Position numbers and translations under genes: made by a program. Of a DNA stretch of 64,000 nucleotides, positions 1-64,000 are shown piece by piece (positions within the stretch are counted from its first letter, which is position 1; the number at the start of each line of letters is the position of its first letter). Source of the stretch: a virus; the IMG/VR virus record IMGVR_UViG_3300032315_000747, positions 17,900-81,899 of that record; one strand, 5' to 3'. The notes beneath the pieces are model-generated. The model did no database searches. It saw only the letters and a list, made by a program, of their open reading frames with translations, and was not told the origin of the DNA.

Positions 1-67
1 AAGCCAGTGAAGAATCAATGGGAAATTGATTTAGCACGATTTAAAGAACAGGCGACAACCAGTCGTC

Positions 68-832
68 GTGGATAAAGTAGTTGTCATCGTAACGGGAGGC
101 TTCGATCCACTGCATAGCGGGCATTTGAGTTATATCAATGCAGCGCGTGCATTGGGTGACATTCTCGTTGTGGGAATCAATAGTGATGAGTGGCTGATAC
201 GTAAGAAGGATCGGCCATTCATGTCACACCAAGAAAGATCGGCTATCATGGCAGCTTTACTGGGTGTAGATTATGTGTGGACATTCGATGATGCTGATGG
301 TAGCGGCAAAGATGCTATTCGAATAGCAAGAAATATGTTTCCAGATTCGAAACTAATCTTTGCTAACGGAGGCGACCGTACCATCGAAAATATTCCTGAA
401 ATGGATATAGATGATGACAACATCGAATTTGCATTTGGTGTTGGCGGCAGTAACAAAGCCAATAGTTCAAGTCAGTTACTACACGAATGGAAAGTACCCA
501 AAACAAATCGTAGCTGGGGATATTATCGAGTATTACACGACCAGCATCCCGGAGTGAAACTCAAAGAACTTGTAATCGATCCGGGCAAATGTTTGAGTAT
601 GCAGCGGCACAAAAATAGATCAGAACTGTGGTTTGTTGCAGAAGGGATAGCTCTGCTAAAAAGCCAAACTGATGTTCCAACAGTACATGAACGGTTTGAT
701 ATTATCAATGTTCCCAAAGATAGCTGGCACCAACTGGCAAACGCATCATCGGACAGTCCATTAAAGATCATCGAGATTCAATATGGCACAGAATGCAACG
801 AAGAAGACATAGAGAGAAAACATAATGCGTAA
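68..832 (+). CDS. Cytidylyltransferase (HIGH-motif) fused to a cupin/mannose-6-phosphate isomerase-like domain
   Basis: N-terminal TGGFDPLHSGH (HxGH) and ANGGDR motifs; C-terminal RSWGYY...LSMQRH..RSELW...EIQYG, typical of the type II PMI cupin. Confidence 0.85.
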   Translation: MDKVVVIVTGGFDPLHSGHLSYINAARALGDILVVGINSDEWLIRKKDRPFMSHQERSAIMAALLGVDYVWTFDDADGSGKDAIRIARNMFPDSKLIFANGGDRTIENIPEMDIDDDNIEFAFGVGGSNKANSSSQLLHEWKVPKTNRSWGYYRVLHDQHPGVKLKELVIDPGKCLSMQRHKNRSELWFVAEGIALLKSQTDVPTVHERFDIINVPKDSWHQLANASSDSPLKIIEIQYGTECNEEDIERKHNA

Positions 833-2012
833 CCTATTCTACATGGGGCTTGAGGCCTATACCGCTCGTTACACACTACAACTTACAGACTGGAACAGTC
901 GGGTATTTCATGACCGTAAACTCAAGGTCGTTTATGTTCCCGGAACAACTCTAGGCAACAGTCAAAAGATTGTTGTCGGACAAGTACTAGATGCACATGG
1001 TCGCAGCTATTTTGCCATGAGTCAGATGATGAATCTGGTAGCGATGATGCAAAAAGGTGAAATTACTAACGAAGACGTAATCTACTTCGAAGATATGTTT
1101 CAGCCGGGCTTTGAGAGTCTTGGGTATATCTTGAATCAGGTCCCCGATAAGCTACGTCCGCGTATCTTTGTTCGTTGTCTTGCACAGACTATCGACCCAG
1201 ATGACTTTGTTCATGTCTGGGGCATGAACAAGTGGATGGGAAATTACGAACATATGGTTAATGACATCGTTTCTTTCTCTAAGGGTGCAATTCTCGCAAC
1301 CAGTGAAGAAATGGTCATGAACATGAAGATTGCAGGTTGGACTGCTCCTATCTATAATATCTCAGGACTTGCTTTTGGCAAGTATGAAGTTATTGGGCGA
1401 GTAGAAAAGATTAAGGCTTTTACTGATCGTCGTATGCGAGTTGTGTTCTCGGCCAGATGGGATCAGGAGAAGCAGCCAGACTTCTATATGGATTTGATTG
1501 AAGCATGGAGTGAAAGATATCCCAGTAAAGATGTTGAGTTCGTTGTTTGTAGTGGTAGTTCACTGAAGTCAAACAATGAAAGTTACATGGTCCGTACTCG
1601 TAAGATGCAAGATAGCGGCAAGCTGACTATCTACGAAAACCTCGAAAAGGATCAGTATTACGAGATTCTTAACGATAGTCGTGTAGTCTTCAATTGTGCA
1701 TTGCAAGATTGGGTCTCAAACACGGTAAGCGAAGCAGATGCATTAGGTTGTAACGTACTTTATCCAGCGTATCGCTCGTTCCCTGAAACATTCGCAAATG
1801 ATCATGAACGTCTCTATACGCCATGGTCGTTAGAAGATGCAGTCAATAAGTTGGATCCTCTTCTCAGGAAACCGCATCCAAATATGGGTAAAATCAGTGA
1901 CTGGACTAATAGTACTGTTGATCGCATCGTTGATATCATTGAAGGTAAAGGTGAAGGGTGGTTACGCATGTCAACTGACTATCGTAAGTATTCTAAGGAA
2001 GCAAAGTACTAA
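825..2012 (+). CDS. GT-B glycosyltransferase
   Basis: [11 protein letters not shown] and [10 protein letters not shown] motifs resemble the GT4 nucleotide-sugar binding domain; overlaps both neighbours (operon). Confidence 0.7.
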
Positions 2013-3076
2013 TGCATATTGAAAACGAAATTCTGCTAGACTTTGGTGATGTGTTGATTCGGCCAAAAAGGTCAACACTAGCTAGCCGTAAAGAAGTACA
2101 TCTGCATCGAACCTATACATTTAAGCATAGCGGTCATGTTTGGAATGGTATCCCTATTATAGCTGCTAACATGGATGGTGTAGGCACCGTCGAAATGGCT
2201 TTGGCATTGCAAACTCAAGACATATTTACTTGCTTAACCAAAGATAATATTGAAATTCCCCATGGGTTAAATTCTGATAGATATGCTATCAGTACAGGCA
2301 CAAGTGATAAAGATTTTGAACGCTTGCAAATGCTATTAAACAAGCATCCTTATATTCATTTTATCTGCATTGATGTTGCTAACGGATATAGCGAACACTT
2401 TGGTGACTTTGTTGCTAAGGTTAGAAAAGAATACCCCGCTCATACAATCATTGCGGGCAATGTTGTTACCGCAGATATGACACAGGAGTTAATTTTACGT
2501 GGAGCAGATATTGTTAAGGTGGGCATCGGGCCTGGGAGCGTTTGCACAACTCGTATTCAAACTGGCGTTGGTTATCCTCAGCTTAGTGCTATTGTGGAGT
2601 GCAGTGATGCTGCTCACGGTCTTGGTGGCCATATCATCGCCGACGGAGGCTGCACCTGTCCAGGAGATGTTGCCAAGGCGTTCGGCGCCGGTGCAGATTT
2701 CGTGATGCTAGGTGGAATGCTTGCTGGCCACGACGAGGGCGGCGGAAAAATATTCAAACGCTGGGTAAAAACTGAATATTCTAGTGAACTAGGTAAACCC
2801 ATTCGCGATTGCGAATACCGAGTACAGTTCTATGGTATGAGTTCCGATTCGGCTATGCATAAGCATCACGGCAGTGTTGCTGACTATCGTAGTAGTGAAG
2901 GACGCACGGTAGAGATTCCTTATAAGGGTCCGGTAGAAGATACTGTTAAGGATATTCTGGGCGGGCTCCGTAGTACTTGCACTTACGTCGGAGCAAGTGA
3001 ACTTAAGCACCTTAGCAAATGCACAACCTTTGTTCGGGTAAATAAACAATTTAATGATATATACGTCAAGCGATAA
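2012..3076 (+). CDS. guaC: GMP reductase
   Basis: [66 protein letters not shown]. Confidence 0.95.
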
Positions 3077-3158
3077 ATAATAATGTAGCACAAAGGCTAC
3101 AAAGTGAGAGTGACCTCTCCGTTGGGTATTAACGTTAGATACTTTGAAAGGAAAACAT

Positions 3159-3839
3159 ATGTCTTTTAATAAAAATAAATGTGACCCCGAATTGGGTCGT
3201 CTCGTTCACGAACATCTTGTAAAGATGGGTGTTGAAACTCCCGCTATCGAAAACAATCTCAGCAGAACAGACAAAATTGAGATCATTGAACGCAAGTTTA
3301 AGGATATCATGGAAACCTTAGGGCTTGACCTAAGTGATGATAGTCTTATTGAAACTCCGAAGCGTGTTGCCAAAATGTATGTAGGTGAAATCTTTTGGGG
3401 CCTCGACTATGAAGCATTTCCCAAGTGTACTACAGTTGACAACAAGATGAAGTACAACGAGATGGTCGTTGAACGCAACGTGAATGTGCAATCTAACTGT
3501 GAGCATCATTTTATTGTAATCTCCGGTCTTGCTACTGTAGCATATGTACCAAACGAAAAGGTTCTTGGATTAAGCAAGATCAATAGGATAGTGGAATATT
3601 TCAGTAAGCGGCCTCAGATTCAAGAACGTCTTACTGAACAGGTATTTCACACTCTTTGCTACATTCTCGAAACCCAAGATGTTGCAGTCATGATTGATGC
3701 CCAGCACTATTGTGTCAAGTCACGCGGTGTAGAAGATACAGGGTCAAGCACGGTAACGTGTAAGCTGGGTGGTGGATTCAAGTCTGACCCTGCTGCTCGT
3801 GCAGAGTTTCTTAGTATCGCTCGCATGGGTAAGTGCTAA
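3159..3839 (+). CDS. folE: GTP cyclohydrolase I
   Basis: ETPKRVAKMY, CEHHF, GLSKINRIVEYFSKRPQIQERLT, HYCVKSRGV; ATG 3159 follows a GAAAGGA RBS. Confidence 0.95.
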   Translation: MSFNKNKCDPELGRLVHEHLVKMGVETPAIENNLSRTDKIEIIERKFKDIMETLGLDLSDDSLIETPKRVAKMYVGEIFWGLDYEAFPKCTTVDNKMKYNEMVVERNVNVQSNCEHHFIVISGLATVAYVPNEKVLGLSKINRIVEYFSKRPQIQERLTEQVFHTLCYILETQDVAVMIDAQHYCVKSRGVEDTGSSTVTCKLGGGFKSDPAARAEFLSIARMGKC

Positions 3840-4069
3840 CGGAATTTATCATATCAATGGCCCAGCTAGACCTTCACAGCGTTAAGCACCAGGATGTTGA
3901 TCTGTTAGTGGAGAACTTCGTTCTAATGAACCAGAATGAGTTCCCACTAACTATCATCTGCGGTAACAGCATTAAAATGATTAAGCTGGTTGAGAATACG
4001 ATAAATAGGATTGGATGCGATGCAACTATGATCAGACATGGATTCATAGTTATTCAGCGTATCAAATAA
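3833..4069 (+). CDS. Small Smr-like protein
   Basis: LDLHSV and LTIICGNS resemble Smr LDLHG/IITGxG motifs; true start may be ATG 3857. Confidence 0.4.
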   Translation: MLTEFIISMAQLDLHSVKHQDVDLLVENFVLMNQNEFPLTIICGNSIKMIKLVENTINRIGCDATMIRHGFIVIQRIK

Positions 4070-4071
4070 AC

Positions 4072-4112
4072 AGCGGTCTTGGCGTCATTCCCGCTTGACA
4101 AACTCTGCCGCC
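4072..4112 (+). promoter_or_regulatory. Candidate H-type pseudoknot (preQ-type riboswitch-like) in the queD leader, overlapping a possible sigma70 promoter
   Basis: Stem AGCGG/CCGCT; loop GGCG complementary to downstream CGCC; TTGACA-N17-TATGCT is also present. Confidence 0.4.
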
Positions 4113-4141
4113 TATGTTATGCTAATATAGGAGATTAAAAT

Positions 4142-4645
4142 ATGGCAAATCAACCAGTAAGTTACAAGTACACGAGTACTAAAGAATATCATGATTCGTT
4201 TCCGTGCGCCTATCGTCAGTGGCGTGCTGATAGTCATTGTAATAACATTCATGGCTACAGTTTTTCCATGAAGTTCTACTTTGGAACCAACGACCTCGAT
4301 GTCCGCAACTGGTGTGCAGACTACGGTGGTATGAAGGAACTCAAGAAGATTCTAGAAGATCAGTTTGATCATACCTTGCTTGTCGCAGAAGATGATCCTG
4401 AACTTGAGATGTTCAAGTTGCTACAAGAAAAGAAGATGGCTAAGTTGACGATCCTTCCCAAGTTGGGTTGCGAGAGTCTTGCTGATATGCTATACAAGTA
4501 TATCAATGGTGTCTACATTCCTGAAATGTGGGGACAAGGTGAAGCCGATCGTCTTTGGTGTTACAGGGTTGAGGTAAGAGAAACGCAAAGTAATATGGCC
4601 TTTCGTGAAGGCCACAGATGTTGGAATGAGGATCTGTTAGGGTAA
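4142..4645 (+). CDS. queD: 6-carboxy-5,6,7,8-tetrahydropterin synthase
   Basis: HCNNIHGYS (C-x3-HG) metal motif, FDHTLL, VEVRET; lies between folE and queE. Confidence 0.9.
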   Translation: MANQPVSYKYTSTKEYHDSFPCAYRQWRADSHCNNIHGYSFSMKFYFGTNDLDVRNWCADYGGMKELKKILEDQFDHTLLVAEDDPELEMFKLLQEKKMAKLTILPKLGCESLADMLYKYINGVYIPEMWGQGEADRLWCYRVEVRETQSNMAFREGHRCWNEDLLG

Positions 4646-4651
4646 GACGTA

Positions 4652-5200
4652 ATGGGCAAAGAGATACATTTCAACAACGTCAATGAACTTGTTCATAACA
4701 TCATAAGACAGATTACGGTAGACCAGTTTCGACCTGATTATGTTGTAGGCATTACCAGAGGAGGATTAGTTCCTGCTCTAATGATTAGCCATTATTTGAA
4801 TATTCCAATGCATACACTAAAAGTAAGTTTGCGTAGCGATCCCCCTGATACCGAACAAAATGCCTGGATGTCCGAAGATGCATTTGGGTATGTTTCGTCG
4901 GATGATCGCCCTATCATAAAGAGTCGTTGGGATACAAAAAAGCGTAAAAATATCCTGATCGTGGATGACATCAACGATAGCGGCGCGACCTTTGATTGGG
5001 TTAAACAAGATTGGATTAATAGCTGCTTCCCGGATCAAAAAGAAGCTTGGGATTCAGTCTGGAATCATAATGTGAAGTTTGCTGTTTTGGTAGATAACGA
5101 AGCAAGTGACTTTGGAGGTATCGACTACTTCGGGGAATCTATAAACAAGATTGAAGATCCGGTCTCTATTCGATTTCCTTGGGAGCGGTGGTGGAAGTAA
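4652..5200 (+). CDS. Type I purine phosphoribosyltransferase (Gpt-like)
   Basis: VVGITRGGLVPA, PRPP-binding ILIVDDINDSGAT, C-terminal FPWE. Confidence 0.9.
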   Translation: MGKEIHFNNVNELVHNIIRQITVDQFRPDYVVGITRGGLVPALMISHYLNIPMHTLKVSLRSDPPDTEQNAWMSEDAFGYVSSDDRPIIKSRWDTKKRKNILIVDDINDSGATFDWVKQDWINSCFPDQKEAWDSVWNHNVKFAVLVDNEASDFGGIDYFGESINKIEDPVSIRFPWERWWK

Positions 5201-5610
5201 TGAATGTCGTTCCATTGCGAGACGATCTAATGGTTCAGCAACAGATCACATCTGAGTGGCAACATATGGTAGGGGTGATCATGTTGAACCAGACTCATAG
5301 ATTGTTGGTAAAAAGGGTCCTTCCTGAATTCTTATCTAGATGGGACACATGTGAGAAGTTCTTGGCAAGTACGAGCGAAGAAGTATACGAAGTTATACGT
5401 CCACTTGGACTAGTCGCCGTTCGGGAAAACCGAATTAGAAGGATGTCCAATCAATACTTGACATGGGACAAGAGTGATGCTACAGTTCTTTATGGTATAG
5501 GAAAGTATGGCAGTGATAGTTATGAGATTTTCTTTAAGAACAACTATGCTGTACAACCTACTGATAAAGAATTAGTGCGATACTTAAGAGAAGAATGCAT
5601 AGATGCATAA
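5200..5610 (+). CDS. HhH-GPD DNA glycosylase, MBD4-like
   Basis: IMLNQT, IRPLGL and LYGIGKYGSDSY (cf. MBD4 LHGIGKYGNDSY), catalytic Asp in PTDKEL. Confidence 0.8.
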   Translation: MNVVPLRDDLMVQQQITSEWQHMVGVIMLNQTHRLLVKRVLPEFLSRWDTCEKFLASTSEEVYEVIRPLGLVAVRENRIRRMSNQYLTWDKSDATVLYGIGKYGSDSYEIFFKNNYAVQPTDKELVRYLREECIDA

Positions 5611-5776
5611 TAAAATTGTGAATTATATAGATGCTAAGAATGGTAGGCATTTGTATTCTATTCCTTTCTACGATCCAGATAACTTATATGAAGGTTGGTT
5701 TTACAAATCGGGCGACAAATATAAGACATATGAAGAATATCTAAAAGAACGAGACAATGACGCAAATCAAGGTTAG
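5603..5776 (+). CDS. Small hypothetical protein (57 aa, not in ORF track)
   Basis: ATG 5603 to TAG 5776, MHNKIVNYIDAKNGRHLYSIPFYD...; fills the gap and overlaps both neighbours. Confidence 0.5.
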   Translation: MHNKIVNYIDAKNGRHLYSIPFYDPDNLYEGWFYKSGDKYKTYEEYLKERDNDANQG

Positions 5777-6611
5777 TGAACTATTTTATTCTATTCAGGG
5801 TGAAGGCAGGTATCAAGGCGTACCTAGCATTTTCCTAAGAACGTTTGGCTGCAACTTCACGTGTGGAGGATTTGGCATGCCTAAGGGAGAAACATCTGTT
5901 GAACGGAAAAAGGTCGACCCGAAAGTTTACAAAGATTACGATTCTCTCCCGCTCGTCACCACTGGTTGCGATTCTTACGCCTCATGGGACCCTCGCTTCA
6001 AGCATCTCTCTCCTAGCAAGGACATTGATACCATTGTTGATGACATCATAGAATTACTACCGTTTAAAGAATGGCGAGAAGAACATCTTGTCATCACCGG
6101 AGGAGAACCACTACTTGGATGGCAGCGAGCTTTCCCAAAACTCTTGAGTCATCCTAAGATGAAGGGTCTCAAAGAGATTACTTTTGAGACTAATGGTACA
6201 CAGGAACTTTCACCTGAGTTCGCACACTATCTTGAAGACTGGAGCTGGCCAGAAGTATATCCGGGATTTGAACGAGAAATTACTTTTAGCGTCAGTCCTA
6301 AGTTAAGTTGTTCCGGTGAGTCTCATAAAAGTGCGATCAAACCTAAGGTTGTGCGTGAATATGAGGAATTTGGCTATGCATACCTCAAGTTTGTGATTGC
6401 TACAGAAGAAGATGCGCAGGAAGCTCTTGAAGTAACTAAGCTCTATCGTGATGAAGGTTTTGAAGGGCCTGTATATTTCATGCCCGTCGGTGGAGTAGAG
6501 AGTGTATATCAATTGAACAACCGTACAGTTGCCGAGTTAGCGATGAAGTATGGGATCAGATATAGTGACAGGCTTCACATTCCTCTTTGGGGTAATCGAT
6601 GGGGAACGTAA
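5757..6611 (+). CDS. queE: 7-carboxy-7-deazaguanine synthase (radical SAM)
   Basis: ELFYSIQGEG, FLRTFGCNFTC...GCDSYASW (expanded Cys motif), ITGGEPLL, ETNGT, SVSPKL, RLHIPLWG. Confidence 0.92.
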   Translation: MTQIKVSELFYSIQGEGRYQGVPSIFLRTFGCNFTCGGFGMPKGETSVERKKVDPKVYKDYDSLPLVTTGCDSYASWDPRFKHLSPSKDIDTIVDDIIELLPFKEWREEHLVITGGEPLLGWQRAFPKLLSHPKMKGLKEITFETNGTQELSPEFAHYLEDWSWPEVYPGFEREITFSVSPKLSCSGESHKSAIKPKVVREYEEFGYAYLKFVIATEEDAQEALEVTKLYRDEGFEGPVYFMPVGGVESVYQLNNRTVAELAMKYGIRYSDRLHIPLWGNRWGT

Positions 6612-6620
6612 AGGTAAAAT

Positions 6621-7964
6621 ATGAATACCTATAACAAACGTATTGGATTTCTAGTCAGTTCTCAGACCTTGATTCCGCACGGTGGAATAGGACAGTTCGC
6701 TAAGAGTTTCTGCGAATTGATGGATAGTCATGGAATTAAAGTAGATATCATCACCGACAAAGCTCCGCAAGGACTCAGTACCGAGTTCTTAGAATCATTC
6801 GATGCTACCGTTATTTATCCAGACATCCCACTCAAGTATACTGATCATAGTGCTATCTTTATGTATGAAGATAGTTTCTGCTATGAAAGAATGGCTAACT
6901 TCCGTAATGCTATCGTTAAAGCATTCACTACCAACATCTATGACGTACTAGTATGTAATACCTATGAAGCGATTCAAGTCGCAAGTACTATGGGACTTGA
7001 CGAATGTGTACAGGTCATCGCATATACTCATCTTGAGAGTCAAATTTTCAAAGATACAAAGAATCCATTCTTTCATAGCACTAATGAGATGATGCGATTA
7101 CAGTTGCAGATGAATAATATCACTATCGGTACGCAAAGCAAGTTCAATGAACTTCAGTTCGATGGTATGGCTACGCATCTTCCTATTCCAGTGACTGAGA
7201 AAGAATTACTAAATCAGTACGTCAACCCCAGGGAAGGTGTGTTGTTCATCGGACGTTGGGAAGAGGGAAAGAATCCTGAGTTGTTTATCGATCTGATCGA
7301 GCAGACTAAATTGCCAGCTAAGGTAATGACAAGTGCAACTGGTGCTAAGAAGTTCGAAGAACGATTGAAAAAGATCAATGCTACTTATGAGATCAAGGTG
7401 GGCATCATCGGCAAAGAGAAGGTAGACTTCATCACCGGTGCAAGAGTAGCATTTAATCCTAGCACAGTTGAAAGCTATGGCATGGCGTTCTATGAGCAAA
7501 CTATGCAATTGCCTACTTTCTGTTTGGAGAATCAACGCTGGACCCGAAACTTTTCTTCTCAGTTTTTCTTCGAAACCGACAAGAAAAACATGGCAGATGA
7601 TGTACAGCAGACATATGAGATGTTCGATACCGCCGAATCATGGTACGGTAAGGGAGCATTGGTAAATGCGAATCAGATCGAAAGCCAAGTGTTTCACAAG
7701 TGGAATCAGTGTTTCAATTCATTCAAACCAAAAACGTCTAATAGCAATACAGCTAAGATTTGTAAAGAAACTTCTATTAAGTATGCAGATTTTATCGATG
7801 GGTTGAATCGCGGTCTTCTGTGCATCGATGATATCAAGTCGGTGTTGATGAACAAGAATAAGTTTAGAGTGATTTATACAGATACTAATACATATCTGAC
7901 TAAGGAACCTAACTTTGAACCATCTGAAGAAATGGTTGGATTAGGATTATTCGAGGGACTATGA
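6621..7964 (+). CDS. GT4-family glycosyltransferase
   Basis: PHGGIG, LFIGRWEEGKNP, PSTVESYGMAFYE (E-x7-E) motifs. Confidence 0.8.
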   Translation: MNTYNKRIGFLVSSQTLIPHGGIGQFAKSFCELMDSHGIKVDIITDKAPQGLSTEFLESFDATVIYPDIPLKYTDHSAIFMYEDSFCYERMANFRNAIVKAFTTNIYDVLVCNTYEAIQVASTMGLDECVQVIAYTHLESQIFKDTKNPFFHSTNEMMRLQLQMNNITIGTQSKFNELQFDGMATHLPIPVTEKELLNQYVNPREGVLFIGRWEEGKNPELFIDLIEQTKLPAKVMTSATGAKKFEERLKKINATYEIKVGIIGKEKVDFITGARVAFNPSTVESYGMAFYEQTMQLPTFCLENQRWTRNFSSQFFFETDKKNMADDVQQTYEMFDTAESWYGKGALVNANQIESQVFHKWNQCFNSFKPKTSNSNTAKICKETSIKYADFIDGLNRGLLCIDDIKSVLMNKNKFRVIYTDTNTYLTKEPNFEPSEEMVGLGLFEGL

Positions 7965-8812
7965 AAAAGATATTAGTAACAGGATGTTCCGGCTATATTG
8001 GATCACATCTTTGTAAATTGCTTGAGAAAGAGTACGAAGTATATGGACTTGATATCAGGCAGCCATTGCATCCAGTCAAGGAATTCTTTCAGCTTGACAT
8101 TAATCGTCCGTTCAACATTGAACAAGAATTCGATTCAGTAGTGCATCTTGCAGCACTTGTAAATGTAGGCGAGAGCGAAAGTATGCCTATTCAGTATTAT
8201 ATTACTAATCTGAATGGGACGATGAATGTAATCAATAAAGTGAAGACACGGAACTTTATTTTTGCGTCGACCGGTGCAGCAGATCATTGCGAGAGTGCAT
8301 ATGGAATCTCGAAACGAGCAGCAGAAGATGTAGTTCGGGAATATTGTACCCAGCATAAGACTATGCCATATACAATTTTTAGATTCTATAATGTGATCGG
8401 TTCATCAGGTTATCCTCCTACTAACCCAGACGGATTGATGTACAATCTGATGAAGGCTGCTGACACCAAAGAGTTTACTGTTTTCGGTGATGATTATGAT
8501 ACCCCAGACGGTACCTGCATTCGAGATTATGTTCACGTAGATGAAGTATGTGAAGCAATCAAGATGGCTATCGAGCAACCTGCCAATAAAGTAGAATGTT
8601 TAGGGCATGGTGTAGGATATTCGGTACTGGAAATCTTTGAGAAATTTGAAATGGTAAACGCAGAAACCATTTATTCTGATGATGACGAAGAAGGCATCAA
8701 GATAAAGATTGGACCCCGCAGAAAAGGGGACATCTCTTGTAGCGTACTAGAAGAAGTGTCCCCTTATATGAAAAATTTGTATTCGTTTACCGAGTTGTTG
8801 AAACTTTACTAA
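7961..8812 (+). CDS. NAD-dependent epimerase/dehydratase (GalE-like)
   Basis: TGCSGYIG, HLAALVNVGES, YGISK (YxxxK), DGTCIRDYVHV. Confidence 0.9.
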   Translation: MKKILVTGCSGYIGSHLCKLLEKEYEVYGLDIRQPLHPVKEFFQLDINRPFNIEQEFDSVVHLAALVNVGESESMPIQYYITNLNGTMNVINKVKTRNFIFASTGAADHCESAYGISKRAAEDVVREYCTQHKTMPYTIFRFYNVIGSSGYPPTNPDGLMYNLMKAADTKEFTVFGDDYDTPDGTCIRDYVHVDEVCEAIKMAIEQPANKVECLGHGVGYSVLEIFEKFEMVNAETIYSDDDEEGIKIKIGPRRKGDISCSVLEEVSPYMKNLYSFTELLKLY

Positions 8813-10041
8813 TGCATCAATAGAAACGTATTAAGAACGTCATTACGGTTAGCAGAGTCATCTCCGTCTCCCGGTTTAACAATGACATTATACTTACCCT
8901 TTTCATTACTGACTGGTCTCTTCATCATCTCGTCATATGTCAATATCGAATCGGGCTTTACGCTATATTTAGCAGCTAGTCGAGCCTTCAGAGCATTGAT
9001 CGAAGATTGATCTTTATATACGAGCTTACCTTCCACCCGATCAAGAACGTCCTTGAATAATACTTCAGGAACAACTCGGCTATTCTTAGTTGTTGCGAAA
9101 TCGATCTGTTGTTCTTCTTTGGGCTTCGCGCCCATCGAGTAATTCATCTTGAAATTGTTGGGTGCTTTACCTTGAGCGACATTTGCTAATTTAGTATACG
9201 CATAGAAAGATACGTCAGGATACTTTTTAGCTAAGTCATACGCATACTTAAGATATTCAGGAGAGAAGAAATCACCAGCATCATGCCAACGAATGATGAG
9301 TTTAGTTTTTGTGCCTTTTTTGTTATCGATCTTTGTTAACTTTTTACTTTGTGCTTCGATCTCGTTTCCTAGCATATCCATGAATCCTTGGGGATCGTTA
9401 TACAAGAAGTTCAGTAGCTTAGATTGTTCGAGTGATGGGCTAGTCCACATGATATAACCACCCTTCATCGCATAGCAATATGTCTGACATGCACCGGCGC
9501 CCGGACAAGTATCAATGATTACGAACTCGCCGGTATCTTCATCGACTGCCAGTCCTTTCAGAGCAGGAAGACCAATATTGTAGAACGCGCTGGCGGTACC
9601 ATCACTGTGTTGCATCTTTTCGTTCTGCTTGAGAACCTTCGCCGGACGCTTGGTGATCATAGCTCTTAGCTTTTCTAGATCATATTCTTTGTTTTCTTCA
9701 TCGACGATAGGAACATTCTTATTATGAATGTATGGCATCGTGAACTTATCTTGCTTAGTCTTTTCACTCTTGCGAATCTTACCGCCTGCTTTATTGACTT
9801 TGCCTGTATCGGTACCTAAGGTTCTACTTAAATATTTAGTTAGTTCATCTTTTGGAAAAGGTCTTGCTGGCGCAGCTAATTTCGCTTCATCCACTTCTAC
9901 TTCTTGTGGTTCGACCCCTGCACCGAGAAGGAAATTCTCAAGAGACATCGCCGGCAACCCAAACCCACCCGAAACAGGTGTTTTTTGCTTGACGGGCCGA
10001 GAATTTTCACTTATGATATCTAAGATGTTACGAATATCCAT
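8809..10041 (-). CDS. GP88-like Fe-S protein with capsid-targeting-like N-terminus
   Basis: CPGAGACQTYCYA, RWHDAGDF, FYAYTK motifs; late promoter ATAAATA at 10065-10071 (-). Confidence 0.65.
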   Translation of the reverse strand: MDIRNILDIISENSRPVKQKTPVSGGFGLPAMSLENFLLGAGVEPQEVEVDEAKLAAPARPFPKDELTKYLSRTLGTDTGKVNKAGGKIRKSEKTKQDKFTMPYIHNKNVPIVDEENKEYDLEKLRAMITKRPAKVLKQNEKMQHSDGTASAFYNIGLPALKGLAVDEDTGEFVIIDTCPGAGACQTYCYAMKGGYIMWTSPSLEQSKLLNFLYNDPQGFMDMLGNEIEAQSKKLTKIDNKKGTKTKLIIRWHDAGDFFSPEYLKYAYDLAKKYPDVSFYAYTKLANVAQGKAPNNFKMNYSMGAKPKEEQQIDFATTKNSRVVPEVLFKDVLDRVEGKLVYKDQSSINALKARLAAKYSVKPDSILTYDEMMKRPVSNEKGKYNVIVKPGDGDDSANRNDVLNTFLLMH

Positions 10042-10073
10042 TAGTTTTCCTTTTATTATGAGAGTATTTATCT

Positions 10074-11099
10074 ATGAATGATGGCATCAAACGAATTGGT
10101 TTCGCATGTAAGTTTGTAGAAATCAACACTAAGGGTGAGATCGTTAGTGTCGACGGATTCAACACAGGCGGCACTACACTCGCCTGGGCAAAACGTCAGA
10201 ACAACTCACATGCTGTCGAAGAAAAGATCATGGATGTCGCAAAGCGCAACATCCTAAACACTCACGCACTCGTCAAAAAAATTGCGACTCTTCCTATCGA
10301 ACTACGCATGTTGCGCATCACCAGCGATATGTTGAGTTTCTACACACATCCCGATTATCATTATTTCTGGTCGCGACAAGATGTGCAAGACAGTCTAGCA
10401 CGTTGGATGGCTCCGATCGGTGAGACTGCTCGTAAGCACAATGTTCGTCTCTCATTTCACCCTGATCAATTTGTAGTCCTTGCTAGTGATCGTGAAGAAG
10501 TGGTAGAAAACAGTATCAGAGAATTCGAATATCACGCTGACATGGCACGTTGGATGGGCTATGGTAAAACCTTTCAGGATATGAAGATCAATGTTCATAT
10601 CAGTGGTCGTCAAGGGCCCGACGGTATCAAGAAGGTAATGTCTCGACTAAGCCCCGAGGCTCGTAATTGCATCACTATCGAGAATGACGAGATGACTTGG
10701 GGTATCGATAGCAGTCTAGAACTTGCTGATACCTGCGCTCTCGTACTGGATATCCATCATCATTGGATCCGGACCGGTGAATATATCGAAGCCACTGATG
10801 ATCGTATCAATCGTATCATTGACAGTTGGCGAGGTGTACGTCCTGTCATTCATTACAGTGTAAGTCGTGAAGATGTACTTCCCGGACATTGTAAGATGAC
10901 TTGTCCCGAATTAACTACACTACTAGAGCAAGGTCATAAGAAGCAAAAGCTACGTGCCCATAGCGAGTACTATTGGAACAAGGCTGTCAATGATTGGGCT
11001 ATGACTCACAACGAATGGTCCGACATCATGTGCGAGAGTAAAGCGAAAAACCTAGCTAGTTTCAAATTATATGATACATATATTAAGAAAGGTAATTAA
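10074..11099 (+). CDS. uvsE: UV DNA damage endonuclease
   Basis: IGFAC, LRITSD, RLSFHPDQF, IENDE, VLDIHHH, HYS, AHS, DIMCESKAK. Confidence 0.9.
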   Translation: MNDGIKRIGFACKFVEINTKGEIVSVDGFNTGGTTLAWAKRQNNSHAVEEKIMDVAKRNILNTHALVKKIATLPIELRMLRITSDMLSFYTHPDYHYFWSRQDVQDSLARWMAPIGETARKHNVRLSFHPDQFVVLASDREEVVENSIREFEYHADMARWMGYGKTFQDMKINVHISGRQGPDGIKKVMSRLSPEARNCITIENDEMTWGIDSSLELADTCALVLDIHHHWIRTGEYIEATDDRINRIIDSWRGVRPVIHYSVSREDVLPGHCKMTCPELTTLLEQGHKKQKLRAHSEYYWNKAVNDWAMTHNEWSDIMCESKAKNLASFKLYDTYIKKGN

Positions 11100-11521
11100 T
11101 GTTTAAAGCAATCAAAGACTGGATCAGTCCTCCTCCCCCACCTATCCCGGTTCCTGAACCCGAAGTAAAGAAAGAGCCCAAGGCTAAGAAGCCTGAATTA
11201 ACTCCTAAGGAAAAGGCAACACTTGCAGGTGAACCCTATATCTCTATTTTGAGTGTGGAGCTCGATCCTAACGATATCAACAATGGATCATTCGACTTAG
11301 ATTGGAATGATAAGTTCGTGCTTAACCTAGTCAAGCAGGGATATAAGTTCTCACCTAAGGATACTGATTCAATGATCGTTGATCGCTGGTTCCAGACTGT
11401 ATGCAGGAATATCGCTTTAGAAGTGTATGAGCAAGAGATTGCTGATCCCGAGAAGCGAGAATCTGAAGTGCGAGTCATTCAACAGCGTGATATTGGTGGC
11501 GGATTTACTGAGGTAAGTTAA
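11099..11521 (+). CDS. Hypothetical protein
   Basis: 140-aa ORF with coupled stop/start to both neighbours. Confidence 0.7.
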   Translation: MFKAIKDWISPPPPPIPVPEPEVKKEPKAKKPELTPKEKATLAGEPYISILSVELDPNDINNGSFDLDWNDKFVLNLVKQGYKFSPKDTDSMIVDRWFQTVCRNIALEVYEQEIADPEKRESEVRVIQQRDIGGGFTEVS

Positions 11522-12099
11522 TGAAAAAAATGTTTGACCGACCAATTGAACTTGATGCTCCGGACTTCATAATTCCATTACGAAATATTCAAAGTCCCAC
11601 GGACATATATAATTTTTGCAGAACCAACAATATTTCTCATTATGGATATGGGTTTAGGTTTGCTCGTAACAGTTATTTAACGAAACAGCTTAAATTTGGA
11701 TTTAGTGCCCCAGAACCAAATGCAAAGGCTATTCAAAAAGGTGAACGGTTGGTTCGGCAAATTGCTTGGCTTCCAGGCTGGAATATTAATGTGTCAAGTT
11801 CTCATGGATTTGAATTTTGGCACGGTTGCACCTCTTTGATTAATCAAGAAATTCTCCCCAAAGATACAAATTATACTGATATTGAAATTGCAATTTGGTC
11901 GGTTGACAAACGTACTAACATCTCGGGGTACCCTTTAACTAGAAAAGAACTTGCAGCATATACTGAAAGCGAGTTGTGTGAACAGTACGTCGAACATCAC
12001 GGCTGTCTCCCGCATTTAAACATTGTAGATCCTACCCTAAATAAAACATATCGGGGATTGAGAAAAAGCACCTTTTTAGACTTGTTTGAAATCGGATAA
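11521..12099 (+). CDS. Hypothetical protein (possibly GIY-YIG-like)
   Basis: YGYGF...LKFGFS...ERLVRQ loosely resembles a GIY-YIG core. Confidence 0.45.
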   Translation: MKKMFDRPIELDAPDFIIPLRNIQSPTDIYNFCRTNNISHYGYGFRFARNSYLTKQLKFGFSAPEPNAKAIQKGERLVRQIAWLPGWNINVSSSHGFEFWHGCTSLINQEILPKDTNYTDIEIAIWSVDKRTNISGYPLTRKELAAYTESELCEQYVEHHGCLPHLNIVDPTLNKTYRGLRKSTFLDLFEIG

Positions 12100-12168
12100 A
12101 AAGACTTGACATCTATCTATTAAGTGCGTGTATTAAAAATTGAACACAGAAATGAAAGTTTAATTGAT

Positions 12169-12540
12169 ATGCAAATTCGTCCTACTTGTATTAATCACGG
12201 CTGCAATCGTCTAGTTGCTAATGACGGAAGTCGTTGGAGGCCTACCTGTTATCGATGCCATAAAGCAGGGTATGGGAAAGGTACTTTTGCTTTCGGCGTT
12301 ACCCCATTTCGAACCGGTTATTGCACTAACGCTGATAGTCATTTGGGTTTTCCGTGCGCTATTGATTACAAAAAGGCACCGTGGGTAATAGGCAAAACGC
12401 ATATTGATCATATTGACGGTAACCATTTAAATAATATTCTAGAAAACGTGGTTGAACTTTGTCCTCTCTGTCATCAATACAAAGGTATGCTTACCGGTGA
12501 CTTTAAGAATCAAGGCGTGTATCACTACAACAAAAAATAA
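12169..12540 (+). CDS. HNH endonuclease
   Basis: IDHIDGNHLNN...ELCPLCH plus N-terminal Cys pairs. Confidence 0.8.
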   Translation: MQIRPTCINHGCNRLVANDGSRWRPTCYRCHKAGYGKGTFAFGVTPFRTGYCTNADSHLGFPCAIDYKKAPWVIGKTHIDHIDGNHLNNILENVVELCPLCHQYKGMLTGDFKNQGVYHYNKK

Positions 12541-12598
12541 TGGTTGACATTCAGCCTAATCCTTGCTATAATATGCGTATAAATAGAGAAAGCCTCAT

Positions 12599-13630
12599 AT
12601 GAAATATGCACTGATCGACACGGCTAATACCTTCTTTCGCGCTAGGCACGTTGCGTCTCGTAATACCGACACGTGGGAAAAAGTAGGAATGGCGATGCAC
12701 CTTACATTATCTTCTGTCAATCAAATGGTACGTAAGTTTGGCATCGATCATGTCGTGTTCTGTCTCGAGGGTCGTTCTTGGCGTAAGGACTTCTACAAGC
12801 CATACAAGGCGAATCGAGTAAAGACTGACGCAACTGAGGCTGAGATCGAAGAGAACAAGATGTTCTGGGATACGTATGAAGAGTTTACTACGTTCATTCG
12901 TGAGCGCACAAACGCTAGCGTACTACGTCATCCTGCTGCTGAAGCAGATGACCTCATCGCACGTTTCATTGCGTTGCATCCCGAAGACGAGCATTTCATT
13001 ATCTCGTCTGACACTGACTTTGTTCAACTGATCGCACCTAACGTAAAGCAGTACAACGGTGTTGCTGGTCAGTTGATCACACTTGAGGGTTACTTCGATG
13101 ATCGTGGTAAGCCTGTCAAAGATAAGAAGACTAAGGAACCTAAATTGCTTGAGGATCCTGAATATCTTCTATTCAAGAAGATCATTCGCGGTGACGCAAC
13201 TGACAACGTGTTCTCTGCATACCCAGGTGTGCGCGAGAAGGGTTCTAAGAACACTATCGGTATTCAGGAAGCATATGCAGATCGCATTAAGCAAGGCTTC
13301 AACTGGAATAATTTTCAATTGCAACGTTGGACTGATCACGATAACGTTGAGCATCGAGTTAGAGATGATTATGCACGCAATCGTACCTTGATCGATCTAA
13401 CTGCACAACCGCAAGAAATTAAAGATGCCGTCGACCAATCAATATGTACAGGAGTAAAGACTACCCTTACTTCTCAGGTCGGTATTCATCTACTTCGTTT
13501 TTGTGCAAAATACGAACTAACAAAAATAAGTGAACAGGCCGAGACTTATTCTAAGTGGCTCAACAATGCCTATTCCGGATCTCTTATTGAGAAACAATCT
13601 CCAACAAAGGAAACACAACATGACGACTGA
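12599..13630 (+). CDS. rnh: T4-type RNase H / 5'-3' flap exonuclease
   Basis: LIDTAN, SWRKDFYKPYKANR, EADDLI, ISSDTDFVQL, RGDATDNV; TTGACA...TATAAT promoter upstream. Confidence 0.9.
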   Translation: MKYALIDTANTFFRARHVASRNTDTWEKVGMAMHLTLSSVNQMVRKFGIDHVVFCLEGRSWRKDFYKPYKANRVKTDATEAEIEENKMFWDTYEEFTTFIRERTNASVLRHPAAEADDLIARFIALHPEDEHFIISSDTDFVQLIAPNVKQYNGVAGQLITLEGYFDDRGKPVKDKKTKEPKLLEDPEYLLFKKIIRGDATDNVFSAYPGVREKGSKNTIGIQEAYADRIKQGFNWNNFQLQRWTDHDNVEHRVRDDYARNRTLIDLTAQPQEIKDAVDQSICTGVKTTLTSQVGIHLLRFCAKYELTKISEQAETYSKWLNNAYSGSLIEKQSPTKETQHDD

Positions 13631-14078
13631 TCTGGTCGCAAAAACAATCGTTAAGGACCAATTTTGGATTGTTACAGATGGTACGAAAAAGGTAGGAAAC
13701 ATCGAAGCCAATAACTCTGGTTACGGTGTTCAACTCAACGGACATTCGTTTCAGTTTGATAATGCGGTCGAGTTAAAGAAAAAGACTAAGATCCGATTCG
13801 CCCCTATCAAGTCAGATAGTACAAAGATATCTCTGCCTTACCCTGAATATCCTACTCCAGCCAATGTATATAATTCAATATTTGACATCACGCGCGGCTT
13901 GCATCTGTTTACTACATCGATGAAGAGTAAGTGTTTACATGCTGCAGGATGGTTCCTATTAGAGCAGAACGGGGTCAAGACAGTCATGTTCTGCCCGAAG
14001 TATATTTTCATTCAACGTTACCCATATGAGGGTCCGTTTAAAACGGAAACTGAAGCTATTAATAAGATAAATATCTGA
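13620..14078 (+). CDS. Hypothetical protein
   Basis: ATG 13620 after AAGGA RBS. Confidence 0.7.
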   Translation: MTTDLVAKTIVKDQFWIVTDGTKKVGNIEANNSGYGVQLNGHSFQFDNAVELKKKTKIRFAPIKSDSTKISLPYPEYPTPANVYNSIFDITRGLHLFTTSMKSKCLHAAGWFLLEQNGVKTVMFCPKYIFIQRYPYEGPFKTETEAINKINI

Positions 14079-14080
14079 CG

Positions 14081-14290
14081 ATGTTTCATATCCGACGATT
14101 CATAGAAAAGATGGCAGTGGTCGAATCAAAGAACACTAAAGATGTGGTTATTCCTATCGCCGAAGCACGTGGATTGCGAGATGAGCTTACTAAGCTAGTA
14201 GCAGAACTATATGAGTACAGTAAGAAACATGATGAAGATCGAAAAAATGAAGTGTTTGAGATACAAATAAGAGGGGGTTCATTTAAATGA
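14081..14290 (+). CDS. Hypothetical protein
   Basis: ORF in a tightly packed operon. Confidence 0.65.
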   Translation: MFHIRRFIEKMAVVESKNTKDVVIPIAEARGLRDELTKLVAELYEYSKKHDEDRKNEVFEIQIRGGSFK

Positions 14291-14299
14291 ATGATCTAA

Positions 14300-14605
14300 A
14301 TGTCTAGAAATCAACCCAACATTTTGCTCGAACACGTAGATAGACAGACCTATAAATGTGATCAGATCGTAGAGGCTGCTGGAATATGGGCTGTATTTCT
14401 TGATGGTCAACCTATTAACCTCAAGTCATCACATTATCTCACTAACGATTCTGCTCCCAAATATAAAAAGACTAGTTTCTCAAATCCCGGTCATGCTAGG
14501 AATCTATGTCGCAAGTTGAATGCACAGTTTAAGACTGACAAGTTTACTGTTTGTTTTTTGAACCAAGGTAGAACGGTTTACCCAGAATCCATCACTGATG
14601 AGTAG
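14300..14605 (+). CDS. Hypothetical protein
   Basis: ORF in a tightly packed operon. Confidence 0.7.
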   Translation: MSRNQPNILLEHVDRQTYKCDQIVEAAGIWAVFLDGQPINLKSSHYLTNDSAPKYKKTSFSNPGHARNLCRKLNAQFKTDKFTVCFLNQGRTVYPESITDE

Positions 14606-14616
14606 GTAATACGATT

Positions 14617-15027
14617 GTGACCTATCCTAAGTCGAAGACAGATATAATAAAAACTATCTTAGCGTCGATAGGTGATGATCCCGATAATCCCTGGAAAAAT
14701 ATACCAGTAGACAAACTTGTGTTCTCTTGGTTTATTAGCGGACGTACTGGTTCTGGATTACGACTAACAGTAGAAGGATCTAAAGCCTTCGCTTATGCAC
14801 AGCTAGCACATTATGATTTTCCAGTCGACAACAGTGGGAAAGTTTGGACGGCGGCAGCATGGGAGAGGTATGCGGTCTTCATCAACAAGAAACTACACTG
14901 TCCATATTTTATTTCTTCTAGCATAGAACATCAACATCTACGGGTGCGGGTATATGATCATCGTATCGCGATGATGTTAGGTTTGTTTGGATCACTGACT
15001 GAATACATCGAATCTGTCATAACATAA
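14617..15027 (+). CDS. Hypothetical protein
   Basis: GTG start after a GTAGG RBS-like site. Confidence 0.65.
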   Translation: MTYPKSKTDIIKTILASIGDDPDNPWKNIPVDKLVFSWFISGRTGSGLRLTVEGSKAFAYAQLAHYDFPVDNSGKVWTAAAWERYAVFINKKLHCPYFISSSIEHQHLRVRVYDHRIAMMLGLFGSLTEYIESVIT

Positions 15028-15116
15028 TTAACCCGAACCAGTTTACTTATACTAAATAGTATCGTAGACTGACACTGTAGTCGATCTACAAACACACACA
15101 CACAGAAAGGAATACT

Positions 15117-15395
15117 ATGTTTAAAACTTTAATCAACAACACCGTTGAATCGGTGCAGGCAATGCAAAAAATTGCCATTGACTCTTTTGTCAGACACGAA
15201 CCACTTGCTAATACATTCAACAAATTCGTAGATGCACAAACAGTGTATACTAAGAATTCCGTTACAGCTATGTCTGAAGCTAGTTCTTCACTTTTTCAGT
15301 TAATCACTGATAAGGATTTTTATACTGGTTTGGTTAATACTGCCCAAGAAAGCGCAAAAACTGTTTTCCCTAATAGGGAAAAGCAAAATGATTAA
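15117..15395 (+). CDS. Hypothetical helical protein
   Basis: GAAAGGA RBS; late-type CTAAATA at ~15052. Confidence 0.65.
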   Translation: MFKTLINNTVESVQAMQKIAIDSFVRHEPLANTFNKFVDAQTVYTKNSVTAMSEASSSLFQLITDKDFYTGLVNTAQESAKTVFPNREKQND

Positions 15396-15650
15396 ACAGT
15401 TTTTCAAACAGGCACTAGAGTTTTATCTCCGCGGATTGATAATCAATGGAGAGAATCAGGCTTTTATGCATCAAGCGATGTATTCACAGTCAAAGAAAAT
15501 TTTTAACCAAAAGACAGAGAAAGATAATTAAAAATGACCACTTATGAAGCAACTCGGCTAGCAAGTCGTGCTGGTAGTACTGTTATGGGTGCTATATGCG
15601 TATTTATGTTATTTGTTTTTACAAGTCTCGTATATTAAGGAGAAAATCAG

Positions 15651-15899
15651 ATGGACCTACCAGAAATAAAGTTTAACAAGACTGGATACGAGATTCGCAC
15701 TAACATTCTTGAAATGGCGAAAAATCTTGTCTCTGAAGAATACCATGCCAAATATATGGGATGGGAAATATCTCAGGAACGCGACCCGGTGACTAACCAA
15801 ATTGTTACTAAGGTCGCAGCTCCGGAATTTCCTGGACTTGACAAAGTCCTCGAGACCGCTGAAAAAATGTATGAATTCGTTAACTACAAGAAATCTTAA
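15651..15899 (+). CDS. Hypothetical phage protein
   Basis: AAGGAG RBS; YEIRTNILEMAK...AEKMYEFV. Confidence 0.7.
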   Translation: MDLPEIKFNKTGYEIRTNILEMAKNLVSEEYHAKYMGWEISQERDPVTNQIVTKVAAPEFPGLDKVLETAEKMYEFVNYKKS

Positions 15900-15911
15900 C
15901 AGAGAATCATA

Positions 15912-16127
15912 ATGCCTTCAGAAGTTCCTAGGTATCAACCAAGAGAGACTCATCAACGTCTGCTCGATCAACAAGGAAATACTCATCTTTCACTGTTGTC
16001 GAACGAAATTGCTTGGATGCCGAACAATAATTCTAGACGCATCCGTGATACCAAAATGTTTATCTCGGGTACAATTGTAGGTATTGTCGCAATTGTCGGC
16101 AGTCTTATGTTAATGATAGCTCGATGA
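15912..16127 (+). CDS. Small membrane protein
   Basis: C-terminal hydrophobic helix. Confidence 0.5.
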   Translation: MPSEVPRYQPRETHQRLLDQQGNTHLSLLSNEIAWMPNNNSRRIRDTKMFISGTIVGIVAIVGSLMLMIAR

Positions 16128-16372
16128 GTGATGTTCTAGGTACTATTGCTTCTCTACTCAGTAGGGCAGAACACGCTGAACTCATGGTGATGACTGCTCA
16201 ATATCGGATCAACGAATTAGAATCTATGTTGAACGCCAATATTGAGCAGTCTAATACTAACGAGCGAGCTAAAATCGTAGATTATTTGAAATACCATGAC
16301 CCAGCAGGTTGCTGGTGGAAAGAAATCGAAGCAGGGGAACATCTGAAATTAGCCTCGAATCAGATACTTTGA
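16124..16372 (+). CDS. Hypothetical protein
   Basis: ATGA overlap with the upstream gene. Confidence 0.55.
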   Translation: MSDVLGTIASLLSRAEHAELMVMTAQYRINELESMLNANIEQSNTNERAKIVDYLKYHDPAGCWWKEIEAGEHLKLASNQIL

Positions 16373-16400
16373 TTTTTTTAGCTATTTCGGACTAAAAAGG

Positions 16401-16438
16401 TTGACATTCTAAATCTCTTTTGCTATATTAAGTTATAA
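16401..16438 (+). promoter_or_regulatory. Early promoter repeat
   Basis: TTGACA...TTTTGCTATATTAAGTTATA, the same motif as at 27676, 27987, 29777 and 30269. Confidence 0.7.
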
Positions 16439-16459
16439 GCTGAGAAAAAGGAACTGAAC

Positions 16460-16747
16460 ATGTCAAATGAATTGAAGCAGTATCTTGATCGTGCTAACAC
16501 TCTGGCCAAGCTTTTTGGTGACAAAGAGTATGACCTCAACAACGTGTTTGATCGTCGTCGCCTTGCTGAGAAGCTGGATTGCGATCTTAGCCCTGAAAAC
16601 CTGTCCTGCGACGGTGAAGTGCGTGGGAAAGCACTTAAGCATAAGTACACCTTTTTGACTCGTGTGCTCAAGCAGCTTGTGGCCATTGAGGAGCATGAAC
16701 GTAAGCATTATATGCTTGCTGGCGGCCCCTTCCCTATCTCCTACTAA
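16460..16747 (+). CDS. Hypothetical early protein
   Basis: Follows an early promoter; AAGGA RBS; LSPENLSCDGE motif. Confidence 0.7.
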   Translation: MSNELKQYLDRANTLAKLFGDKEYDLNNVFDRRRLAEKLDCDLSPENLSCDGEVRGKALKHKYTFLTRVLKQLVAIEEHERKHYMLAGGPFPISY

Positions 16748-16763
16748 TTTATAATCCTGATCA

Positions 16764-17033
16764 ATGGAAAATACCATGTCTAAGACTCAAAAGAATTATT
16801 ATCTGATCATCCCTAATGATTGTGAGTTTATGCCCGAAAATTGGAATTGGGCAGGCGAGTATCACAAGGATGAAAAGCCTGAAGGGGGCGAAATGGTGTA
16901 TGACGTTTATACCACCCGTAAGGAAGCTCTTGCAGTAGCAGAAGAATGGGCTAGCATGTACCGCGGGGAGTCTGCTTTCCGCATTAGTTTGAAAGATGAT
17001 ACTTATAAGGAAAAGTCGGTAGCCGCCGCCTAA
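16764..17033 (+). CDS. Hypothetical protein
   Basis: ORF with phage-like codon usage. Confidence 0.6.
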   Translation: MENTMSKTQKNYYLIIPNDCEFMPENWNWAGEYHKDEKPEGGEMVYDVYTTRKEALAVAEEWASMYRGESAFRISLKDDTYKEKSVAAA

Positions 17034-17104
17034 TTAAAAAGGCTTGACTTTCTCACAAAGAAGCTATACATTAAGATCATAGATTGAAGCAGCGGAAGCG
17101 TCAC

Positions 17105-17764
17105 ATGGCTCGTTATCAGGCTCCCAAGATTTCTTATTCGACTGGCGAAGTGTTTGCCGCTGCTTGTGCTGCACAGCGCATCAACGGTGAATATCTCAAG
17201 AACGACAAGGTTCTTTATGATACTGATGGGTATGTCGAGAAGGTCGAGAAGATCGCCAACAAAAAGCTGACTTCTCAGTTTCTTCGCGGTGTTTTTGAAA
17301 TCAGCGACGATGATCGTGAACAAGGGCAAGAGGTACGTCAGTACTGCAACTCCCTGACGTTCAAGATCCTGCAGGGAAAGACTCTGAGTGAGTTTGAGCA
17401 AGTTATGCTCAATGTTGCTGACAAAGAGATGGTTGACAGTTTCTATGAGATTGCTGTTATCTCGTCTCTCCCTGCGTCCCATGAGCGTTACAAAGCTCGT
17501 GCAGAAACTGATCGCCGTGTCCGTGACACGAATGGTTTTGTTGGTGACATGGGTGATAAGGTTGATCTCAAAGTTAACGTAATGAAGTGTTTTTATTCTC
17601 GTAACTGGAACGTGCATTTCATTACTGCGATCACTGAAAATAATGAGTCCGTGTTTTTCAGCAGCCGTGTTCAGTTTGATATCGGCAAGTCGCTGAATGT
17701 TAGGGGTACTGTTAAGTCTCATCGCGATGGGTCTTCTCAGCTTTCCCGTGTTAAGGTTCTCTGA
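17105..17764 (+). CDS. Hypothetical protein with C-terminal OB-fold-like region
   Basis: FVGDMGDKV...VRGTVKSH...QLSRVK pattern; early promoter at ~17044. Confidence 0.65.
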   Translation: MARYQAPKISYSTGEVFAAACAAQRINGEYLKNDKVLYDTDGYVEKVEKIANKKLTSQFLRGVFEISDDDREQGQEVRQYCNSLTFKILQGKTLSEFEQVMLNVADKEMVDSFYEIAVISSLPASHERYKARAETDRRVRDTNGFVGDMGDKVDLKVNVMKCFYSRNWNVHFITAITENNESVFFSSRVQFDIGKSLNVRGTVKSHRDGSSQLSRVKVL

Positions 17765-17773
17765 ACCTTAAAG

Positions 17774-17866
17774 TGGGTGTTCGTCAAACACGAATGGTCT
17801 TTCGTAAAGTGGGTCTCCCTTCAATGGGTTGTAAATTCCCTAAGTGGACTGTTTGACGAACACCCA
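17774..17866. repeat. 17-bp perfect inverted repeat enclosing 59 nt (candidate ncRNA)
   Basis: TGGGTGTTCGTCAAACA (17774-17790) / TGTTTGACGAACACCCA (17850-17866). Confidence 0.85.
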
Positions 17867-18289
17867 AATTTTAAAGGAAGGTGTTGTAGCCTATTCGCCG
17901 CCAGCTACTTCATGAGCTGGAAAATCAGTAAAGAAGGATAAAGAATAATGGAATTCCTCATAGCGTTTATCGTTGGTAGTATCGCCGGCGCGATCGGCGC
18001 GCGTCTGCAACTCTGGCTCGCTGATCGCTATTCTAAGCAGCGTAAGCGAGATGTCATGAAAGATTACCACACAGGTTATCTCAATGACTAATTCAGAGAT
18101 CCTAGACGACCTCGATGGTGTGCTGTCTGATGTTAGCCATCTACTCGACCGCGTGCCGGAAGAGACCGAGAGCCTGATGCTCCTCGGCATTCGTCGTACT
18201 CTTGTACGAATTGCTACCGCCATCGAGTCGAGAAAAAGTGCAAGATTGTCGAACACCTAACTGTCATTGACGTTTATATTGAGACGGCC

Positions 18290-18496
18290 ATGAACAGTAA
18301 AGAAAACATAATTAGGAAATTAAAAGAGGAACCGTTGTTAGTGACAAGTTTTTGGTGTAGATTTGGCTTACACAACTGGACCAAATATAATGAACCCGTA
18401 GACTACGAGGGGGCCTGGCGTCGCCGCCGTCGTAGTCAGGATCGGCGATGCGCCTCATGCAATAAGTTTAATCACTGGCTTATACCCGAACTTTGA
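18290..18496 (+). CDS. Small Zn-binding hypothetical protein
   Basis: CRFGLHNW...CASC. Confidence 0.6.
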   Translation: MNSKENIIRKLKEEPLLVTSFWCRFGLHNWTKYNEPVDYEGAWRRRRRSQDRRCASCNKFNHWLIPEL

Positions 18497-18550
18497 ACTT
18501 GACATCAACCTAATTTGATAGTATAGTAGTCTGTAACTTAAGGAAAATTA

Positions 18551-19900
18551 ATGTCGGCATCTTGGATTAACTCACTCAATAGTAGTGATTCTCGCATTCA
18601 CAAAGAAAATATTATCAGTCAGGCGCTAACAGCAGCATTGCTTGGCAACACAACTGCTAAGTTTTTTCTTAATATGCTGAAGCTTTGTTATGATCCATAT
18701 GTCGTGTTTGGGGTAAGACAGATACCAGAAACTTCTGGAATCACTGGTGCAGAAAACCCCTGGAACGAGTTTGGCGATCTTACTGTAAGGCTCAGCACTC
18801 GTGAAATCACCGGACATGATGCACGTGACGCTATCCAAACAATGGCAGACCGATTTGATAGTGACGAGTGGAATACTTTTCTTGCTCCCGTCTTGCGGCG
18901 AGACATACGCTGTGGCATATCGTCAACTACAATCAACAAAGTTTGCAAAAAGACAGAGTACGAAATTTCAGTTTTTGGGTGTCAACTGGCAACCAATTCT
19001 GAAGGCAGACCCGAGATGACCGGTATCAAACGTCTCGAACCTAAACTTGATGGCGTGCGTGTTCTACTAGTAGTGCAAGTTCTTGACAGCGGGGCACATG
19101 TCACATGCTATAGTCGTAATGGTAAGGTATTTGAGAACTTTAACCACATCGAAAAACAAGTACTTGATAACTTACCTGAAATGATTGCTGCTAGGCATGA
19201 GGTAGGAGGCCTTGGGGCAGACCTAACTCTTGGATTTGTGCTTGATGGTGAAGTTGTGGGTAATAGTTTTCAAGAACTGATGCGCCAGGCTCGTCGCAAA
19301 GAAAATGTTGCGAGCGAGGACAGTGTGTTTCATGTATTTGACATTATTCCTATTCTTGATTTTAGCAGGGGATACTGGAACGCATCCCTGACCAAACGTC
19401 TCGCATTGCTTGACGCAATGAAGTCTGCCATTGACAAGATGTCCAACCTAGAATTACTTCCACATCTACTTGTTGATCTTACTACACTCGAGGGCAGAAA
19501 CCAGCTTGATCGTTATGCAAAAGATATGGTTACTGCTGGATTTGAGGGCATCATGATCAAGGATCTTGCGACCCCGTATGAATGTAAGCGCAACACCGCC
19601 TGGATGAAGTACAAGCCCGTACATGACTACGACCTCGCTGTAATTGGGGTAGAGTCTGGAACCGGAAAGAACAAAGACAGAATGGGAGCTTTGGTGTGCG
19701 AAGGGATCGACGACGGAAAACACATCGTAGTCAATGTGGGTAGCGGGTTTACTGATGCCGAACGACAAGAATATTGGGATAACCGAAACGATCTGATCGG
19801 GCGATCGGTGGTAATTATGGCAGATGTGGTAACTCTTAATCAAAACGGCACTTATAGTCTACGTTTTCCTAGATTTAAATCATTTCGATATGACAAGTGA
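18551..19900 (+). CDS. ATP-dependent DNA ligase
   Basis: EPKLDGVR (motif I), LDGE, FDII, EGIMIK, WMKYK, VGSGFTD, SLRFPRF. Confidence 0.95.
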   Translation: MSASWINSLNSSDSRIHKENIISQALTAALLGNTTAKFFLNMLKLCYDPYVVFGVRQIPETSGITGAENPWNEFGDLTVRLSTREITGHDARDAIQTMADRFDSDEWNTFLAPVLRRDIRCGISSTTINKVCKKTEYEISVFGCQLATNSEGRPEMTGIKRLEPKLDGVRVLLVVQVLDSGAHVTCYSRNGKVFENFNHIEKQVLDNLPEMIAARHEVGGLGADLTLGFVLDGEVVGNSFQELMRQARRKENVASEDSVFHVFDIIPILDFSRGYWNASLTKRLALLDAMKSAIDKMSNLELLPHLLVDLTTLEGRNQLDRYAKDMVTAGFEGIMIKDLATPYECKRNTAWMKYKPVHDYDLAVIGVESGTGKNKDRMGALVCEGIDDGKHIVVNVGSGFTDAERQEYWDNRNDLIGRSVVIMADVVTLNQNGTYSLRFPRFKSFRYDK

Positions 19901-19909
19901 GGAACTAAA

Positions 19910-20089
19910 ATGTCTGATTTAAATATTATTTTCGAAGAACTACCTCAACGCTGCGAAGGTTGTGGTATTATTGCAGAGACTCGACCGTTTGGCATCAATC
20001 ATGAAGAAATCTGCTTTGATTGTGCTATGAAGGATGAAGCGGTTACTCAGATCCGTATGAAAGAATTTCTGTTTGGCGATGAAGAATGA
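19910..20089 (+). CDS. Small Zn-finger protein (not in ORF track)
   Basis: GAGGA RBS; MSDLNIIFEELPQRCEGCG...ICFDCA. Confidence 0.6.
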   Translation: MSDLNIIFEELPQRCEGCGIIAETRPFGINHEEICFDCAMKDEAVTQIRMKEFLFGDEE

Positions 20090-20328
20090 ACGAGAACACT
20101 GATGCTATAGAAGGTTGGGAAGAAGATCCAGTCGATTATGTAGAACTGCAAGCGATGGTCGGTAAGAAATATGTTTTTGAAGACGGAGATAGCATCGAGA
20201 TTGTACAGATCAAACGAAGAGACACCGGTCCTTGGGTAACATATCATGTTCAGCAAGGACCTGGTATTCCTAGAAAGTTGGTGATGATGCTCGACGAATT
20301 TCATATTACATATGGTCATCTGTTTTAA
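20086..20328 (+). CDS. Hypothetical protein
   Basis: ATGA overlap with the upstream gene. Confidence 0.65.
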   Translation: MNENTDAIEGWEEDPVDYVELQAMVGKKYVFEDGDSIEIVQIKRRDTGPWVTYHVQQGPGIPRKLVMMLDEFHITYGHLF

Positions 20329-20363
20329 ACCCAGCAGAAACAGAAAATTAGACTAAATAGTTA

Positions 20364-20495
20364 ATGACGATTGCATATGTATACGAATGGACTTACCTAT
20401 CTACATGTAAATGGTATGTAGGGTACCGCACTAAAGCCGGCACACATCCGGATGATAGATATTATTCCGGCAAGGAAAACACAAATGATATTTAA
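20364..20495 (+). pseudogene. Truncated GIY-YIG (Seg-like) homing endonuclease remnant
   Basis: MTIAYVYEWTYLSTCKWYVGYRTKAGTHPDDRYYS, stop after 43 aa; YVY...YVG motif; late promoter CTAAATA directly upstream. Confidence 0.55.
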
Positions 20496-22059
20496 TGTCA
20501 TCGTACTGTTAGTTGCCCTGTTTATTTCCGCAATTAGTGCTTTCTATTCCATCACTGGTTTGGCCGTTATCTTTTCGGCAGCAGCAGTGCCAGTGATGGT
20601 TATGGGAAGTGCATTAGAATTAGGTAAAATCACGGCGGTAGTATGGCTTCACAAATACTGGGCAAAAGCTGGATGGGTGTTAAAGGCGTATCTAGTGCTG
20701 GCAGTCGCGTCATTGATGTTGATCACTTCTATGGGGACCTATGGATATTTGGCAAAAGCTCATAGTGACCAGACTCTAGTAAGCGGAGATGCTGCTGCTA
20801 AGATTGATCTAGTTGACGAAAAGATCAAGATTTCGCGCGAAAACATTGCCATGAACCAAAAGGCTCTTGAGCAAATGAACAGTCAGGTTGATCAGTTGTT
20901 GGGTAGAACCGACGATGACAGAGGAGCTAATCGTGCGATTCAGGTTCGTAGGCAACAAGCCACAGAACGCAATCGATTAACACAAGAGATAGAAGCCGAA
21001 CAAGCTGAAATAGCAAAACTTAACGAAGAAGTTGCGCCCATTCGTGCCGAGATTCGTAAAGTTGAGGCTGAAGTAGGTCCCATCAAGTACATCGCCGCAA
21101 TGATATACGGTGATGACCCAGATACTAATTTATTAGAACGCGCGGTACGTTGGGTTATCATTCTTCTCGTACTAGTGTTTGATCCTCTTGCACTTGCTCT
21201 TATGGTAGCTGCACAGAGCAGCTATAAATGGTTAAATGAAGATTTAGCAAAAAAACAAAACGAAGACAAATCTACAGATAGTATAGAAGTTGTGCCATCT
21301 GCTGAACAGCCTAAACCTAAAGTTCGAGAAGATATCGCACCGAAGGAAGAAAAAGCTGAATCAATAGAGCATGACCTCCCGAAAACAACGGAGATAAAAT
21401 TAATACCAGAGCCAGTATTAATGATAAATGATATTTTCCCTTATACAGAGGATGTATACAATGATGCTACTAGACCTATACCAGAGCGCAATGAAGCAAT
21501 ACCTGCTGAATTCAATGAATCAGATAGAGAAGAGCCTGACGAAGCATCTTTGGCCGTCTCAGATAAAGATGTGGAACGATTGGGTGATTCTAAAAACGAA
21601 ACTGAAAAACGACATAAAATAGTAGAACCCAACATCAAGACTGAAGGAGTAACTCTGCGGTCTACCGGCGGAGACTATGTAGAATATGATGGAAAATCTA
21701 TGAGTACAGCCGCACTAAAGACGATGCGTCCTGATTTATTTGTCATTGTCGCGGATGAGGACCAGCCTATCAGCACTAATTTTGGAACGCAGTTTCCTAA
21801 GATTGCACAAAAAGGCGACGTGTTTGTGCGGGTAGACATGTTGCCGAATCGTGTTTATAAATTTGATAGCTATAAATGGATAGAGATTAACAAAGAACAA
21901 TCTGATTCTTATTTGTATGATGATGCTTATATAGGACATCTTATTGCCCAAATCGAACGGGGCGAATACGATGTTGATTTGCTTACCGAAAACGAAAAGG
22001 TACAAATAGAAGAATACATCGAAAAAAATACCCAGACAGTTTCGGTCGTCAAAGAGTAA
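20485..22059 (+). CDS. Membrane protein with 3+1 TM helices and a long coiled coil
   Basis: Hydrophobic N-terminus, heptad region, LVLVFDPLA TM segment, acidic C-terminal domain. Confidence 0.75.
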   Translation: MIFNVIVLLVALFISAISAFYSITGLAVIFSAAAVPVMVMGSALELGKITAVVWLHKYWAKAGWVLKAYLVLAVASLMLITSMGTYGYLAKAHSDQTLVSGDAAAKIDLVDEKIKISRENIAMNQKALEQMNSQVDQLLGRTDDDRGANRAIQVRRQQATERNRLTQEIEAEQAEIAKLNEEVAPIRAEIRKVEAEVGPIKYIAAMIYGDDPDTNLLERAVRWVIILLVLVFDPLALALMVAAQSSYKWLNEDLAKKQNEDKSTDSIEVVPSAEQPKPKVREDIAPKEEKAESIEHDLPKTTEIKLIPEPVLMINDIFPYTEDVYNDATRPIPERNEAIPAEFNESDREEPDEASLAVSDKDVERLGDSKNETEKRHKIVEPNIKTEGVTLRSTGGDYVEYDGKSMSTAALKTMRPDLFVIVADEDQPISTNFGTQFPKIAQKGDVFVRVDMLPNRVYKFDSYKWIEINKEQSDSYLYDDAYIGHLIAQIERGEYDVDLLTENEKVQIEEYIEKNTQTVSVVKE

Positions 22060-22063
22060 AATA

Positions 22064-23275
22064 ATGCCAGATAAACTTCAGTATTGTTCTTTCTGCGGAA
22101 CGCACAAAGACAACGTGACTAAATTGATCGTGGGCGATGACGCGGCTATATGCAGCGATTGCATCGCATTGTGTAACCAACTTGTTGTCAACGAGCAAAC
22201 AGAGGAACCAGTAGCCGCTGAACCTGAAAGCTTTGATGCGTATAGTATTAAGAAACACTTAGATCAACATGTTATTGGGCAAGACTCTGCTAAAGAAGTG
22301 TTGGCAGTCGCTATATCCAATCACTATAAAAGAATCACATATCCAACGTCGGATCTAGAGATTCGAAAAGGAAATGTATTACTTGTCGGTCCCACTGGAT
22401 CCGGCAAGACCTTGATCGCCCGAGCAGTTGCGAAGTACCTAAGTGTTCCTTTCGTGGTTGCGGACGCGACGAGTTTAACCGAATCAGGGTATGTTGGCGA
22501 AGACGTAGAAAGTATGATCAGTATGCTATTGTCTATTGCTAATGGTGATGTTGCATTGGCAGAGAGAGGCATCGTCTTTATCGATGAGATTGACAAGGTG
22601 TCACGTAAAAGTGAAAACGCCTCTGTTACGCGCGATGTTAGTGGAGAAGGTGTTCAGCAAGCACTGCTCAAGATGATCGAAGGGACGGTATGCCGTGTGC
22701 CGGTAACCGGGAAACGCAAGAATCCACAAGGAGATATGATTGAGGTCGATACTAAAAACATTCTCTTTATTGCCGGCGGCGCCTTCACGGGCCTCGATCT
22801 TATAATCAAAAATAGAATTCAGGGCGCCTCGATTGGATTCGTGCCAAATATAAAGACTAGGGACAAGAAAAGCAGTGCTATCACTCCAGATGATCTGATC
22901 AAATTTGGAATGATTCCTGAATTTATCGGCAGGTTCACTACGACTGTTGCATTGAACGAACTTACATTGGCCGAATTGATTTTGGTACTGACCTCAGTAA
23001 AAAACAATTTTATCGAGCAATTCGCGCATCTATTTAAGATAGACGATATTAAATTGTCCTTCACTGACGAAGCTGTATCACAGCTTGCGCAGCGTTGCAT
23101 AGAGCTAAACGTCGGTGCACGGGGTCTTCATACTGAGATAGAGCGAGTATTGATGCCGGCGATGTTCCATGTTAGCAAGCTTAAAGAACACGGGGTCACT
23201 GAATTAATAATCACCGATGAACACATCAAGGATCCTAGTTTAACAGTAGCGAAGTATCTTTCACCTAAAAAATAA
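22064..23275 (+). CDS. clpX: ClpX AAA+ unfoldase
   Basis: CSFC...CSDC Zn domain, [40 protein letters not shown] loop, GARGL. Confidence 0.95.
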
Positions 23276-23325
23276 TGCAGCGGATAACTTGACCCAAAAT
23301 ATTTTACAACTACTGAAATTTCTTG

Positions 23326-23333
23326 TATAAATA
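23326..23333 (+). promoter_or_regulatory. T4-type late promoter TATAAATA
   Basis: Exact T4 late consensus upstream of hsp20; also present at 23931 (clpS) and 53843. Confidence 0.7.
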
Positions 23334-23391
23334 ACATTGTAGGGTGCTTTAACAGGCTCTATTGTCATTATTTGCTTAAAGGAGAAATAAT

Positions 23392-23862
23392 ATGACTAAT
23401 TCACAACTAACTCTTCGTTCCCTCGACATTCCGTCGATTCATAAATTTGCTGTAGGATTCGATAACGTCTTTGACGAACTTTTACGAATCAATGCACAGA
23501 ATGCACAGCAAGCAAACGGATCAAATTATCCCCCATACAACGTAGTAAAACATGATGACGATCACTTCGCCATCGAACTTGCCGTGGCTGGTTTTAATGA
23601 CGGGGATATCTCTATCACAGTAGAGAAGAATCTTCTAACCATCAAGGGTGAGCAAACACAAAGTCTTGATGAGCTAGAGAAGGAAGTCGAATACCTGCAT
23701 CGCGGTATTTCAGCCCGTAATTTCTCTCGCACATTCACTTTAGCGGAGCATGTCGAAGTAACAGGGGCAGCATCGGAGAACGGCATTCTCAAGATTGATC
23801 TTGAGCGTAAGGTTCCTGAAGAACAGAAGCCTCGCAAGATACCTATTACTTTCAACAAGTAA
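23392..23862 (+). CDS. Small heat shock protein Hsp20 (IbpA-like)
   Basis: VGFD, NYPPYNV, IELAVAGF, YLHRGISAR, NGILKIDL, PRKIPI. Confidence 0.95.
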   Translation: MTNSQLTLRSLDIPSIHKFAVGFDNVFDELLRINAQNAQQANGSNYPPYNVVKHDDDHFAIELAVAGFNDGDISITVEKNLLTIKGEQTQSLDELEKEVEYLHRGISARNFSRTFTLAEHVEVTGAASENGILKIDLERKVPEEQKPRKIPITFNK

Positions 23863-23980
23863 TATTTCAGACACCTGCGGACGACATCTTTATTTAGTCC
23901 AAAGTTGTTGCTTTCTGTAGAAAATAGTAGTATAAATAATAATATGCTTGATGTGCAAGCACATTTAAAGGAAGATAATA

Positions 23981-24289
23981 ATGTCAACGAATGCAGATAC
24001 CCGTAGCAAGATCAAGCCTAATATTGCCTTGAAGGAGCCACCGCTTTTCAGGATCATCTACATCAATGATGAGGTGACTTCGATGGAATTTGTGGTCGGA
24101 TCACTGATAGACTATTTCAATTACAACCCAGATACTGCTAGTCAGATCACGTCTGAAATACATGAAAACGGCAGTGCAATCGTTGCTGTTCTACCTTATG
24201 AGATCGCAGAACAGCGCGGAATTGAAGTTACGCTTGATGCCCGTGCACAAGGATATCCGCTTCAGGTTAAGGTTGAAGCCGACAGCTAG
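23981..24289 (+). CDS. clpS: ClpS N-degron adaptor
   Basis: PPLFRIIYINDEVTSMEFVV, IHENGSA, YEIAE, YPL. Confidence 0.9.
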   Translation: MSTNADTRSKIKPNIALKEPPLFRIIYINDEVTSMEFVVGSLIDYFNYNPDTASQITSEIHENGSAIVAVLPYEIAEQRGIEVTLDARAQGYPLQVKVEADS

Positions 24290-24292
24290 TAC

Positions 24293-24327
24293 TTTGCGGC
24301 TCTGAATCTAAGACTCAGAGCCGCAAA
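24293..24327. terminator. Bidirectional hairpin terminator
   Basis: TTTGCGGCTCTGA...TCAGAGCCGCAAA between convergent genes. Confidence 0.8.
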
Positions 24328-24362
24328 TTCTTATAGCAGTAGAATTTCTCTTTCATACTGAC

Positions 24363-25061
24363 TCAAACAGTCAATGTGATTCTTTTAGCCCAATAGGGAT
24401 TCTTACTTAAATAAGGATTATTAACAAAATTGATATCATTGATATAGGTATCGACTGTTTTGCGGTAAGTACCAAATACCCAATGCGTGACTTTATGTTC
24501 AGTATCGCTACGTAGTACCTCTTTAAAAGGGATTTGTGCATTCTTTTGGTGAGGAGCCTCACCAAAATAAAGTTCTTCCTGCGGTACAGTATTCGATATC
24601 ACTATTATTTTTTTAACATCTAAGTGTTTTTGTAATTTTTCAATCGACTTGTGAAGATAGAACATATCTTCGTCTCTGGCTACCGTTCTTGCTGTTTCGC
24701 TAATCGTCGGTGTGATTCCTGAATCAGCCCATCCATTCGAGCCTAGTACGGCAATGCCATCAATGATAGCTACTTGTTGATGCAACAAACAGACATTAGG
24801 AATACTACTTGCAATAACAATAAGTTCTTTTGTTTTAGTAGAAATATCGACGGCATCAGCATATTCGAGTTGTCCAGGAACATAGAACACGCCTTGGTAA
24901 AATCTACTAAGATGAGATAGTGTTTGTATGATCGTTCGTGTATCAGAGCTAATATTGCCGGCTATGATACAATACAAACTAGTCGCCTTGTTTTCCCAAT
25001 TAAAATGGTCATCGGGCGCAAGATGCAGGTCGCCTATTATGTCAAAGCCAATATCTTGCAT
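24363..25061 (-). CDS. Metallophosphoesterase-like protein (degenerate motifs)
   Basis: IGDLHL, IAGNI, YVPGQLE, HWVFG, NNP follow the calcineurin-like pattern but several metal ligands are lost. Confidence 0.6.
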   Translation of the reverse strand: MQDIGFDIIGDLHLAPDDHFNWENKATSLYCIIAGNISSDTRTIIQTLSHLSRFYQGVFYVPGQLEYADAVDISTKTKELIVIASSIPNVCLLHQQVAIIDGIAVLGSNGWADSGITPTISETARTVARDEDMFYLHKSIEKLQKHLDVKKIIVISNTVPQEELYFGEAPHQKNAQIPFKEVLRSDTEHKVTHWVFGTYRKTVDTYINDINFVNNPYLSKNPYWAKRITLTV

Positions 25062-25071
25062 GAAATGTATT

Positions 25072-25266
25072 TTAGTCAGCTATGTTCAACTTTGGCTTGC
25101 GACCGGTTGTTTTTTTACCTGTTGCTTTCTTAGTTTCTGTTTTTTCTCGTGAAGGTTCTACTTCTTCTGCTAGCGTAGTTTCGTTTGTTTCGATTACAGG
25201 TTCAACTTTTGTGGGAGCAACAGCAGCCGTAAATTTAGTTAGTAGCTTTTTCAAAAATAACATCAT
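25072..25266 (-). CDS. Hypothetical Lys-rich protein
   Basis: AGGAG RBS; late promoter CTAAATA upstream. Confidence 0.6.
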   Translation of the reverse strand: MMLFLKKLLTKFTAAVAPTKVEPVIETNETTLAEEVEPSREKTETKKATGKKTTGRKPKLNIAD

Positions 25267-25329
25267 GAATCTCCTATTGCTGATGTTCTGTTAGTATTTA
25301 TGATTGTGCGATATTTGAATAAATACTTT

Positions 25330-26877
25330 ATGCGTGATCTTCTTGACAAAATTGAAACTCTAGCCGAAAGTACTGGCCTTGCTGGCCGAAAAGCCGGCGC
25401 TGTATTTCGCAATTCAGCCGGCGAAGAAATAATATTTGACAAAATCGAGTTCTTCCCAGAAAAAAGCGGAAGATATACTCCTGAACAATTAGATCATGTG
25501 TTGTTAGATATCAATAGTCAGACTGACCATAACATTCAATGGATGAATACTCGCACTATTAGAATGGGAGGATTTGCTCTCGCTACGTTCACTGGTCCAG
25601 ACGGTCCTGTGTATTTCGGTAGATATCTAGAACAGATCAAGCCAAATTTCACAGACAACTATGTTCCGAATTTAGTAGGAGACTATAAATTAGCTAGCAA
25701 ATCGGCTGAGAAGGCTCAAGCTGGCTTGAGCCCTCAGGATCTATTGACCAATAAGAGTGATTTGACTGCTAACGACATCCTTAAGCAATTGGCCGAGAAA
25801 TTGGGTACCGATAATCCATTATACGACGTTACATACCGATTAGTAGCAGGTGAACCCCTTCCGATGACGTTTAATGCACCTGATAATCTTAGCTTCTCTG
25901 CATTTAGAGATTATTTCTGTGAGATATTGCAACCGATCGCATTGCAGATGGGGCAATACGAAGGTAATGCAGGAGAAGCTGCTGAAATTTTTCTGAATGG
26001 AAATTTTAAAAACACCCTTATCTCGTTTGATACTACTAAGACTGCTGGACTAAGCGATAGCATCATGACCAACGATGAAGGCAAGTCGATCAAGGTCAGT
26101 ACTAAAGGTGGCAAAGGAGCCACTGCAAGTACGACTAATCTAATCAACAGCGTTGACGAATTATCTCAGACTGAAGGGGGCAATAAATTACGTGAAAAAT
26201 ATGCTGATACGATTGAGATCATACGCGAGATAAAGCGTCGAGGTCAGGCGCTCTCGCCTATCTATCTGGGTCTGAAGTTTGACATTATCGATGAAACAGA
26301 TGCTAGGATGATATTATCACTCAAGAATGATAGTCCTTTACCAATGAGTGAATTAGATAATCTCGGGTTATCTGACAATCTGCTAAAGCTAGCACAGACC
26401 AGAAAATCATTGGATAGAGCCAAAGTTAATTTTTACTATCTCTTGCTTGCTGCCGTAGCACATAAAGCAGCAGAGGAAGTCAACGAGAAAACTGATTTCA
26501 GCAAAGCTGCGGCAGACATACTCAATCAAGGGGCGTTGATTCAGGTTTATACTAAAGCTAAAGAGAGCAAAGGTCAATGGACTCTTGACGAATTCAACAC
26601 AGTCTACCCAGGTGATAGTATCAAGGGTGTTTATCTTTCGGCAAGCAAGACATATTACAGTACAGGCATCAAGGGAAACTTTACGTTTAAGATCGACAGC
26701 GGCAAAGGCGTGGCCAAAGATGAACCTATTATAGATGCCGAGATAGGGAGAGAAAAGCGGATTCCCACTTCATCTGAGTTTACTAAAAAGGCAGCCGACA
26801 TCGCTCTTGGTAGAAACAAGCCAAAAGAGAAGCGCATGTCTTCTATGGGAAATGTTGGACGTTCATTACGAAAGTAA
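25330..26877 (+). CDS. Late protein with capsid-targeting-like N-terminus; possible PD-(D/E)XK fold
   Basis: ATAAATA directly before ATG 25330; MRDLLDKIETLAE; GLSDS...IKVSTK. Confidence 0.6.
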   Translation: MRDLLDKIETLAESTGLAGRKAGAVFRNSAGEEIIFDKIEFFPEKSGRYTPEQLDHVLLDINSQTDHNIQWMNTRTIRMGGFALATFTGPDGPVYFGRYLEQIKPNFTDNYVPNLVGDYKLASKSAEKAQAGLSPQDLLTNKSDLTANDILKQLAEKLGTDNPLYDVTYRLVAGEPLPMTFNAPDNLSFSAFRDYFCEILQPIALQMGQYEGNAGEAAEIFLNGNFKNTLISFDTTKTAGLSDSIMTNDEGKSIKVSTKGGKGATASTTNLINSVDELSQTEGGNKLREKYADTIEIIREIKRRGQALSPIYLGLKFDIIDETDARMILSLKNDSPLPMSELDNLGLSDNLLKLAQTRKSLDRAKVNFYYLLLAAVAHKAAEEVNEKTDFSKAAADILNQGALIQVYTKAKESKGQWTLDEFNTVYPGDSIKGVYLSASKTYYSTGIKGNFTFKIDSGKGVAKDEPIIDAEIGREKRIPTSSEFTKKAADIALGRNKPKEKRMSSMGNVGRSLRK

Positions 26878-26962
26878 TAACACTTTTGTTTGTCCCAGAG
26901 TCATTGACATTGTGGTTGCGATATAGTAATATACACTTACATTAACAATGAAGGTAAAAAAA

Positions 26963-27547
26963 ATGTCTAACTTAGTACCAATGGTAATCGAACAGTCCAG
27001 TCGTGGCGAAAGAGTAATGGATATCTACAGTCGATTACTAAAGGACCGGGTGATTCTTCTAGAAGGGGAAGTCAATGATTATATGGCTAATCTCATCGTT
27101 GCACAATTGCTCTATCTTGAGTCGGAAAATCCCGCCGCCGACATCTCACTTTACATCAACAGCCCGGGTGGTTCAGTGACTGCTGGATTAGCGATTCTTG
27201 ATGCTATGCAATTTGTTAAGTCCGACATCTCCACTATCGCAATCGGAAGTGTCTGTTCAATGGGATCACTTCTAGCAAGTTCCGGCACCAAAGGAAAAAG
27301 ATTCATTCTTCCTAGGGCACGCCATATGGTGCATTCTGTGTCCGGTGGTTCTCGTGGCACGGTATGGGACGCCGAAATTCAAATGGAAGAAATGGTCCGA
27401 TTGAATAATCTTCTCACTGAGATTTATGCAACTAATACTGGCAAGACCGTCGAAGAACTTAAGATAGCTATGGCACGTGACAACTATATGGACGCTCAAG
27501 CATCTGTCGAGTTTGGACTAGCGGACAAAGTTCTTATTTCTCGATAA
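26963..27547 (+). CDS. clpP: ClpP protease
   Basis: [23 protein letters not shown] (Ser), MVH (His), RDNYM (Asp). Confidence 0.95.
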
Positions 27548-27675
27548 AAGTGATATACCCATTAGTGTTATTTCGAGAAAAAGAATTAGCTAAAGTCAGC
27601 ATTTCCTGAATTCTAATGGTTACTGATTTAGGAGTAACCTGAACCAAAATAATAATTATTTTGGCAAAAAAAAAG

Positions 27676-27713
27676 TTGACTTCGGCTATCCATTTTGCTA
27701 TATTAAATTATAG
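27676..27713 (+). promoter_or_regulatory. Early promoter repeat
   Basis: TTGACTTCGGCTATCCATTTTGCTATATTAAATTATAG. Confidence 0.75.
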
Positions 27714-27732
27714 ACAGCAAGGAGACATTGAC

Positions 27733-27972
27733 ATGGAAGATATCAGCACTCTTATCGTTGACTTTCAGAATTATGCTAATTCGCTTCGTTCCGGATATCT
27801 TAAGCTTTGGAAGGCTACTGGTATCATTGAGACTCTGTGTGATGGTCGCATTCCTATCATTAATGATGAGGTTCGCCTTCTTTCCTATCTCAAGAACTGC
27901 CTTGAAATGGAAGGCTTCTATAGCACTGATATTGAGCTTATTATGGGTTGGCTTTACGAAAAAATTGCCTAA
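27733..27972 (+). CDS. Hypothetical early protein
   Basis: GGAG RBS before ATG 27733. Confidence 0.6.
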   Translation: MEDISTLIVDFQNYANSLRSGYLKLWKATGIIETLCDGRIPIINDEVRLLSYLKNCLEMEGFYSTDIELIMGWLYEKIA

Positions 27973-27986
27973 TGGTAGTTATTTGG

Positions 27987-28024
27987 TTGACTTCGGCTAT
28001 TCATTTTGATATATTAAATTATAG
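27987..28024 (+). promoter_or_regulatory. Early promoter repeat
   Basis: 36/38 identical to 27676-27713. Confidence 0.75.
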
Positions 28025-28061
28025 GCAATGATCTCTTTCTCTTAGAGAAATAGGAAACACG

Positions 28062-28496
28062 ATGAACTACGAACTGACCGATGAAACCATCCAATACGAT
28101 AGCAAAACGCTTTATCGCATTCGTGCGCTGGTAGATATGCCAATCCACAATGTGAAGGCTGGCGAACTTGGTGGTTTTGTCGAGAAGATCGAGAACCTTC
28201 AAGGGAATGCTTGGGTCTCTGACGATGCTAGGGTCTCTGACGATGCTAGGGTCTCTGACAATGCTAGGGTCTTTGGCTGGGCTTGGGTCTCTGACGATGC
28301 TAGGGTCTTTGGCAATGCTTGGGTCACTGGCGGTGCTTGGGTCACTGGCGGTGCTTGGGTCTTTGGCAATGCTCAGGTCTTTGACAATGCTAATGTCTCT
28401 GGCAATGCTCAGGTCTTTGACAATGCTATGGTCTTTGGCAATGCTAGGGTCTATGGCAGTGCTATGGTCTTTGGCAGTGATATGGTCACAAAATAA
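28062..28496 (+). CDS. Hexapeptide-repeat (left-handed beta-helix-like) protein
   Basis: LYRIRAL...GELGGFVE N-terminus followed by ~15 (D/G)(D/N)AxVx units encoded by 18-bp tandem repeats. Confidence 0.8.
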   Translation: MNYELTDETIQYDSKTLYRIRALVDMPIHNVKAGELGGFVEKIENLQGNAWVSDDARVSDDARVSDNARVFGWAWVSDDARVFGNAWVTGGAWVTGGAWVFGNAQVFDNANVSGNAQVFDNAMVFGNARVYGSAMVFGSDMVTK

Positions 28497-28561
28497 GTAG
28501 TTGCTTTATTCTCATAAAGAGCCTATATTGAATTATAGTATCAATTAAAGGAACTAACGAT

Positions 28562-28885
28562 ATGTCTCTGGATGTTTATCTGACTGCTGTTCGCCCCACA
28601 GAAGTGTACAGCCGTAATATCACGCATAATCTGAACAAGATGGCTATGGAAGCTGATATCTACATGGCTCTGTGGCGTCCCGAAGAAATCGGAGTCACTA
28701 CTGCTAAACAACTGATTCCTCTGCTGGAAACAGGACTGGAAGTCATGCAATCCGACCCCGAAAGGTTCAAGATGTTCAACCCCGAGAATGGTTGGGGTGA
28801 CTACGAGAACCTAGTAAACTTTGTGGAAACTTACCTGCAAGCTTGCAAGGAAAACCCTGATGCTGAAGTTAGGGCGTGTCGTTGA
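28562..28885 (+). CDS. Hypothetical phage protein
   Basis: MSLDVYL...NITHNL...NPENGWGDY; AAGGA RBS. Confidence 0.75.
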   Translation: MSLDVYLTAVRPTEVYSRNITHNLNKMAMEADIYMALWRPEEIGVTTAKQLIPLLETGLEVMQSDPERFKMFNPENGWGDYENLVNFVETYLQACKENPDAEVRACR

Positions 28886-29207
28886 TGTCCCGCATAATTA
28901 AATTTATCATTCGTAACGGTCTGAACGGTGGTTTGGTCGTTTCTATTCTAGCTTTGTTGATGGCGATCTGGTTCTCGGCAAGCACCCAATAAGTTTACCT
29001 TCTTGTTACCGACAGGACCAATCCCGCATGACCTTACTAGAAACCATTCTTACCGTGATGACTATTGCTATTCTTTTTGGCTTCTTTCATTGGGCTGATA
29101 GCCGCGGTCAAGATGAATCTCAGGACAAAGAATAATACTGTTGCCTTAAATAGGCGCGGCGTTGATATTTAACCTCTAAAAGTAATTCGCTCTTAGTTGA
29201 AAAATAG

Positions 29208-29780
29208 GTGACATCAGTTATGTTGAATATAGACCATCAAGCTGAGATGTGGGCGGTTCTTTGTGCTCCACCCGAGCAGTTCAATGAATTGATCGAGCTT
29301 TTCGATAATATGGAATTCAAGAAAAAGTTCAAAAGAACTTCGTTTGCTTGGAATACCATCGATCCAGATGAAGTGGTGCGCAAGTTTCGTATCGCATGTG
29401 TCGAATATGCTATGGTTATGGCGAGAAAAGTACAGCCAACACCTACACCTGATTACTGGCAAACGGTAGAAGATTCCTGTCGACAGGTTATCGATGCCTT
29501 GAATGGTAATGGTGATTTGGTTGCTGCTCGTGCTGCTGCTGATGCTGCTGATGCTGCTGCTGCTTATGCTGCTGATGCTGCTGCTGCTTATGCTGCTGCT
29601 GCTTATGCTGCTGATGCTGCTGCTTATGCTGCTGCTGATGCTGCTGCTGCTGCTCGTGCTGCTTATGCTGCTGCTGCTTATGCTGCTGATGCTGCTGCTG
29701 CTGCTCGTGCTGCTGCCGAAGCTGACCTATCTGAAATCTTTATCAACATTATTTTGTCCGAATATGAAAATAAAGATTGA
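29208..29780 (+). CDS. Ala-rich repeat protein (start uncertain)
   Basis: C-terminal AAYAADAA low-complexity tract. Confidence 0.6.
   Translation: MTSVMLNIDHQAEMWAVLCAPPEQFNELIELFDNMEFKKKFKRTSFAWNTIDPDEVVRKFRIACVEYAMVMARKVQPTPTPDYWQTVEDSCRQVIDALNGNGDLVAARAAADAADAAAAYAADAAAAYAAAAYAADAAAYAAADAAAAARAAYAAAAYAADAAAAARAAAEADLSEIFINIILSEYENKD
29522..29716 (+). repeat. (GCT)n microsatellite-like coding repeat
   Basis: ~65 codons, almost all GCT, interrupted by GAT/TAT/CGT. Confidence 0.9.
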
Positions 29781-29814
29781 CATCAATTACCCGTTTTGCT
29801 ATATTGAGTTATGG
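29777..29814 (+). promoter_or_regulatory. Early promoter repeat
   Basis: TTGACATCAATTACCCGTTTTGCTATATTGAGTTATGG. Confidence 0.7.
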
Positions 29815-30027
29815 AAAAGCTTGAGCAACATCTGATCGCGCGAGGAATGGACCCGTCTTTGTACGGTCCGGCACTCGACGATGAAAACAGAGTAGCCACG
29901 TTCTACTAAACATGTCGAGCATCAATTGGGAATTTTTGATTGTATGGACCGTAATTATTCCTGGTTGTGGCACCATTTGGTACTGGGTAATTAAGACTAT
30001 TTTGTCTGCGTGGTAAAGGAACGGAAC

Positions 30028-30243
30028 ATGTCAAAGAAATATAATAATCGTCACGGTGGTCCCTATGACCGTGGTTCTGCTGATAGCTACTACGGTCGGG
30101 GGCATAACCCTCATTACTATGTTGGGGCTACCCGCGCATCTGACAGGATCGATAGGGAAAATATGACCCCCGAAGAAATCGAAGCTTATACCGCGGGCTA
30201 CGAGGCTAATGAAGAAGCTGGCAATTTTAAAGATTGGAATTAA
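30028..30243 (+). CDS. Hypothetical phage protein
   Basis: RHGGPYDRGSADSYY...EIEAYTAGY. Confidence 0.7.
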   Translation: MSKKYNNRHGGPYDRGSADSYYGRGHNPHYYVGATRASDRIDRENMTPEEIEAYTAGYEANEEAGNFKDWN

Positions 30244-30247
30244 AATT

Positions 30248-30306
30248 GTACCCGAGGTCATTTTTCGGTTGACTTCGGGTACCCATTTTGTTATATTGAA
30301 TCATAG
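30248..30306 (+). promoter_or_regulatory. Early promoter within a stem-loop (PeSL-like)
   Basis: GTACCCGAGGTCA / TGACTTCGGGTAC inverted repeat overlapping TTGAC...TGTTATATTGAATCATAG. Confidence 0.7.
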
Positions 30307-30329
30307 AGATTGAGCAAAGGAACTATCAA

Positions 30330-30680
30330 GTGGCTTATATGAATCAAGAGCGTAAGGCAATCATCGCTGCTAACTTGAAGCCTGTCCTCAAGAAGTACGG
30401 CGTGAAGGGAACTCTGTCAGTAGACCATCACACAAGCATCGTGCTGAGCCTCAAGTCGGGTAAGATTGATTTCGGTTCTGCCCGCGACCAAGTTAACCCC
30501 TATTGGTTCCATGAGCATTACGAAGGTGTCGCTAAGGAGTTTCTCACCGAAGCGTTTGCTGCACTCAAGAGCGCGGACTGGTATGATCGTAGCGATGCTA
30601 CGTATGATCACTACGACGTTGCTTACTACGTTGATGTCAACGTTGGTAAGTGGAACAAACCGTATGTGCTGGAGGCGTAA
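30330..30680 (+). CDS. Hypothetical phage protein
   Basis: AAGGA RBS; MAYMNQERK...VGKWNKPY. Confidence 0.75.
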   Translation: MAYMNQERKAIIAANLKPVLKKYGVKGTLSVDHHTSIVLSLKSGKIDFGSARDQVNPYWFHEHYEGVAKEFLTEAFAALKSADWYDRSDATYDHYDVAYYVDVNVGKWNKPYVLEA

Positions 30681-30993
30681 AATGCTTGACAAGCTTAAGA
30701 TTTGGGTCTATAGTAAAGATATGACGTTTTGGCTCACGGTTGATTTGATTTGCTGGGCTATAGCGGTCAGCGTAATTGCTTTTTTTGTATATTAAAGGAG
30801 ATATAACATGAGTAATCAAATGCGTACTTGGAAAGTTTGGATTCGTACTACGTCTGGTTCTCAGATTCTGGTTACATTTATGGCTGAGAACCATATGATT
30901 CGCGCACTCGATACTGCTCGGGCTTTGTACGGACCTGCACTGCTTTCAGAAACTGTAATCCCAGCTTAACACATTTATTTAAGGAGATATAGT

Positions 30994-31359
30994 ATGACAG
31001 AACAACTATTTACTGTAGTCGGCATCACTGTTCATGGTAATGACGCTAAGATTCGCTTCACTGATGACATGTGCCGCCGCGTAAAACAGTTTTCTAAGGG
31101 CAAGGCTTCCCGTATCGATTTCATTGATCTTCCCAATAAGATGACCAAAATCGAGGCTCTTAAATATATGCTTACATGCAAAGAGTTTTCGTCAGCCGAG
31201 GATCAGGCTACGATTAAAGATACACTTGAGGACAAGGAACGCGAAGCTCGTAAGAGCATGAAAACAGTCAGTGTGAAGAGCGCAGTTTCACTTGATGCAA
31301 TTAAGAACCGACCTCGAAAAGATGTTTCGGTTAGTGATATTTTAGAGGCAGTACAGTGA
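30994..31359 (+). CDS. Hypothetical protein
   Basis: AAGGAG RBS. Confidence 0.75.
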   Translation: MTEQLFTVVGITVHGNDAKIRFTDDMCRRVKQFSKGKASRIDFIDLPNKMTKIEALKYMLTCKEFSSAEDQATIKDTLEDKEREARKSMKTVSVKSAVSLDAIKNRPRKDVSVSDILEAVQ

Positions 31360-32650
31360 CCCCGGGGAACACCATGACAGAGACAGAGAAGCTGGAAGAC
31401 GTTCAACAGATCATCGGAGCCGTGTTCGATGCGGGCATGTGCTTCGGCGATCAGCAAGATAGGTCGCTATCTCGATCTCAGTATCTCGACGTGCGAAAGG
31501 CTGCCGTCGCGGCCGCCCTCACCGCATGGAACACCCTCCCGGCCCCGGCTCTGGATAGAGAGGGGGTGAAGGCGGCCCTACAATCCTCGCGCGGCTGGCC
31601 TGCTGATCTGCACCCCGGTCCTGCCGCCGACGCCATCCTCGCTATGGTCGGGGGCGGGGTTCCGGCTGAGCCGACCCAACCGGCCTATCGCTACCAAGAT
31701 GACAGCGCCGTCAATCCGTCGATGCTCAGCGTTTCCTCTACGGTGGAGGGGTAGATGGAAGATCAGAAGGCATCCCGGGACCACGCCCCGACGATCACCT
31801 CCGGCAAGGGAACCCTGACCCTTGCCGCACTCACCGCTGCGCTTCTCGTGAGCGGGTGCGGCCCAACCGATAGAGAAGTTGCCCAAGGCGCCTACGATTA
31901 CGGCGTCTACGTCGGGCGCGTGCTTGGTCTGTGCCAACACCTCCGCGAAATCTACGAGGCCAATCCCGACAGCGACTGGGCGCACGACAAAGAAACGGTC
32001 GCAACCATCGCGACATGCCGCAAAGCCGAAGCCCAGCACGGCCCCGGAACGCGCGAGACGATCCACGTTCCAGCGGCGTCAAGACTTCCCCTCGCCCGTG
32101 ATGGCGCGTCTTCGCGTCCACCAATGACCAACGATGCAGTTCCTGGGACGAACAAGGAAACCGACCAATGACCAAGACACTGGTTGAGCAGTTGCGCGAG
32201 GCGAAGCACCTGCACCTCGAAACGAAGATGCTTCTGGAAACCGCCGCCTCTCGCATAGAGGAACTAGAGAAGGCTATGGAGGGACTTGTGGACGATCTAG
32301 AACGCCGTCACCGTCAGGTTGCCGAAGTCTGTGACGAGATGCAGCAACAGGCGAACGATGGGTATTCGTATCACCGCTTGGTCGGCAAGCAGGCAGCTTA
32401 CCACCACGCCGCCGAACTTGCCTATCAAGCCCTCTCATACAAGGGGTAGATGAGTGTGAAAAAGCTGTCGCCCAAGATGCGAGAGGCGTTAGCCGTCGTC
32501 ACGAACGACTGGCAGAGCGCCTACGTTTTACGGCTTTCGCTGGTCACTCTTGAGGACCTGCGCTCTCGCGGGCTTGTTGAGAAATCGTTGTACTCTCCTC
32601 GCACTGCGACAAAGTGGCGCCGCATCGAAGCCACCAAGATGATGACTTAG
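31356..32650 (+). other. GC-rich insert of four small coupled ORFs (31356-31754, 31755-32171 lipoprotein-like, 32168-32449, 32450-32650)
   Basis: Abrupt shift to visibly >60% GC; ORFs joined by TAGATG/ATGA junctions; LLVSGC lipobox in the second ORF. Confidence 0.7.
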
Positions 32651-32680
32651 TTGAGAACTTCACTCAAAAAAGATCGCTAA

Positions 32681-32705
32681 TAGAAAAGCTTCTGAAGCTT
32701 TTCTA
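32681..32705. terminator. Hairpin terminator at the major strand switch
   Basis: TAGAAAAGCTT-CTG-AAGCTTTTCTA. Confidence 0.75.
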
Positions 32706-33404
32706 TTAATATCCGAATCTTGCTTTATATGTAGCGTACAGAGATTGTACAGTAGTCAAATCTAACACACCGTTGTACACTTTGACAAATCCTATATTAG
32801 CAGTTTGCACTTCGGTCCCGGATGAACGGCTCCAGATTCTTAATTGATTGAATCCGCCACCACCGCCATTGGTTGAAGAAAACGCCGCAGAGGTCGGTTG
32901 AGTACTTGTTGCAGTGTACAGTTGTCCTAGAGAGGTCGTTGTATTCCAAGTACCCCAACCAAAATGCCACACAAGATCAGCACCTGATCCGGGCAAATTA
33001 ACTGCGTAGTTTGGATAGAATGTGTCAGGGTTGCCATTGTAAAGACCCATGAGCCAATCTTTGCTAGCTTCACTCTGTGTGTTCAGCAATCGTCCAGTAG
33101 CAACGGCAGTTCTTTGGTAAGCCATAAATACACTATAACTTTGTCCAGTTACATAGTTAGGACCACCGTACATCGTGTCTGTGCCAGTAGCATTAGATTT
33201 AGTAAATATTCCACCGTTAGTTGCTGACCAACCAATGCTGCTTCCGGCATTAGCTACTGTGATAGGGAATGCACCTGCGCCGGCCACCGTAGAACCATTT
33301 ACAGGCACATCCGCATAGTTTGCTGCATCTAGATCATAGACTAATACCGGAGTAGTAGAAAGAGATTTCCAACTGCCGATTGAGGCTTGCATAATTCCAC
33401 TCAT
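32706..33404 (-). CDS. Tail-associated LamG/ConA-like protein
   Basis: LVYDLDAANY...IGFVKVYNGVL...YATYKARFGY; coupled to the tail fibre gene. Confidence 0.7.
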   Translation of the reverse strand: MSGIMQASIGSWKSLSTTPVLVYDLDAANYADVPVNGSTVAGAGAFPITVANAGSSIGWSATNGGIFTKSNATGTDTMYGGPNYVTGQSYSVFMAYQRTAVATGRLLNTQSEASKDWLMGLYNGNPDTFYPNYAVNLPGSGADLVWHFGWGTWNTTTSLGQLYTATSTQPTSAAFSSTNGGGGGFNQLRIWSRSSGTEVQTANIGFVKVYNGVLDLTTVQSLYATYKARFGY

Positions 33405-35737
33405 TACGAAACTCCTGTACCGTTAATCATCCAGGTATCAGTTGCAACCTTCAACAGCGTTGCCATACCATAGTTACTTACAACACGATTTGCTGCGGTT
33501 GAGTTACCTGCCATATACAATGTTACACCTGCTGCTGCATTGACCAAGACATTACCTGCAGACTGAACAACGACACTGATTGCAGAACCGGTAGAAAAGC
33601 CTACGCTTGCGTCAGAAGGAATAGTTAGTGTAAAGTTACCCGCTGACGTTGAGTAGTAGTGCTTTCCTGCATCAGTTAGTGCTAGTGTAGCATTAGCTGC
33701 TGCAACTTGTGGAATATTCAAGTAACCGATAGCAAAGCCGGCTGTATTACCTGTAATATTACCGGTAACATTCAATGTACCAGTGATGTTAGCACCAGTA
33801 CCAGTGACTGTCATAGTTGTATTACCAACTGCTGCTATAGTTACATTGCCATTTGCCGTTGCAATATTGACATTACTATTACCATTTGCTAACGCACCGA
33901 CAAAGGTCGTTGCAGTAATTGAGTTGTTTGATAAGTTAGCAGTGAGACCTGTACTTGTTACTTCTGACACATTGCCTGTTGCTGCGTTTGCGAATACGAG
34001 GAAGTTATTTCCGGTTCCAGCAGCTACAGTCATAAAATCAGCAACATTAGCATAATCAACATTCAAGTTTGCAACACGAGTAGTGCTTGTTACTGTTAAA
34101 GGCGCGGTACCAGTTGCGACATTTGAAGTTAGGGTACTTGCAATTACCGCAGTTGTTGCATTTAAGTTACCGACATTTGCATTGCCTGTTACAGCCAACG
34201 AAGTTAGTGTACCAACAGATGTGATATTAGGTTGAGCCGCAGTTGTTACTGTACCAGCAGTTGTAGCAGAACCGGCAGTAGCAACACTTAGATTTGCTAC
34301 CTGTGTAGTTGAAGTAACTACTAACGGAGCAGTACCAGTTGCAATATTTGAGATTAGTTGAGGTGCGGCGATATTAGCAGTGGCAAGTACTTGAGCAGTA
34401 CCTAAGTTACCGACATTCGCATTACCAGTAATATTAGCAGTACCAGTGATGTTAGCACCAGTACCAGTAACTGTCATAGTTGTATTGCCAACTGCTGCTA
34501 TAGTAACATTACCATTTGCTGTTGCAATATTGACATTACTATTACCATTTGCTAACGCACCGATAAATGTAGTTGCAGTAATTGAGTTGTTTGCTAAGTT
34601 AGAAGTAATACCTAAACTCGTCCACTCGACAATATTTCCTGTAGTTGCATTAGCAAATACGACATAACCAGTACCTGTTCCAGGTGCAGTAACATTAATA
34701 TTATCAGCAACATTAGCATAATCAACATTTAAGTTAGAAACACGGGTTGTAGAAGTTATTGCGAGAGGAGCAGTACCGGTTGCTACCGAAGATATAAGTT
34801 GACCTGTAGTAGTCAAGTTTCCTGCACTTGCATTTCCTGTAACAGCGAGTGAGGTCAATGTACCAACTGAAGTGATGTTTGGTTGAGCGTTAGTTGTTAC
34901 TGTACCAGCAGTAGTTGCGCTTGGAACAGTACCGGTAACATTAGCACCTGCTACAGCAAATGCAGTATTAGCAACATTAGCATTAGGTACGAAACCCGAT
35001 ACGTTAGCACCTGCAATTCCGGTCAACGCTTGTCCATTACCAATAATATTACCGACAGCAACATTGCCAGTTGTAGTAATCGTGTTACTACCAAACGCCG
35101 CCATCAATGAGACAACATTGCTATTGCCATATGAACTGTTGGCGTCATTTGTCCAACTTAATACACCATTTCCATTTGTAGTAAGAACCTGACCATTACT
35201 TCCGCCACTAATTCTTACGTTGCCTACAGCACCTAAGTTAGCAGTAGTAGAAACATTAAGTGTTGTCAGTGACGCTAACCCAGTAGAACTAATTCCATTA
35301 GCGTACACCGTACCAGTAACGTTAACGTTACCTGCGCCTACATTACCTGTATACGCTGGAAGATAATTTGCAACACTACTGTTACTGTAGACGTTTGTCA
35401 AGAATCCCCCGTCACCTGAATAGAAGTTTGCTACAACGATATTTCCACCATTAATGTTTCCTGCTGTAATATTTCCGATAACCGCAAGAGAAGTAAGCGT
35501 CCCCACGCTCGTGATATTAGGTTGCGCAGCATTAGCTACTGATAGTGCCAAATTAGATTGAGCAGCACGAACAAAGTACGAACCACCTGCTCCGCTCAGA
35601 ATCAAATTTCCCAAATCTTGTGCAGTTGCTTTCTGTGTCAACGGCGTTCCGGTCATGTTGACAACCGGAACAAGCGTAGTATACGCAATATTTGCGCCTA
35701 TAGCAGTAAGTGCTGTAATTTTAATGTTGTCGACCAT
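33404..35737 (-). CDS. Tail fibre protein
   Basis: G/N/T/A-rich; repeated AAQPNITSVGTLTSLAV units; C-terminal GYLNIPQ...DAGK...DTWMINGTG. Confidence 0.8.
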   Translation of the reverse strand: MVDNIKITALTAIGANIAYTTLVPVVNMTGTPLTQKATAQDLGNLILSGAGGSYFVRAAQSNLALSVANAAQPNITSVGTLTSLAVIGNITAGNINGGNIVVANFYSGDGGFLTNVYSNSSVANYLPAYTGNVGAGNVNVTGTVYANGISSTGLASLTTLNVSTTANLGAVGNVRISGGSNGQVLTTNGNGVLSWTNDANSSYGNSNVVSLMAAFGSNTITTTGNVAVGNIIGNGQALTGIAGANVSGFVPNANVANTAFAVAGANVTGTVPSATTAGTVTTNAQPNITSVGTLTSLAVTGNASAGNLTTTGQLISSVATGTAPLAITSTTRVSNLNVDYANVADNINVTAPGTGTGYVVFANATTGNIVEWTSLGITSNLANNSITATTFIGALANGNSNVNIATANGNVTIAAVGNTTMTVTGTGANITGTANITGNANVGNLGTAQVLATANIAAPQLISNIATGTAPLVVTSTTQVANLSVATAGSATTAGTVTTAAQPNITSVGTLTSLAVTGNANVGNLNATTAVIASTLTSNVATGTAPLTVTSTTRVANLNVDYANVADFMTVAAGTGNNFLVFANAATGNVSEVTSTGLTANLSNNSITATTFVGALANGNSNVNIATANGNVTIAAVGNTTMTVTGTGANITGTLNVTGNITGNTAGFAIGYLNIPQVAAANATLALTDAGKHYYSTSAGNFTLTIPSDASVGFSTGSAISVVVQSAGNVLVNAAAGVTLYMAGNSTAANRVVSNYGMATLLKVATDTWMINGTGVS
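33777..34602. repeat. Internal ~160-bp direct repeat in the tail fibre (33777-33939 / 34440-34602)
   Basis: Near-identical copies 663 bp apart, in frame. Confidence 0.85.
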
Positions 35738-35758
35738 GTTGTTTTCCTATTATTGTTG

Positions 35759-37174
35759 TTATGCGAACACTACACCGTTGTTGCCGATGCAATACCATTT
35801 GCTGTTGATGTATTGTAAAGTACATCCGTCCCCTATATCATCAAACGTCATCGTACCCGTGCCTGAACTCTTCCATCCTGCATTGGTAACCGTAATAACC
35901 ATATTGCCGCCGTCGGCCACTAGCATAAATGTTTTGATCAGGCCAGCCGTTCCAGCAGCAAGAGTAGCAGTTGATGGGGCCAATGTAGTAAAATAACTCG
36001 AAGTTACTGCCAAATTAGCCGCACCTCCTGTTAATAGATTTTCACTTCCTGCAGCCGAGATAGCCGTAGTTGATGCAACCGTAGTGAATACACCAGAAGC
36101 AGCACCAATGTTGCCAACGTTGGCATTGCCAGTTGCATTTAAAGTGCCAGCAATATTGGCGCCTGTTCCAGTTACAACAAAGATGTTAGCATTGCCTACC
36201 GCACTGATGTTAACGTTGCCATTTGCAGCGGGAATGCGGACACTTGAGTTGCCATTGGCAAAAATACCAAGTAAGTTACCAGCAGTTACATTGCCTGTAA
36301 CAGCCAATGACGTTAAGTTGCCCACTGATGTTATGTTGGGTTGTGCAGCAGTTGTTAACGTTCCAGCAAGATTACTTGCAGTGACTGTTCCTGCAAAAGT
36401 AGCACTAGATGGAAGATTGATAGCGATTGTTCCTGCTGAAACAACCGGGCTATTAGTAACGACTAATTGGCTGCTCGAAACCCCAACGCTAGTAACTGTA
36501 CCGCCGACAGAAGTAGTAGAAATGGTTACATTGCCATTACCACTCGAAAGAGCGATACCAGCGCCCGCATTGATTCTGAGTACCCCTGTGTTCGTAACAG
36601 TTATGTTTCCGTTGGACGTGATTGGGCCGCCGTTGATTTGAATACCAGAGCCGGGCGTAAGTCCTATGCTAGTTACGGTGCCCGACACCGATCCGCCTGT
36701 AGCAGACGTGACTCTTCCATAAGCATCAACGGTCATTGTTGGATTTGCATATGTGCCCGGCAAGACTCCGCTCGCAGCTAAATCAATATTAATAACGCCG
36801 GACGAGACTACAGGAGATCCGGAAACAGTCAGTCTTGCAGAAGGAACCAATGCTACGCTCGTAACAGTCCCTCCGCCATTGCCGTTGCCCGCAGTTGATG
36901 AAATAGTTACATTACCGTTTGCATTGCTGACTACAATGTTAGTGCCGGCAATGATATTAGTTACACCGGTGTTAGTGAATGCGACTGTGCCGGCACCAAC
37001 GTTAGATACGATATCTATCCCAGGACCCGGGGTAAAGGTGTTGTATGGACTCGCACACGCAAACAGTGTGTCAAAGTTGTATTGAGTTTTGTTGAAAGCA
37101 GTATATAGGGAGTCGCTTCCTGTAGATTCGTTGGGCAAGCCAACATTGATTGTCTGTTTACCTGATATACTCAT
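35759..37174 (-). CDS. Tail fibre/baseplate protein with T4 gp9/gp10-like N-terminus
   Basis: KQTINVG..NESTGSDSLYTAFNK..YNF; TVDAYGRVTSA; GTVTSV repeats; late promoter upstream. Confidence 0.75.
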   Translation of the reverse strand: MSISGKQTINVGLPNESTGSDSLYTAFNKTQYNFDTLFACASPYNTFTPGPGIDIVSNVGAGTVAFTNTGVTNIIAGTNIVVSNANGNVTISSTAGNGNGGGTVTSVALVPSARLTVSGSPVVSSGVINIDLAASGVLPGTYANPTMTVDAYGRVTSATGGSVSGTVTSIGLTPGSGIQINGGPITSNGNITVTNTGVLRINAGAGIALSSGNGNVTISTTSVGGTVTSVGVSSSQLVVTNSPVVSAGTIAINLPSSATFAGTVTASNLAGTLTTAAQPNITSVGNLTSLAVTGNVTAGNLLGIFANGNSSVRIPAANGNVNISAVGNANIFVVTGTGANIAGTLNATGNANVGNIGAASGVFTTVASTTAISAAGSENLLTGGAANLAVTSSYFTTLAPSTATLAAGTAGLIKTFMLVADGGNMVITVTNAGWKSSGTGTMTFDDIGDGCTLQYINSKWYCIGNNGVVFA

Positions 37175-37197
37175 TGCATGTCCTCATGTTGTATTTA

Positions 37198-37521
37198 TCA
37201 ACAAGGACTAAAAGAAGTACCGCATCCACAACAGCTTTTGGCTTGAGGGTTAGTAATAGCAAATCTTGCTCCCTCTAAGTCATCTTTGAAATCCACGATT
37301 GATCCATCAAGCATCTCAAACGATGCTGAATCGACAATCAGTTTGATAGGTCCGGCCGTGACCTCGATGTCACTATCATCTTGTTCAGTTCCGATGACGA
37401 ACCCGTATGAGAATCCCGAACATCCTCCGCCTTGGACAAACATTCTAAAACTAACATTAGGCCCTTCATTGGACAGAACATCTACGATCTTTGCTTGGGC
37501 GGGGTCAGTGACTGTTATCAT
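37198..37521 (-). CDS. A-type Fe-S carrier (ErpA/IscA/HesB)
   Basis: GGGCSGFSY, NPQAKSCCGCGTSF. Confidence 0.92.
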   Translation of the reverse strand: MITVTDPAQAKIVDVLSNEGPNVSFRMFVQGGGCSGFSYGFVIGTEQDDSDIEVTAGPIKLIVDSASFEMLDGSIVDFKDDLEGARFAITNPQAKSCCGCGTSFSPC

Positions 37522-37525
37522 AATT

Positions 37526-37996
37526 TTATTTATCGACCTCTGGTTCCCATACCATATTTCCTGAATTATCCTTAGAGGTGAATCCTTGCTTTTTGTAAAA
37601 CTTAATGAGTTTTGATTGTGGCACTACTCCTTTGTCGAACGCATACCCAACGAACTTGATCCCAGATGGTCGTGCTAAGTCTTGCAGTATCTTCATGGCT
37701 TTATCACCGTAACCACTTCTCAATGGGGTCGCTTGAAACCATTTTATTTGTACTGCGTTCTGTTGTTTCGGAACAAGCTCAAACTGCACATATGCTGCGA
37801 TATCTTTAGTTTCTTCTTTGCCTAATGGAATGATGTTACCTTCGTGATTCCAAAAGATATAGGAGTTATTACCTTCGTTATAGAATCTGGACTTTACGTC
37901 CGCGACCCACTCTTTGGTTTTCTCAGACGCACCAAAACCTCTGAGTTTTAGTATCTTTGGTTCTTCGTCTTCTATTAGTAGTTCTTCGATTTTCAT
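37526..37996 (-). CDS. GNAT-like protein with capsid-targeting-like N-terminus
   Basis: RSGYGDKAM...LIKFYKKQGF; starts MKIEELLIE. Confidence 0.65.
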   Translation of the reverse strand: MKIEELLIEDEEPKILKLRGFGASEKTKEWVADVKSRFYNEGNNSYIFWNHEGNIIPLGKEETKDIAAYVQFELVPKQQNAVQIKWFQATPLRSGYGDKAMKILQDLARPSGIKFVGYAFDKGVVPQSKLIKFYKKQGFTSKDNSGNMVWEPEVDK

Positions 37997-39057
37997 CGGT
38001 TGCCCCTCTGATAAAGGTGTCGCACTGCTTCAGTAAATCCAAGATCGATAATAACTGGTCTACCCTGATATTCTCCCCAGTTGGCTGGTTGACGTAAATC
38101 TGCGAATACTACTTCAGAGTTGTGTAGTAGATTAACAGTATCGTCTACGTATTCGGCAAATAGTTCTACCTCTTGCTCAGATTTACCTTTGGCGAGTAAT
38201 CGTTGTTTAGTCTTTTCCAGATTGCTCGGTTCAATTTTCACCTCAGTTGGCCCATTTTGACCCCAGATAGCCCGGGATTTTGGTTTAGGGTTAATTATGC
38301 TGTCAACGCAATCAAGGAATTCCCAGAAGTCAGTACAGTGTAATAGTTCTGCTAATCGTTTAGCATTTACCTTCTTAGCAAGTTCCGTTTGAATCCAAAT
38401 CGGAGACGGATTCTTTTGATCATAGTCAATGAGCGGGATAACGATGTCTAGCCTACCAAGGTAACCATCGTCTAGCACATCAACTTCAGCAATATTCTGC
38501 GCTACACCTTTGCGATTCTTTGCCACCTTTAAGACTGTAGGACGCCCCTCAAGCTCTATCATGAACGCGACTCTTGATGACCCAGTGCCAAGCTTCTTAG
38601 CTCGCTCTAGCGCGTACTGTAAGCGATTCTTGAAGGTCTGATCAGCGCCCAATGCACCTTCTTCCCAATCAGCAGGAAGAGCCATCTCGTCTAATTTAGG
38701 TTCACGGTACATCTTTCCAGCACCTAGTGCGTAATCAATGTTTCTACCTTTGCTTTCTTTGAAACCAAATTGTTTATAGAATCTAACGAGTCTACCTCTA
38801 GAAGTAGTACCCTGTATCTTGTCTTGTAAGCCGGGAGTCAATATGATGCGTTTACCATGCTCATCGGCATAATCAGTCAGCATCCTCATAGCTTTACTGC
38901 CCAGACCCTGACCTTGCTTATCTTTGCCAACAATCAATGAATCTAGCACAAGGCCATCATCTCTCTCGAATACAACAAAAGACTTCAATCCTAATTGAGA
39001 TTGAATCCGATCACCGAACGAAGTAACTGATTCGGGTAAGAACTCTCTAGCTCTCAT
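37993..39057 (-). CDS. GNAT plus protein-kinase-like fusion with capsid-targeting-like N-terminus
   Basis: QGQGLGSKAM...LVRFYKQFGF; LGTGSSRVAF, VLKVAK, DLRQPANWG, IIDLGF; starts MRAREFLPE. Confidence 0.75.
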   Translation of the reverse strand: MRAREFLPESVTSFGDRIQSQLGLKSFVVFERDDGLVLDSLIVGKDKQGQGLGSKAMRMLTDYADEHGKRIILTPGLQDKIQGTTSRGRLVRFYKQFGFKESKGRNIDYALGAGKMYREPKLDEMALPADWEEGALGADQTFKNRLQYALERAKKLGTGSSRVAFMIELEGRPTVLKVAKNRKGVAQNIAEVDVLDDGYLGRLDIVIPLIDYDQKNPSPIWIQTELAKKVNAKRLAELLHCTDFWEFLDCVDSIINPKPKSRAIWGQNGPTEVKIEPSNLEKTKQRLLAKGKSEQEVELFAEYVDDTVNLLHNSEVVFADLRQPANWGEYQGRPVIIDLGFTEAVRHLYQRGNR

Positions 39058-39236
39058 TTCTTGCGCCCTCTAAATCCAACTGGCATTTGCATATCGTTCA
39101 CGGGAAACATTTGCTTGAACCAATCGTCAGTGCCTGGCTTAGCGGTAATTCCACTGCGATTGATAGGCTCTGCATGAGTAGGTTTGCCCCTACCGTCAAC
39201 TATACCTGCAAGTCTTCTTAGATCATCCGTATCCAT
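39054..39236 (-). CDS. Small hypothetical protein
   Basis: Coupled within the late operon; LRRLAGI motif. Confidence 0.6.
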   Translation of the reverse strand: MDTDDLRRLAGIVDGRGKPTHAEPINRSGITAKPGTDDWFKQMFPVNDMQMPVGFRGRKK

Positions 39237-39797
39237 TTAAGTTGACCAATATTTTCCTAAGCGAGTAGAAATCACATTCCAATTAATGATCTTCCAAAGG
39301 TTGCGCAGATAAGCCTTTTTATCGGAACCGTAATCCAATATGAATGCATGTTCCCACCAGTCTACTAATAATAGAATGTCGCTTTTAACTTCATGATTTT
39401 TGATTGTTTTTATGTTGCCATCGTGAGCGAGATATACCCAGCCTGATCCTTGAATCTTCATCGCTATTTCTTCAAACTTATCTTTGAAGCTATCATAGCT
39501 TCCGTAGTTTTTTTCAATAAATCCCTTAATAGGACCGTTGGGTTTATTGTTAAGAGCGACTTGTCTAAATTGTGTAAACCAAAGATTATGTAGGAAAACC
39601 CCTGCGTAGTTAAACTCAGGGTTCCCTTGCTTTTCGTTATACCGTTTAGCGTAACCTTTTGCCAGTTTGGTATAGTGTAGGTCGAGGGTATCACCGCTCA
39701 TCACAGACGACACCTCACGCTCAGTGAAGTTTAGTGGGATGATTTCTAAATCCGTAGATTTAGCCTTGCCCTCAAGTAACTTGATAAACTCTAACAT
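39237..39797 (-). CDS. Fe/Mn superoxide dismutase
   Basis: LHY, FLHNLWF, QGSGWVYL, DWWEHAF..DY, INWNVI. Confidence 0.9.
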   Translation of the reverse strand: MLEFIKLLEGKAKSTDLEIIPLNFTEREVSSVMSGDTLDLHYTKLAKGYAKRYNEKQGNPEFNYAGVFLHNLWFTQFRQVALNNKPNGPIKGFIEKNYGSYDSFKDKFEEIAMKIQGSGWVYLAHDGNIKTIKNHEVKSDILLLVDWWEHAFILDYGSDKKAYLRNLWKIINWNVISTRLGKYWST

Positions 39798-39811
39798 GAG
39801 AGTATTTATCG

Positions 39812-40030
39812 TTACTTGCGCCTGACAATCCGCCCTTTAGAAAGATCATACGGACTCATTTCTATGTCGACCTGATCTCCCATGAGAATGCGTATCTCGT
39901 GTTGTCTCATCTTGCCTGAAGCATAGCTCAGTATAGTCAGGTCTGTGTCGGATAATTTTACTTTGAAGGTAGCATTCGGCAATACATCAATAACCTGACC
40001 TTCTGCCTTAATTATATCGTTCTTACTCAT
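39812..40030 (-). CDS. infA: Translation initiation factor IF-1
   Basis: [39 protein letters not shown]. Confidence 0.95.
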
Positions 40031-40053
40031 AGTGTTAGATTTACTTTTGTCCT

Positions 40054-40512
40054 TTACTTTTTCAATGTTGACCAAATTCGTTCTTTTTCGAGAATATTCT
40101 TTTCTAATTCTCTATAGCGATCGGCTAGTTCTTTTAGTTCTTCCCACCTGTCTTCTAGTTCAACATTTGGATGTAGGATTGCCAAACGCTGCTCGATAGT
40201 ATCTAGGAGTTTTCCGATATTCTTTCCGCCAACGGTAAGTTCGCCGGTTACCACTACATTGCCGTTCGGCCCACTGCTGATGACAGGAGTTCCAAGACTA
40301 GTTGAAATAGTATAAGGTGCTGGTGCAGCACTAATAGTGTTATTAACAAATAATCCTGATTGATTAAGAGTACCTACATAATTTCCTCCTGTTAAGATCG
40401 AACTTCTAATCGCGCAGTCGACCGCAGAAATCTGTGGTAAGGAAGGATCAACATCGGTTATTTCGATTGTGTCTCTGATACCAGGAGCAACACAGATGTC
40501 GTCTTCGTTCAT
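40054..40512 (-). CDS. Hypothetical protein
   Basis: [19 protein letters not shown]-terminus. Confidence 0.7.
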
Positions 40513-40694
40513 TTGTTCGTTTTCCTTAAAAAAAGTTGGTTGTTCTCGTCAACCCCGATATCTACATTATCACCTTCTTTCCATCCCAATTGTTCTAGGA
40601 CAGTAATAGGAATAGGTATGATCATATCACCCGATTCATCTTCTTGGGTAATAACTTCATACCGTGTATTGTCTCGTCCGGGTGTATTTGACAT
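40509..40694 (-). CDS. AbrB/MazE-like small protein
   Basis: IIPIP..VLEQLGWKEGD motif. Confidence 0.7.
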   Translation of the reverse strand: MSNTPGRDNTRYEVITQEDESGDMIIPIPITVLEQLGWKEGDNVDIGVDENNQLFLRKTNK

Positions 40695-40792
40695 TATGTG
40701 GCGCGGACCGAATGGCGCATTAGTTCGTTGGTCCCGTAGATTTCTACAGTAGTCATATCAATATTTATTGAAGGTTAGAGTGCAGTACATTT

Positions 40793-41845
40793 TTACCACA
40801 TTCTGCAGGACCAGTAGCGAGCCTTCCACTTAGGTCCTGGATTCTCGCAGTTGTGTCTAGCCCTAAACGATTTGCGTCGAGCAGGATTAGACTTCTTGAT
40901 TCGCATTGTTTTATCGCCGAAGTTTACTTTTACGACCTTGCCATCTGGTTTCTTCACGTATACTTTGCTTTTGGCGACATCGCCTTGCATGGGCTTGTTT
41001 AACGTAACCTTGCGGCCCTGATATTCTGCTTCGCCTAATGCAAGACTCTTGATTTTGGAAAGTTCGTCTTTTTCTGCACGGAACTCACTTACGTCAAACG
41101 GTTGGCTATTCCGAATAAGATCATCCATATGATCGATAATCTGTTCAAAGTCATCGTCTGGATGATATCCTCTATCGATCACTACGTCGTCATACATATC
41201 CTGAAGTCTGATGCGTGACTCTTCCCCAAAGTGACCCGAGAGACCATCATAAATTATTTGGAAGGGGTTATCGCCCTTTACGACCTTAGCAAAGATGTCA
41301 GAATCTTCTACTGATTCTCCTACGTTTCTTTTGATCGGGACCGTATCGGCGTCATCGTAATAGCCCTTTTCTAGGTCATCAATAACTTGACGAGTCCAAA
41401 TGCTGATATCGCTTGAACCGATTTCTTCTAGATCGTCAAGACCACTTGCTTGATCTTCAATCGCCGCCATGATTCTGACTGGACCGTACTTAGCAACAAT
41501 ATCATGATGCTGATTAAGGATTCTATGACGGATTGAGTCTGCTACACCTTGGCTAGAACCTTCGCCTAATGTTTTAGATCCGGCAGAAGATGCATCAGAG
41601 TCTGCACCCATAACCATCATTTCTTCAGATTCAGTGAGCATACCGTTAAAGTCTAGAAACTCTAGTGCTGCTTCGTCAAGCTGAATGATAATGCCGTCCT
41701 CAGTTAGACCAACCACGCCGCTTTCAATAACAAAGTGTTCGTTAAGTTCCAAATCAAAACTGTCATGCAAACCCACAGTGTCATTTTCTTGGTGCTGGCT
41801 CTCAAGCTCTCTGAATAGCTTGTACAGGTCTCTGGGATCATTCAT
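40793..41845 (-). CDS. Late acidic protein with basic C-terminal domain (DUF6321-like)
   Basis: KVYVK...VNFGD...RRKSFRARHNC...ARYWSC; ATAAATA late promoter and GGAG RBS. Confidence 0.7.
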   Translation of the reverse strand: MNDPRDLYKLFRELESQHQENDTVGLHDSFDLELNEHFVIESGVVGLTEDGIIIQLDEAALEFLDFNGMLTESEEMMVMGADSDASSAGSKTLGEGSSQGVADSIRHRILNQHHDIVAKYGPVRIMAAIEDQASGLDDLEEIGSSDISIWTRQVIDDLEKGYYDDADTVPIKRNVGESVEDSDIFAKVVKGDNPFQIIYDGLSGHFGEESRIRLQDMYDDVVIDRGYHPDDDFEQIIDHMDDLIRNSQPFDVSEFRAEKDELSKIKSLALGEAEYQGRKVTLNKPMQGDVAKSKVYVKKPDGKVVKVNFGDKTMRIKKSNPARRKSFRARHNCENPGPKWKARYWSCRMW

Positions 41846-41872
41846 GTTACTATCTCCGTATAGTTATTTATC

Positions 41873-42130
41873 TTAAACCAGGCATTTCTTGATAGGTGTG
41901 TAGTCTCGGTACATCACCGGTGTTCTATCCGGAATGATTTGAGATGTACTGCGGATGTCATCACCATATTTGAGTAGTAAGTATGAAATGACACCTTCAT
42001 CTTCTTTGAAATCCAAAATCAAATGATTGGTAAACTTGATGACTGCTAAAATCTTTCGCTTAAGATTCACATCCTTCAATATGTCATCAAAATTATTAGA
42101 TTCTCTATGTATAAAAATATGTATCATCAC
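41873..42130 (-). CDS. Hypothetical protein
   Basis: Coupled ORF. Confidence 0.55.
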   Translation of the reverse strand: MMIHIFIHRESNNFDDILKDVNLKRKILAVIKFTNHLILDFKEDEGVISYLLLKYGDDIRSTSQIIPDRTPVMYRDYTPIKKCLV

Positions 42131-42327
42131 TTATTCCAAAACAAAAATGCTACGAGGTCACGATCGGACTCAAAGAAAAACTCATACCCGCCCCATTGAT
42201 TATTCACATCTTCCATATAACGCCAATCAGAGGTGCAATTGCGATCACACCACTCAACTATTTTCTGTAGTTCCCCGTATGGAACTTCTATATTGGCTCT
42301 ATGTGCAGTTGGAATGTTGATGGACAT
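42127..42327 (-). CDS. Hypothetical protein
   Basis: Start MSINIPTAH after GGAGG; VEWC...YEFFFESDRD. Confidence 0.6.
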   Translation of the reverse strand: MSINIPTAHRANIEVPYGELQKIVEWCDRNCTSDWRYMEDVNNQWGGYEFFFESDRDLVAFLFWNK

Positions 42328-42808
42328 CAAGCCCTCCTTGAGTAAGAAACTTGACTCCGCGGTCGTCCCTGTACGTTTCTTTATAATATACAGTAGAGAT
42401 ACCGGCTTGGTAAATCGCTTTAGCACAATCCATGCATGGAGCATGGGTACAAAACAATGTTGCTCCTGTCGAGGATTCCGTGGATTGCGCAACCTTCATT
42501 AATGCATTCATTTCAGCGTGTAGTGTTTCGGGTTTTGTGACCCATCGGTATCTACCCTCTTCGTCTTCTAACGGATACATTTCATCAAACGGAGTGAACG
42601 TCATTGGATCAATTCCAGTCCAATAAGGTTTCTTATATTCCTTATATTCACATGTGTTTGGCCATCCCGCAGGCATACCATTCCATCCATAAGACAATAT
42701 AGTATTTTCTTTAACAATCACGCTACCAACTTGAAGTCTTTTAGCGTGTGACATTTGGCTTATTCTTTCAGCAATATCCATATAAAGGGATATGTATTTG
42801 GGTTCCAT
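42299..42808 (-). CDS. dCMP deaminase
   Basis: QVGSVIV, GWNG, HAEMNAL, PCMDCA. Confidence 0.92.
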   Translation of the reverse strand: MEPKYISLYMDIAERISQMSHAKRLQVGSVIVKENTILSYGWNGMPAGWPNTCEYKEYKKPYWTGIDPMTFTPFDEMYPLEDEEGRYRWVTKPETLHAEMNALMKVAQSTESSTGATLFCTHAPCMDCAKAIYQAGISTVYYKETYRDDRGVKFLTQGGLDVHQHSNCT

Positions 42809-42840
42809 TTTTAAATCTTTCATCGTGATTTATAAGTAAC

Positions 42841-43377
42841 CTAATCCCAGAGTGAGCGGAAATATTTACCGAACAGGTCTAACCCTTCTTGGATTCGCTC
42901 CTCATGCAGTTGATGTCCGACGGAATCATACCAGTGTTCATCGGGATTATGGTCAACCATCTGGTAGGTGCCTTCCATCTTTCCTGTTACAGGATTTGGA
43001 TACTGCTTGTCTGTCTTCTTCCAGCTAATATCCATCTTACCGTGATGATACTTGCTGTCATAGTCACCCAATGCAATCTGCTGAAAAGACCAAATCATCT
43101 TGTCAAGCGTGTCGTCCCATTCATCGCATCCTTTTTCGAACACTTCATCCTTATCTTCTTTCATGAAGTCAAACGTAGCTTGATTATTATAATCTTCTGC
43201 GCTATCATTCACAAAATCTCCGGGTACGCCCATCTTAGACTGTTTGAGTTGAATGAGTGCAGGCAAAATGATCAACGACAACGTGTTATCTAAAGACCAA
43301 GTATCGAACTTTTCGATCTTGACGTTGATCTTTCTGTTGCCGGTACCTGATGGAAATCTTCCTATATTAACTTTCAT
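42841..43377 (-). CDS. Hypothetical phage protein
   Basis: DTWSLDNTL...WDDTLDKMIWSF...EGLDLFGKYFRSLWD. Confidence 0.75.
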   Translation of the reverse strand: MKVNIGRFPSGTGNRKINVKIEKFDTWSLDNTLSLIILPALIQLKQSKMGVPGDFVNDSAEDYNNQATFDFMKEDKDEVFEKGCDEWDDTLDKMIWSFQQIALGDYDSKYHHGKMDISWKKTDKQYPNPVTGKMEGTYQMVDHNPDEHWYDSVGHQLHEERIQEGLDLFGKYFRSLWD

Positions 43378-43378
43378 C

Positions 43379-43639
43379 TCACGTTTCTCTACGCTCGTAC
43401 ACATATGAGAAGTCGCAGCCATATGCTGGACATACCATAATCTTTTCTGGCATGTTGTTATCGTCTTTAGTGCCGCTTTCCCCGCAGATAAAATACGAGT
43501 CGGGGAACGTGTCAGGGTACGTAGCACGAACAATTCTCATTGCTGCTTCATACCCCTTCTGAAATCGTTCAACGTCTTCACGGAGCTTCCTAAGCTCTCC
43601 TACGTGTGCTTCATGTTCAAGATTCATTTTCTTCAACAT
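43379..43639 (-). CDS. Hypothetical protein
   Basis: ORF in operon. Confidence 0.55.
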   Translation of the reverse strand: MLKKMNLEHEAHVGELRKLREDVERFQKGYEAAMRIVRATYPDTFPDSYFICGESGTKDDNNMPEKIMVCPAYGCDFSYVYERRET

Positions 43640-43671
43640 ATCTTTCTACTATAGCAAATTATATCGGATGC

Positions 43672-44034
43672 TCAACGCCTCATCCTTGCGATTTCTTCCG
43701 CATTCTGCTTATTAAACACAGGCACCAAACAACTTTTATGCATTACGGAAATTCCCAAAAGATTGTCACCTGTATACTTGTTCTCTTCCTTCTTGAACCC
43801 GTTACCAACTAGGTTAGAAGTGGGAACAGCACAACGAGACTCGTATGTAAATTTACTTTCTTCTACGTCACGCTTCTTTGACTTCTTGGCTTTGAGTTGA
43901 TCAGGATGCAATCCTTGCCTAGACAACCAAGCTTCATGCTCTGCCTTAGCCCTAAGTTGGGGAGCAGTCAGTTTCTTCTTGATCTTCCCGTGGTTAACTG
44001 TGCTAACAAAAATAGGAGCCAGATGCATGGTCAT
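43672..44034 (-). CDS. Hypothetical phage protein
   Basis: YTGDNLLGISVMHKS..VPVF...IARMRR. Confidence 0.7.
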   Translation of the reverse strand: MTMHLAPIFVSTVNHGKIKKKLTAPQLRAKAEHEAWLSRQGLHPDQLKAKKSKKRDVEESKFTYESRCAVPTSNLVGNGFKKEENKYTGDNLLGISVMHKSCLVPVFNKQNAEEIARMRR

Positions 44035-44369
44035 CGATTCGTCTCACCTGTCTTGATCTGTTCCGCTATATCGTTGTCAACATAGATCCAATCACGGATC
44101 CTACCACTAGTCAGACTGACTTGCTCGTCGATCCAACGCAATGCATTATTGTAGTCGTGTGAATAAAATGGTGCTTTGCCTTGCCAGATCAACTTACCGT
44201 AGATAGTTTCTTTAGTATAATCCACATATATTTCATGCTTTTGAGGATCATAGATTCCGGTCCAGGCGCCGTTAATCACTTCGAACGTAATCCGGCCGTC
44301 CGGTAACACGCTATTTTGTTCGCACCAAAGTGATGCACTACCGTCTTTACTTGCGATTGCAAACTGCAT
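44031..44369 (-). CDS. Hypothetical protein
   Basis: Coupled ORF. Confidence 0.6.
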   Translation of the reverse strand: MQFAIASKDGSASLWCEQNSVLPDGRITFEVINGAWTGIYDPQKHEIYVDYTKETIYGKLIWQGKAPFYSHDYNNALRWIDEQVSLTSGRIRDWIYVDNDIAEQIKTGETNR

Positions 44370-44370
44370 T

Positions 44371-44829
44371 TTATACCACCATTATTTTGTTGAAACCTTC
44401 TTTCTTAGAAGGCATAGAAAAGTTATTGATCATTTGCTTCATGACATGATCGGGAATGTTCTTGCCAGGGCGGTTCGCAAGCCTCTTAGCAAGTTCTTCT
44501 GGTTCCGGAGTCTCGAACACGACTGCGATAGCTTCGTATCCCTTGAGCATATTCAACTTGCGGGCGCGAGCAGCACGAGAAGTCGAAGTCTGGTCCCACA
44601 CGATATCCTTACCTGCATTACGGGCCTCGATAACCTCTTTGGTCATCAAGTTGATGGCAGTTGGCATGTAGCCTTCAAACACCTCCGAATAGGTCTTACC
44701 GACAGACTGAGCATATTCGTCTACGAATTTATCCGTAGAGATGAATGCCGTGTTCGTCCATTCTTGTTTAGCTACCCAGGTGCTTTTACCGGATCCCGGA
44801 ACACCAACAAGGACATACAACTTCGGCAT
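44371..44829 (-). CDS. P-loop kinase (polynucleotide kinase-like)
   Basis: VLVGVPGSGKSTW, ISTD, VWDQT, R..RP..IP. Confidence 0.85.
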   Translation of the reverse strand: MPKLYVLVGVPGSGKSTWVAKQEWTNTAFISTDKFVDEYAQSVGKTYSEVFEGYMPTAINLMTKEVIEARNAGKDIVWDQTSTSRAARARKLNMLKGYEAIAVVFETPEPEELAKRLANRPGKNIPDHVMKQMINNFSMPSKKEGFNKIMVV

Positions 44830-45221
44830 CACTTGACTCCTTCGATGTGCTTGCACGTTTTCCTAAAACCGAAGCCCTTGCAAGTGCAAGAGGACCTGAG
44901 ACCATCTTTGATGACAGTGTACATATCACCCTTAGAGCCTTGGACCACAACAGTCTTAGGAGCAGACACGACAGGGGGAACATAGTCAGACACGACACCG
45001 TCGATCTCGACGATATTTTCCATACGGATCACACGAAAAGGAAAATATTTATCCTGAGTCGTCAGTCCGATCTCATTCGTACCAAACCACTTCTGGCGCA
45101 TGATAATACCGGAATAGAGGTTGAACTCATGGATGACACCTGATGCGTAACGGTCTCTCGTGCCCCACAACGGACTACGAACTTTGAGAGTGACAACGTT
45201 ACCTTCAATCAGCTTGTTCAC
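44829..45221 (-). CDS. SWIM-type Zn-finger protein
   Basis: GSKGDMYTV...SCTCKGFGFRKTCKH. Confidence 0.75.
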   Translation of the reverse strand: MNKLIEGNVVTLKVRSPLWGTRDRYASGVIHEFNLYSGIIMRQKWFGTNEIGLTTQDKYFPFRVIRMENIVEIDGVVSDYVPPVVSAPKTVVVQGSKGDMYTVIKDGLRSSCTCKGFGFRKTCKHIEGVK

Positions 45222-45240
45222 GAAAAATCCCTAATTCAGA

Positions 45241-45278
45241 CTATAATTAAATATAGCACTGAAAACGTACAATGTCAA
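45241..45278 (-). promoter_or_regulatory. Early promoter repeat
   Basis: Reverse complement TTGACATTG...TGCTATATTTAATTATAG. Confidence 0.65.
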
Positions 45279-45279
45279 G

Positions 45280-45537
45280 TTAATTTTTAGAAGTGTCCGC
45301 TGATTTGAACAAGATAGTACATAAAACTAGCAGGCCCCAGGCCTGAATCCAGCTGATAGGCTTAACAACTGCGAGAGCAGGAACCAAACAGAGATTCCAA
45401 AGCCACATGATCGGAAGGCTGACGAGCAATCCAAAAAGTACAGGAGTGAAGATTTCTTTTGCGATTGCTCTAATTATAGCACGGACGTTTTCTATTTTTT
45501 TTTCTTTGGACGTTTTTTCATACATCAGATATTGCAT
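45280..45537 (-). CDS. Small membrane protein
   Basis: MWLWN..VP.....ISWIQAWGL, two TM segments. Confidence 0.65.
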   Translation of the reverse strand: MQYLMYEKTSKEKKIENVRAIIRAIAKEIFTPVLFGLLVSLPIMWLWNLCLVPALAVVKPISWIQAWGLLVLCTILFKSADTSKN

Positions 45538-45723
45538 AACTAGCTCTTACTTAGTTCGAGACAAAAGCATCTGGCAAGCAGTGTTCTCATCTGGCCAAAA
45601 ATGCTGACACTCATTATTCTTTTCCCACTTGATAAATTCAGCAAGAACATCCCCGATAGTCTTATTGCGTTCTTTCGCCATCTTCTGGACGATGCGCAGG
45701 GCGTGATCATTGTCGGTCACCAT

Positions 45724-46011
45724 TTAACTGTCTTTACCGTAGTTCAAGATATATTCCTTAGCCTTTTCCTTGCTGACATATTCGCCGTCCCAATCAAGAT
45801 AGATTTGATCAGCATTAACAGCGTCAATGATTTGAAGAATAAGCTGCTTCTGCCTATCAGTATCACGCCTTGCCATTGCAGACATTGACACGGGTTCATC
45901 AAAATACTGCTTCGCTAATTCATGAGCAGGACTACCCTCGTTAAAGTCCCAGCCCTTAAGGCTGCCCCACTTCAAGCTAAGATGTTCCTTGTTATCAACA
46001 GAGGTATTCAT
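45724..46011 (-). CDS. Hypothetical protein
   Basis: LKWGSLKGW...IYLDWDG. Confidence 0.65.
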   Translation of the reverse strand: MNTSVDNKEHLSLKWGSLKGWDFNEGSPAHELAKQYFDEPVSMSAMARRDTDRQKQLILQIIDAVNADQIYLDWDGEYVSKEKAKEYILNYGKDS

Positions 46012-46013
46012 AA

Positions 46014-46289
46014 TTACATGCTCCAGTAGGATTCAGAGTCGGGGCGGCAGCTCCAAGGCGTATCGGCAGCAATCTCTACATCCTTGCCGCTCATCATGTT
46101 CTTGACAGTGATGAACTTGGGGGCGTATTCGATGCGGAACATGTCATCAAAATAGCCGCAGCCGCGGAGAGCATTGACTTCACGATCCATCGAAGCATCA
46201 TCAGGACGATCAAACTCGTAGGAACTGACAAAGCGTTCACCGGTCTTGCAGCGACGATCCATACGGTAAATCTTGAGAGTGTAGATCAT
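46014..46289 (-). CDS. Hypothetical early protein
   Basis: GGAG RBS; VKNMMSGK...TPWSCRPDSESYWSM. Confidence 0.7.
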   Translation of the reverse strand: MIYTLKIYRMDRRCKTGERFVSSYEFDRPDDASMDREVNALRGCGYFDDMFRIEYAPKFITVKNMMSGKDVEIAADTPWSCRPDSESYWSM

Positions 46290-46317
46290 GTTCGTATCTC
46301 CGTTCGTTTGTTTCTGT

Positions 46318-46355
46318 CTATAATTCAATATAGCAAAACGGGTAACTGATGTCAA
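46318..46355 (-). promoter_or_regulatory. Early promoter repeat
   Basis: Reverse complement TTGACATCAGTTACCCGTTTTGCTATATTGAATTATAG. Confidence 0.75.
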
Positions 46356-46790
46356 CCAAAATCATGCCTATTTATCATTTTTGTTTGTGATGATAATGTA
46401 CCAAACAACCCCTACTACAGCAAGTGCGAAAATCACGAATGCAGTGGTCATTGTTCTATTCCAAAGTGTTTCAAAATCGCTGTCCTAAGCTCGCCGTCGC
46501 GAAAACTGTCGGCGATTTCATACAGCATCGTATAGCAACCCATTGCGGCGATTTCATCATGTTCGGGTTGATATTCGACACCGGCTAGTTCAGCAAACTC
46601 TGGACCCCAGTATTTCTTATAGTCCTCGATATATTTTACTTTCACAGGTTAACTCCAAAGTTTTCGTTGATCGAATCGTGGATAGTCGGTGAGCCGATAT
46701 TCGAGGTGCTGCGAAGGCACTCGATGGAAAATCCCTCGTTCCAAGCTATAGTTAAACTATATGCTCGAAACGAGGGAATGTCAACCTTTA

Positions 46791-47399
46791 TTATCTATTT
46801 GGTCGGTAGAAAATATGATTACCGATCTGTACTAGTTTGGTCATGCCGCGCCAGTTGGGAGAGACATAAGCTGCATGAAAATATAGCGCATTTTCCATAC
46901 CGTAAACACGTTTTCCGTCGAGCAATGTTTCACGTGCAATCTTCTTGCTCGATTCCCATGCCACACCTGATGGAGTAGTCCATCGTTTCCCCCGAGTACT
47001 GGCCCATGAAAATTGAGACGGAGCGAATACAACTTCGCATACACCGAGACGGTTCTTCTTCATTCGGTTGATGGTAACCTGTGCTACAGCGAACTTACCC
47101 AAATTAGGTTCGCCGCCGGACTCATGATAGATATTTTTTGCTAAACAGAAAAGATCAGATTCGCTAACTGTAAGCTTTTCAGTAGTGTCGATTATCGACA
47201 AGAACTTGGGTTTAGTCGGTGCGACTGAAGTTTCAGCCGAAATGGTCTTCGGGTGTATCGTAGTAACAGACATAGCTGTCGCCGCATATGCTGTGTTTTG
47301 TATATTCATTGCTTGAAGCACAACGACTGCAAGCAGTATTACTAACATTATTTGCCAAGATGATTTATCTTGGATAGAACTTTTCTGAGAAAAGAACAT
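46791..47399 (-). CDS. Cell wall hydrolase (SleB/Hydrolase_2)
   Basis: CLAKNIYHES.GE, AVAQVTINR, QFSW, ALYFHA, IGNHIFY; N-terminal TM/signal. Confidence 0.9.
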   Translation of the reverse strand: MFFSQKSSIQDKSSWQIMLVILLAVVVLQAMNIQNTAYAATAMSVTTIHPKTISAETSVAPTKPKFLSIIDTTEKLTVSESDLFCLAKNIYHESGGEPNLGKFAVAQVTINRMKKNRLGVCEVVFAPSQFSWASTRGKRWTTPSGVAWESSKKIARETLLDGKRVYGMENALYFHAAYVSPNWRGMTKLVQIGNHIFYRPNR

Positions 47400-47692
47400 T
47401 TTATTTCCTTAATTGGGCCGCTCTAAGAGACGATGGGTTATTTGTAACGTCCTTCTTACGGGACACCCTATCTATCTTAAAGTAGCACTTCCGTAAGTAT
47501 CTTTGATAAAGGATAAACCGTATAATATTATTATACGGTTTACAAATTCCGCTTCAAAGATAATTAACGACAATTAACTGAAATATCAGTTAAAATAGAA
47601 ACCTTGACTACTAATCAAGACTTCTTGTCAACCTCTCTCTTTTGTTGACAGTAGTATTTAGTGTAATTGTTTTGGCATAATATACTTTTATT

Positions 47693-48013
47693 TTAAATAA
47701 GCGAAGAATAGACGTTCTTGACTGATCTGACAGTAAAACTTCGCCAGGCCTGCGTATCTAGATCGAACACCGGGATTGACGTAGTAGAAATCTTACGGGA
47801 AGTCCTTTCTTCGTTGATTTCTTTCTTAGGAAGAACATCAGGGTTGAGGGTGCATCGCATCACCCTCTCACTGCCGTCTTTCTTAGTGAACGTGATTAGT
47901 ACTTCAGTAGTACGTAATAGTTCATTGATCCAAATAGCAAACGTATTCCATTCTTCGTCAGTCCACACTTCGGTTGGCTGGCTAATAATCAGTTCCGAGG
48001 GTTCAATTTTCAT
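47693..48013 (-). CDS. Sm/WYL-like SH3-fold protein
   Basis: ITFTKKDGSERVMRCTL...VFDLD.QAWRSF. Confidence 0.7.
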   Translation of the reverse strand: MKIEPSELIISQPTEVWTDEEWNTFAIWINELLRTTEVLITFTKKDGSERVMRCTLNPDVLPKKEINEERTSRKISTTSIPVFDLDTQAWRSFTVRSVKNVYSSLI

Positions 48014-48216
48014 TTCATGATTCCAAAAAGTAATAGTGTGAAAATAAAGCAGTTAACTGTTAACAATGCCTTGTCCTTCGTTACAGCAGCGACATATCCC
48101 CAGATACCTGCCCCGAATAATGACAGGATGATGTCTGCCATATGCTGATCATACACCCGACATATCGTTGCGAGGATAACACATCCGGTGCCGATCCACT
48201 TGATTGACTCAAGCAT
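48010..48216 (-). CDS. Small membrane protein
   Basis: Three hydrophobic segments. Confidence 0.6.
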   Translation of the reverse strand: MLESIKWIGTGCVILATICRVYDQHMADIILSLFGAGIWGYVAAVTKDKALLTVNCFIFTLLLFGIMK

Positions 48217-48715
48217 TTGTGTTTTCTATCGCCTGTCTCAAAATTTGTTCCAAATACTGATTCAGCGTAATATCTAATTCATGTGCTTGCATCGCAAGAT
48301 GCAATAATAGGTCATGAGGCAGTTCAACATCGATTTGGATTCGCTTATCAAAATCGAACTTGCCATCAAACATGAACCTAGCTTTAGTCAAAAAATCATC
48401 TTCGACCTCAAGATCAGTCCACTTAACATCATCATATGCAACCACAGGATCGATGTTGCGTTCGGCAGCTTCGGTGTAGTAAGCATCTTTCCATTGTGGA
48501 TTTAACCAACGATAAGGAACTGAGGCAGAACTATCTTTAGCCTCGACCCTAGCTTCGTAAATCGTTTGATCAACAGTAGAGTAAATGATAGTTACTTCAG
48601 CACTATCACTCTCCAGAGACATAAACCTAGCTGCGGGGTAGCAGTTCCATTGATGTGCTGATCCGTCTGTGATACCATAATCAAACGTTTTCAAAATCGT
48701 TTCGAAATTCATCAT
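48209..48715 (-). CDS. Hypothetical protein with C-terminal RHH-like segment
   Basis: AHELDITLNQYLE. Confidence 0.65.
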   Translation of the reverse strand: MMNFETILKTFDYGITDGSAHQWNCYPAARFMSLESDSAEVTIIYSTVDQTIYEARVEAKDSSASVPYRWLNPQWKDAYYTEAAERNIDPVVAYDDVKWTDLEVEDDFLTKARFMFDGKFDFDKRIQIDVELPHDLLLHLAMQAHELDITLNQYLEQILRQAIENTNA

Positions 48716-48729
48716 AGTTTCTTTTCTGT

Positions 48730-49077
48730 TTAAAGTAGTTCGTGCTTGAGGTAAACTTCTTCGGAATAATAGCCGTTCGAACTGCCAAACCAACGAACGT
48801 CAACATATCCTTTAAAGGTCGCGAACTTATAGAACGTCCATGTGTACGAATCAAACCCTTCCATATCCGGAGTTTCACCAGACGCTTCACGCGCGACCAA
48901 CAGCGGCAGATTCTCTAAGTCTGAAAGGTCACCGCAAATGTCTTCGATACTTACAGTTTCGCAGCAATCTTGGTCGTGGTAAAACGTATATCTTTCTACG
49001 TCATTTTCAAAAACCATAGTGTCGTCATCTGCCCGGACTTTCACGAAAGTCTTTCCGACCATAGATTCGATATCCAT
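48730..49077 (-). CDS. Hypothetical phage protein
   Basis: HDQDCCE.V.IEDI.GDL, SNGYYSE. Confidence 0.75.
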   Translation of the reverse strand: MDIESMVGKTFVKVRADDDTMVFENDVERYTFYHDQDCCETVSIEDICGDLSDLENLPLLVAREASGETPDMEGFDSYTWTFYKFATFKGYVDVRWFGSSNGYYSEEVYLKHELL

Positions 49078-49151
49078 TTTTGTTACCTTTCATCCTATAT
49101 CTTAATATAACAAAACAAATCGGGCATGTCAACCGAATTCGTGAAAAACTG

Positions 49152-49577
49152 CTATTTTAATATTTTTTCTAAAAGAACCTTGAATCGATCAGTGACATCT
49201 TTTTCCCAAGGCAAATTCTGGTATTGTGCATATGTTAGTTTAGCTTGGTCTATCTTATATGTCTTGCCTTCCCAGACAAAAACACCAGACCTGCTGATTG
49301 CTAATTGTCCCCGATGCATCTGGCTGATATGTATCAACTCATGTACTATGGGATAGATAATCTCGTGGATAGACAAATCTAAGTTCACGCAGAACCGATT
49401 ATTAATCGCTGGATTAAGTATCGCTGATCCATATACTGATGGTCCCATTCTTTGGAACTCAACAACGATCTGATCGGGCAAATCTATGTGTAGTGCTGCT
49501 AACTCACAGATGCGTATCGTGACATGTTCTTTGGCAGTGTGCTGTTCCCCCTTGGGGTATATGAATGAGACTTGCAT
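49152..49577 (-). CDS. Zn metallopeptidase-like protein (HExxH)
   Basis: IVHELIHISQ...LPWE; CTAAATA late promoter. Confidence 0.7.
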   Translation of the reverse strand: MQVSFIYPKGEQHTAKEHVTIRICELAALHIDLPDQIVVEFQRMGPSVYGSAILNPAINNRFCVNLDLSIHEIIYPIVHELIHISQMHRGQLAISRSGVFVWEGKTYKIDQAKLTYAQYQNLPWEKDVTDRFKVLLEKILK

Positions 49578-49590
49578 ACGGTATTTAGCC

Positions 49591-49617
49591 AAAAAGGAAG
49601 GGGCCGAAACCCCTTCC
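49591..49617 (-). terminator. Rho-independent terminator
   Basis: GGAAGGGG-loop-CCCCTTCC followed by a U tract on the - strand. Confidence 0.8.
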
Positions 49618-49619
49618 AG

Positions 49620-50222
49620 TTACATAGCTGTAGGACCGTTACCTTGGCGAAACCCGATCTGACCACCTTGATCTTTGATCCGTTGAATCACTTCTTCGAA
49701 CAAGATAGGGGTGTAATTGATCTGCTCTACGCTCACGCAATAGTACCTAGGATCTATTTCGTCCCCATAAATGATAGTTTTTGTTTCGTCGTCAAACCCG
49801 ATCGGCTTCTTCACTTGGTTACCATGCAAATGACCATGTATGTTTTTGTGGAATCTTGCTAGACTGGATTCGTGGACAGGGATATGTGACATAATGCAAC
49901 CGTTCATCACATGATAAGCTCGGATGTCACGAAAGTACCTAGTGTAATCAGACAGCCTGAAGATGTCGTGATTTCCCTTGATCAATACCTTATCACCATT
50001 CAGTCGATCCAAGATCGACAGATGCTTGCGATTGATAACGACATCACCCAGAAAATATGTCTTATCCTTTGGACCCACAGCCTCATTATAGCGCCGAACC
50101 ATCTCCTCATCCATTTCATTCACATCATCCCATGGACGCAAAGGAGTTCCATCGTAATTTGTAAACTTACAAATATTTGCGTGTCCAAAATGCGGATCAC
50201 TATATAAAAAAACGCTAGGCAT
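49620..50222 (-). CDS. Metallophosphoesterase
   Basis: SDPHFGH, LGDV, KGNHD, SHIP, IHGHLH. Confidence 0.9.
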   Translation of the reverse strand: MPSVFLYSDPHFGHANICKFTNYDGTPLRPWDDVNEMDEEMVRRYNEAVGPKDKTYFLGDVVINRKHLSILDRLNGDKVLIKGNHDIFRLSDYTRYFRDIRAYHVMNGCIMSHIPVHESSLARFHKNIHGHLHGNQVKKPIGFDDETKTIIYGDEIDPRYYCVSVEQINYTPILFEEVIQRIKDQGGQIGFRQGNGPTAM

Positions 50223-50278
50223 GTCTTATCTCCATTTATTATACTTACAATATAACAGATTGGGTAAGATGTCAAGCC

Positions 50279-50521
50279 TTATTTTTCAGGAAGATTTTTC
50301 TTACGCCAATGTGTTAACACTGAAACTACGAAAGTTGTCACCACGAGAGTGACAACGAATAACGCAGATCCATAATACGAGACGAATTCTGCTGCACCTG
50401 CTATGATCATAGCAACTATAACAGTTAGGATCGTCAATCCTAAGATTGTTTTGATGATAGGAAAAATACTATCACTCCATTGTTGGCATACTTCTTTAAC
50501 AGAATCAAATAGCTTACTCAT
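50279..50521 (-). CDS. Small membrane protein
   Basis: Two TM helices. Confidence 0.55.
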   Translation of the reverse strand: MSKLFDSVKEVCQQWSDSIFPIIKTILGLTILTVIVAMIIAGAAEFVSYYGSALFVVTLVVTTFVVSVLTHWRKKNLPEK

Positions 50522-50957
50522 TTGTTTTCTCTTTTTTTAACAATTCGATTAATCGATATTGATCTGCTAATTTATCATAGTGGTCATATGACAGCAAGGC
50601 GAGATCGGGGTGTTTGTTTTCTAGTGTATAGTCTCTGTTGTCTAGTTTGAGCCTAAACCATCGTTCTTCGTATAGATGAGGATCAACTATGTCTTTAAAA
50701 GAAGTATAAGGTATATTTTTAGTAGTGTCTGTAGTCTCGATGAACTTTATATATTCGCTGGTCTTGATTAGTCTTCCATCACCTTCACACTTTTCGCAAC
50801 TAGGCCTAAATGTGATGTATGTTCGTTTATGATAGTTATCTAACTTTTGGGTCGTGAAAAAGCCGAGACCATCGCAGTTGTCACAGAGAATGACCTCGTT
50901 CTTGCGAACAAGGATACCGGTAACAAGTTGAGGAAGGTCTGTGACTTCGATACTCAT
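50514..50957 (-). CDS. DnaJ-type CxxCxGxG Zn-finger protein
   Basis: CDNCDGLG, CEKCEGDG. Confidence 0.65.
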   Translation of the reverse strand: MSIEVTDLPQLVTGILVRKNEVILCDNCDGLGFFTTQKLDNYHKRTYITFRPSCEKCEGDGRLIKTSEYIKFIETTDTTKNIPYTSFKDIVDPHLYEERWFRLKLDNRDYTLENKHPDLALLSYDHYDKLADQYRLIELLKKEKTNE

Positions 50958-51033
50958 AAATTACTTTATACTATATATTTATAGTAAGGTCAACCGCATA
51001 ATCAAGTTTATTTAGAATATCTGATGTTTTGGA

Positions 51034-51924
51034 TTAATTAGCCAAGATGTATGGTTGAGAATTCAAAACATATCTAAGGGTAGAATCCCCAAACATTTTT
51101 TCATATGGGTATCTAAATAACCAATCAAAAGGGCGGTGGCTTGGTTTGTCATGGTACTTCAATCGGTTAGTTTTATCCATCAAAACATATTGATGACTGT
51201 CGTAATGTTCTTTAAACTTCTCAAATCCAGTATACTTCTGCTCCTGTGCTATCACAGGAAACCCGATATCTTGGTATTCAATAACTCGTCGATAATACCC
51301 TAATTCTTCTAATACCATAGTACCAATATGTTTATTAGAATACCTAACATAATTAAGACTGTATGCCAATTCCGGAGTATGCAAGAAAAAATAAGGAATA
51401 GTATTTTTCCCTTCATCCGTCATACTAAATCTATGTATGCCTAATATGGCAGAAGACAGTTCTGCAACATTGCGTGATAGAAAGTTTCCAGAAAAAATAG
51501 AAGTACCGGATAATAGTGTTGCCATTTTTATATGCATAGCTACCTGTGGACTACTACATTGATATTTTCTTGCTATATTGTCATACTCGTTTTCTAAAAA
51601 TCCAAAGTAGTCAAAATCAATGATTTGATACTTTATGTTTTCTTGTTCACAGAATTGAGGTAATGTTTTTATGTCGTGCCAGTTAAAATTTTGGTTATAT
51701 CGAAACGAGATAGCATTGAATGGATGATTCGACTTCTTCCATGCATACAGCATAGCTTGACTATCTATGCCGCCACTCACTAATACATTATAAGGAGCAG
51801 GATAATTTCTTACAATATCGTTTACTGCTTCGATTGCTGCTGACAATGGTGATTTCACGGTTTCTTTAAATTTAGTAACCGTGAAATCTAATAGTTTGCT
51901 ATCGATCTTAACCCAATCATGCAT
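51034..51924 (-). CDS. N-type ATP pyrophosphatase (asparagine synthase/PP-loop-like)
   Basis: VLVSGGIDSQ PP-loop; likely start ATG 51924 just after the subtilase stop. Confidence 0.65.
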   Translation of the reverse strand: MHDWVKIDSKLLDFTVTKFKETVKSPLSAAIEAVNDIVRNYPAPYNVLVSGGIDSQAMLYAWKKSNHPFNAISFRYNQNFNWHDIKTLPQFCEQENIKYQIIDFDYFGFLENEYDNIARKYQCSSPQVAMHIKMATLLSGTSIFSGNFLSRNVAELSSAILGIHRFSMTDEGKNTIPYFFLHTPELAYSLNYVRYSNKHIGTMVLEELGYYRRVIEYQDIGFPVIAQEQKYTGFEKFKEHYDSHQYVLMDKTNRLKYHDKPSHRPFDWLFRYPYEKMFGDSTLRYVLNSQPYILAN

Positions 51925-51931
51925 AGTTACA

Positions 51932-53566
51932 TCATTGGCATCCACATTGTCCAGCTTTTGGAGGATTACATGCACACTCCTGCGAGAAGTCGCAAAATCG
52001 CCCTGCACAATTTTCGGGGCCCCCGAAGGTACAAGGTATGGCCACGTTATCACAATTGTTAAGGTTCAACTGATAAGGAATGATAGGATTTACAGCATAA
52101 GATACATTGTGTATAGGTAAAATTTTCAGAATTACGATTTTGAGGATCCCATCACTGGTATTCCCGTTTACGTCAGTTACACTCAACGAAACCGTATGCT
52201 CTTCCTTCTCCCCTTCTACCGATTCAATGTATCCGCTCAAAATTCCATAATTATTGATGATTAATCCGTTTGGCAGAGGATCATGCAAGGTAACAGAAGA
52301 AACGGTCATGGGATTGAATAAGGTTACTCTGACTGGTGCTCCCGCAAATATTGCAGCGAACAGCAATGGTTCCGATCCTTGTGCATCGTAAGGGCTAACC
52401 ATGTCTGTGATCAAAAGGCTAACCAAATTAGGAGAATTTTGATATTTAGGATCATCTAATAACAATAACCCTCTTTTAGCAAGAAACGATACATTGTTTC
52501 TTGTTGCATTATTCCAGATCGCATTAACCGTATCATCAAACTGAAAAGGAGGCAATGCTACGTTATATGCGATGATCGCAGAATGAATAGCTGCTGACAT
52601 CGAAGTTCCGGAAGAAAAGCCACAACTTCCATCTAATTTAGCAGCGTAAATATCTTCTCCGGGTGCCCATCCCGAAAGCTTGCCGCCGTTAGTACTACCT
52701 GACGTTACGCTAATGGCTGATGTTCCGGTATAATCTGAGAAGTCACACGGTAATAGAGAAGAATTGTATGCCCCGACTACGATTGATTCGGGCATTGCTG
52801 CAGGAGTTACATCACCGATGTCAGACCCATCGTTTCCAGAAGCAACCACGATCTGTATTCCTGCTCGGAACAAGGTCTGCATCTTTGCTTCGATGTATTC
52901 GTTTCTTGCAATTGCCCAGCTACAATTCATTATACCATACGAGGTGTTTGTCGCGAAGTCGTTGTATACCGCGTCCATTGCACCCAAGAAATCACTGAGT
53001 CTAGTAGGAACTTCAGTATCAAACAACTTAACTACTTTGAGTTTTGCATTAGTGATTCCGCAAGTTTTACCTACGATCACACTTGCAAGAGCAGTACCGT
53101 GACCTTTTCTATCAACGAAGTCGTCAGTGAGTGAGTACAAGCATTCGATATCTGCACCTTGGAATTCTGGATGATCCAGCTTGATCCCACTGTCTAGTAG
53201 ATATACGACTGCCCCGGCGCCGCTTAATGGAAGCTGGAAGCTAGGAGCATCTAAGTCTACTACAGACCCACTATAAACTTTCCACCAATCTTTTTGATCG
53301 CTAGTTTGAACTGTCTTGCTGCCTTCAGCAGGAAGGACGGGCATTTGGATAGGAATAGTAGTCAACAGTTTGATGTGATTGGTGTGATCATCATCTTTAA
53401 TATGTTCTACGATGTCACTAGCAGGCGGGACTTCTGAACATTCTACTAGTACTACTTTTTCGAACGCATTGAAGCTCTTGATTATAGATGCTCCGCACGA
53501 ATTTAAGTATGAGTTGATGTCTGCGGCTGTAGCACTATTAACAAAGTCAATAATATATTGTTGCAT
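51932..53566 (-). CDS. S8 subtilisin-like protease with Ig-like domain and Cys-rich tail
   Basis: LLDSGI (Asp), GHGT (His), ASGN, SGTSMSA (Ser); C-terminal 8-Cys tail. Confidence 0.9.
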   Translation of the reverse strand: MQQYIIDFVNSATAADINSYLNSCGASIIKSFNAFEKVVLVECSEVPPASDIVEHIKDDDHTNHIKLLTTIPIQMPVLPAEGSKTVQTSDQKDWWKVYSGSVVDLDAPSFQLPLSGAGAVVYLLDSGIKLDHPEFQGADIECLYSLTDDFVDRKGHGTALASVIVGKTCGITNAKLKVVKLFDTEVPTRLSDFLGAMDAVYNDFATNTSYGIMNCSWAIARNEYIEAKMQTLFRAGIQIVVASGNDGSDIGDVTPAAMPESIVVGAYNSSLLPCDFSDYTGTSAISVTSGSTNGGKLSGWAPGEDIYAAKLDGSCGFSSGTSMSAAIHSAIIAYNVALPPFQFDDTVNAIWNNATRNNVSFLAKRGLLLLDDPKYQNSPNLVSLLITDMVSPYDAQGSEPLLFAAIFAGAPVRVTLFNPMTVSSVTLHDPLPNGLIINNYGILSGYIESVEGEKEEHTVSLSVTDVNGNTSDGILKIVILKILPIHNVSYAVNPIIPYQLNLNNCDNVAIPCTFGGPENCAGRFCDFSQECACNPPKAGQCGCQ

Positions 53567-53581
53567 TGTAGTTAATCCCTA

Positions 53582-53812
53582 TTATCCCTGCTGATTTCTT
53601 TTTACTTTATTCCACTTGCCAACAGGACATTCTGCAAAGGGAAGATATGTTTTCGCCGCCATAATACACTTGCATTGAGTACACTGAGTAGTCAATGAAA
53701 CGAAATGTTCGCATGACTTACAAATGTCGTACCTAACATCTCTTTCCTCTTCGGATAGAGGAGCGGCAGCATCTTTTAAATCCTGGAGTCTCTGTTTAAG
53801 TATTTCTATCAT
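53582..53812 (-). CDS. Small Cys-rich protein
   Basis: R..ICKSCEH...QCTQCKC.M..KT.....CPVGKW; late promoter upstream. Confidence 0.7.
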   Translation of the reverse strand: MIEILKQRLQDLKDAAAPLSEEERDVRYDICKSCEHFVSLTTQCTQCKCIMAAKTYLPFAECPVGKWNKVKRNQQG

Positions 53813-53858
53813 AGATTTATTTATCTTTGTCTCACTGAATGCTATAAATAATTTATGC

Positions 53859-54320
53859 ATGTACTCCACGAATGATATCAAATCAATATCTTTTGCAGAA
53901 ATACTTCCTATATGGAAAAACGATCTATGGCCAAATAGAGTTAGTGAGATCACGGCTACTAGCGCCATGTGTTTTTTAGGAGGATATTCTTACGAAAATA
54001 TGGAGAGTAGTCCAACTTTTCTTGGTTACTTCGTGAACAATGAACTAGTTGGCGTGAACAGCGGACACTATACTAAACATAACGATGGGTATCGTTCTAG
54101 GGGATTATACGTATTTCCCGAATTTAGGCGGCAGGGTATAGGAATCGCATTATTGAAGGCAACTATCGCATGGGCTAAAAACGAAAATGCAACAATGTGC
54201 TGGAGTTATCCAAAATATTCTAGTTGGAAAACATATCAGGCTGCTGGATTTATGTTAGCTAGTGACTGGGAAAAATCAGAAATGAGCGACAAGAATGCAT
54301 ATTGTAGGTTTGAATTTTAG
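53859..54320 (+). CDS. GNAT acetyltransferase
   Basis: RGLYVFPEFRRQGIG; TATAAATA at 53843. Confidence 0.85.
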   Translation: MYSTNDIKSISFAEILPIWKNDLWPNRVSEITATSAMCFLGGYSYENMESSPTFLGYFVNNELVGVNSGHYTKHNDGYRSRGLYVFPEFRRQGIGIALLKATIAWAKNENATMCWSYPKYSSWKTYQAAGFMLASDWEKSEMSDKNAYCRFEF

Positions 54321-54808
54321 TACCATTGCCCTTCATTGCGTATTCTCTTAATGAATGTACAGTATACACTAGTTATACCATAACAACGCAATTTAACAGT
54401 GCTAAGCATGCCTCTATCTACAATCTCAGGCAAATAAACAACACTGTTGTTGTCAATAGGCACGTTTCCAGGAACGATAGTTTGGCCTCCAGTAGAGACT
54501 GTCGGGCTTGCTTCTGTAGCAACATTGCTGAATATGAACACGTTAGGGTATAGCTTTCTAGGCTGTGCTAGTAGATAGTCATATGCATCTTGATTTTGAC
54601 AGTTAAGCCAAAATCGATTGCCTTGTAGATAACGATCAGTGACTTCTACCCAATCATTCTCTCTACCAAGATAGAGTTTATCATTAAATCTCCATACATC
54701 AACCATGCAGGAAAACCCGTTATTGAAGGCTTTGCCTATCTGTCCCGGGGTGTTAGCAGACTCAAAGTTCTGCCCGTCATATATACCTTGGTAGCTGATT
54801 ATTAACAC
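54317..54808 (-). CDS. GDPD/PLC-like phosphodiesterase (divergent)
   Basis: GTG start after TATAAATA; LIISYQG...ANTP...VDVW. Confidence 0.5.
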   Translation of the reverse strand: MLIISYQGIYDGQNFESANTPGQIGKAFNNGFSCMVDVWRFNDKLYLGRENDWVEVTDRYLQGNRFWLNCQNQDAYDYLLAQPRKLYPNVFIFSNVATEASPTVSTGGQTIVPGNVPIDNNSVVYLPEIVDRGMLSTVKLRCYGITSVYCTFIKRIRNEGQWY

Positions 54809-54829
54809 AAATGTATTTATACTAATGTT

Positions 54830-54904
54830 TGGAGCGGGTGAGCGGATTCGAACCGCTGACAGCTTCGTTGGCAACGAAGGGCTCTACCACTGAGCTACAC
54901 CCGC
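54830..54904 (-). tRNA. tRNA-Gly(GCC)
   Basis: Cloverleaf; anticodon loop TTGCCAA; encoded CCA. Confidence 0.95.
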
Positions 54905-55025
54905 ATTAACTTCTAGACACATGGGCCCTGCAAGACTGGATCAGTCATTTATCGGTTCTACCAGCAGTTCACCATGTATACACTATATGCCGTCCCCGGA
55001 ATGTTTCATATAATGTGTCTAATTT

Positions 55026-55106
55026 TGGAGCGGATAGGGAGAGTCGAACTCCGGCCTTTCGGATCAGATTGGAAATCTGATGCGTCCCCCTTACGCAACT
55101 ACCCGC
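55026..55106 (-). tRNA. tRNA-Gly(TCC), atypical 8/4 fold with extended variable arm
   Basis: 8-bp acceptor, 4-bp T-stem, loop TTTCCAA, U73-CCA. Confidence 0.8.
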
Positions 55107-55187
55107 ATTAATTTCAAAATTTACTTAATATACTTGTTCTTGACCTCAATGTCAAGAACTATTTTGCCTATTATTAAAAAAAACACA

Positions 55188-55455
55188 GAAGGAAAAAAGT
55201 AAGTGATAGACTGTGCAATCTGCATCGGTGTCTCATACAAGAACAACCCGTCAAACAACTTACAAGCGACAACGTGCAAAACTAACTTATGCTCAAACCA
55301 CAATGTGCAACAAAATAGGTTTGACTCATGCTAGTATGGAGCGTTTCAAGCGCCTGATCAATGTTTCATTACTGAAACGTAAGTGCCTACTCTCGTCTCT
55401 CTTTTCCTTCCGGGTAGTTTACAGGTACTCTAAGAGTCTAACCTGCATAACTACC
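55188..55455 (-). ncRNA. Candidate structured RNA with UUG repeats
   Basis: 12-bp closing stem (55399-55410 / 55188-55199), upstream long hairpin, about 12 UUG triplets. Confidence 0.5.
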
Positions 55456-55512
55456 AAACTCATCGATGATTGTGATCTACCTTAACGTCGGTTAGACCAA
55501 CAATATGCCCCC

Positions 55513-56076
55513 TTAGAGAATGTTCTCGTTAGTGAGCGTAGCAACAGTTGCATCTGAAAACTCAATTTCAGTGCGGACGTTCAACTCGAGGAGTTCGTCC
55601 TGCAACTTCTGCTTCTGCTTCTTAGTAGAAGCCACGATACCCTTGAAACTTTCAAGCACACTTTCGTTAAAGATAGAAGTGTCGACCTTCTCGTCTCGGT
55701 AAGAATAAGCATCTTCTTTGCGGGTACGAATCTTTTCTAGCTTGCCGTAAATCACAGCGGAATCGGTAATGACCGAAGCCTTTGCATACGTGCTGTAGAA
55801 CTGAAGGTCCTTTTCAAGGCGAGCAACGTCAGCAAGACGGTTATCGATGCCTGTGCTATCATTTGCCGACGCAACAGCCTTACGAATCTCGTAAAGGGCA
55901 TCAAGCAAAGCAATACGCCGAGCGAGGTTGCGAGAAAACTTCGCAGATGCGGCACTAATCTCATTAGCAGCGTCTTGGAACTCGTTGATGCTAGCAAAAG
56001 CATTGAATTCAAGGCCCTTGATAGTTTCGTTGATCGCTACTTGAATAGCGTTGGCCTTGCGTAGATTGATCTTCAT
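55513..56076 (-). CDS. Coiled-coil protein
   Basis: MKINLRKANAIQ...KQKLQDELLELN; AGGA RBS. Confidence 0.75.
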   Translation of the reverse strand: MKINLRKANAIQVAINETIKGLEFNAFASINEFQDAANEISAASAKFSRNLARRIALLDALYEIRKAVASANDSTGIDNRLADVARLEKDLQFYSTYAKASVITDSAVIYGKLEKIRTRKEDAYSYRDEKVDTSIFNESVLESFKGIVASTKKQKQKLQDELLELNVRTEIEFSDATVATLTNENIL

Positions 56077-56151
56077 TTGTGTTTCCTTTGTTTCTATTTT
56101 CTCACTATAGTATAAACGATCACTGTTGTACAGTGTTTTGGGTATTAAAAA

Positions 56152-56226
56152 TGGCGCCGATGAGGGATTGCGACACCCCGACCTTCCGCGTGACAGGCGG
56201 ACGCTCTTCCTCTGAGCTACACCGGC
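56152..56226 (-). tRNA. tRNA-Asp(GTC), non-canonical T-loop
   Basis: Anticodon loop CTGTCAC; T-loop GTCGCAA. Confidence 0.8.
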
Positions 56227-56279
56227 ATTATCTTTTTACACGATACTACAATACGATAGTCAATCGCTTTGGGTAAGTT

Positions 56280-56356
56280 TGGTGACAGTAGTTAGACTCG
56301 AACTAACGACATTTGACGTATGAGGCCAACGCTCTAACCAACTGAGCTATACTGTC
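56280..56356 (-). tRNA. tRNA-Met(CAT), elongator type
   Basis: Loop CTCATAC; paired 1:72, no initiator GGG stem. Confidence 0.9.
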
Positions 56357-56362
56357 ATTGAA

Positions 56363-56438
56363 TGGTACTAGGTATTGGATTTGAACCAATCCACCGAGTT
56401 CCACAAACTCGTGTGCTAACCGCTAACACTAACCTAGC
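56363..56438 (-). tRNA. tRNA-His(GTG)
   Basis: Loop TTGTGGA; G1:U72, A73, no encoded G-1. Confidence 0.92.
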
Positions 56439-56440
56439 TT

Positions 56441-56475
56441 AGATTTAAAAGTCAGATACTCTACCTAACTATACC
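56441..56475 (-). pseudogene. tRNA-Lys(TTT) remnant
   Basis: TAGGTAGAGTATCTGACTTTTAAATC aligns to the D/anticodon region of tRNA-Lys(CTT) at 57182. Confidence 0.55.
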
Positions 56476-56489
56476 AATGATATAAAGAT

Positions 56490-56564
56490 TGGTAGTCGAT
56501 GTAGGTACCGCCCCTACCGTCTCCCGCTTATCAGGCGGGTGCTTTACTTCTAAGCTAATCGACC
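56490..56564 (-). tRNA. tRNA-Ile(GAT), non-canonical D/T loops
   Basis: Loop CTGATAA; T-loop GGCGGTA; D-loop lacks GG. Confidence 0.8.
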
Positions 56565-56609
56565 TTTATTATACTAGAGTTCGAGCGTGACAATTTACTT
56601 TAGTGTACC

Positions 56610-57002
56610 TTAGCAGAAGGTCTTCAATGACTTGATGTCATCACCGATGAAGTCTTCACGAATCGGGCCGATGCCAAGACAAACCGTGGTCGGTTCATCA
56701 AATACCGTGAAGCCCGCGTCCGTTACAAGACTGGTTCCGCATACATTCTTGTATGCTTCTTGCAATGCCTTCAACTCATCAACCGTATCTACGATCAGAG
56801 TGATCTTATATGCATGGTCGCTTTCACGATATGCTCTAGCCTGATCTAGGAATCTCATAGGATCTCCTACAGGACCAGACTTCATAGCATCCCAATAAGC
56901 GTGCAGGTAAGCATGTCCGCTCATCGAAGCAAGTTTGCCACGTATGCCGTTCATTTTCTTTACCGATTCAAGGGCAAAGATAGCGTACATCTTATACTTC
57001 AT
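56610..57002 (-). CDS. Peptidyl-tRNA hydrolase type 2 (Pth2)
   Basis: GKLASMSGHA, KITL, VTDAGFTVF.EPT.VCLGIGP. Confidence 0.85.
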   Translation of the reverse strand: MKYKMYAIFALESVKKMNGIRGKLASMSGHAYLHAYWDAMKSGPVGDPMRFLDQARAYRESDHAYKITLIVDTVDELKALQEAYKNVCGTSLVTDAGFTVFDEPTTVCLGIGPIREDFIGDDIKSLKTFC

Positions 57003-57160
57003 TTATTTTTCTTTCTATTGCCGTAATGCTTTTTCCACGCTTCGTCTGTATAGGCAGGACCGTTTCTACTCAGGAGAAGTTCTCGTTCCTCAGGATCCAT
57101 ACTCACCCATTCTTGACGAGTATATCTCTTACCCGTTTTAGCTAATACTAATCCAGACAT
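56999..57160 (-). CDS. Small hypothetical protein
   Basis: AGGAGGAG RBS before MSGLVLAK. Confidence 0.55.
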   Translation of the reverse strand: MSGLVLAKTGKRYTRQEWVSMDPEERELLLSRNGPAYTDEAWKKHYGNRKKNK

Positions 57161-57181
57161 TTTCTCCTCCTTTCTAATGTT

Positions 57182-57257
57182 TGGTGGGCGCAGCAGGAAT
57201 TGAACCTGCGACATTCTGATTAAGAGTCAGACACTCTACCTACTGAGTTATGCGCCC
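57182..57257 (-). tRNA. tRNA-Lys(CTT)
   Basis: Loop CTCTTAA; CCA. Confidence 0.95.
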
Positions 57258-57368
57258 AAAATTTCTTTGTCTTTACCAAACGTATATCGGCAGTCACACA
57301 TGCATTCTCTTAGCCGATTCGCCCTATGTCATCAGGTGACTTCAATCGGTACCGAGGTGTTTAGTATT

Positions 57369-57450
57369 TGGAGCACCGGGTAGGAATCGAACCTACTCTA
57401 CTTACGAAGCGGATTTGCAGTCCACCGCATTCCCAATCTGCCACCGGTGC
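57369..57450 (-). tRNA. tRNA-Cys(GCA) with 12-nt variable region
   Basis: Loop CTGCAAA; U73; variable region TTCGTAAGTAGA. Confidence 0.88.
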
Positions 57451-57457
57451 ATTATTC

Positions 57458-57709
57458 TTAAGTATACGATGCAAAATCTGCTGCGATTTTGGCATGTCGT
57501 TCATACCAAAGATGGCCGCTACTAACTGCTACGAGATAGTCAGATGCCCAATTTTTAGGATCCTCAATACCATGCCTAGTATCACATTCAATCGCCACTT
57601 TACGAAGACGCTTGATTGCTGCGTTGAGCGTGTTACGATGTGCTTTGGTGTTGCGAAGATCAGTCACTGTCCGCATTGCGGCAGCTAATTCATGTACCGA
57701 ATCGCTCAT
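57458..57709 (-). CDS. Hypothetical early protein
   Basis: AAGGA RBS; early promoter at 57737-57774. Confidence 0.65.
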   Translation of the reverse strand: MSDSVHELAAAMRTVTDLRNTKAHRNTLNAAIKRLRKVAIECDTRHGIEDPKNWASDYLVAVSSGHLWYERHAKIAADFASYT

Positions 57710-57736
57710 GTATCGTTCCTTTGCTCTATTCAATCT

Positions 57737-57774
57737 CTATGATTCAATATAGCAAAACGGGTAACCAATGTCAA
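57737..57774 (-). promoter_or_regulatory. Early promoter repeat
   Basis: Reverse complement TTGACATTGGTTACCCGTTTTGCTATATTGAATCATAG. Confidence 0.75.
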
Positions 57775-57915
57775 CCTTTTTCGAAGGTCTCAGCTAGCTT
57801 GTTGAACTTTTGCATCATCGCATCTCGTTTCGCATACACGACGAATCCTTTGGAACATCATATACTTGATATCCTTATGAAGTCACCACTAACAAGCAGC
57901 TAAACAACCGATTGT

Positions 57916-58908
57916 TTAGCGTCTCCACCAAAGATAGCGCCTGACGAACTTGTCCATCCAAGCTTGCTGTGGCCCACTTAGTTCATCGTATACATATGCG
58001 GTAAAGAGTTCGGCGAAAAATTCTAAAGTATTGGTGCGGGCGTAATCAGTCGGGAACCAATCGTCTCCGTTCTTTGACCACGAAAGAGAAAAATATTTGA
58101 TCAGCGACGGGAAGAATGAACTCGGGACGCTCTGGTGTAGAATGTGGCCCAATTCATGAATGACCGTCTCGGCCATATCTGCCGCAGGCCTTCGGCTGTC
58201 TACCCATATCCGTCCAAAACCTAACATCGGAGCTATTCCAGTACTATCGGTGGGCAATTCGAAAAATTCTACTTTAGCAGAACGGATCAATGGGATCAGG
58301 CCATGATTGTCGAGTAGATCACACGCTTGACGGAAGGCGCGTTCACAGTCACGAAAATCGTATTCATCAATCGTCCCGTCAATGAGACCACGTACCCCTT
58401 TGTATACAATTTTCTGTGCTTTTTTAGGTCCGTAAAGTCCCAAATTGATTGGGATATTTTTGAGATCAAGCTTGAGCATTGGCTCTTTCTCATATTCGTC
58501 GTCATCATCCCAGCCTTCATAGATCGGGTCGATTGATTCTGTTTTATCTCTGCGTTGCAGTCTGGCCGCCCGCGCCGAAATGATGTAGGTCAGAATATTG
58601 CCGATCTCGTGTTTTCTCGCGATGTTTGATAGCTCTGCTTTTTGCTTCTCAAGTTTAGTGATCTGTTCGTGAGAAGAAGTACCTCTGATCTGATCCTCTA
58701 TTTGGGCCCACGCCGCCGCTAGTTCAGTCGCGATTTGGTGCTTTTTTTGATTTGTTTCAGGAGAACCATAACGCGGATAATCTGTCCGCTTATCACGCGC
58801 AAATTCACCAGATACTGGAAAAGTATCGGGTGCTCTTTGATCTGGGCCTTGGGTATGAATACCCTCACAGATCGAGATTAGTTTTCGCATGTCTGTACGA
58901 CTATCCAT
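57916..58908 (-). CDS. Zincin metallopeptidase-like late protein
   Basis: VIHELGHILH...YARTN..EFFAE; ATAAATA and GAGGA upstream of ATG 58908 (the longer ORF start lies inside a tRNA). Confidence 0.7.
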   Translation of the reverse strand: MDSRTDMRKLISICEGIHTQGPDQRAPDTFPVSGEFARDKRTDYPRYGSPETNQKKHQIATELAAAWAQIEDQIRGTSSHEQITKLEKQKAELSNIARKHEIGNILTYIISARAARLQRRDKTESIDPIYEGWDDDDEYEKEPMLKLDLKNIPINLGLYGPKKAQKIVYKGVRGLIDGTIDEYDFRDCERAFRQACDLLDNHGLIPLIRSAKVEFFELPTDSTGIAPMLGFGRIWVDSRRPAADMAETVIHELGHILHQSVPSSFFPSLIKYFSLSWSKNGDDWFPTDYARTNTLEFFAELFTAYVYDELSGPQQAWMDKFVRRYLWWRR

Positions 58909-58947
58909 AAATAGTATCCTCAAGGTTGATACACTATTTATGCCATA

Positions 58948-59038
58948 TGGTGGAGGGTGAGGGATTCGAACCCTCGGTACCTTTGAAAGGTACAATGGTT
59001 TAGCAAACCAGCCCATTCGGCCACTCTGGCAACCCTCC
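58948..59038 (-). tRNA. tRNA-Ser(GCT)
   Basis: Loop TTGCTAA; long V-arm. Confidence 0.93.
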
Positions 59039-59427
59039 TAGATATTCAGATGCTTTTTTGCATTCACGATGTAAGCATCAATTCTTTCTTTTCCGATCGG
59101 GTTCATTGAATGCACCATATAGTTGGGAAACATTAACCCTATTTCAGCGCAATGATGTACCAACCATTTAGCACAATCGTAACCTGATTTTTCAACACCA
59201 TAGTCTACATGTTCCTTACCTTCACACTCTTGAAGCATTGCTACATAGTGTTCATCAGCTAGGTCATGGTCGAACGTGACAAAGTTTGGAATACCGTTAT
59301 TAATGATGCAATCAACGAATTCGTCATAACTACGAACAACCTCATAGACATGGTCACGGGGAATCTGTACCCAAAGCACATCGTTTGGGCAACGAATATC
59401 GTCTAGAAAAAGATAGTATCCAGGCAT
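59038..59427 (-). CDS. Cyclic-phosphate-processing receiver-like domain protein
   Basis: LFLDDIR, TFDHDL, SGYDCAKWL, VHSMNPIG. Confidence 0.75.
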   Translation of the reverse strand: MPGYYLFLDDIRCPNDVLWVQIPRDHVYEVVRSYDEFVDCIINNGIPNFVTFDHDLADEHYVAMLQECEGKEHVDYGVEKSGYDCAKWLVHHCAEIGLMFPNYMVHSMNPIGKERIDAYIVNAKKHLNI

Positions 59428-59457
59428 TGTCTTTCCTTGATTTCATACGAACAATAT

Positions 59458-59541
59458 TGGTGGGGGAAGTAGGACTCGAACCTACGAAGCTTTCGCAGCG
59501 GATTTACAGTCCGCCCCCTTTGCCGCTCGGGACATTCCCCC
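59458..59541 (-). tRNA. tRNA-Tyr(GTA)
   Basis: Loop CTGTAAA; V-arm. Confidence 0.95.
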
Positions 59542-59552
59542 GTATATTATGT

Positions 59553-59643
59553 TGGAGGAAGCGGTGGGATTCGAACCCACGGAACCCTTTCAGGTTCATC
59601 GCATTTCAAGTGCGGTGCCATAAACCAACTCGACCACGCTTCC
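59553..59643 (-). tRNA. tRNA-Ser(TGA)
   Basis: Loop CTTGAAA; V-arm. Confidence 0.93.
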
Positions 59644-59653
59644 GTATTAATAT

Positions 59654-60154
59654 TTATGTAGCTACTTTAGCCGCAGACTTTTTCTGTCTGTATTCTCGGT
59701 CATACGCTCTACCGTTGCCTCTATTTTTACTTTTGTAAGTAGGTAGCTGTGCATCACAGTTACAACACACTAATCTAAAATTCTCAATTCTATTATCAGT
59801 GCTATCTCCGGAGATATGATCGCATACTAGCGGAATCGGCTGACCTTGCCACTCTTCGGTTCCGCACATACTGCACTTATTCCCAGTTTCTTCTATTAAG
59901 TACGCTCTTGCATGCCTCCTAGCTACTGTTTCACAATAATCGCTTAATTTACCATTTTCAACTATGTCTTTTCTACGAGCAGAAATTTTGGCCTCATCGT
60001 GCTTTCCTTTGTTCCAAGCAACTGTTCCCTTTTTAGCACCTGCATTTGGAGAATGCTTATGCTTTATTCGGTTAGGATTGTTCTTGCAACTCATTTCGTG
60101 AGCCGTTAGCGAACCCTTATTTGATATTTCTCGTTCACAATACTGACACTTCAT
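59654..60154 (-). CDS. HNH homing endonuclease
   Basis: CQYC...H...C, AWNKG, CSMCG, DHISGD..DN..ENFRLVCCNC. Confidence 0.88.
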   Translation of the reverse strand: MKCQYCEREISNKGSLTAHEMSCKNNPNRIKHKHSPNAGAKKGTVAWNKGKHDEAKISARRKDIVENGKLSDYCETVARRHARAYLIEETGNKCSMCGTEEWQGQPIPLVCDHISGDSTDNRIENFRLVCCNCDAQLPTYKSKNRGNGRAYDREYRQKKSAAKVAT

Positions 60155-60227
60155 AGTAATCTCCTTACTACTATTTATGCTTTATTGCAAATAAACAGCA
60201 AATAAGTGCGTTTAACCATAAGAAAGT

Positions 60228-60268
60228 TGGTGCGCCCGAGAGGATTTGAACCGCTCACCCACGCTTCC
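60228..60268 (-). pseudogene. Chimeric tRNA remnant
   Basis: tRNA-Ser-like 5' end GGAAGCGTGG joined to a different T-arm/3' end GGTTCAAATCCTCTCGGGCGCACCA. Confidence 0.65.
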
Positions 60269-60282
60269 ATATTAATATTTAT

Positions 60283-60960
60283 TTAATCACATTCGGCAAC
60301 TAAAGAAAGTCCTTCAATTAGTGGTCGCATAGACTTTCTGATATTTCTGATCTTCATCATTTCCGGAATGATTTTATTTCTAAGTACGTTTCTTTCATGA
60401 CAGTTCAACATGTTGGTCTCGTCTTCTACCCATTCAAGTTTGTTAGATAGTGCAGTGTAAATTAAATCTGCCTTTTCTACCTCTAAGAGAGGCTTATACT
60501 TGACATAATTCTTTTCTGTTTCTGATAGCTTCTGCATGACCAGATTCTTAGAACCTCGCATGGAAGCCATGAAGTATTGCTCTAAATTGTCATCATAATG
60601 ATGTGCAGTTAGTACTACATTTTTCCCAGAAAAGTTACTTAACGTGTCGTCAACGAATTTCCATCTTTGTTTCCTTGCCTCATGCTCTTGGTTGGAAATA
60701 TTAGCTAAACCGTTGCCATACCCTGAGTAGAATCTAAGATTGTATGTTTGTGCATACGAGATAACTACATTCATGTCGCTGAAGTCAGATGAACGGATCA
60801 TGTGCCTGAAATGAATCGCGATGGTGTCTGAACGGATTTTTCTTACTAGGTCCAGAAGAACCATACTATCAACACCGCCTGATACCATGACAAACACGTT
60901 ATCATATTTGTCTAGTTCAATGGAGATTTCTTTTTTGAGCTTTCTCCAAGATACGGGCAT
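60283..60960 (-). CDS. tilS: tRNA(Ile)-lysidine synthetase (catalytic domain only)
   Basis: VSGGVDSMVLL, HFRH, AR..R, LTAHHYDD..E, KPLL, WVEDETN, RNVLR..IIP. Confidence 0.88.
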   Translation of the reverse strand: MPVSWRKLKKEISIELDKYDNVFVMVSGGVDSMVLLDLVRKIRSDTIAIHFRHMIRSSDFSDMNVVISYAQTYNLRFYSGYGNGLANISNQEHEARKQRWKFVDDTLSNFSGKNVVLTAHHYDDNLEQYFMASMRGSKNLVMQKLSETEKNYVKYKPLLEVEKADLIYTALSNKLEWVEDETNMLNCHERNVLRNKIIPEMMKIRNIRKSMRPLIEGLSLVAECD

Positions 60961-60979
60961 GATTGTCTCTCGTTAAAAA

Positions 60980-61055
60980 TGGTGCGCCGTGAGGGATTCG
61001 AACCCCCAACCTGCGGATTATGAGTCCGACGCTCTAACCGTTGAGCTAACAGCGC
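60980..61055 (-). tRNA. tRNA(CAT), probably Ile2
   Basis: Loop CTCATAA; C4:G69; directly upstream of tilS. Confidence 0.85.
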
Positions 61056-61087
61056 GTTATTTGGTGTCAAGTGAAATAACTACATTA

Positions 61088-61306
61088 CTAAAGTAGATTT
61101 TTCAACCAACCGTCTGCAAACTTTTGCACAACATCATCGGCTGTTATATATTCGTCGTAACTATTAATAGCATCTGCTACATCAAGTACGTCATCTTCAT
61201 CAAGACCCAGTGTCCTAAGACCGTCTAGGTAATAATCCAGTGCTGACATGGTTAGCCTTTCTTCATTGGCTTTATTACTGAAGTCTACGTGAATCACATT
61301 ATCCAT
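61088..61306 (-). CDS. Hypothetical protein
   Basis: AAGGAG RBS before MDNVIHVDF. Confidence 0.65.
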   Translation of the reverse strand: MDNVIHVDFSNKANEERLTMSALDYYLDGLRTLGLDEDDVLDVADAINSYDEYITADDVVQKFADGWLKNLL

Positions 61307-61356
61307 GTTTAGCTCCTTGTCAAGTTGAAATGGTAGCCCGAACGGTGTGTTAGTTT

Positions 61357-61649
61357 TGGTATGAGCGGGGGGACTCGAACCCCCACGGAGTACTCCAACG
61401 GATTTTCTTACCACTATAGCTTTCGCTACCTTCGCAGTTTGTGGTCTGGACTATACCTTCACCGTTGCTTTTGCTTTAGGTGCTCGCCGTCTAGTCTCTA
61501 CACGTTCAAAGATATTTCTATCTAAGCTTCGCTCGGGATTGCCATCTTACAGGGTTCCCCGAATTTGACGAGTTCTACTCTACGGGTTTCCCCGAAGGCA
61601 CTCAAATTATGTCTAAGTCCGGTGCGTCTACCAATTCCGCCACGCTCAC
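61357..61649 (-). tRNA. tRNA-Leu(TAA), intron-containing (exons 61615-61649 and 61357-61406)
   Basis: Joined exons give GTGAGCG...GGACTT^AAAATCCG...CGCTCATACCA. Confidence 0.9.
61407..61614 (-). ncRNA. Group I self-splicing intron (208 nt)
   Basis: Follows exon U and ends in omega-G; core TAGAGACTAG (R) and AAGGTATAGTCC (S). Confidence 0.88.
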
Positions 61650-61789
61650 ACATTGAATGTAAAATATGTCTAACAATGTCAAAGAACATAGAAAGCTCAT
61701 CGCTGCTCTCTCTATGTTCTCAATATACGACATGATCAGGGTAATGTCAATAACTAATTTTAGTTTGCGAGATTATTTTTAAAGATAGT

Positions 61790-61864
61790 TGGCATAGGTA
61801 CTAGGATTTGAACCCAGGCGTTTGGTTTTGGAGACCAACATGCTACCGCTAACATCATACCTAC
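61790..61864 (-). tRNA. tRNA-Trp(CCA)
   Basis: Loop CTCCAAA; G73. Confidence 0.92.
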
Positions 61865-61869
61865 ACAGT

Positions 61870-62265
61870 TTAAGAGAAGTTTACGACGCCTGAATCAATG
61901 ACAGGATGTTCATCATCGGTTCTGTCAACAATCGTATATGCAAACTTTGTGGTGCCTAATTCCTTGAGCATACCTGCTACATCACCAAGCATGAAGTTTT
62001 TGCACGAATATAAATCGAACTTGTAAAAGGCAGGAGTGCCGCCCCAGAAATGAATGCTAGAATGGCTAGTCGTGATGCCCACGATACCGGTAACACCTTC
62101 GTTACCTTCATCATTGCACCATTTACAGGTTGGAGCGATAAACACTTCCATGTCAACTGCTGCGACTAATCGCAAAAACCAATCTTCCAAAAAACTAACA
62201 TAGTCTTCTTTTGGAGCATTTTCTAGGTATCCTGTAACAAGGATGTGTTTGTGAACGTCAGCCAA
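61870..62265 (-). CDS. speD: S-adenosylmethionine decarboxylase proenzyme
   Basis: HKHILV, GVTGIVGITTSHSSIHFW, DLYSCK; TTG start after GAAAGG; related Arg/Orn decarboxylase activities cannot be excluded. Confidence 0.75.
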   Translation of the reverse strand: MADVHKHILVTGYLENAPKEDYVSFLEDWFLRLVAAVDMEVFIAPTCKWCNDEGNEGVTGIVGITTSHSSIHFWGGTPAFYKFDLYSCKNFMLGDVAGMLKELGTTKFAYTIVDRTDDEHPVIDSGVVNFS

Positions 62266-62322
62266 CTCATAAACCTTTCTTTCAATTTTACTGTCAGACA
62301 GTAGAGTATTTATCAAAAAAGC

Positions 62323-62355
62323 AAAAACTACAGATATTAAATATCTGTAGTTTTT
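62323..62355. terminator. Bidirectional hairpin terminator
   Basis: AAAAACTACAGATAT-TAA-ATATCTGTAGTTTTT. Confidence 0.8.
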
Positions 62356-62361
62356 TAAGAA

Positions 62362-62436
62362 TGGTACCCGAGGACGGGATTGAACCGCCGACCCTCTCCG
62401 TGTAAAGGAGTTGCGCTACCGCTGCGCCACTCGGGC
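62362..62436 (-). tRNA. tRNA-Val(TAC)
   Basis: Loop TTTACAC. Confidence 0.93.
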
Positions 62437-62443
62437 CTTATTT

Positions 62444-62520
<77 letters not shown>

Positions 62521-62528
62521 ATAATTTT

Positions 62529-62604
62529 TGGTGGAGAATACCAGGATCGAACTGGTCACCTTCTGAATGCAAATCAGACGCTCTACCAAATGAGCTAATT
62601 CCCC
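62529..62604 (-). tRNA. tRNA-Ala(TGC)
   Basis: Loop TTTGCAT; G3:U70. Confidence 0.95.
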
Positions 62605-62655
62605 GTTAAACAACGTAGATATATATTTAGTACCGTTTTACCTCTCAGTAAAAAA

Positions 62656-62732
62656 TGGCGACTCCTGCTGGATTCGAACCAGCGACCTACATATTAGAAG
62701 TATGTGGCTCTATCCAGCTGAGCTAAGGAGTC
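62656..62732 (-). tRNA. tRNA-Arg(TCT)
   Basis: Loop CTTCTAA; A20. Confidence 0.95.
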
Positions 62733-62739
62733 AATGATG

Positions 62740-62961
62740 TTACACATAGAAAGAATAATTCGTGCCCACTGAACGATCAGAATGTTGCCGAATCTTGGCA
62801 ATAGCCGAATTTAGACGACGACGAGTCTTTAGAATATTTGCGGCTCGCAGAGTGTTTCCAGTATGCCAATATTTATCTTGTTCGACCATCAACTCGTCTG
62901 CCTGCTTTAATAGCGTATACAGAACAATATCAATTTCCTGGTCAGTAAGAACTAATGTCAT
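62740..62961 (-). CDS. Hypothetical protein
   Basis: GAAGGGA RBS; TTGACA promoter upstream. Confidence 0.6.
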   Translation of the reverse strand: MTLVLTDQEIDIVLYTLLKQADELMVEQDKYWHTGNTLRAANILKTRRRLNSAIAKIRQHSDRSVGTNYSFYV

Positions 62962-63152
62962 TGTAGTATTCCCTTCACTTCATTCTATAACATATCAAAC
63001 TGATGATAGTATGTCAAGAAGTTTTTCGATAGTTCGGGAGGAGAATTTTTATCCGAAATGAATGCGGTGTGACATGCTTGGGTTCCCGACTCACACACTT
63101 TGACGCAACCTTAAATACACTCACCCGGCCTACCTGGACTCTATCGAAAAAA

Positions 63153-63228
63153 TGGTGCCCGCACGAGGGTTCGAACCCCGGACCTCCACATTACAAGTGT
63201 GGCGCACTACCAACTGTGCTATACGGGC
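63153..63228 (-). tRNA. tRNA-Thr(TGT)
   Basis: Loop CTTGTAA. Confidence 0.95.
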
Positions 63229-63237
63229 ATTAAATTT

Positions 63238-63314
63238 TGGCTCCTTGGGTTGGGCTCGAACCAACGACATTCGGATTAACAGTCCGACGCAACTACCAAC
63301 TGTGCTACCAAGGA
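63238..63314 (-). tRNA. tRNA-Asn(GTT)
   Basis: Loop CTGTTAA; U1:A72, G73. Confidence 0.95.
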
Positions 63315-63367
63315 ACAAACTCATCATAAAGATATTTACAAGAGCAAAACACAGTCAAAATATTTTG

Positions 63368-63925
63368 CTAATTGATCAGTAGTCTACTATGCTTAGGAAC
63401 ACCTGATATCAGATATTCCATCTGATCTGCAAGAACATGACGATTTTGCAATAGCAAATGTTCGTAGTGGTTTGGTGCGTATGGGACATACAGTAGTTCC
63501 ATACGTGCTTCCTTCAATGTCTTGCAACCCTTTTGTTGATTGCAACTATAACAAGCTGTAACTACGTTCATCCACGTGTCTTCACCACCGTGAAACTTCG
63601 AAACAATATGATCGCGACTCAACTTCGTGTGACTGAAGTTTCCACCGCAGTATGCACAGATGTTACGATCACGGGCAAACAATGTCTTATTAGATAGGAT
63701 AACTCTGTTATGCTTGCGGAAATCAAAGCCATGGCCCTTGACCGCGATGATGCTAGGAGTTTCAAGGTAGCTACGGGTACCGTCTTTTTGGACGCCACCG
63801 TGGTATCTAGCGACGATATCACCGAGCGTCCAAGCTACCAAATCTTTTGCGTGGTAGCTGATCGCGTCATCGTGGGAAATCCATGTTCTTGGAATACCCG
63901 AAATGTCTAAGGCTAGTACCGCCAT
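63368..63925 (-). CDS. HNH endonuclease (McrA-like)
   Basis: LFARDRNICAYCG, SRDHIV, GG..TWMNVVTACYSCNQQKG. Confidence 0.9.
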   Translation of the reverse strand: MAVLALDISGIPRTWISHDDAISYHAKDLVAWTLGDIVARYHGGVQKDGTRSYLETPSIIAVKGHGFDFRKHNRVILSNKTLFARDRNICAYCGGNFSHTKLSRDHIVSKFHGGEDTWMNVVTACYSCNQQKGCKTLKEARMELLYVPYAPNHYEHLLLQNRHVLADQMEYLISGVPKHSRLLIN

Positions 63926-64000
63926 GATTAACTCCTATGTATTATCATATTTAGACTGTCTATATTATATACACTATGATTGGACTTAGTGCAACCAAAA

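Follow-up and report, generated by a model that had tools for sequence, protein, structure and literature searches.

A phage gene string of the DpdA3/DpdL type for 7-deazaguanine DNA modification, with a purine phosphoribosyltransferase that may salvage guanine

Among systems that place 7-deazaguanines in DNA, those of the DpdA1/DpdA2 type employ QueC and preQ0 and substitute 0.1-30% of G, and for a further type DpdL was proposed as the decarboxylase of 7-carboxy-7-deazaguanine (CDG) by Cui/Hutinet 2023 (PMC10516641). Table 1 of that paper gives dDG as the final base of phage phiST and fdPreQ1 as that of immuto_2-6A. The activity of the DpdA3 that accompanies DpdL was never reconstituted; dDG was not formed in E. 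coli from dpdL together with dpdA, and additional enzymes may be required according to the authors (PMC10516641). Phage PA5oct, according to an excerpt of PMC12191111, resists restriction enzymes with G in their recognition sites. In the main text of PMC10516641 the terms ‘phosphoribosyl’, ‘PRTase’ and ‘glycosyl’ occur zero times each, and a phosphoribosyltransferase (PRTase), GuaC, a GT4-like transferase and an epimerase go unmentioned; likewise, no description of such an accessory set of PRTase, GuaC and sugar genes was found in the literature searched. Outside phages, Streptomyces has the tubercidin and toyocamycin (tub/toy) clusters; for TubE, which bears a purine PRTase annotation, an excerpt of PMC6112128 reports CDG as substrate rather than 7-deazaguanine.

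The window of 64,000 nucleotides analyzed here has base 17900 of a longer contig as its first base; this contig of 81.9 kb, with an estimated completeness of 23%, is a fragment of the genome (42% GC) of an uncultured giant or jumbo phage. Between positions 68 and 8812 of the window ORF calling gave 11 genes in a common orientation (+ strand), nine of which mostly overlap or adjoin one another and were assigned to families via Pfam, PHROG and NCBIfam matches, so that the co-oriented, largely overlapping gene run described in a first-pass annotation is borne out. Pattern scans detected no terminator-like site on the + strand within 1-8812, site counts being no higher than in shuffles. The string lies between a DNA polymerase B gene (contig 11713-14418, before the window and on the same strand) and a 5'-3' exonuclease gene. 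Two small ORFs remained without family match: one of 80 aa directly 3' of dpdL (contig 17732-17974, + strand, its 3' end at window 1-75), which is present in 48 of 87 related loci, co-oriented without exception, and was searched with profiles including NCBIfam, and one of 78 aa (3833-4069, +; 15/87 loci), searched against Pfam, PHROG and NCBIfam. Both had been omitted from the first-pass annotation, as had the ORF at 5179-5610 described below.

The genes expected to form CDG are all within the window. FolE, GTP cyclohydrolase I (3144-3839, +), is supported by PF01227 (E 1e-60) and NF006824 (318.7 against a cut-off of 202); the QueD-like CPH4 synthase (4142-4645, +; PF01242 E 3e-17, phrog_2389 E 5e-37) carries the variant motif CxxxHGY, as does QueD of phiST; and the QueE-like radical SAM protein (5757-6611, +; phrog_2076 E 1e-59, partial matches to QueE models of NCBIfam) recurs in 74 of the 87 loci. 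The only QueC signal on the contig was a partial PP-loop match at 51034-52053(-), scoring 29.8 bits with Pfam (model positions 4-64) and 25.8 with NCBIfam QueC, whose cut-off is 150.3, and no full-length QueC was present in six records, two of them complete, which fits the CDG-stage DpdL systems of supplementary sheet DS1 (PMC10516641).

Upstream of the window, on the same strand, are the two genes that characterize these systems. A DpdA3-like transglycosylase of TGT fold (529 aa, contig 15590-17179) ends 720 bases before the first base of the window; PA5oct protein QCG76197.1, listed as DpdA3, matched this region in tblastn (E 5e-70; 470 aa aligned, 33% identical). Its AF2 model (pLDDT 84) had tRNA-guanine transglycosylases as best PDB matches (4gh1, E 9e-8), and the motifs DSGGFQ (D104), GWAFGG (252) and FDC (D317) follow the order of D89, 213 and D264 in E. 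coli Tgt, while PF01702 and PF20314 gave zero matches over the whole 81.9-kb contig. DpdL (158 aa, contig 17244-17720), whose end is 179 bases from the window, was detected with CGPG_00067 of phiST as tblastn query (E 1e-13), is 58-64% identical to the homologues of PA5oct, RHph_I1_18 and Phosso, and has the signature LxxxHRHxF in the form LGFPHRHIF. The absence of QueC, QueF, Tgt and DpdA that the first-pass annotation had reported is thus literally correct inside the window, but a DpdA3 homologue lies 0.7 kb before it, and the premise of a DpdA-free system falls: the dpdA/tgt that was to be sought in the full genome, and that would explain the que genes otherwise, is present on the contig. 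With a TGT-fold DpdA3 homologue and DpdL in the same gene string, a DpdA-free, toyocamycin-like pathway was rejected, and the operon, which is cut by the window edge, is by its gene content a DpdA3/DpdL-type module for 7-deazaguanine DNA modification as in phiST and PA5oct. The DpdL signature, the predicted TGT fold and motifs of DpdA3, the lack of QueC and the G-site resistance of PA5oct all argue for this identity. A DpdA3-like gene also accompanied the PRTase in seven of seven records (the phage's own, G001, G002, G003, G006, G007 and G008), counting PRTase-bearing records that were searched whole or beyond the locus flank, or in which the gene was found.

The PRTase, of phage type and with purine PRTases as relatives (4652-5200, +; PF00156 E 2e-12), sits among FolE, QueD and QueE and not next to DpdA3. 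Its family comprises 5920 proteins at E<=0.001 and at least 512 viral contigs, and synteny with que genes, a test named in the first-pass annotation, was found in relatives: PRTase and QueE are co-oriented in 74 of 74 loci holding both, and where the sequence extends 9 kb or more to both sides of the PRTase, as in 26 loci, QueE (25), FolE (25) and DpdL (23) are present, all co-oriented. Among 50,697 phage records tblastn gave ten matches, confined to the phiST group, the immuto group and BUCT-ZZ01; que clusters were seen here in phiST and BUCT-ZZ01, and one is listed for immuto_2-6A in sheet DS1 (PMC10516641). Four of 14 isolated DpdL/DpdA3 phages possess the PRTase, ten lack it, and CP220 has no PF00156 gene. 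All scores are below the equivalog cut-offs of NCBIfam. Among solved structures, archaeal purine/6-oxopurine PRTases (1vdm, 4z1o) come nearest; they share with E. coli Gpt and the phage protein the type I PRT fold and the PRPP loop DDxxD[ST]G.T; the C-terminal motif [FQ]PW[ED] is also common to Gpt (FPWE aligned with QPWD), but identity to Gpt is only 19%, and most family members have an insert of 20-40 residues (NxWMxEDAFG...). Within the PRPP loop, the D-[ST]-G turn has an invariant Asp, aligned with the same Asp of Gpt, that presumably contacts the purine N7, which is absent in a 7-deaza base. At the position of the Lys of ‘FAKP’ in Gpt, however, the family has Asn, and within this phage's own clade Ser, Ala or Leu takes the place of the Trp of ‘WIxxPW’; we take both positions to be base-contacting. 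Cellular relatives (30-35% identity) in Flavobacteriaceae and Sphingomonadales are without que genes nearby.

GuaC (2012-3076, +) passes two NCBIfam cut-offs and is an equivalog-level GMP reductase (NF003470, 533.1 against 397; TIGR01305, 518.6 against 492.15) with 60% identity to Salmonella GuaC. It is a minority member, present in 15 of 87 related loci and in none of five isolated phages checked. It stays in the module at three different positions, and the tree favours rearrangement over repeated capture; homologues with 40-46% identity occur in XacN1, Xoo-sp13, RAS14, CM1 and Cr30, and no que genes were found in the neighbourhoods of those of XacN1, RAS14 and Cr30.

Genes of sugar metabolism flank the string. 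At 68-832 (+; 39/87 loci) a nucleotidyltransferase (CTP_transf_like, RfaE-domain-II-like; PF01467 E 2e-12) is fused to a PMI-type cupin (PF01050 E 5e-19), the rfaE_dom_II match of NCBIfam (E 2.5e-21) being below cut-off. It is followed by GT_A (825-2012, +; 54/87 loci), a GT4-like glycosyltransferase of GT-B fold according to Glyco_trans_1_2 and an AF2 model (pLDDT 81.9), for which Foldseek ranked MshA (3c4q, E 8e-11) before BshA, PimA and WaaG; homologues adjoin DpdL in PA5oct, ACP17, Phosso and BUCT-ZZ01. At the other end are GT_B (6621-7964, +; 18/87 loci), a second GT1/GT4-like glycosyltransferase (PF00534 E 9e-5, below cut-off; 42% identity to UTS52035 of BUCT-ZZ01), and a GalE-like NAD-dependent sugar epimerase/dehydratase of the SDR type (7961-8812, +; 49/87 loci; PF01370 E 3e-36, TIGR01179 galE E 1e-46, below cut-off). 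The conserved GT4 and epimerase genes hint at a sugar-bearing base. Between PRTase and QueE a homologue of MBD4-type HhH-GPD mismatch glycosylases (143 aa, 5179-5610, +; 17/87 loci) matched PDB MBD4 glycosylase domains over residues 19-135 (4ew4, E 2e-17; phmmer), with GIGKYGxDSY conserved.

The best explanation, which we hold tentatively and at slightly less than even strength for its three parts taken jointly, is that a 7-deazaguanine operon of the DpdA3/DpdL type, of which the window contains two-thirds (the 3' part), is set within the phage replication module and combined with guanine salvage and sugar attachment. Judging by the known families, FolE, QueD and QueE would convert GTP to CDG. 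DpdL would then decarboxylate CDG to 7-deazaguanine, for which the TGT-fold DpdA3 homologue would exchange guanine in DNA; these last two steps were proposed in print and never reconstituted. As the best reading of PRTase and GuaC, held with modest confidence, both recycle the guanine expelled in the exchange: guanine would be released one-for-one, the PRTase would join it to PRPP as a guanine-type salvage enzyme, the GMP could be reused as GTP for more deazaguanine, and GuaC, where present, may turn part of it into IMP. The GT4-like transferase, the epimerase and the nucleotidyltransferase-cupin may build a sugar and attach it to an acceptor, possibly the modified base. In favour of salvage we count the purine and 6-oxopurine PRTases as nearest solved relatives, cellular relatives without que genes, the invariant Asp with its presumed N7 contact, and an equivalog-level GMP reductase kept within the module. 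Both phiST and immuto_2-6A, whose final bases differ, have the PRTase; expelled guanine is what they would have in common. That the PRTase is dispensable, being absent from ten of 14 phages and from CP220, would be expected with host Gpt/Hpt able to take over. Against salvage, a GMP reductase would waste the GTP precursor of deazaguanine, and against the explanation as a whole stand the failed formation of dDG in E. coli by a DpdA3 never reconstituted (PMC10516641) and the low completeness of the contig.

Several of these features can be read differently. The PRTase might join CDG or 7-deazaguanine to PRPP, DpdL would decarboxylate base or nucleotide, host kinases and ribonucleotide reductase would supply 7-deaza-dGTP to the phage B-family polymerase, FolE and GuaC, with MazG in some relatives, would deplete G nucleotides, and DpdA3 would replace residual G only or have another role. 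We regard this tubercidin-like route as doubtful, and 7-deaza-GMP made by the PRTase as possible. The route gains from what weakens salvage: the position of the PRTase between QueD and QueE and its constant co-orientation with QueE, an operon mirroring the whole tubercidin enzyme set (tubCBA/tubE/tubF/tubD) with CDG and PRPP as TubE precedent (excerpt of PMC6112128), the two residues differing from Gpt, and MazG, which lies inside the module of the complete relative G007 and, as a MazG-like gene, adjoins DpdL in phiST, hinting at nucleotide-pool manipulation. It also accords with the PRTase being in two of three phages reported fully substituted (phiST and immuto_2-6A, not CP220) and with the further enzymes perhaps needed in E. 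coli (PMC10516641). Yet all relatives with enough sequence have kept an exchange enzyme of TGT fold whose motifs are intact, an odd finding if the polymerase sufficed, CP220 is reported 100% substituted without a PF00156 gene, ten of 14 isolated phages lack the PRTase, guanylate kinase was found in none of five records, the invariant Asp would presumably seek N7, and PRTase-que fusions were absent from a search that is weak evidence.

That PRTase and GuaC are general auxiliaries of the nucleotide pool, rebalancing G to A for a genome of 42% GC without tie to modification, we consider improbable: GuaC is rare and has homologues away from que genes, but the well-flanked PRTase loci, the confinement of the PRTase's tblastn matches among phage records to groups with que-bearing members and the adherence of GuaC to the module through rearrangements disagree. 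A free 7-deazapurine nucleoside of toyocamycin or tubercidin kind, possibly glycosylated, with an antimetabolite or signal function instead of a place in the DNA, is given very little credence, despite gene content like that of actinomycete clusters and the predicted structural likeness of GT_A to transferases with small acceptors (MshA, BshA); a DNA/RNA-type transglycosylase and DpdL share its gene string, PA5oct DNA is itself modified at G (excerpt of PMC12191111), and PurA-like and UbiD genes were found in none of five records, two of them complete. An antimetabolite role, earlier proposed, is unlikely because the genes are embedded in the replication module, and with GuaC in a minority and PurA-like and UbiD genes missing from these records, 7-deaza-A or 7-deaza-I nucleotides, also envisaged by the first-pass annotation, are not supported. 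Its resemblance to tubercidin/toyocamycin biosynthesis holds for the enzyme set, and is stronger with DpdL, whereas the argument from the absence of DpdA does not.

Compared with known systems, the locus shares GTP cyclohydrolase I, CPH4 synthase and CDG synthase with the tub/toy clusters, besides a purine-type PRTase (likened to TubE/ToyH by description), a GMP-reductase homologue and decarboxylation at the CDG stage, so that FolE/QueD/QueE, PRTase, GuaC and DpdL parallel TubC/A/B, TubE, TubD and TubF (excerpt of PMC6112128). However, the decarboxylase there is UbiD, whereas the proposed one of the phage is a T-fold QueD paralogue; a PurA-like gene is missing from all five records, the phage's GuaC is an ordinary GuaC equivalog, and it has a nucleic-acid transglycosylase, the presence of which serves to exclude secondary-metabolite clusters in a 2026 preprint (10.64898/2026.04.15.718813). 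With the DpdA1/DpdA2 preQ0 systems (phage 9g, CAjan, the Salmonella dpd cluster) insertion of a queuosine-pathway base into DNA by the TGT superfamily would be common, but the phage enzyme is missed by PF01702 and QueC is absent. Closest are the DpdA3/DpdL system of phiST and the predicted one of PA5oct (PMC10516641), with FolE, QueD (CxxxHGY), QueE, DpdL (LxxxHRHxF) and a DpdA-family transglycosylase, which likewise lack QueC and adjoin a DNA polymerase. phiST differs in lacking GT_A and GuaC, in a PRTase about 18 kb away that adjoins ribonucleotide reductase, and in a DpdA3 of 259 aa without the DSGG motif present in the enzymes of this phage and PA5oct, and with PA5oct the locus has the gene order DpdA3 - GT_A - DpdL - ... 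- PRT - QueE in common.

The window comprises bases 17900-81899 of a contig (L001) of 81,899 bp, which CheckV estimated to be 23% complete and which, given this low completeness, probably derives from a jumbo phage. No near-identical record was detected when window positions 1-9000 were compared by megablast with 50,697 phage records. Between window positions 68 and 8812 the layout displayed eleven ORFs in one orientation, mostly overlapping, whose identities were assigned with Pfam, PHROGs and NCBIfam. All on the plus strand, they comprise a CTP_transf_like nucleotidyltransferase fused to a PMI-type cupin (68-832), the glycosyltransferase GT_A (825-2012), GuaC (2012-3076), FolE (3144-3839), an ORF of 78 aa between FolE and QueD, QueD (4142-4645), a type I purine phosphoribosyltransferase (PRTase, 4652-5200), an HhH-GPD protein of 143 aa (5179-5610), QueE (5757-6611), a second glycosyltransferase, GT_B (6621-7964), and a GalE-like epimerase (7961-8812). 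GuaC lies above two NCBIfam equivalog cut-offs for GMP reductase (NF003470, 533.1 against 397; TIGR01305, 518.6 against 492.15) and shares 60% identity with GuaC of Salmonella. The gene list of the first-pass annotation was hence correct.

Its premise of a DpdA-free system did not survive inspection of the whole contig, for the operon is cut by the window edge. In the 18 kb before the window the string of same-strand genes runs on upstream with a DNA polymerase B (contig 11713-14418), two small genes, a DpdA3-like ORF of 529 aa (L001:15590-17179), DpdL, a QueD paralogue and proposed decarboxylase, of 158 aa (L001:17244-17720), and an ORF of 80 aa, which follows DpdL and extends into the window. 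DpdL matched phiST CGPG_00067 (E 1e-13) and is 58-64% identical to DpdL of PA5oct, RHph_I1_18 and Phosso. It carries the motif LGFPHRHIF, the type of which is retained across a family alignment of 57 rows; the published DpdL signature is LxxxHRHxF, replacing CxxxHGH of QueD (Cui, Hutinet et al., PMC10516641). The 529-aa protein matched PA5oct QCG76197.1 (E 5e-70), designated DpdA3 in supplementary sheet DS1 of PMC10516641. Its AlphaFold2 model, built with 28 homologues (pLDDT 84, pTM 0.84), yielded 192 PDB matches at E<=0.001, of which the top ones were all tRNA-guanine transglycosylases (best E 9e-8). The motifs LGDSGGFQ (D104), GWAFGG (252) and TFDCASP (D317) follow the order of their counterparts in E. 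coli Tgt, LTDSGGFQ (D89), GYAVGG (213) and MFDCVMP (D264), and a weak hhalign match to E. coli Tgt alone (11.6% probability) aligned the GG and FDC motifs. Profiles of the DpdA3-like family, and likewise of the GT_A family, gave no meaningful sequence match against the PDB, where matches were obtained through the folds only. Neither PF01702 (TGT) nor PF20314 (DUF6610, the DpdA4 family) was matched in the contig, and PF01702 was absent from five related records as well; this blank misleads, since divergence puts the DpdA3-like protein beyond the reach of the Pfam TGT model, and the gene is therefore invisible to simple searches. With phiST DpdA3 as the tblastn query, the contig gave no match (best E 0.29), and only 11 phage records were reached.

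The set of proteins printed as "DpdA3" looks heterogeneous. DSGG[FL]Q is found in the proteins of PA5oct (L014:4224-5846), of the phage studied here and of BUCT-ZZ01 (UTS52034, L015:7700-8950); the short phiST protein (L004:25601-26380) and the RHph_I1_18 protein (L013:9083-10351) are without it and show no BLAST similarity to the others at E<0.01. Other candidates were rejected. A GP88-family ORF (PF17338, otherwise known from actinophages; 8809-10041, minus strand), which converges on the operon end and precedes a UvdE-type UV-damage endonuclease (10074-11099, plus strand), was considered as a hidden DpdA; it matches only hypothetical proteins of actinophages, and in 12 of 13 loci it occupies the opposite strand. 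The HhH-GPD ORF (5179-5610) was discarded as an alternative base-exchange enzyme, being a homologue of MBD4-type mismatch glycosylases. A protein of 339 aa (51034-52053, minus strand) resembles QueC, TilS and TtcA in its N-terminal PP-loop only (Pfam QueC, 29.8 bits) and was dismissed as QueC with an NCBIfam score of 25.8 against a cut-off of 150.3. Across six records, two of them complete relatives and one the present contig at 23% completeness, QueC was represented by partial PF06508 matches in two and by no full-length match.

Relatives of the PRTase are numerous: the protein collection yielded 5920 at E<=0.001, and they are encoded in 512 of 599 pattern-matched viral stretches. For a comparison of gene neighbourhoods 87 viral loci were assembled, eight from one set and 80 from the search of the 599 stretches, one being shared, and the clusters of genes in these loci supplied the HMMs. 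At distances of up to 10 kb from the PRTase, many loci being cut by contig ends, QueE occurred in 74 of the 87 loci, FolE in 66, GT_A in 54, QueD in 51, DpdL and the epimerase in 49 each, the DpdA3-like gene in 42, GT_B in 18, the HhH glycosylase in 17 and GuaC in 15; all module genes counted lie on the PRTase strand. Where at least 9 kb were present on each side of the PRTase (26 loci), the numbers were 25 for QueE and FolE, 24 for GT_A and the epimerase, 23 for DpdL, 20 for the DpdA3-like gene, 19 for QueD and nine for GuaC. The PRTase is thus syntenic with que genes across relatives, on one strand and with QueE and FolE in 25/26 loci each, whereas GuaC, of which the same association had been considered, does belong to the module, but in a minority of loci (15/87). 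Among 46 loci that extend 9 kb or more upstream, twelve have no DpdA3-like gene in this flank; in two of these, G001 and G007, it was located further upstream in the whole record, and all seven records checked beyond the flank, including the present contig and two complete genomes (355 kb; 236 kb), possess it. The same phage-like module was seen in contigs binned into bacterial MAGs; chromosomal PRTase relatives of Flavobacteriaceae and Sphingomonadales (30-35% identity) have no que neighbours. Fused, longer forms of the PRTase were not found, which is weak evidence.

GuaC occupies three slots (GT_A-GuaC-FolE, PRT-GuaC-QueE and FolE-GuaC-PRT) and its persistence inside the module through this rearrangement speaks for a link. 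In the GuaC tree, which is poorly resolved and has a single cellular outgroup, one rearranged copy is nested in the main clade (99/97 support), and no sign of independent captures appeared. In the complete 236-kb relative (locus L068) a MazG-family pyrophosphatase (G007:C1:188509-188658) adjoins QueD inside the deazaguanine module, recalling the MazG-like neighbour of DpdL in phiST; the present contig yielded no MazG. Behind the module an ORF of 140 aa (11099-11521, plus strand) recurs in 68/87 loci and one of 182 aa (13530-14078, plus strand) in 43/87. They flank a 5'-3' exonuclease (12599-13630) and matched no family, the first retrieving only an unnamed viral cluster in the ESM Atlas.

Among isolated phages the module is arranged as DpdA3 - GT_A - DpdL - x - short epimerase-like - PRT - QueE in PA5oct, as QueE - PRT - x - QueD - FolE - GT_B - DSGG-bearing protein - DpdL - GT_A in BUCT-ZZ01, as DpdA2 - GT_A - DpdL - QueE in ACP17 and as DpdL - GT_A in Phosso. 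Of 14 phages with DpdL or DpdA3 and a complete genome, four have PF00156 (phiST, PA5oct, BUCT-ZZ01 and immuto_2-6A); it was absent from RHph_I1_18, ACP17, Ahp1, Phosso, BUDD, BCSR5, Bakedbeans, D479, MA9V-3 and BSP7, as it was from CP220. The GuaC/IMPDH family was missing in all five isolated phages checked, and GuaC in the deazaguanine module is to date known from uncultured phages only. The large phages XacN1, Xoo-sp13, RAS14, CM1 and Cr30 encode GuaC at 40-46% identity, with no que genes in the neighbourhoods inspected (XacN1, RAS14, Cr30). According to the published reports, DNA of phiST contains about 30% 7-deazaguanine (dDG) by nucleotide, equal to all its G, and that of immuto_2-6A is fully fdPreQ1 (PMC10516641, Table 1), while PA5oct DNA resists restriction enzymes with G in the recognition site (PMC12191111). 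For the present operon such experimental backing is indirect.

GT_A adopts a GT-B/GT4 fold in its model (pLDDT 81.9), for which Foldseek returned MshA, BshA, PimA and WaaG (E 1e-8 to 8e-11, TM 0.5-0.64); its Pfam match barely exceeds the cut-off (25.2 against 25). It adjoins DpdL in four isolated phage lineages and, being present in 24 of the 26 loci with full flanks, ranks among the best conserved neighbours. A sugar-bearing deazaguanine is possible. Published mass spectrometry of a phage bearing GT_A was not found; the phiST-type and immuto phages measured in PMC10516641 are both without GT_A, and ACP17 is mentioned there once without DNA data. In the HhH-GPD protein an MBD4 mismatch-glycosylase domain covers nearly the full length (4ew4, E 2e-17) with GIGKYGxDSY conserved, and such a glycosylase stands between PRTase and QueE in 17 of the 87 loci. 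It may serve the repair of T or U opposite modified G, or counter host sensors of modified DNA.

The tasks of PRTase and GuaC allow more than one explanation. The PRTase retains the PRPP loop and its Asp; its best NCBIfam match (NF006613, 34.1 bits against a cut-off of 138) stays below equivalog level. In the alignment of the PRTase with its relatives, Asn replaces the Lys of "FAKP" in Gpt throughout the family, and the Trp of the family motif "WIxFPWE", which corresponds to that of "WIEQPWD" in E. coli Gpt, has given way to Ser in the phage studied here; in the clade that unites it with its two nearest relatives, the residue is Ser, Ala or Leu. The Lys of FAKP and the Trp of WIxxPW are presumably base-contacting positions in Gpt, and the changes may denote altered base recognition. 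A TGT-type exchange would free one guanine per base inserted, each insertion would cost one GTP, and a guanine PRTase would close the guanine/GTP loop. To the assumption that the PRTase recycles the guanine expelled in this way we give slightly less than an even chance. It is favoured by the transglycosylase, which is always kept, by the nearest solved relatives, which are 6-oxopurine PRTases, by the presence of the PRTase in phages with chemically different final bases, and by its dispensability, which would follow if enzymes of the host can stand in for it. The D-[ST]-G turn has an invariant Asp in register with that of E. coli Gpt, where we take it to contact the purine N7, an atom that a 7-deaza base does not have. 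GuaC fits less well, since it would waste the precursor.

By analogy with tubercidin synthesis, the PRTase could instead couple CDG (7-carboxy-7-deazaguanine), as TubE does, or 7-deazaguanine to PRPP, which we regard as less likely. The location of the PRTase among FolE, QueD and QueE would agree with it, as would the difference of the family from Gpt at the two presumed base-contacting positions and the occurrence of MazG inside the module of the complete relative and of a MazG-like gene beside DpdL of phiST. A further argument is that DpdA3 with DpdL would not work in E. coli (PMC10516641). TubE, a PRTase of the same superfamily, accepts CDG, not 7-deazaguanine, together with PRPP, and a decarboxylase and a GMP-reductase homologue act thereafter (PMC6112128); for every enzyme of this route the phage operon contains an analogue. 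The tubercidin-like role of GuaC would, however, lead to 7-deaza-IMP, for which no downstream enzymes were found. An extension that we consider improbable would have the PRTase join CDG or 7-deazaguanine to PRPP, DpdL acting as decarboxylase, and the product, after reduction and phosphorylation to 7-deaza-dGTP, incorporated by the phage polymerase. FolE and GuaC, in some relatives also MazG, would deprive the cell of G nucleotides, DpdA3 would mop up residual G or exchange at the nucleotide level, and GT4, epimerase and nucleotidyltransferase would add a sugar, giving a glycosylated 7-deazapurine new to DNA.

Several gene groups elsewhere in the contig may be mentioned. ClpX, Hsp20, ClpS and ClpP are encoded in one stretch (22064-27547, plus strand). 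An A-type Fe-S carrier, two GNAT acetyltransferases and an Fe/Mn superoxide dismutase (37198-39797, minus strand) form a metal and oxidative-stress set with a ferritin/Dps-like protein upstream of the window (L001:3408-3851, plus strand). A translation- and signalling-type group (56610-62316, minus strand) consists of a PTH2 peptidyl-tRNA hydrolase, a cREC_REC receiver domain, a TilS-N-like PP-loop ATPase (60283-60960) and an AdoMet-decarboxylase-like protein. GC content is 0.48-0.50 at window 30000-34000 and about 0.42 elsewhere; near 32.5 kb the coding strand changes from plus to minus and the cumulative GC skew peaks.

Full replacement of G by 7-deazaguanines has been attributed in print to DpdA3 alone, an activity never reconstituted according to PMC10516641. 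DpdA3 and DpdL are accompanied by a GT4-like transferase, an epimerase and a PRTase family known from at least 512 viral contigs, with GuaC in a subset, and these accessory enzymes are candidates for the "other unknown enzymes" invoked by the same authors. Their roles bear on whether full substitution precedes or follows replication, on guanine recycling and on a sugar on PA5oct-type deazaguanine; a sugar-bearing deazaguanine would be relevant to restriction resistance of phages and to defence nucleases sensing hypermodified DNA. Searches of the full-text literature outside subscription papers and bioRxiv supplements turned up no paper that treats phage deazaguanine clusters with a PRTase, a GMP reductase or a glycosyltransferase; two candidate papers, which combine 7-deazaguanine and phosphoribosyltransferase, proved to be about NAMPT. 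"Phosphoribosyl" occurs nowhere in the main texts of PMC10516641 and PMC6884629, and in the supplement of the former only as an HHpred hit of a MazG-like protein to PRA-PH. A review of jumbo phages (PMC7824862) notes the deazaguanine system of PA5oct and treats PRTases only in other systems.

The gene run first described is real; it had been truncated by the window edge, and the headline interpretation, a toyocamycin-like logic without DpdA, fails. A preprint (10.64898/2026.04.15.718813) takes the lack of an accompanying nucleic-acid transglycosylase as its rule for recognising nucleoside clusters of the tubercidin and toyocamycin type; here a DpdA3-like gene stands in the same gene string. 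The PurA-like PF00709 of toyocamycin and the UbiD PF01977 of tubercidin were each absent from all five records searched, two complete relatives among them, and guanylate kinase was likewise missing in five of five. A GMP-reductase homologue is shared with those clusters (2012-3076), yet it occurs in only 15 of the 87 related loci. The accessory set of PRTase, GT4 and epimerase, sometimes with GuaC and the MBD4-like glycosylase, is widely conserved. Judged by its sequence, the operon is a new variant of the DpdA3/DpdL-type systems of 7-deazaguanine DNA modification, with which it has in common the CDG pathway (FolE, QueD and QueE together at window 3144-3839, 4142-4645 and 5757-6611), a DpdL with the LxxxHRHxF signature and a transglycosylase of the TGT superfamily (L001:15590-17179).

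What the first reader, a model, noticed from the sequence alone, without database searches (positions are those of the whole stretch)
55026..55106. tRNA-Gly(UCC) with an 8/4 cloverleaf and extended variable arm
Seen: GCGGGTAG/CTATCCGC forms an 8-bp acceptor stem and GGAG/CTCC a 4-bp T-stem, with D-loop AAGGGGG and an 11-nt variable region containing CC-GAAA-GG. A 7/5 fold would need G8 and a C:C mismatch. Gly identity elements (G1:C72, C2:G71, U73, anticodon CC) are kept. Established: 8/4 folds are rare and described for allo-tRNAs, selC*-type tRNA-Cys and some Ser/His tRNAs; tRNA-Gly normally has a short variable loop. Inference: a non-canonical tRNA, perhaps nuclease-resistant or a non-ribosomal glycine donor.
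Basis: partly seen in the sequence, partly recalled or inferred. Interest (0 to 1): 0.7.

Follow-up and report, generated by a model that had tools for sequence, protein, structure and literature searches.

The report
Phage glycine tRNA with 8/4 fold
This is an intact glycine tRNA gene of an uncultured freshwater phage whose acceptor stem is one base pair longer and T stem one pair shorter than normal, and it belongs to a large family seen almost only in phages.

Summary
Window 55026-55106 (- strand) is a tRNA-Gly(UCC) gene (ARAGORN; Rfam 40.6 bits). It has an 8-bp acceptor stem, a 4-bp T stem, an 11-nt variable region with a CC-GAAA-GG mini-hairpin, and an encoded CCA.

Homologues settle the fold. 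I extracted 103 distinct UCC-loop tRNA-like sequences without regard to nucleotide 8. In 60 of them (93 loci) nucleotide 8 forms a Watson-Crick pair with the base after the T stem (G:C 38, A:U 15, U:A 7). In none of the 60 does the alternative 7/5 pair form. RNAalifold independently predicts the 8/4 fold.

The family looks phage-borne. One pattern gave at least 119 viral-contig stretches but only 17 genome-contig stretches, 6 of them this class. Named carriers are Vibrio phage Pontus and Ralstonia phage RsoM2USA.

The gene is not a pseudogene: all helices are intact, the glycine identity elements are kept, and a near-consensus promoter lies upstream.

The most likely role is ordinary GGA/GGG decoding. 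The nuclease-resistance idea is untested. The glycine-donor idea found no support: no Mom gene in 50 carrier records.

I found no printed description of an 8/4 tRNA-Gly. This scan noted the same family earlier on another genome (e1-5377354).

The parts
55026..55106 (-). tRNA-Gly(UCC) gene, 81 nt including the encoded CCA (55026-55028) and discriminator U73 (55029)
   Evidence: ARAGORN; Rfam RF00005 40.6 bits; sequence read
55099..55106 (-). 5' strand of the 8-bp acceptor stem, GCGGGUAG (tRNA nt 1-8)
   Evidence: Pairs with 55030-55037. The 8th pair covaries in homologues: G:C 38, A:U 15, U:A 7 of 60 distinct sequences
55030..55037 (-). 3' strand of the acceptor stem, CUAUCCGC (tRNA nt 70-77)
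55082..55096 (-). D arm: stem GCGU/ACGC (4 bp) and 7-nt loop AAGGGGG. A 2-nt UU linker (55097-55098) precedes it
   Evidence: All four D-stem pairs show changes on both sides in alignment A1
55064..55080 (-). Anticodon arm: stem UCAGA/UCUGA (5 bp here) and loop UUUCCAA, with anticodon UCC at 55071-55073
   Evidence: In the family the outermost pair (27:43) is a standard pair in only 13 of 60 distinct sequences, and RNAalifold predicts a 4-bp stem
55053..55063 (-). 11-nt variable region UCCGAAAGGCC with a 2-bp stem capped by a GAAA tetraloop
   Evidence: 10 of 60 distinct family members have a GAAA hairpin here. In L006 it reads GC-GAAA-GC, and in the Vibrio-phage type (L010, L025) it is a 5-bp stem
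55038..55052 (-). T arm: 4-bp stem GGAG/CUCC and loop UUCGACU
   Evidence: The pair that would make a fifth T-stem pair (49:65) is never a standard pair: 0 of 45 and 0 of 60
55127..55155 (-). Sigma-70-like promoter match TTGACA-17 nt-TATATT (11 of 12), ending 21 nt upstream of the tRNA
   Evidence: This is a consensus match only; the region held 3 matches against 2.7 expected from shuffles
54830..54904 (-). Canonical tRNA-Gly(GCC) 121 nt downstream. Together the two genes cover all four glycine codons
   Evidence: (69.7 bits)

Best explanation
The gene encodes a functional elongator tRNA-Gly(UCC) built on an 8/4 plan. Nucleotide 8 pairs with the base that normally closes the T stem. The stacked acceptor/T helix therefore still has 12 pairs (8+4 instead of 7+5).

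Inferred from established knowledge, not tested here: RNase P, the CCA enzyme and EF-Tu read this 12-pair helix, so the RNA should still be processed, charged by the host's bacterial GlyRS and delivered to the ribosome. There it would read GGA and GGG for a 42.5% G+C phage that uses those codons often.

It is one member of a large, horizontally spread family of phage-borne 8/4 tRNA-Gly(UCC) genes. The window copy belongs to a subfamily with a small GAAA-capped hairpin inserted in the variable region.

Shown: the fold, its conservation, the intact identity elements and the phage-biased distribution. Inferred: expression, charging and decoding.
For: **Fold.**
- In alignment A1 (45 distinct sequences) the 8/4 structure pairs 93.8% of cells, and 17 of 23 pairs show changes on both sides. 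Pair 8:78 reads G:C 27, A:U 13, U:A 5.
- The rival 7/5 pair 62:78 is a standard pair in 0 of 45.
- In an extraction not conditioned on nucleotide 8, 60 of 103 distinct sequences have a Watson-Crick 8:65 pair and no 49:65 pair. These are all the sequences of 74-84 nt.

**Identity.** Bacterial glycine identity is U73, G1-C72, C2-G71, C35 and C36 (PMC9976931, passages read). The window copy has all of them. The two acceptor pairs were not fixed by my search patterns, and G1:C72 and C2:G71 are each kept in 45 of 45.

**Decoding features.** The RNA has a 7-nt anticodon loop, GG in the D loop and a UUCGA T loop.

**Need.** GGA+GGG make up 376 of 976 glycine codons in 57 long ORFs of the window. A tRNA-Gly(GCC) next door covers the other two codons.

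**Role in carriers.**
- In 72 of 75 carrier loci no second Gly(UCC) gene was detected.
- Two near-complete small phage records (35.1 kb, 100% complete; 34.5 kb, 89%) each give a single tRNA-model hit. It is presumably this gene, but I did not see the coordinates.

**Not decayed.** All 23 pairs of the window copy are intact. A promoter-like site lies 21 nt upstream. A contig of another freshwater run holds 55026-55118 with 0 differences, while the rest of that contig does not fit the window.
Against: - There is no expression, charging or decoding evidence. No RNA holder was listed for this stretch.
- Rfam scores it lowest of the window's tRNAs (40.6 bits). RNAfold energy is not better than shuffles (z = -1.3).
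- Three carrier loci (L002, L008, L011) also hold a canonical 7/5 tRNA-Gly(UCC). That hints at a non-redundant role.
- Plain codon supply does not explain why the 8/4 shape is kept, nor why the family is almost absent from cellular genomes.
- In 47 of 60 family members the 27:43 position is not a standard pair. The effect on decoding is unknown. The window copy has U:A there.
- Sampling caveats:
  - Homologues were fetched with patterns that fix the anticodon loop together with either the T arm and U73 or the D loop, so conservation of those parts is partly by construction.
  - A1 rows were chosen for a paired nucleotide 8.
Confidence: 0.7

Rival explanations
1. Counter-defence tRNA. The 8/4 core is kept because it hides the phage's glycine tRNA from a host factor that reads the canonical tRNA core. 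Such a factor could be a tRNA-cleaving or tRNA-modifying defence or toxin, or a host quality-control enzyme. The RNA would still work in translation.
For: - Distribution is phage-biased: at least 119 viral stretches against 17 genome-contig stretches for the same pattern, of which 6 are this class.
- It occurs beside a canonical Gly(UCC) in L002, L008 and L011.
- Other 8/4 tRNAs travel with it. An 8/4 tRNA-Ser(UGA) lies about 50 nt away in L066 and L130. 8/4-signature tRNA-Ala(UGC) genes occur in four carrier loci.
- Mukai et al. report 8/4 Ser and His tRNAs together in phage clusters (PMC5389517).
Against: - I know of no defence that targets tRNA-Gly through its core.
- The anticodon loop, where known anticodon nucleases cut, is ordinary.
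- The acceptor end (U73, G71) that the TacT toxin reads (PMC9976931) is unchanged.
- The other 17 tRNAs of this cluster are not 8/4.
- Nothing here tests resistance.
Confidence: 0.17
2. Private glycine carrier. The RNA is charged with glycine but feeds a non-ribosomal aminoacyl-transferase, for example a Mom-like DNA-modifying enzyme or another GNAT-fold transferase, rather than the ribosome.
For: - Phage Mu Mom uses Gly-tRNA-Gly as donor (PMC13219725, passages read).
- A GNAT-family gene lies at 53724-54320, about 500 nt from the two glycine tRNAs.
- Earlier notes of this scan link other, shrunken phage tRNA-Gly look-alikes to such enzymes (unchecked by me).
Against: - The Mom family PF25680 is absent from the 82-kb contig and from 49 other carrier records, 10 of them at least 90% complete. 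It is also absent from the complete genomes of Vibrio phage Pontus and Ralstonia phage RsoM2USA, while the control phage Mu hits at 2.8e-77.
- The neighbouring GNAT matches ordinary acetyl-CoA acetyltransferase families and solved structures only weakly, and does not match Mom.
- No protein family is shared by more than 9 of the 93 carrier loci within 4 kb.
- All decoding features are kept.
- The window's contig is only 23% complete, so absence from it is weak evidence.
Confidence: 0.05
3. Decayed or chance tRNA-like sequence. It is really a 7/5 tRNA-Gly pseudogene with a C:C mismatch and an insertion in the variable loop.
For: - It has the lowest Rfam score among the window's tRNAs.
- Single-sequence folding energy is unremarkable.
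Against: - The 7/5 pair is never formed in 60 distinct homologues, while the 8th acceptor pair covaries through three Watson-Crick types.
- All helices are intact.
- Copies in other metagenomes are identical.
- A promoter-like site lies upstream.
Confidence: 0.02
4. Serine-accepting allo-tRNA-like missense tRNA. Its long variable arm would let SerRS charge it, so that serine is inserted at GGA.
For: Known 8/4 allo-tRNAs are serine acceptors with non-serine anticodons (PMC5389517; PMC7609411).
Against: - The variable arm has only 2 bp, and 45 of 60 family members have no arm at all.
- The acceptor end carries the glycine set (GCG/CGC, U73).
- The D arm is a 4-bp stem with a 7-nt loop, not the long stem with a tetraloop of allo-tRNAs.
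Confidence: 0.02

Closest known systems
(8/4) tRNA-His and (8/4) tRNA-Ser of alpha-proteobacterial phages and some bacteria (Mukai et al. 2017, NAR, PMC5389517)
   Same: The 12-bp acceptor branch is split 8/4. They are encoded in phage tRNA clusters. Identity elements match the anticodon, so they look like ordinary decoders with an unusual shape. An 8/4 tRNA-Ser(UGA) sits next to a family member in L066 and L130.
   Different: The amino acid is glycine, with anticodon UCC. No tRNA-Gly is reported in the main text. I could not open the supplementary figures of phage clusters, so a mention there cannot be excluded.
Allo-tRNAs (8/4 and 9/3) of Acidobacteria, Clostridia and Proteobacteria
   Same: 8-bp acceptor stem with a 4-bp T stem.
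   Different: Allo-tRNAs have a long variable arm, a long D stem with a tetraloop, serine or alanine identity and mismatched anticodons. This RNA has a normal 4-bp D stem with a 7-nt D loop, a 2-bp variable hairpin (none in most relatives) and matching glycine identity and anticodon.
Canonical bacterial and phage tRNA-Gly(UCC), e.g. the 7/5 copies in L011 and L229
   Same: GCG/CGC acceptor end, U73, anticodon stem-loop (CAGC-CUUCCAA-GCUG in most family members) and UUCGA T loop.
   Different: The canonical form has a 7-bp acceptor stem, U8, a 5-bp T stem and a 4-5 nt variable loop.
Non-proteogenic tRNA-Gly of staphylococci and shrunken phage tRNA-Gly look-alikes
   Same: Extra tRNA-Gly(UCC) genes with glycine identity elements.
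   Different: Those lack features needed for translation (recalled for staphylococci; AI notes for the phage RNAs). This RNA keeps the GG of the D loop, the T loop and a full anticodon arm. No Mom-type partner was found.

Membership tests
tRNA (Rfam RF00005) | Score at or above the curated gathering score (29 bits) | tested here: met
   40.6 bits, E = 1.5e-07 on the 251-nt stretch. ARAGORN also calls it.
8/4 tRNAs (Mukai et al. 2017) | 8-bp acceptor stem: nucleotide 8 pairs with the base 3' of the T stem | tested here: met
   G8:C in the window. In homologues the pair is G:C 38, A:U 15, U:A 7 of 60 distinct sequences, and 45 of 45 in A1 (rows chosen for a paired nt 8).
8/4 tRNAs (Mukai et al. 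2017) | 4-bp T stem: no 49:65 pair, total acceptor branch 12 bp | tested here: met
   C:C in the window. A standard pair forms in 0 of 45 and 0 of 60. RNAalifold gives 8+4.
Bacterial tRNA-Gly (GlyRS substrates) | U73, G1-C72, C2-G71, C35, C36 (PMC9976931) | tested here: met
   All are present in the window copy. G1:C72 and C2:G71 are each kept in 45 of 45 homologues. U73, C35 and C36 were fixed by the search patterns.
Bacterial tRNA-Gly (GlyRS substrates) | Actual aminoacylation with glycine | not testable with these tools
   Needs a charging assay.
Allo-tRNA | Long variable arm, long D stem with tetraloop, serine (or alanine) identity | tested here: not met
   2-bp variable hairpin, 4-bp D stem with 7-nt loop, glycine acceptor end.
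tRNA-Sec / selC* tRNA-Cys | UCA or GCA anticodon, long variable arm, extended D and anticodon stems | tested here: not met
   The anticodon is UCC. The only Rfam match on this stretch is RF00005, not RF01852.
Glycyl-tRNA donors for Mom-type DNA modification | A Mom-family (PF25680) enzyme in the same genome | tested here: not met
   0 of 50 carrier records including the own contig. None in Pontus or RsoM2USA, while control Mu hits at 2.8e-77. The own contig is only 23% complete.
Non-proteogenic tRNA-Gly (staphylococcal type) | Loss of D-loop GG and T-loop consensus, weak EF-Tu pairs (features recalled, not taken from a call) | tested here: not met
   The D loop AAGGGGG and T loop UUCGACU are kept. 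EF-Tu binding was not testable.

The most novel reading that the evidence does not exclude
The 8/4 architecture is a phage counter-measure. Shifting one pair from the T stem to the acceptor stem, and rebuilding the linker and variable region, gives phages a set of translation-competent tRNAs (Gly, and with it Ser, His and perhaps Ala) whose core is no longer recognised by host tRNA-directed defences or toxins. That would explain why the family is common in viral contigs, nearly absent from cells, sometimes carried beside a canonical copy, and sometimes the only tRNA of a small phage.
Probability: 0.17. Interest if true: 0.8.

Novelty: new member of a known kind. Interest (0 to 1): 0.55.

Why it matters
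tRNAs with an 8/4 acceptor branch are a rare exception to the universal 7/5 cloverleaf. They are described in print for Ser, His, Cys, Sec and allo-tRNAs. This work adds a glycine tRNA with that shape, with direct covariation support.

The family is not a one-off. I found 60 distinct sequences in 93 loci, in phage records ranging from 35 kb to 543 kb. Carriers include cultured phages with laboratory hosts (Vibrio phage Pontus, Ralstonia phage RsoM2USA), so it can be tested at the bench.

There are three practical consequences:
- Gene finders miss members. ARAGORN failed on many. The only tRNA-model hits in two small phage records, presumably this gene, fall below the Rfam cut-off. The RsoM2USA copy is unannotated. 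Phage tRNA inventories are therefore incomplete.
- The family is a natural experiment on how far the tRNA core can be rebuilt while GlyRS, EF-Tu and the ribosome are presumably still served. That interests people designing orthogonal tRNAs.
- If the shape turns out to protect against host tRNA-targeting systems, it would be a new class of phage counter-defence.

Tried and rejected
- **7/5 pseudogene reading:** rejected on covariation.
- **Serine/allo-tRNA reading:** rejected on the anatomy.
- **Mom-coupled glycine carrier:** PF25680 was searched in 50 class-B records and 48 class-A records, and in Pontus and RsoM2USA. No hit was found; the positive control Mu was found. A direct search of the own contig with Mu Mom protein also found nothing. 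The contig is 23% complete, so this is weak for the window itself.
- **GNAT at 53724-54320:** only generic acetyltransferase matches (Pfam, PHROGs, PDB sequences).
- **Conserved neighbour search:** ORFs of at least 70 aa within 4 kb of the gene in 93 loci were compared all-against-all with BLASTP. The largest cluster covers 9 loci (an RNA polymerase omega-like protein), so there is no obligate partner.
- **Expression:** no RNA holder was listed for window 53000-61000. One run guessed to be RNA held next to nothing of this stretch when laid. This says nothing about expression.
- **GenBank phage searches by BLASTN:** apart from RsoM2USA and the Vibrio Thalassavirus group, most hits were canonical tRNA-Gly genes matched in their 3' half. 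Burkholderia phage Mica holds only a tRNA fragment. Sinorhizobium phage Phosso and Escherichia phage SerU-LTIIb hold 7/5 genes.
- **D-loop-anchored pattern scan:** most of the 118 stretches were not tRNAs. My first script on them put the acceptor stem in the wrong register, and its counts are discarded. redid the extraction from the T arm.
- **Literature:** searches and reading found no 8/4 tRNA-Gly.
- **Not run:** I built no covariance model and ran no metagenome-contig scan.

Full report
**What is there.**
The window is bases 17900-81899 of an 81.9-kb viral contig that CheckV rates 23% complete. Its last 10 kb is a tRNA cluster on the - strand. ARAGORN finds 18 tRNAs and Rfam finds 19 plus a group I intron. 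Interspersed genes include a TilS-like PP-loop enzyme and a PTH2 peptidyl-tRNA hydrolase.

The feature at 55026-55106 (-) is called tRNA-Gly(tcc) by ARAGORN. It matches Rfam RF00005 at 40.6 bits against a threshold of 29. Read directly, it has these parts:
- an 8-bp acceptor stem GCGGGUAG/CUAUCCGC
- a UU linker
- a 4-bp D stem with loop AAGGGGG
- a 5-bp anticodon stem with loop UUUCCAA
- an 11-nt variable region UCCGAAAGGCC
- a 4-bp T stem GGAG/CUCC with loop UUCGACU
- U73 and an encoded CCA

The Rfam alignment fits only by shifting the acceptor stem by one base and deleting one T-stem pair. Folding energy alone is not distinctive (z = -1.3).

**Homologues.**
- A pattern built on the anticodon loop, the GAAA and the T arm found 9 viral loci. 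All 9 carry a 79-82 nt tRNA-Gly(tcc).
- A third pattern, anchored on the D loop instead of the T arm, added more members among many non-tRNA hits.
- The looser pattern found only 17 stretches in the 32.2 million genome contigs of 185,579 species. Six were this class, all in MAG contigs, some inside tRNA arrays. Three were a second class (class A below). The rest were unrelated.
- In GenBank phages the family occurs in Vibrio phage Pontus (87 nt, annotated tRNA-Gly). The same 3'-part BLASTN match was listed for about 45 further Vibrio phage records, which I did not open. It also occurs, unannotated, in Ralstonia phage RsoM2USA.

**The fold is 8/4.**
I extracted every UCC-loop sequence with a 4-bp T stem and at least 6 of 7 outer acceptor pairs, without looking at nucleotide 8. 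That gave 103 distinct sequences.
- In 60 of them (93 loci; all those of 74-84 nt up to the discriminator) nucleotide 8 forms a Watson-Crick pair with the base after the T stem: G:C 38, A:U 15, U:A 7. The competing 49:65 pair is never a standard pair: CC 31, CU 13, CA 6, AC 4, UC 3, UU 2, AA 1.
- On a MAFFT alignment of 45 distinct members (A1) the 8/4 structure pairs 93.8% of cells, and 17 of 23 pairs change on both sides. No shuffle out of 500 and no slid register came near this. I chose the A1 rows for a paired nucleotide 8, so that column's 45 of 45 is partly by selection; its three pair types are not.
- The 7/5 alternative scores 0 of 45 at its diagnostic pair.
- RNAalifold, given no structure, returns an 8-bp acceptor stem, a 4-bp D stem, a 4-bp anticodon stem and a 4-bp T stem.

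**Family anatomy.**
- The linker after the acceptor stem is 2 nt (UU in the window) or 3-4 nt (ACA, AUA, ACAA, ACUA).
- The D loop is nearly always AAGGGGC.
- The variable region is 6-7 nt in 45 of the 60 distinct sequences, 10-14 nt in 13, and 16 nt in 2.
- Ten members carry a GAAA-capped hairpin in the variable region. It has 2 bp in the window's subfamily. One member reads GC-GAAA-GC instead of CC-GAAA-GG. The Vibrio-phage type has 5 bp.
- Position 27:43 is a standard pair in only 13 of 60 (G.A in 32). The window copy has U:A.
- CCA is encoded in 57 of 60.
- The T arm, U73 and the anticodon loop were partly fixed by my patterns, so their constancy is not evidence.

**Is it a working gene?**
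- All 23 pairs of the window copy are intact.
- It carries the bacterial glycine identity set U73, G1-C72, C2-G71, C35, C36 (PMC9976931, passages read). The two acceptor pairs, which my patterns left free, are each kept in 45 of 45.
- A TTGACA-17-TATATT site (11 of 12) ends 21 nt upstream. This is a consensus match only.
- A contig from another freshwater metagenome holds 55026-55118 without a single difference, although the rest of that contig does not fit the window. A neighbouring 2-kb piece from the same run differs at 64 places.
- The window is 42.5% G+C, and GGA+GGG account for 376 of 976 glycine codons in 57 long ORFs.
- The canonical tRNA-Gly(GCC) 121 nt downstream covers GGC and GGU.
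- In 72 of 75 carrier loci no other Gly(UCC) gene was detected. Three loci (L002, L008, L011) also have a canonical 7/5 copy.
- Two near-complete small phage records (35.1 kb with terminal repeats, and 34.5 kb) give a single tRNA-model hit each, below the Rfam cut-off. It is presumably this gene, but I did not see the coordinates.

**Function.**
The best-supported reading is an ordinary elongator tRNA for GGA/GGG on an unusual scaffold. The 12-pair acceptor/T helix that RNase P, the CCA enzyme and EF-Tu measure is preserved; this rests on established knowledge and is not tested here.

I looked for a non-ribosomal role.
- Phage Mu Mom is now known to use Gly-tRNA-Gly (PMC13219725).
- Earlier notes of this scan link other, shrunken phage tRNA-Gly look-alikes to Mom-like enzymes.
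- For this class the test was negative. PF25680 is absent from 50 carrier records (10 at least 90% complete), and from Pontus and RsoM2USA, with Mu as positive control.
- The nearby GNAT is a generic acetyltransferase.
- No protein is conserved beside the gene.

A counter-defence role for the altered core remains possible. The phage-biased distribution and the company of other 8/4 tRNAs would fit it. An 8/4 tRNA-Ser(UGA) lies about 50 nt from the glycine gene in L066 and L130. Nothing here tests it.

**Comparison and novelty.**
The closest described objects are the (8/4) tRNA-Ser and tRNA-His of alpha-proteobacterial phages (Mukai et al. 2017, PMC5389517; sections read). Five full-text searches and the review PMC7609411 gave no 8/4 tRNA-Gly.

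This scan had already noted the same family on another genome (e1-5377354). My results agree with that note and were obtained independently.

I class it as a new member of a known kind. It is well supported structurally, moderately surprising, and testable in cultured phages.

Noticed in passing
51 loci, e.g. L015, L024, L053; also L133, L136, L139 in genome contigs: There is a second non-canonical tRNA-Gly(UCC) class: 38 distinct sequences of 71 or 73 nt up to the discriminator. It has a 7-bp acceptor stem and a 4-bp T stem. A8 sits opposite C65 (37 of 38) and U49 opposite C65, so neither position pairs. The D arm is very small (loop about AAGGU) and only one linker nucleotide is present. It never shares a locus with the 8/4 class. 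No Mom family was found in 48 such records.
   Followed up: partly
window 57369-57450 (-): tRNA-Cys(GCA) of 82 nt has a normal 7/5 branch but a 12-nt variable region. It is one of only 2 Cys tRNAs of 79 nt or more among the 42 in all held loci. The other (L034 7961-8048) has a GAAA-capped variable hairpin and lies next to that locus's 8/4 tRNA-Gly. GNRA-capped mini-hairpins inserted into class I tRNAs may be a recurring theme in large phages.
   Followed up: partly
L066 88-172 (-) and L130 7868-7952 (+): A tRNA-Ser(UGA) has an 8-bp acceptor stem, a 4-bp T stem and G73. Its best Rfam match is the tRNA-Sec model (41.6 bits, below the cut-off of 47). It lies about 50 nt from the 8/4 tRNA-Gly, near the end of a record classed as provirus (L066) and in a 448-kb Luteibacter MAG contig (L130).
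   Followed up: partly
L109 9463-9537, L114 11204-11278, L067 6563-6637, L072 203-277, L093 4807-4881: tRNA-Ala(UGC) genes carry the 8/4 signature: G8 pairs with the base after a 4-bp T stem, and 49:65 is A.C. They also have G3.U70 and an A7.G66 mismatch. In all, 12 non-Gly(UCC) genes among the 1066 ARAGORN tRNAs scanned showed the signature.
   Followed up: no
many class-B loci, e.g. L014, L022, L026, L030, L077: ARAGORN does not call the 79-nt members of the family at all, or calls them with shifted ends (L119). The RsoM2USA copy is unannotated in GenBank. Phage tRNA counts based on standard finders will miss them.
   Followed up: partly
window 56610-57002 (-), 60283-60960 (-), 61870-62316 (-): The tRNA cluster is interspersed with a PTH2-type peptidyl-tRNA hydrolase (E = 2.6e-12), a 225-aa PP-loop/TilS-like protein (E = 1.6e-34) and an AdoMet-decarboxylase-like protein. 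Rfam also finds a group I intron at 61431-61624.
   Followed up: no
window 55513-56076 (-) and six class-B loci (L013, L095, L112, L121, L152, L194): A 187-192 aa protein of unknown function (phrog_25230, no Pfam match) recurs within 4 kb of the 8/4 tRNA-Gly in 7 of 93 loci. RNA polymerase omega-like genes (PF01192) recur in 9 loci and a DUF2828/DUF7788 protein in 8.
   Followed up: partly
window 56363-56438 (-): tRNA-His has G1.U72 and A73 and no encoded G-1 (sequence). Mukai et al. describe the same trait for 8/4 tRNA-His, but this copy is 7/5.
   Followed up: no

What the first reader, a model, noticed from the sequence alone, without database searches (positions are those of the whole stretch)
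55188..56076. Coiled-coil gene followed by a ~270-nt structured RNA with periodic UUG repeats
Seen on the - strand after the stop codon: a long hairpin (55413-55455), then a domain closed by GAAGGAAAAGAG/CTTTTTTCCTTC (12 bp, ~200 nt apart). Its 3' half has about 12 UUG triplets in ~100 nt, including UUGCACAUUGU and UUGCACGUUGU, followed by a U-rich end. No credible ORF is present. Inference: a protein-RNA pair in which an oligomeric coiled-coil protein binds repeated triplets (by analogy with TRAP or type III antitoxin RNAs), embedded in the tRNA cluster. I cannot assign it to a known family.
Basis: partly seen in the sequence, partly recalled or inferred. Interest (0 to 1): 0.7.

Follow-up and report, generated by a model that had tools for sequence, protein, structure and literature searches.

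The report
Phage heptad-UG RNA with partner protein
The "empty" 270 bases behind this small helical-protein gene encode a real folded RNA that shows UG motifs exactly seven bases apart and always travels with that protein gene in large tRNA-rich phages, so it is probably an undescribed RNA-protein particle whose job is still unknown.

Summary
On the minus strand, 55186-55458 is a ~273-nt structured RNA: a 5' hairpin, a 14-bp closing stem and inner hairpins.

RNA side: on 51 distinct homologues, 93.9% of pair cells are paired, against 35-50% when partners are slid. 31 of 33 pairs show compensatory changes. The only invariant bases are UG/UUG motifs exactly 7 nt apart, in three single-stranded clusters of 2+4+2. 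No Rfam family matches.

Protein side: the 187-aa protein has no Pfam, NCBIfam or PADLOC family. It is a confident helical fold and is predicted to form a symmetric homodimer.

Linkage: starting from the protein, 79 of 80 viral loci carry the RNA on the same strand; the one miss is a cut contig. Starting from the RNA, 68 of 70 loci carry the protein; both misses lie at locus edges. It is the only protein family in 72 of 72 non-redundant neighbourhoods. The RNA lies upstream or downstream of the gene. The same layout occurs in cultured Caulobacter and Brevundimonas phages.

Physical binding and function are untested. The closest analogy is HutP reading UAG-N4 repeats; this is analogy, not membership.

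This scan reached the same reading earlier on other DNA (e1-6115260, e1-5984361).

The parts
55513..56076 (-). Gene of the 187-aa helical partner protein. It matches phrog_25230 (unknown function) and has no Pfam, NCBIfam or PADLOC family.
   Evidence: ORF. Family scans. AF2 model has mean pLDDT 91.7. Homodimer prediction scores 0.74 against a best control of 0.00. The family has 1448 representatives at the 50% clustering level.
55460..55504 (-). Relic 3' end, including the TGA stop, of a 138-139-aa ORF. Close relatives carry this ORF between the protein gene and the RNA; it is deleted in this genome.
   Evidence: Alignments. The ORFs in L035, L036 and L039 are listed. They match no family.
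55186..55458 (-). The whole structured RNA, about 273 nt. It begins with a conserved UUUG and ends with the 3' strand of the closing stem.
   Evidence: nhmmer homology in 79 of 80 loci. Covariation: 93.9% of cells paired, 31 of 33 pairs with compensatory changes, 0 of 500 shuffles as good. No Rfam match at E <= 1.
55413..55455 (-). H1, the 5' hairpin. Its basal stem GGUAG/CUACC covaries; its top is variable.
   Evidence: Helix 1: 6 pairs, 5 with changes on both sides, 95.6% of cells paired.
55399..55412 (-). P1 closing stem, 5' strand (purine-rich).
   Evidence: Structure. Helix 2: 12 of 12 pairs with changes on both sides.
55186..55199 (-). P1 closing stem, 3' strand (pyrimidine-rich).
   Evidence: Its many G-U pairs would be A-C mismatches on the other strand, so the fold belongs to the gene's strand.
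55385..55390 (-). P2, 5' strand (GUAGGC). It pairs with 55206-55211.
   Evidence: Helix 3: 6 of 6 pairs with changes on both sides, 96.1% of cells paired.
55206..55211 (-). P2, 3' strand (GUCUAU).
   Evidence: helix 3.
55363..55378 (-). P3, a variable hairpin (GUUUCA...UGAAAC).
   Evidence: It is present but realigned in relatives.
55340..55354 (-). P4 hairpin (GGCG-CUUGAAA-CGCU).
   Evidence: pairs 123-126 with 134-137, one with a compensatory change. Its sequence is conserved in many relatives.
55281..55335 (-). P5/P6 hairpin. Its internal loop holds an invariant UG (55328-55327), and its apical loop carries UG cluster A.
   Evidence: Helices 4 and 5: 8 of 9 pairs with changes on both sides.
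55301..55309 (-). UG cluster A: UG (55309-55308) and UUG (55303-55301), 7 nt apart, in the apical loop.
   Evidence: Invariant in 51 of 51 RNAs. The spacing is 7 in 51 of 51.
55256..55278 (-). UG cluster B: four UG/UUG motifs, each 7 nt apart, with Gs at 55277, 55270, 55263 and 55256. The stretch is single-stranded.
   Evidence: The Gs are conserved in 51, 51, 50 and 50 of 51 RNAs. The spacings are 7 in 51, 51 and 50 of 51.
55227..55248 (-). P7, a facultative hairpin inserted between clusters B and C.
   Evidence: It is absent in 12 of 51 RNAs. In those, B and C join into one six-heptad run in exact register.
55216..55224 (-). UG cluster C: UG (55224-55223) and UUG (55218-55216), 7 nt apart.
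   Evidence: Invariant in 51 of 51 RNAs. The spacing is 7 in 51 of 51.
55176..55183 (-). U run two bases after the closing stem. It may mark 3' end formation.
   Evidence: Seen. U-rich tails occur in many relatives. The terminator scan did not call it, because the loop is too long for its rule.
55127..55155 (-). Sigma-70-like promoter (TTGACA, 17 nt, TATATT; 11 of 12 matches). It restarts transcription for the next tRNA gene and is not part of the RNA.
   Evidence: It is conserved in close relatives.

Best explanation
The locus encodes a two-part phage ribonucleoprotein module.

Part 1 is a stable, trans-acting RNA of about 273 nt. It is transcribed on the gene's strand, often as part of a tRNA operon. 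Its helices (H1, P1, P2, P5/P6 and facultative hairpins) act as a scaffold. The scaffold holds eight UG (mostly UUG-Y) motifs single-stranded and in strict 7-nt register: two in an apical loop and six in the 3' junction, the six split 4+2 here by hairpin P7.

Part 2 is a 187-aa helical protein that forms a symmetric dimer. I infer that several copies of the protein, plausibly four dimers, read the phased UG motifs. Each site would recognise the UG and ignore the spacer, as HutP does with UAG-N4 repeats. The RNA and protein would then function only together.

Shown: the RNA structure, the phased invariant UGs, the obligate two-way genetic linkage, and the absence of any known family.
Predicted: the dimer.
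Inferred: the binding, the stoichiometry, and any role, which may lie in tRNA, translation or RNA metabolism of large tRNA-rich phages.
For: RNA is real:
- On 51 distinct homologues, 33 pairs in 5 helices are 93.9% paired, against 35.4-50.1% with partners slid.
- There are 374 double-change cells, against 45-75 when slid. No shuffle of 500 reaches the observed values.
- Frequent G-U pairs make the fold strand-specific.

Phased sites:
- The only invariant columns are UG/UUG.
- Spacings inside clusters are 7 nt in 50-51 of 51 RNAs, while spacer bases are free.
- Summed over 58 RNAs, UG-UG pairs number 398 at lag 7 and 244 at lag 14, against 73-161 at other lags from 2 to 13.
- When P7 is missing (12 of 51), clusters B and C fuse in exact register.

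Linkage:
- From the protein, 79 of 80 loci carry the RNA. The protein identities are 44-91%. The miss, L037, ends 247 nt after the gene.
- From the RNA, 68 of 70 loci carry the protein. Both misses lie within 151 nt of a locus edge.
- The two parts are always on the same strand, and either order occurs: 52 loci with the RNA downstream, 27 upstream.
- The protein is the only family in 72 of 72 non-redundant neighbourhoods; the next family is in 16.

Cultured phages:
- In the 7 Caulobacter and Brevundimonas phages inspected, an unannotated gap of 284-314 nt follows the homologue.
- The gap has a covarying 15-bp closing stem.
- It also has UG heptad runs of 5-6 units.

Protein:
- The AF2 model has mean pLDDT 91.7.
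- The homodimer score is 0.74 against a best control of 0.00. That mark was reached by 20 of 30 proteins solved as pairs and 1 of 23 solved as single chains. The runs agree in at least 98% of contacts, and pLDDT is at least 91.
- The residues conserved across 52 diverse members are mostly polar or basic: R6, K7, Q12, R65, N72, K152, K155, D160, N166.
- Most of these lie outside the predicted dimer interface.
Against: - No experiment or model here shows that protein and RNA touch. The tools cannot fold RNA-protein complexes.
- Expression of the RNA is not shown.
- A two-fold symmetric dimer does not obviously read tandem sites 7 nt apart on a directional strand. A higher-order, rotationally symmetric assembly has to be assumed and was not tested.
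- Counts of phased UGs vary from 7 to 14 per RNA once chance extras are included. The mode is 8, in 16 of 58 RNAs. The stoichiometry is therefore a reading, not a count.
- In three Brevundimonas phages the lag-7 excess is not significant taken alone: 29-39 of 200 shuffles reach it.
- nhmmer does not link the RNAs of the cultured phages or of the Arenicellales genomes to the family. Their membership rests on position, size and architecture.
- Tight linkage could also come from co-expression without binding.
Confidence: 0.6

Rival explanations
1. The RNA is a sponge or decoy for a host factor, and the phage protein only helps it. The host factor could be an RNA chaperone, a ribonuclease such as RNase E, or an anticodon-directed nuclease or transglycosylase that reads U-G in 7-nt loops. 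The phage protein would fold, protect or load the RNA, or act in the same pathway.
For: - The phased single-stranded UG motifs are the only invariant bases. This fits any multivalent reader, not only the neighbouring protein.
- The pair sits among same-strand tRNA genes in 62 of 79 loci.
- All three complete carrier genomes examined hold 25-30 tRNA genes. This hints at tRNA or translation biology.
- From my own recall, not from any call: anticodon loops are 7 nt long with U33 before position 34.
Against: - The motif varies with the phage lineage (UUG-Y here, CUGUG or UGC in Brevundimonas phages). It therefore tracks the phage protein at least as well as any conserved host factor.
- The strict one-to-one linkage with a single phage protein family, 72 of 72, is what a direct partner predicts.
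- No host factor was identified.
Confidence: 0.15
2. The RNA is a cis-acting part of the protein's own transcript. It could be a UTR, processing, stability or terminator element, or an autoregulatory operator. On this reading there is no separate functional particle.
For: - The RNA abuts the stop codon in 34 of 79 loci, or ends 7-46 nt before the start codon in most of the 27 upstream cases.
- In this window the closing stem is followed by a U run, and a fresh promoter follows.
- Autoregulation by binding one's own mRNA is common in phages. This last point is general knowledge, not from a call.
Against: - The element works from either side of the gene.
- It tolerates an inserted ORF, with gaps of 253-424 nt, and in L108 a gap of 1498 nt. 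A UTR element would not be expected to.
- A 270-nt element of five or more helices with eight phased sites is far more than a terminator or operator needs.
- In six loci it directly abuts tRNA genes, at 0-18 nt, like a separately processed stable RNA.
Confidence: 0.13
3. The locus is a toxin-antitoxin-like or sequestration pair. The RNA would hold an otherwise harmful or regulatory protein inactive, in the manner of type III antitoxin RNAs or CsrB with CsrA, and release it on a signal.
For: - Obligate co-inheritance and adjacency of a small protein gene and a multivalent RNA.
- Multiple binding motifs per RNA.
Against: - Tandem Repeats Finder finds no array of RNA units (0 rows). Type III antitoxins are arrays of units of about 36 nt (recalled).
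- The protein has no nuclease or toxin family. PADLOC gives only E of about 0.003 for 3 of 18 members, and Pfam gives nothing above cut-off.
- The carriers are large phages, cultured ones of the subfamily Dolichocephalovirinae among them, not plasmids or defence islands.
Confidence: 0.08
4. The conserved feature acts at the DNA level, for example as iterons, an origin or a packaging site, or it is a chance composition effect. On this reading it is not an RNA.
For: Short repeated words at fixed spacing also occur in replication origins. This is general knowledge, not from a call.
Against: - Compensatory changes keep base pairing in 31 of 33 pairs.
- G-U pairs are frequent, for example 15, 14 and 23 sequences at single pairs. 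These would be A-C mismatches on the other strand.
- The element always has the orientation of the protein gene and of the tRNA genes.
Confidence: 0.02

Closest known systems
HutP with the hut terminator/antiterminator RNA of Bacillus subtilis
   Same: - An oligomeric protein reads short invariant motifs separated by four free bases, giving a 7-nt period (UAGNNNNUAGNNNNUAG).
- The motifs fall into two groups, which wrap two faces of a D3 hexamer.
Source: PMC2425495. I read its outline and the passages found for 'spacer', 'hexamer' and 'UAG'.
- Here too there are invariant UG motifs, free spacers, a strict 7-nt period and separate clusters.
   Different: - There is no homology. The protein here is an all-helical predicted dimer with no Pfam family. 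That HutP is an alpha/beta hexamer is my recall plus the paper.
- The motif is UG or UUG-Y, not UAG.
- The sites sit on a 270-nt covarying scaffold RNA, which can lie on either side of the gene or apart from it. They are not in a leader terminator that controls a downstream operon.
- No ligand is known.
TRAP with the trp leader RNA of Bacillus (recalled, not read here)
   Same: A ring-shaped protein binds many phased triplets with free spacers on single-stranded RNA.
   Different: - As I recall, TRAP is an 11-mer of beta-sandwich subunits that reads (G/U)AG with 2-3-nt spacers in a cis-acting attenuator.
- Here the period is 7 nt, the motif is UG, the protein is helical, and the RNA is a separate structured molecule.
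- There is no sequence family match.
DIP1984-like protein of Corynebacterium diphtheriae (PDB 3kdq), function unknown
   Same: It is the best solved-structure match to the AF2 model: Z 10.8, rmsd 6.7 A, 142 of 152 residues aligned; Foldseek E 5e-3.
   Different: - The match is middling for a helical protein. The tool's own note says Z under about 13 may mean only a common arrangement.
- A profile search of PDB sequences finds no significant hit; the best E is 0.13, to an unrelated protein.
- The matched structure has no known function, so it explains nothing.
Small stable RNAs encoded in the tRNA region of phage T4 (recalled, not checked with any tool)
   Same: Non-tRNA stable RNAs that are co-transcribed with a phage tRNA cluster and have unknown function.
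   Different: - As I recall, they are shorter and have no known dedicated protein partner or heptad motif.
- No Rfam family of any kind matches the RNA here.
Type III toxin-antitoxin systems (ToxIN type; recalled)
   Same: A small protein gene adjacent to a repetitive non-coding RNA that binds the protein.
   Different: - There is no tandem array of RNA units.
- There is no endoribonuclease or toxin family.
- The repeats here are 7-nt phased motifs inside one folded molecule.

Membership tests
Any Rfam 15 RNA family | A covariance-model match at or near the family's gathering score | tested here: not met
   - cmscan at E <= 1 over window 50000-64000 gives 34 matches, none inside 55107-55512.
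- The same scan over 7 further loci gives no match at their RNA positions. The loci include CcrColossus, Kikimora and Domovoi.
HutP / hut RNA system | Protein of the HutP family (alpha/beta hexamer) | tested here: not met
   - Pfam scan of 18 family members at E <= 1 lists no HutP family.
- The AF2 model is all-helical apart from two short strands.
- No HutP chain appears among the top fold matches. That last point is absence from a list, so it is weak on its own.
HutP / hut RNA system | Three-base XAG motifs separated by four free bases (7-nt period), in two groups | tested here: inconclusive
   The period of 7 and the free spacers are met: 50-51 of 51 RNAs. The motif, however, is UG or UUG-Y, not UAG. 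This is the same geometry with a different code.
HutP / hut RNA system | The RNA is a cis-acting terminator/antiterminator in the leader of the regulated operon | tested here: not met
   - The RNA lies downstream of the gene in 52 loci and upstream in 27 of 79. It can be separated from the gene by an ORF or by 1498 nt.
- It is a closed multi-helix domain.
TRAP / trp leader | TRAP-family beta-sandwich subunit, and (G/U)AG repeats with 2-3-nt spacers | tested here: not met
   - No Pfam family matches.
- The fold is helical.
- The period is 7 and the motif is UG.
The defining features themselves are recalled.
Type III toxin-antitoxin | Antitoxin RNA made of tandem direct repeats of tens of nucleotides | tested here: not met
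   Tandem Repeats Finder at minimum score 30 gives 0 rows on 55100-55520.
Type III toxin-antitoxin | Endoribonuclease toxin of a known family (ToxN, AbiQ or CptN type) | tested here: not met
   - PADLOC gives only HamC2 in 3 of 18 members and HEase in 1 of 18, at E of about 0.003.
- Pfam gives nothing above cut-off.
tmRNA/SmpB, RNase P RNA, 6S, SRP and Y RNA (stable RNAs that may accompany tRNA genes) | A match to the family models, or tmRNA detection by ARAGORN | tested here: not met
   - ARAGORN finds only tRNAs.
- Rfam at E <= 1 has no such match at the RNA.
phrog_25230 (phage protein family of unknown function) | Profile match over the whole length | tested here: met
   E 2.4e-7, residues 1-178 on profile positions 1-183 of 192. 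The family has no annotated function.
DIP1984-like fold (PDB 3kdq) | Structural superposition over most of the chain, together with sequence relatedness | tested here: inconclusive
   - Z 10.8, rmsd 6.7 A, 142 residues aligned.
- Foldseek E 5e-3, TM 0.44-0.52.
- No sequence-profile match to any PDB chain at E < 0.1.

The most novel reading that the evidence does not exclude
This is a new class of viral ribonucleoprotein. A scaffold RNA presents exactly eight UG sites in 7-nt register, as 2+6 or as 2+4+2 when a hairpin is inserted. The sites nucleate a defined assembly of a helical protein, for example four dimers or a D4-like octamer with four sites per face, in the way HutP's D3 hexamer uses three per face. 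Large tRNA-rich phages carry the particle to act on host or phage tRNA, translation or RNA turnover, or to blunt an RNA-directed defence. It would be a phage-borne RNA-protein machine with no cellular counterpart described so far.
Probability: 0.35. Interest if true: 0.9.

Novelty: categorically new. Interest (0 to 1): 0.8.

Why it matters
- Structured non-coding RNAs with a dedicated protein partner are rare finds in phages. Those known from cells, such as tmRNA-SmpB, RNase P, 6S and CsrB-CsrA, each opened a field.
- This pair is widespread. The protein family has 1448 representatives at the 50% clustering level, and well over 100 viral contigs carry the RNA.
- It has no entry in Rfam, Pfam, NCBIfam or PADLOC.
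- Its sequence logic is unusually legible: eight invariant UGs in 7-nt register on a covarying scaffold. That makes direct predictions for mutagenesis and structure work.
- It occurs in cultured phages of Caulobacter crescentus/vibrioides and Brevundimonas pondensis, so it can be tested at the bench now.
- If the particle acts on tRNA or translation, it would bear on why large phages carry big tRNA sets.
- The RNA-protein recognition code (UG plus a 7-nt ruler) could be of use as an orthogonal RNA tag.

Tried and rejected
- Known RNA families: none matches.
- Known protein families: Pfam, PHROGs, NCBIfam and PADLOC give nothing informative. PDB sequence profiles give nothing either.
- Protein Atlas: only viral hypothetical clusters. 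One cluster carries DUF6847 in 19% of its members. This lead was not confirmed by the Pfam scans.
- Cultured phages by BLAST: queries with the window protein and with L093 found nothing in the phage collection. Only more divergent queries reached them.
- DNA patterns: the patterns returned extra contigs. nhmmer showed these to be chance matches.
I did not build a partial model. I used nhmmer profiles and the count of structure pairs instead. The cultured-phage and Arenicellales RNAs are therefore linked to the family by position, size and architecture, not by a model score.
I did not try it again and fetched contexts with the search for related loci and the DNA search.
- Expression: no RNA holder is listed for the stretch. 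The two coded runs, guessed to be RNA and kept as contigs, carry only relatives' pieces of the protein gene (85-95% alike, 55705-56124). Nothing lies over the RNA. This says nothing about expression.
- Coding reading of the RNA: rejected. Open frames are not conserved and the period is not 3.
- DNA-level repeat reading: rejected because of the strand-specific G-U pairs.
- Phage lineage: four large window ORFs match no PHROG. The 777-aa ORF has one weak phage hit. The lineage stays unplaced.
- Intervening ORFs in relatives: no family.
- Literature: six full-text searches found no description of this RNA or protein. In the phiCbK genomics paper (PMC3556154) the terms non-coding, noncoding, small RNA, tmRNA, intergenic and CcrColossus turned up no passage that describes this RNA. 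Subscription journals are not covered.
Full report
**What is there.** The window is part of an 81.9-kb virus record that CheckV rates 23% complete, so it is a fragment of a very large phage.
- On the minus strand a 187-aa ORF (55513-56076) lies inside an array of same-strand tRNA genes. ARAGORN finds 18 tRNAs in the window. Rfam adds one at 56493-56564.
- After the stop codon come 45 nt, then a hairpin (55413-55455).
- Next is a purine-rich strand (55399-55412) that pairs with a pyrimidine-rich strand about 200 nt further on (55186-55199).
- A U run follows, then a near-consensus promoter (55127-55155; 11 of 12 matches) and tRNA-Gly.
They include 12 UUG triplets within about 98 nt.
- The 406-nt stretch folds better than shuffles: z = -2.63, and 1 of 100 shuffles does as well.

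**It is a conserved structured RNA.**
- A first search found seven viral contigs with the protein at 73-91% identity. The six that reach far enough share the whole element at the DNA level.
- A profile of 18 protein homologues then retrieved 80 viral loci at 44-91% identity. That call matched 266 stretches, confirmed 178 as relatives, and kept the best 80.
- A two-round nhmmer search found the RNA in 79 of the 80, always on the gene's strand. The single miss, L037, is a contig that ends 247 nt after the gene.
- I aligned 51 distinct RNAs. RNAalifold predicts 35 pairs, 31 of them with compensatory double changes.
- For the 33 pairs of five helices, 93.9% of cells are standard pairs, against 35.4-50.1% when the 3' partners are slid by 1-3 columns.
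- The same 33 pairs have 374 double-change cells against 45-75 when slid. No shuffle of 500 reaches the observed values on any of the five measures.
- G-U pairs are frequent, so the fold exists only on the gene's strand. This rules out a double-strand DNA feature.
- No Rfam 15 family matches at E <= 1, either here or in seven other loci.

**The heptad UG code.**
- The only invariant columns of the 51-sequence alignment are UG or UUG.
- They form three clusters in predicted single-stranded regions:
  - A, in the apical loop of P5/P6: UG-N5-UUG.
  - B, in the 3' junction: four motifs.
  - C, before the P2 3' strand: two motifs.
- The Gs are conserved in 50-51 of 51 RNAs. The four or five bases between motifs are nearly free.
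- Spacing between successive Gs inside a cluster is exactly 7 nt in 51, 51, 51, 50 and 51 of 51 RNAs.
- In 12 of 51 RNAs the hairpin P7 between B and C is absent. In all 12, the last G of B and the first G of C are exactly 7 nt apart, giving one six-heptad run. P7 is therefore an insertion into a continuous array.
- The core layout is 2+6, or 2+4+2, making eight phased UGs. That is the modal total, seen in 16 of 58 RNAs; higher totals include chance extras.
- Summed over 58 RNAs, UG-UG pairs number 398 at lag 7 and 244 at lag 14, against 73-161 at other lags from 2 to 13.
- Further conserved UGs sit at the 5' end (UUUG at the base of H1, at least 90%) and in the P5/P6 internal loop (51 of 51).
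- Tandem Repeats Finder sees nothing, because only two or three bases per unit are fixed.

**Linkage to the protein.**
- Among the 79 loci, the RNA abuts the stop codon in 34. It lies downstream with a gap of 11-1498 nt in 18, and upstream with a gap of 7-215 nt in 27. These counts include near-identical contigs.
- The converse test started from the RNA.
  - Of the 115 new loci, 70 hold a bona fide RNA (nhmmer E <= 8e-14).
  - Of those 70, 68 also encode the protein on the same strand.
  - The two exceptions, L125 and L186, have the RNA within 151 nt and 39 nt of the locus edge, on the side where the gene would lie.
  - One locus has the protein with the RNA cut off by the edge.
- I pooled 149 RNA-bearing loci into 72 non-redundant neighbourhoods of +/-3 kb. 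The 187-aa family is present in 72 of 72. The next most common same-strand family is in 16. There is no conserved third partner.
- In this window and in L007/L041 the RNA follows the gene directly. Five closer relatives carry a 138-139-aa ORF of no known family in between. The window keeps only that ORF's last 45 nt.

**Setting.**
- tRNA genes lie within the fetched flanks in 62 of 79 loci, and within 1 kb in 55. All are on the RNA's strand.
- In six loci a tRNA abuts the RNA within 0-18 nt. This suggests co-transcription and release by tRNA-processing enzymes; that step is inference.
- The tRNA array is not obligatory. In CcrColossus, Kikimora and Domovoi the pair lies tens of kilobases from the 25-30 tRNA genes of those genomes.

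**Cultured phages and bacteria.**
- Divergent queries reach two Caulobacter phages (CcrColossus, CcrPW) and seven Brevundimonas pondensis phages at 26-37% identity.
- In all seven records I inspected, the homologue is followed by an unannotated gap of 284-314 nt.
- Aligned and folded, these gaps show a 5' hairpin and a 15-bp closing helix with compensatory changes.
- They also show UG heptad runs: six UUG-Y heptads in the two Caulobacter phages, and 5-6 CUGUG or UGC heptads in the Brevundimonas phages.
- nhmmer does not connect them to the metagenomic family, so the assignment rests on synteny and architecture.
- A scan of species-representative bacterial genomes found four loci.
  - Two are MAG contigs with the RNA (E 2e-33 and 3e-28) and, in one, 16 tRNAs.
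  - Two are complete Arenicellales chromosomes at 33-35% identity. There the downstream 280 nt fold into the same hairpin plus a 12-bp closing stem, with z = -2.06.
  - Whether the chromosomal copies lie in prophages was not resolved.

**The protein.**
- It has no Pfam, NCBIfam or PADLOC family and matches only phrog_25230, of unknown function.
- The family is large: 1389 hits in the word-indexed search and 1448 representatives at 50% clustering at E <= 0.001.
- AlphaFold2 gives a confident helical model: mean pLDDT 91.7, five helices and two short strands.
- The best solved match is 3kdq, a Corynebacterium protein of unknown function: Z 10.8, rmsd 6.7 A, 142 residues; Foldseek E 5e-3.
- In the viral structure library it matches uncharacterised proteins of uncultured phages, CcrColossus, an Erwinia phage and a Vibrio phage. 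More weakly, it matches proteins of two giant eukaryotic viruses.
- A two-copy prediction supports a symmetric homodimer but does not show one.
  - The score is 0.74 against a best control of 0.00.
  - That mark was reached by 20 of 30 proteins solved as pairs and 1 of 23 solved as single chains.
  - The runs agree in at least 98% of contacts, and pLDDT is at least 91. My own alignment was used, so the calibration holds only roughly.
- Across 52 diverse members the invariant or near-invariant residues include R6, K7, Q12, R65, N72, K152, K155, D160 and N166.
- Most of these lie outside the predicted interface, on helix 1 and on the long C-terminal helix. They are candidate RNA-contact surfaces; this is inference.

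**How it most likely works.**
- The RNA's sequence conservation is confined to phased, exposed UG motifs, while its helices only covary. It therefore looks like a display scaffold rather than a ribozyme or a guide.
- The one gene that never leaves it encodes a self-associating helical protein with conserved basic and amide side chains.
- The most economical reading is that multiple copies of the protein bind the eight UG sites and form a defined particle.
- The nearest worked example is HutP. Its D3 hexamer reads UAG-N4-UAG-N4-UAG on each of two faces (PMC2425495; outline and found passages read). The geometry is alike. The proteins, the motif and the genetic logic are not, so this is analogy and not membership.
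- Function is open. The company of tRNA genes and of tRNA-rich genomes points to tRNA, translation or RNA turnover. A decoy role against a host factor is the main rival.

**Not established.** Transcription, RNA ends, binding, stoichiometry and phenotype are all untested. No RNA run holds the stretch (reported as tried only).

**Earlier notes of this scan.**
- After I had stated my own reading, look-ups showed that the same pair had been flagged on other genomes, with the same conclusion (e1-6115260, e1-5984361, e1-5984350).
- The notes gave me the identifier of the HutP paper and reinforced the lead to Caulobacter and Brevundimonas phages. I checked both myself.
- These notes are not independent evidence.

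**Novelty.** Six full-text searches and the phiCbK genomics paper gave no description of this RNA or protein. Supplements and subscription journals were not seen. With no RNA or protein family to file it under, I rate it categorically new, with function unknown.

Noticed in passing
window 61431-61624 (-): Rfam group I intron match above the gathering score (58.8 against 50 bits). It lies between tRNA genes, beside a weak tmRNA-model hit at 61357-61435. An earlier first-reader note (e1-6132816) reads it as an intron in a tRNA-Leu(UAA) anticodon.
   Followed up: partly
window 56493-56564 (-): A tRNA found by the Rfam model (52.6 bits) but missed by ARAGORN.
   Followed up: no
window 55460-55504 (-); L035:4074-4493, L036:4071-4487, L039:4074-4493: The window keeps only the last 45 nt of a 138-139-aa ORF. 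Close relatives carry this ORF between the 187-aa gene and the RNA, so it is a recent clean deletion. The ORF matches no Pfam or PHROG family.
   Followed up: yes
window 56610-57002 (-): A PTH2-type peptidyl-tRNA hydrolase (Pfam E 2.6e-12) sits inside the tRNA array. A related ORF family recurs in 7 of 72 neighbourhoods of the RNA.
   Followed up: partly
window 57916-59016 (-): A 366-aa ORF with an HExxH zinc-protease signature. It has a just-below-threshold Pfam hit to a lethal-factor-type metalloprotease domain (26.5 against 27.4 bits). Its listed 5' end overlaps tRNA-Ser (58948-59038), so the real start is probably further in.
   Followed up: no
L085:4940-5011 (+): A near-threshold match to the Rfam freshwater-2 RNA motif (47.1 against 49.9 bits), about 600 nt downstream of the heptad RNA in a related viral contig.
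   Followed up: no
L239:2501-3330 and L240:2501-3330 (complete Arenicellales chromosomes): A 33-35% identical homologue of the protein is followed by about 280 nt that fold into the same 5' hairpin plus a 12-bp closing stem. The pair therefore also occurs in bacterial chromosomes, possibly in prophages.
   Followed up: partly
window 55127-55159 (-): The strong promoter after the RNA has its -35 box inside a 9-bp inverted repeat (GTTCTTGAC...GTCAAGAAC). The repeat is conserved in close relatives and could be an operator.
   Followed up: no
BFVD matches of the protein model: Structural look-alikes occur in Catovirus and Yasminevirus, giant viruses of eukaryotes (TM 0.62-0.64, E 5e-7 to 3e-6). 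They also occur in an Erwinia phage and a Vibrio phage. Whether an RNA accompanies them was not checked.
   Followed up: no
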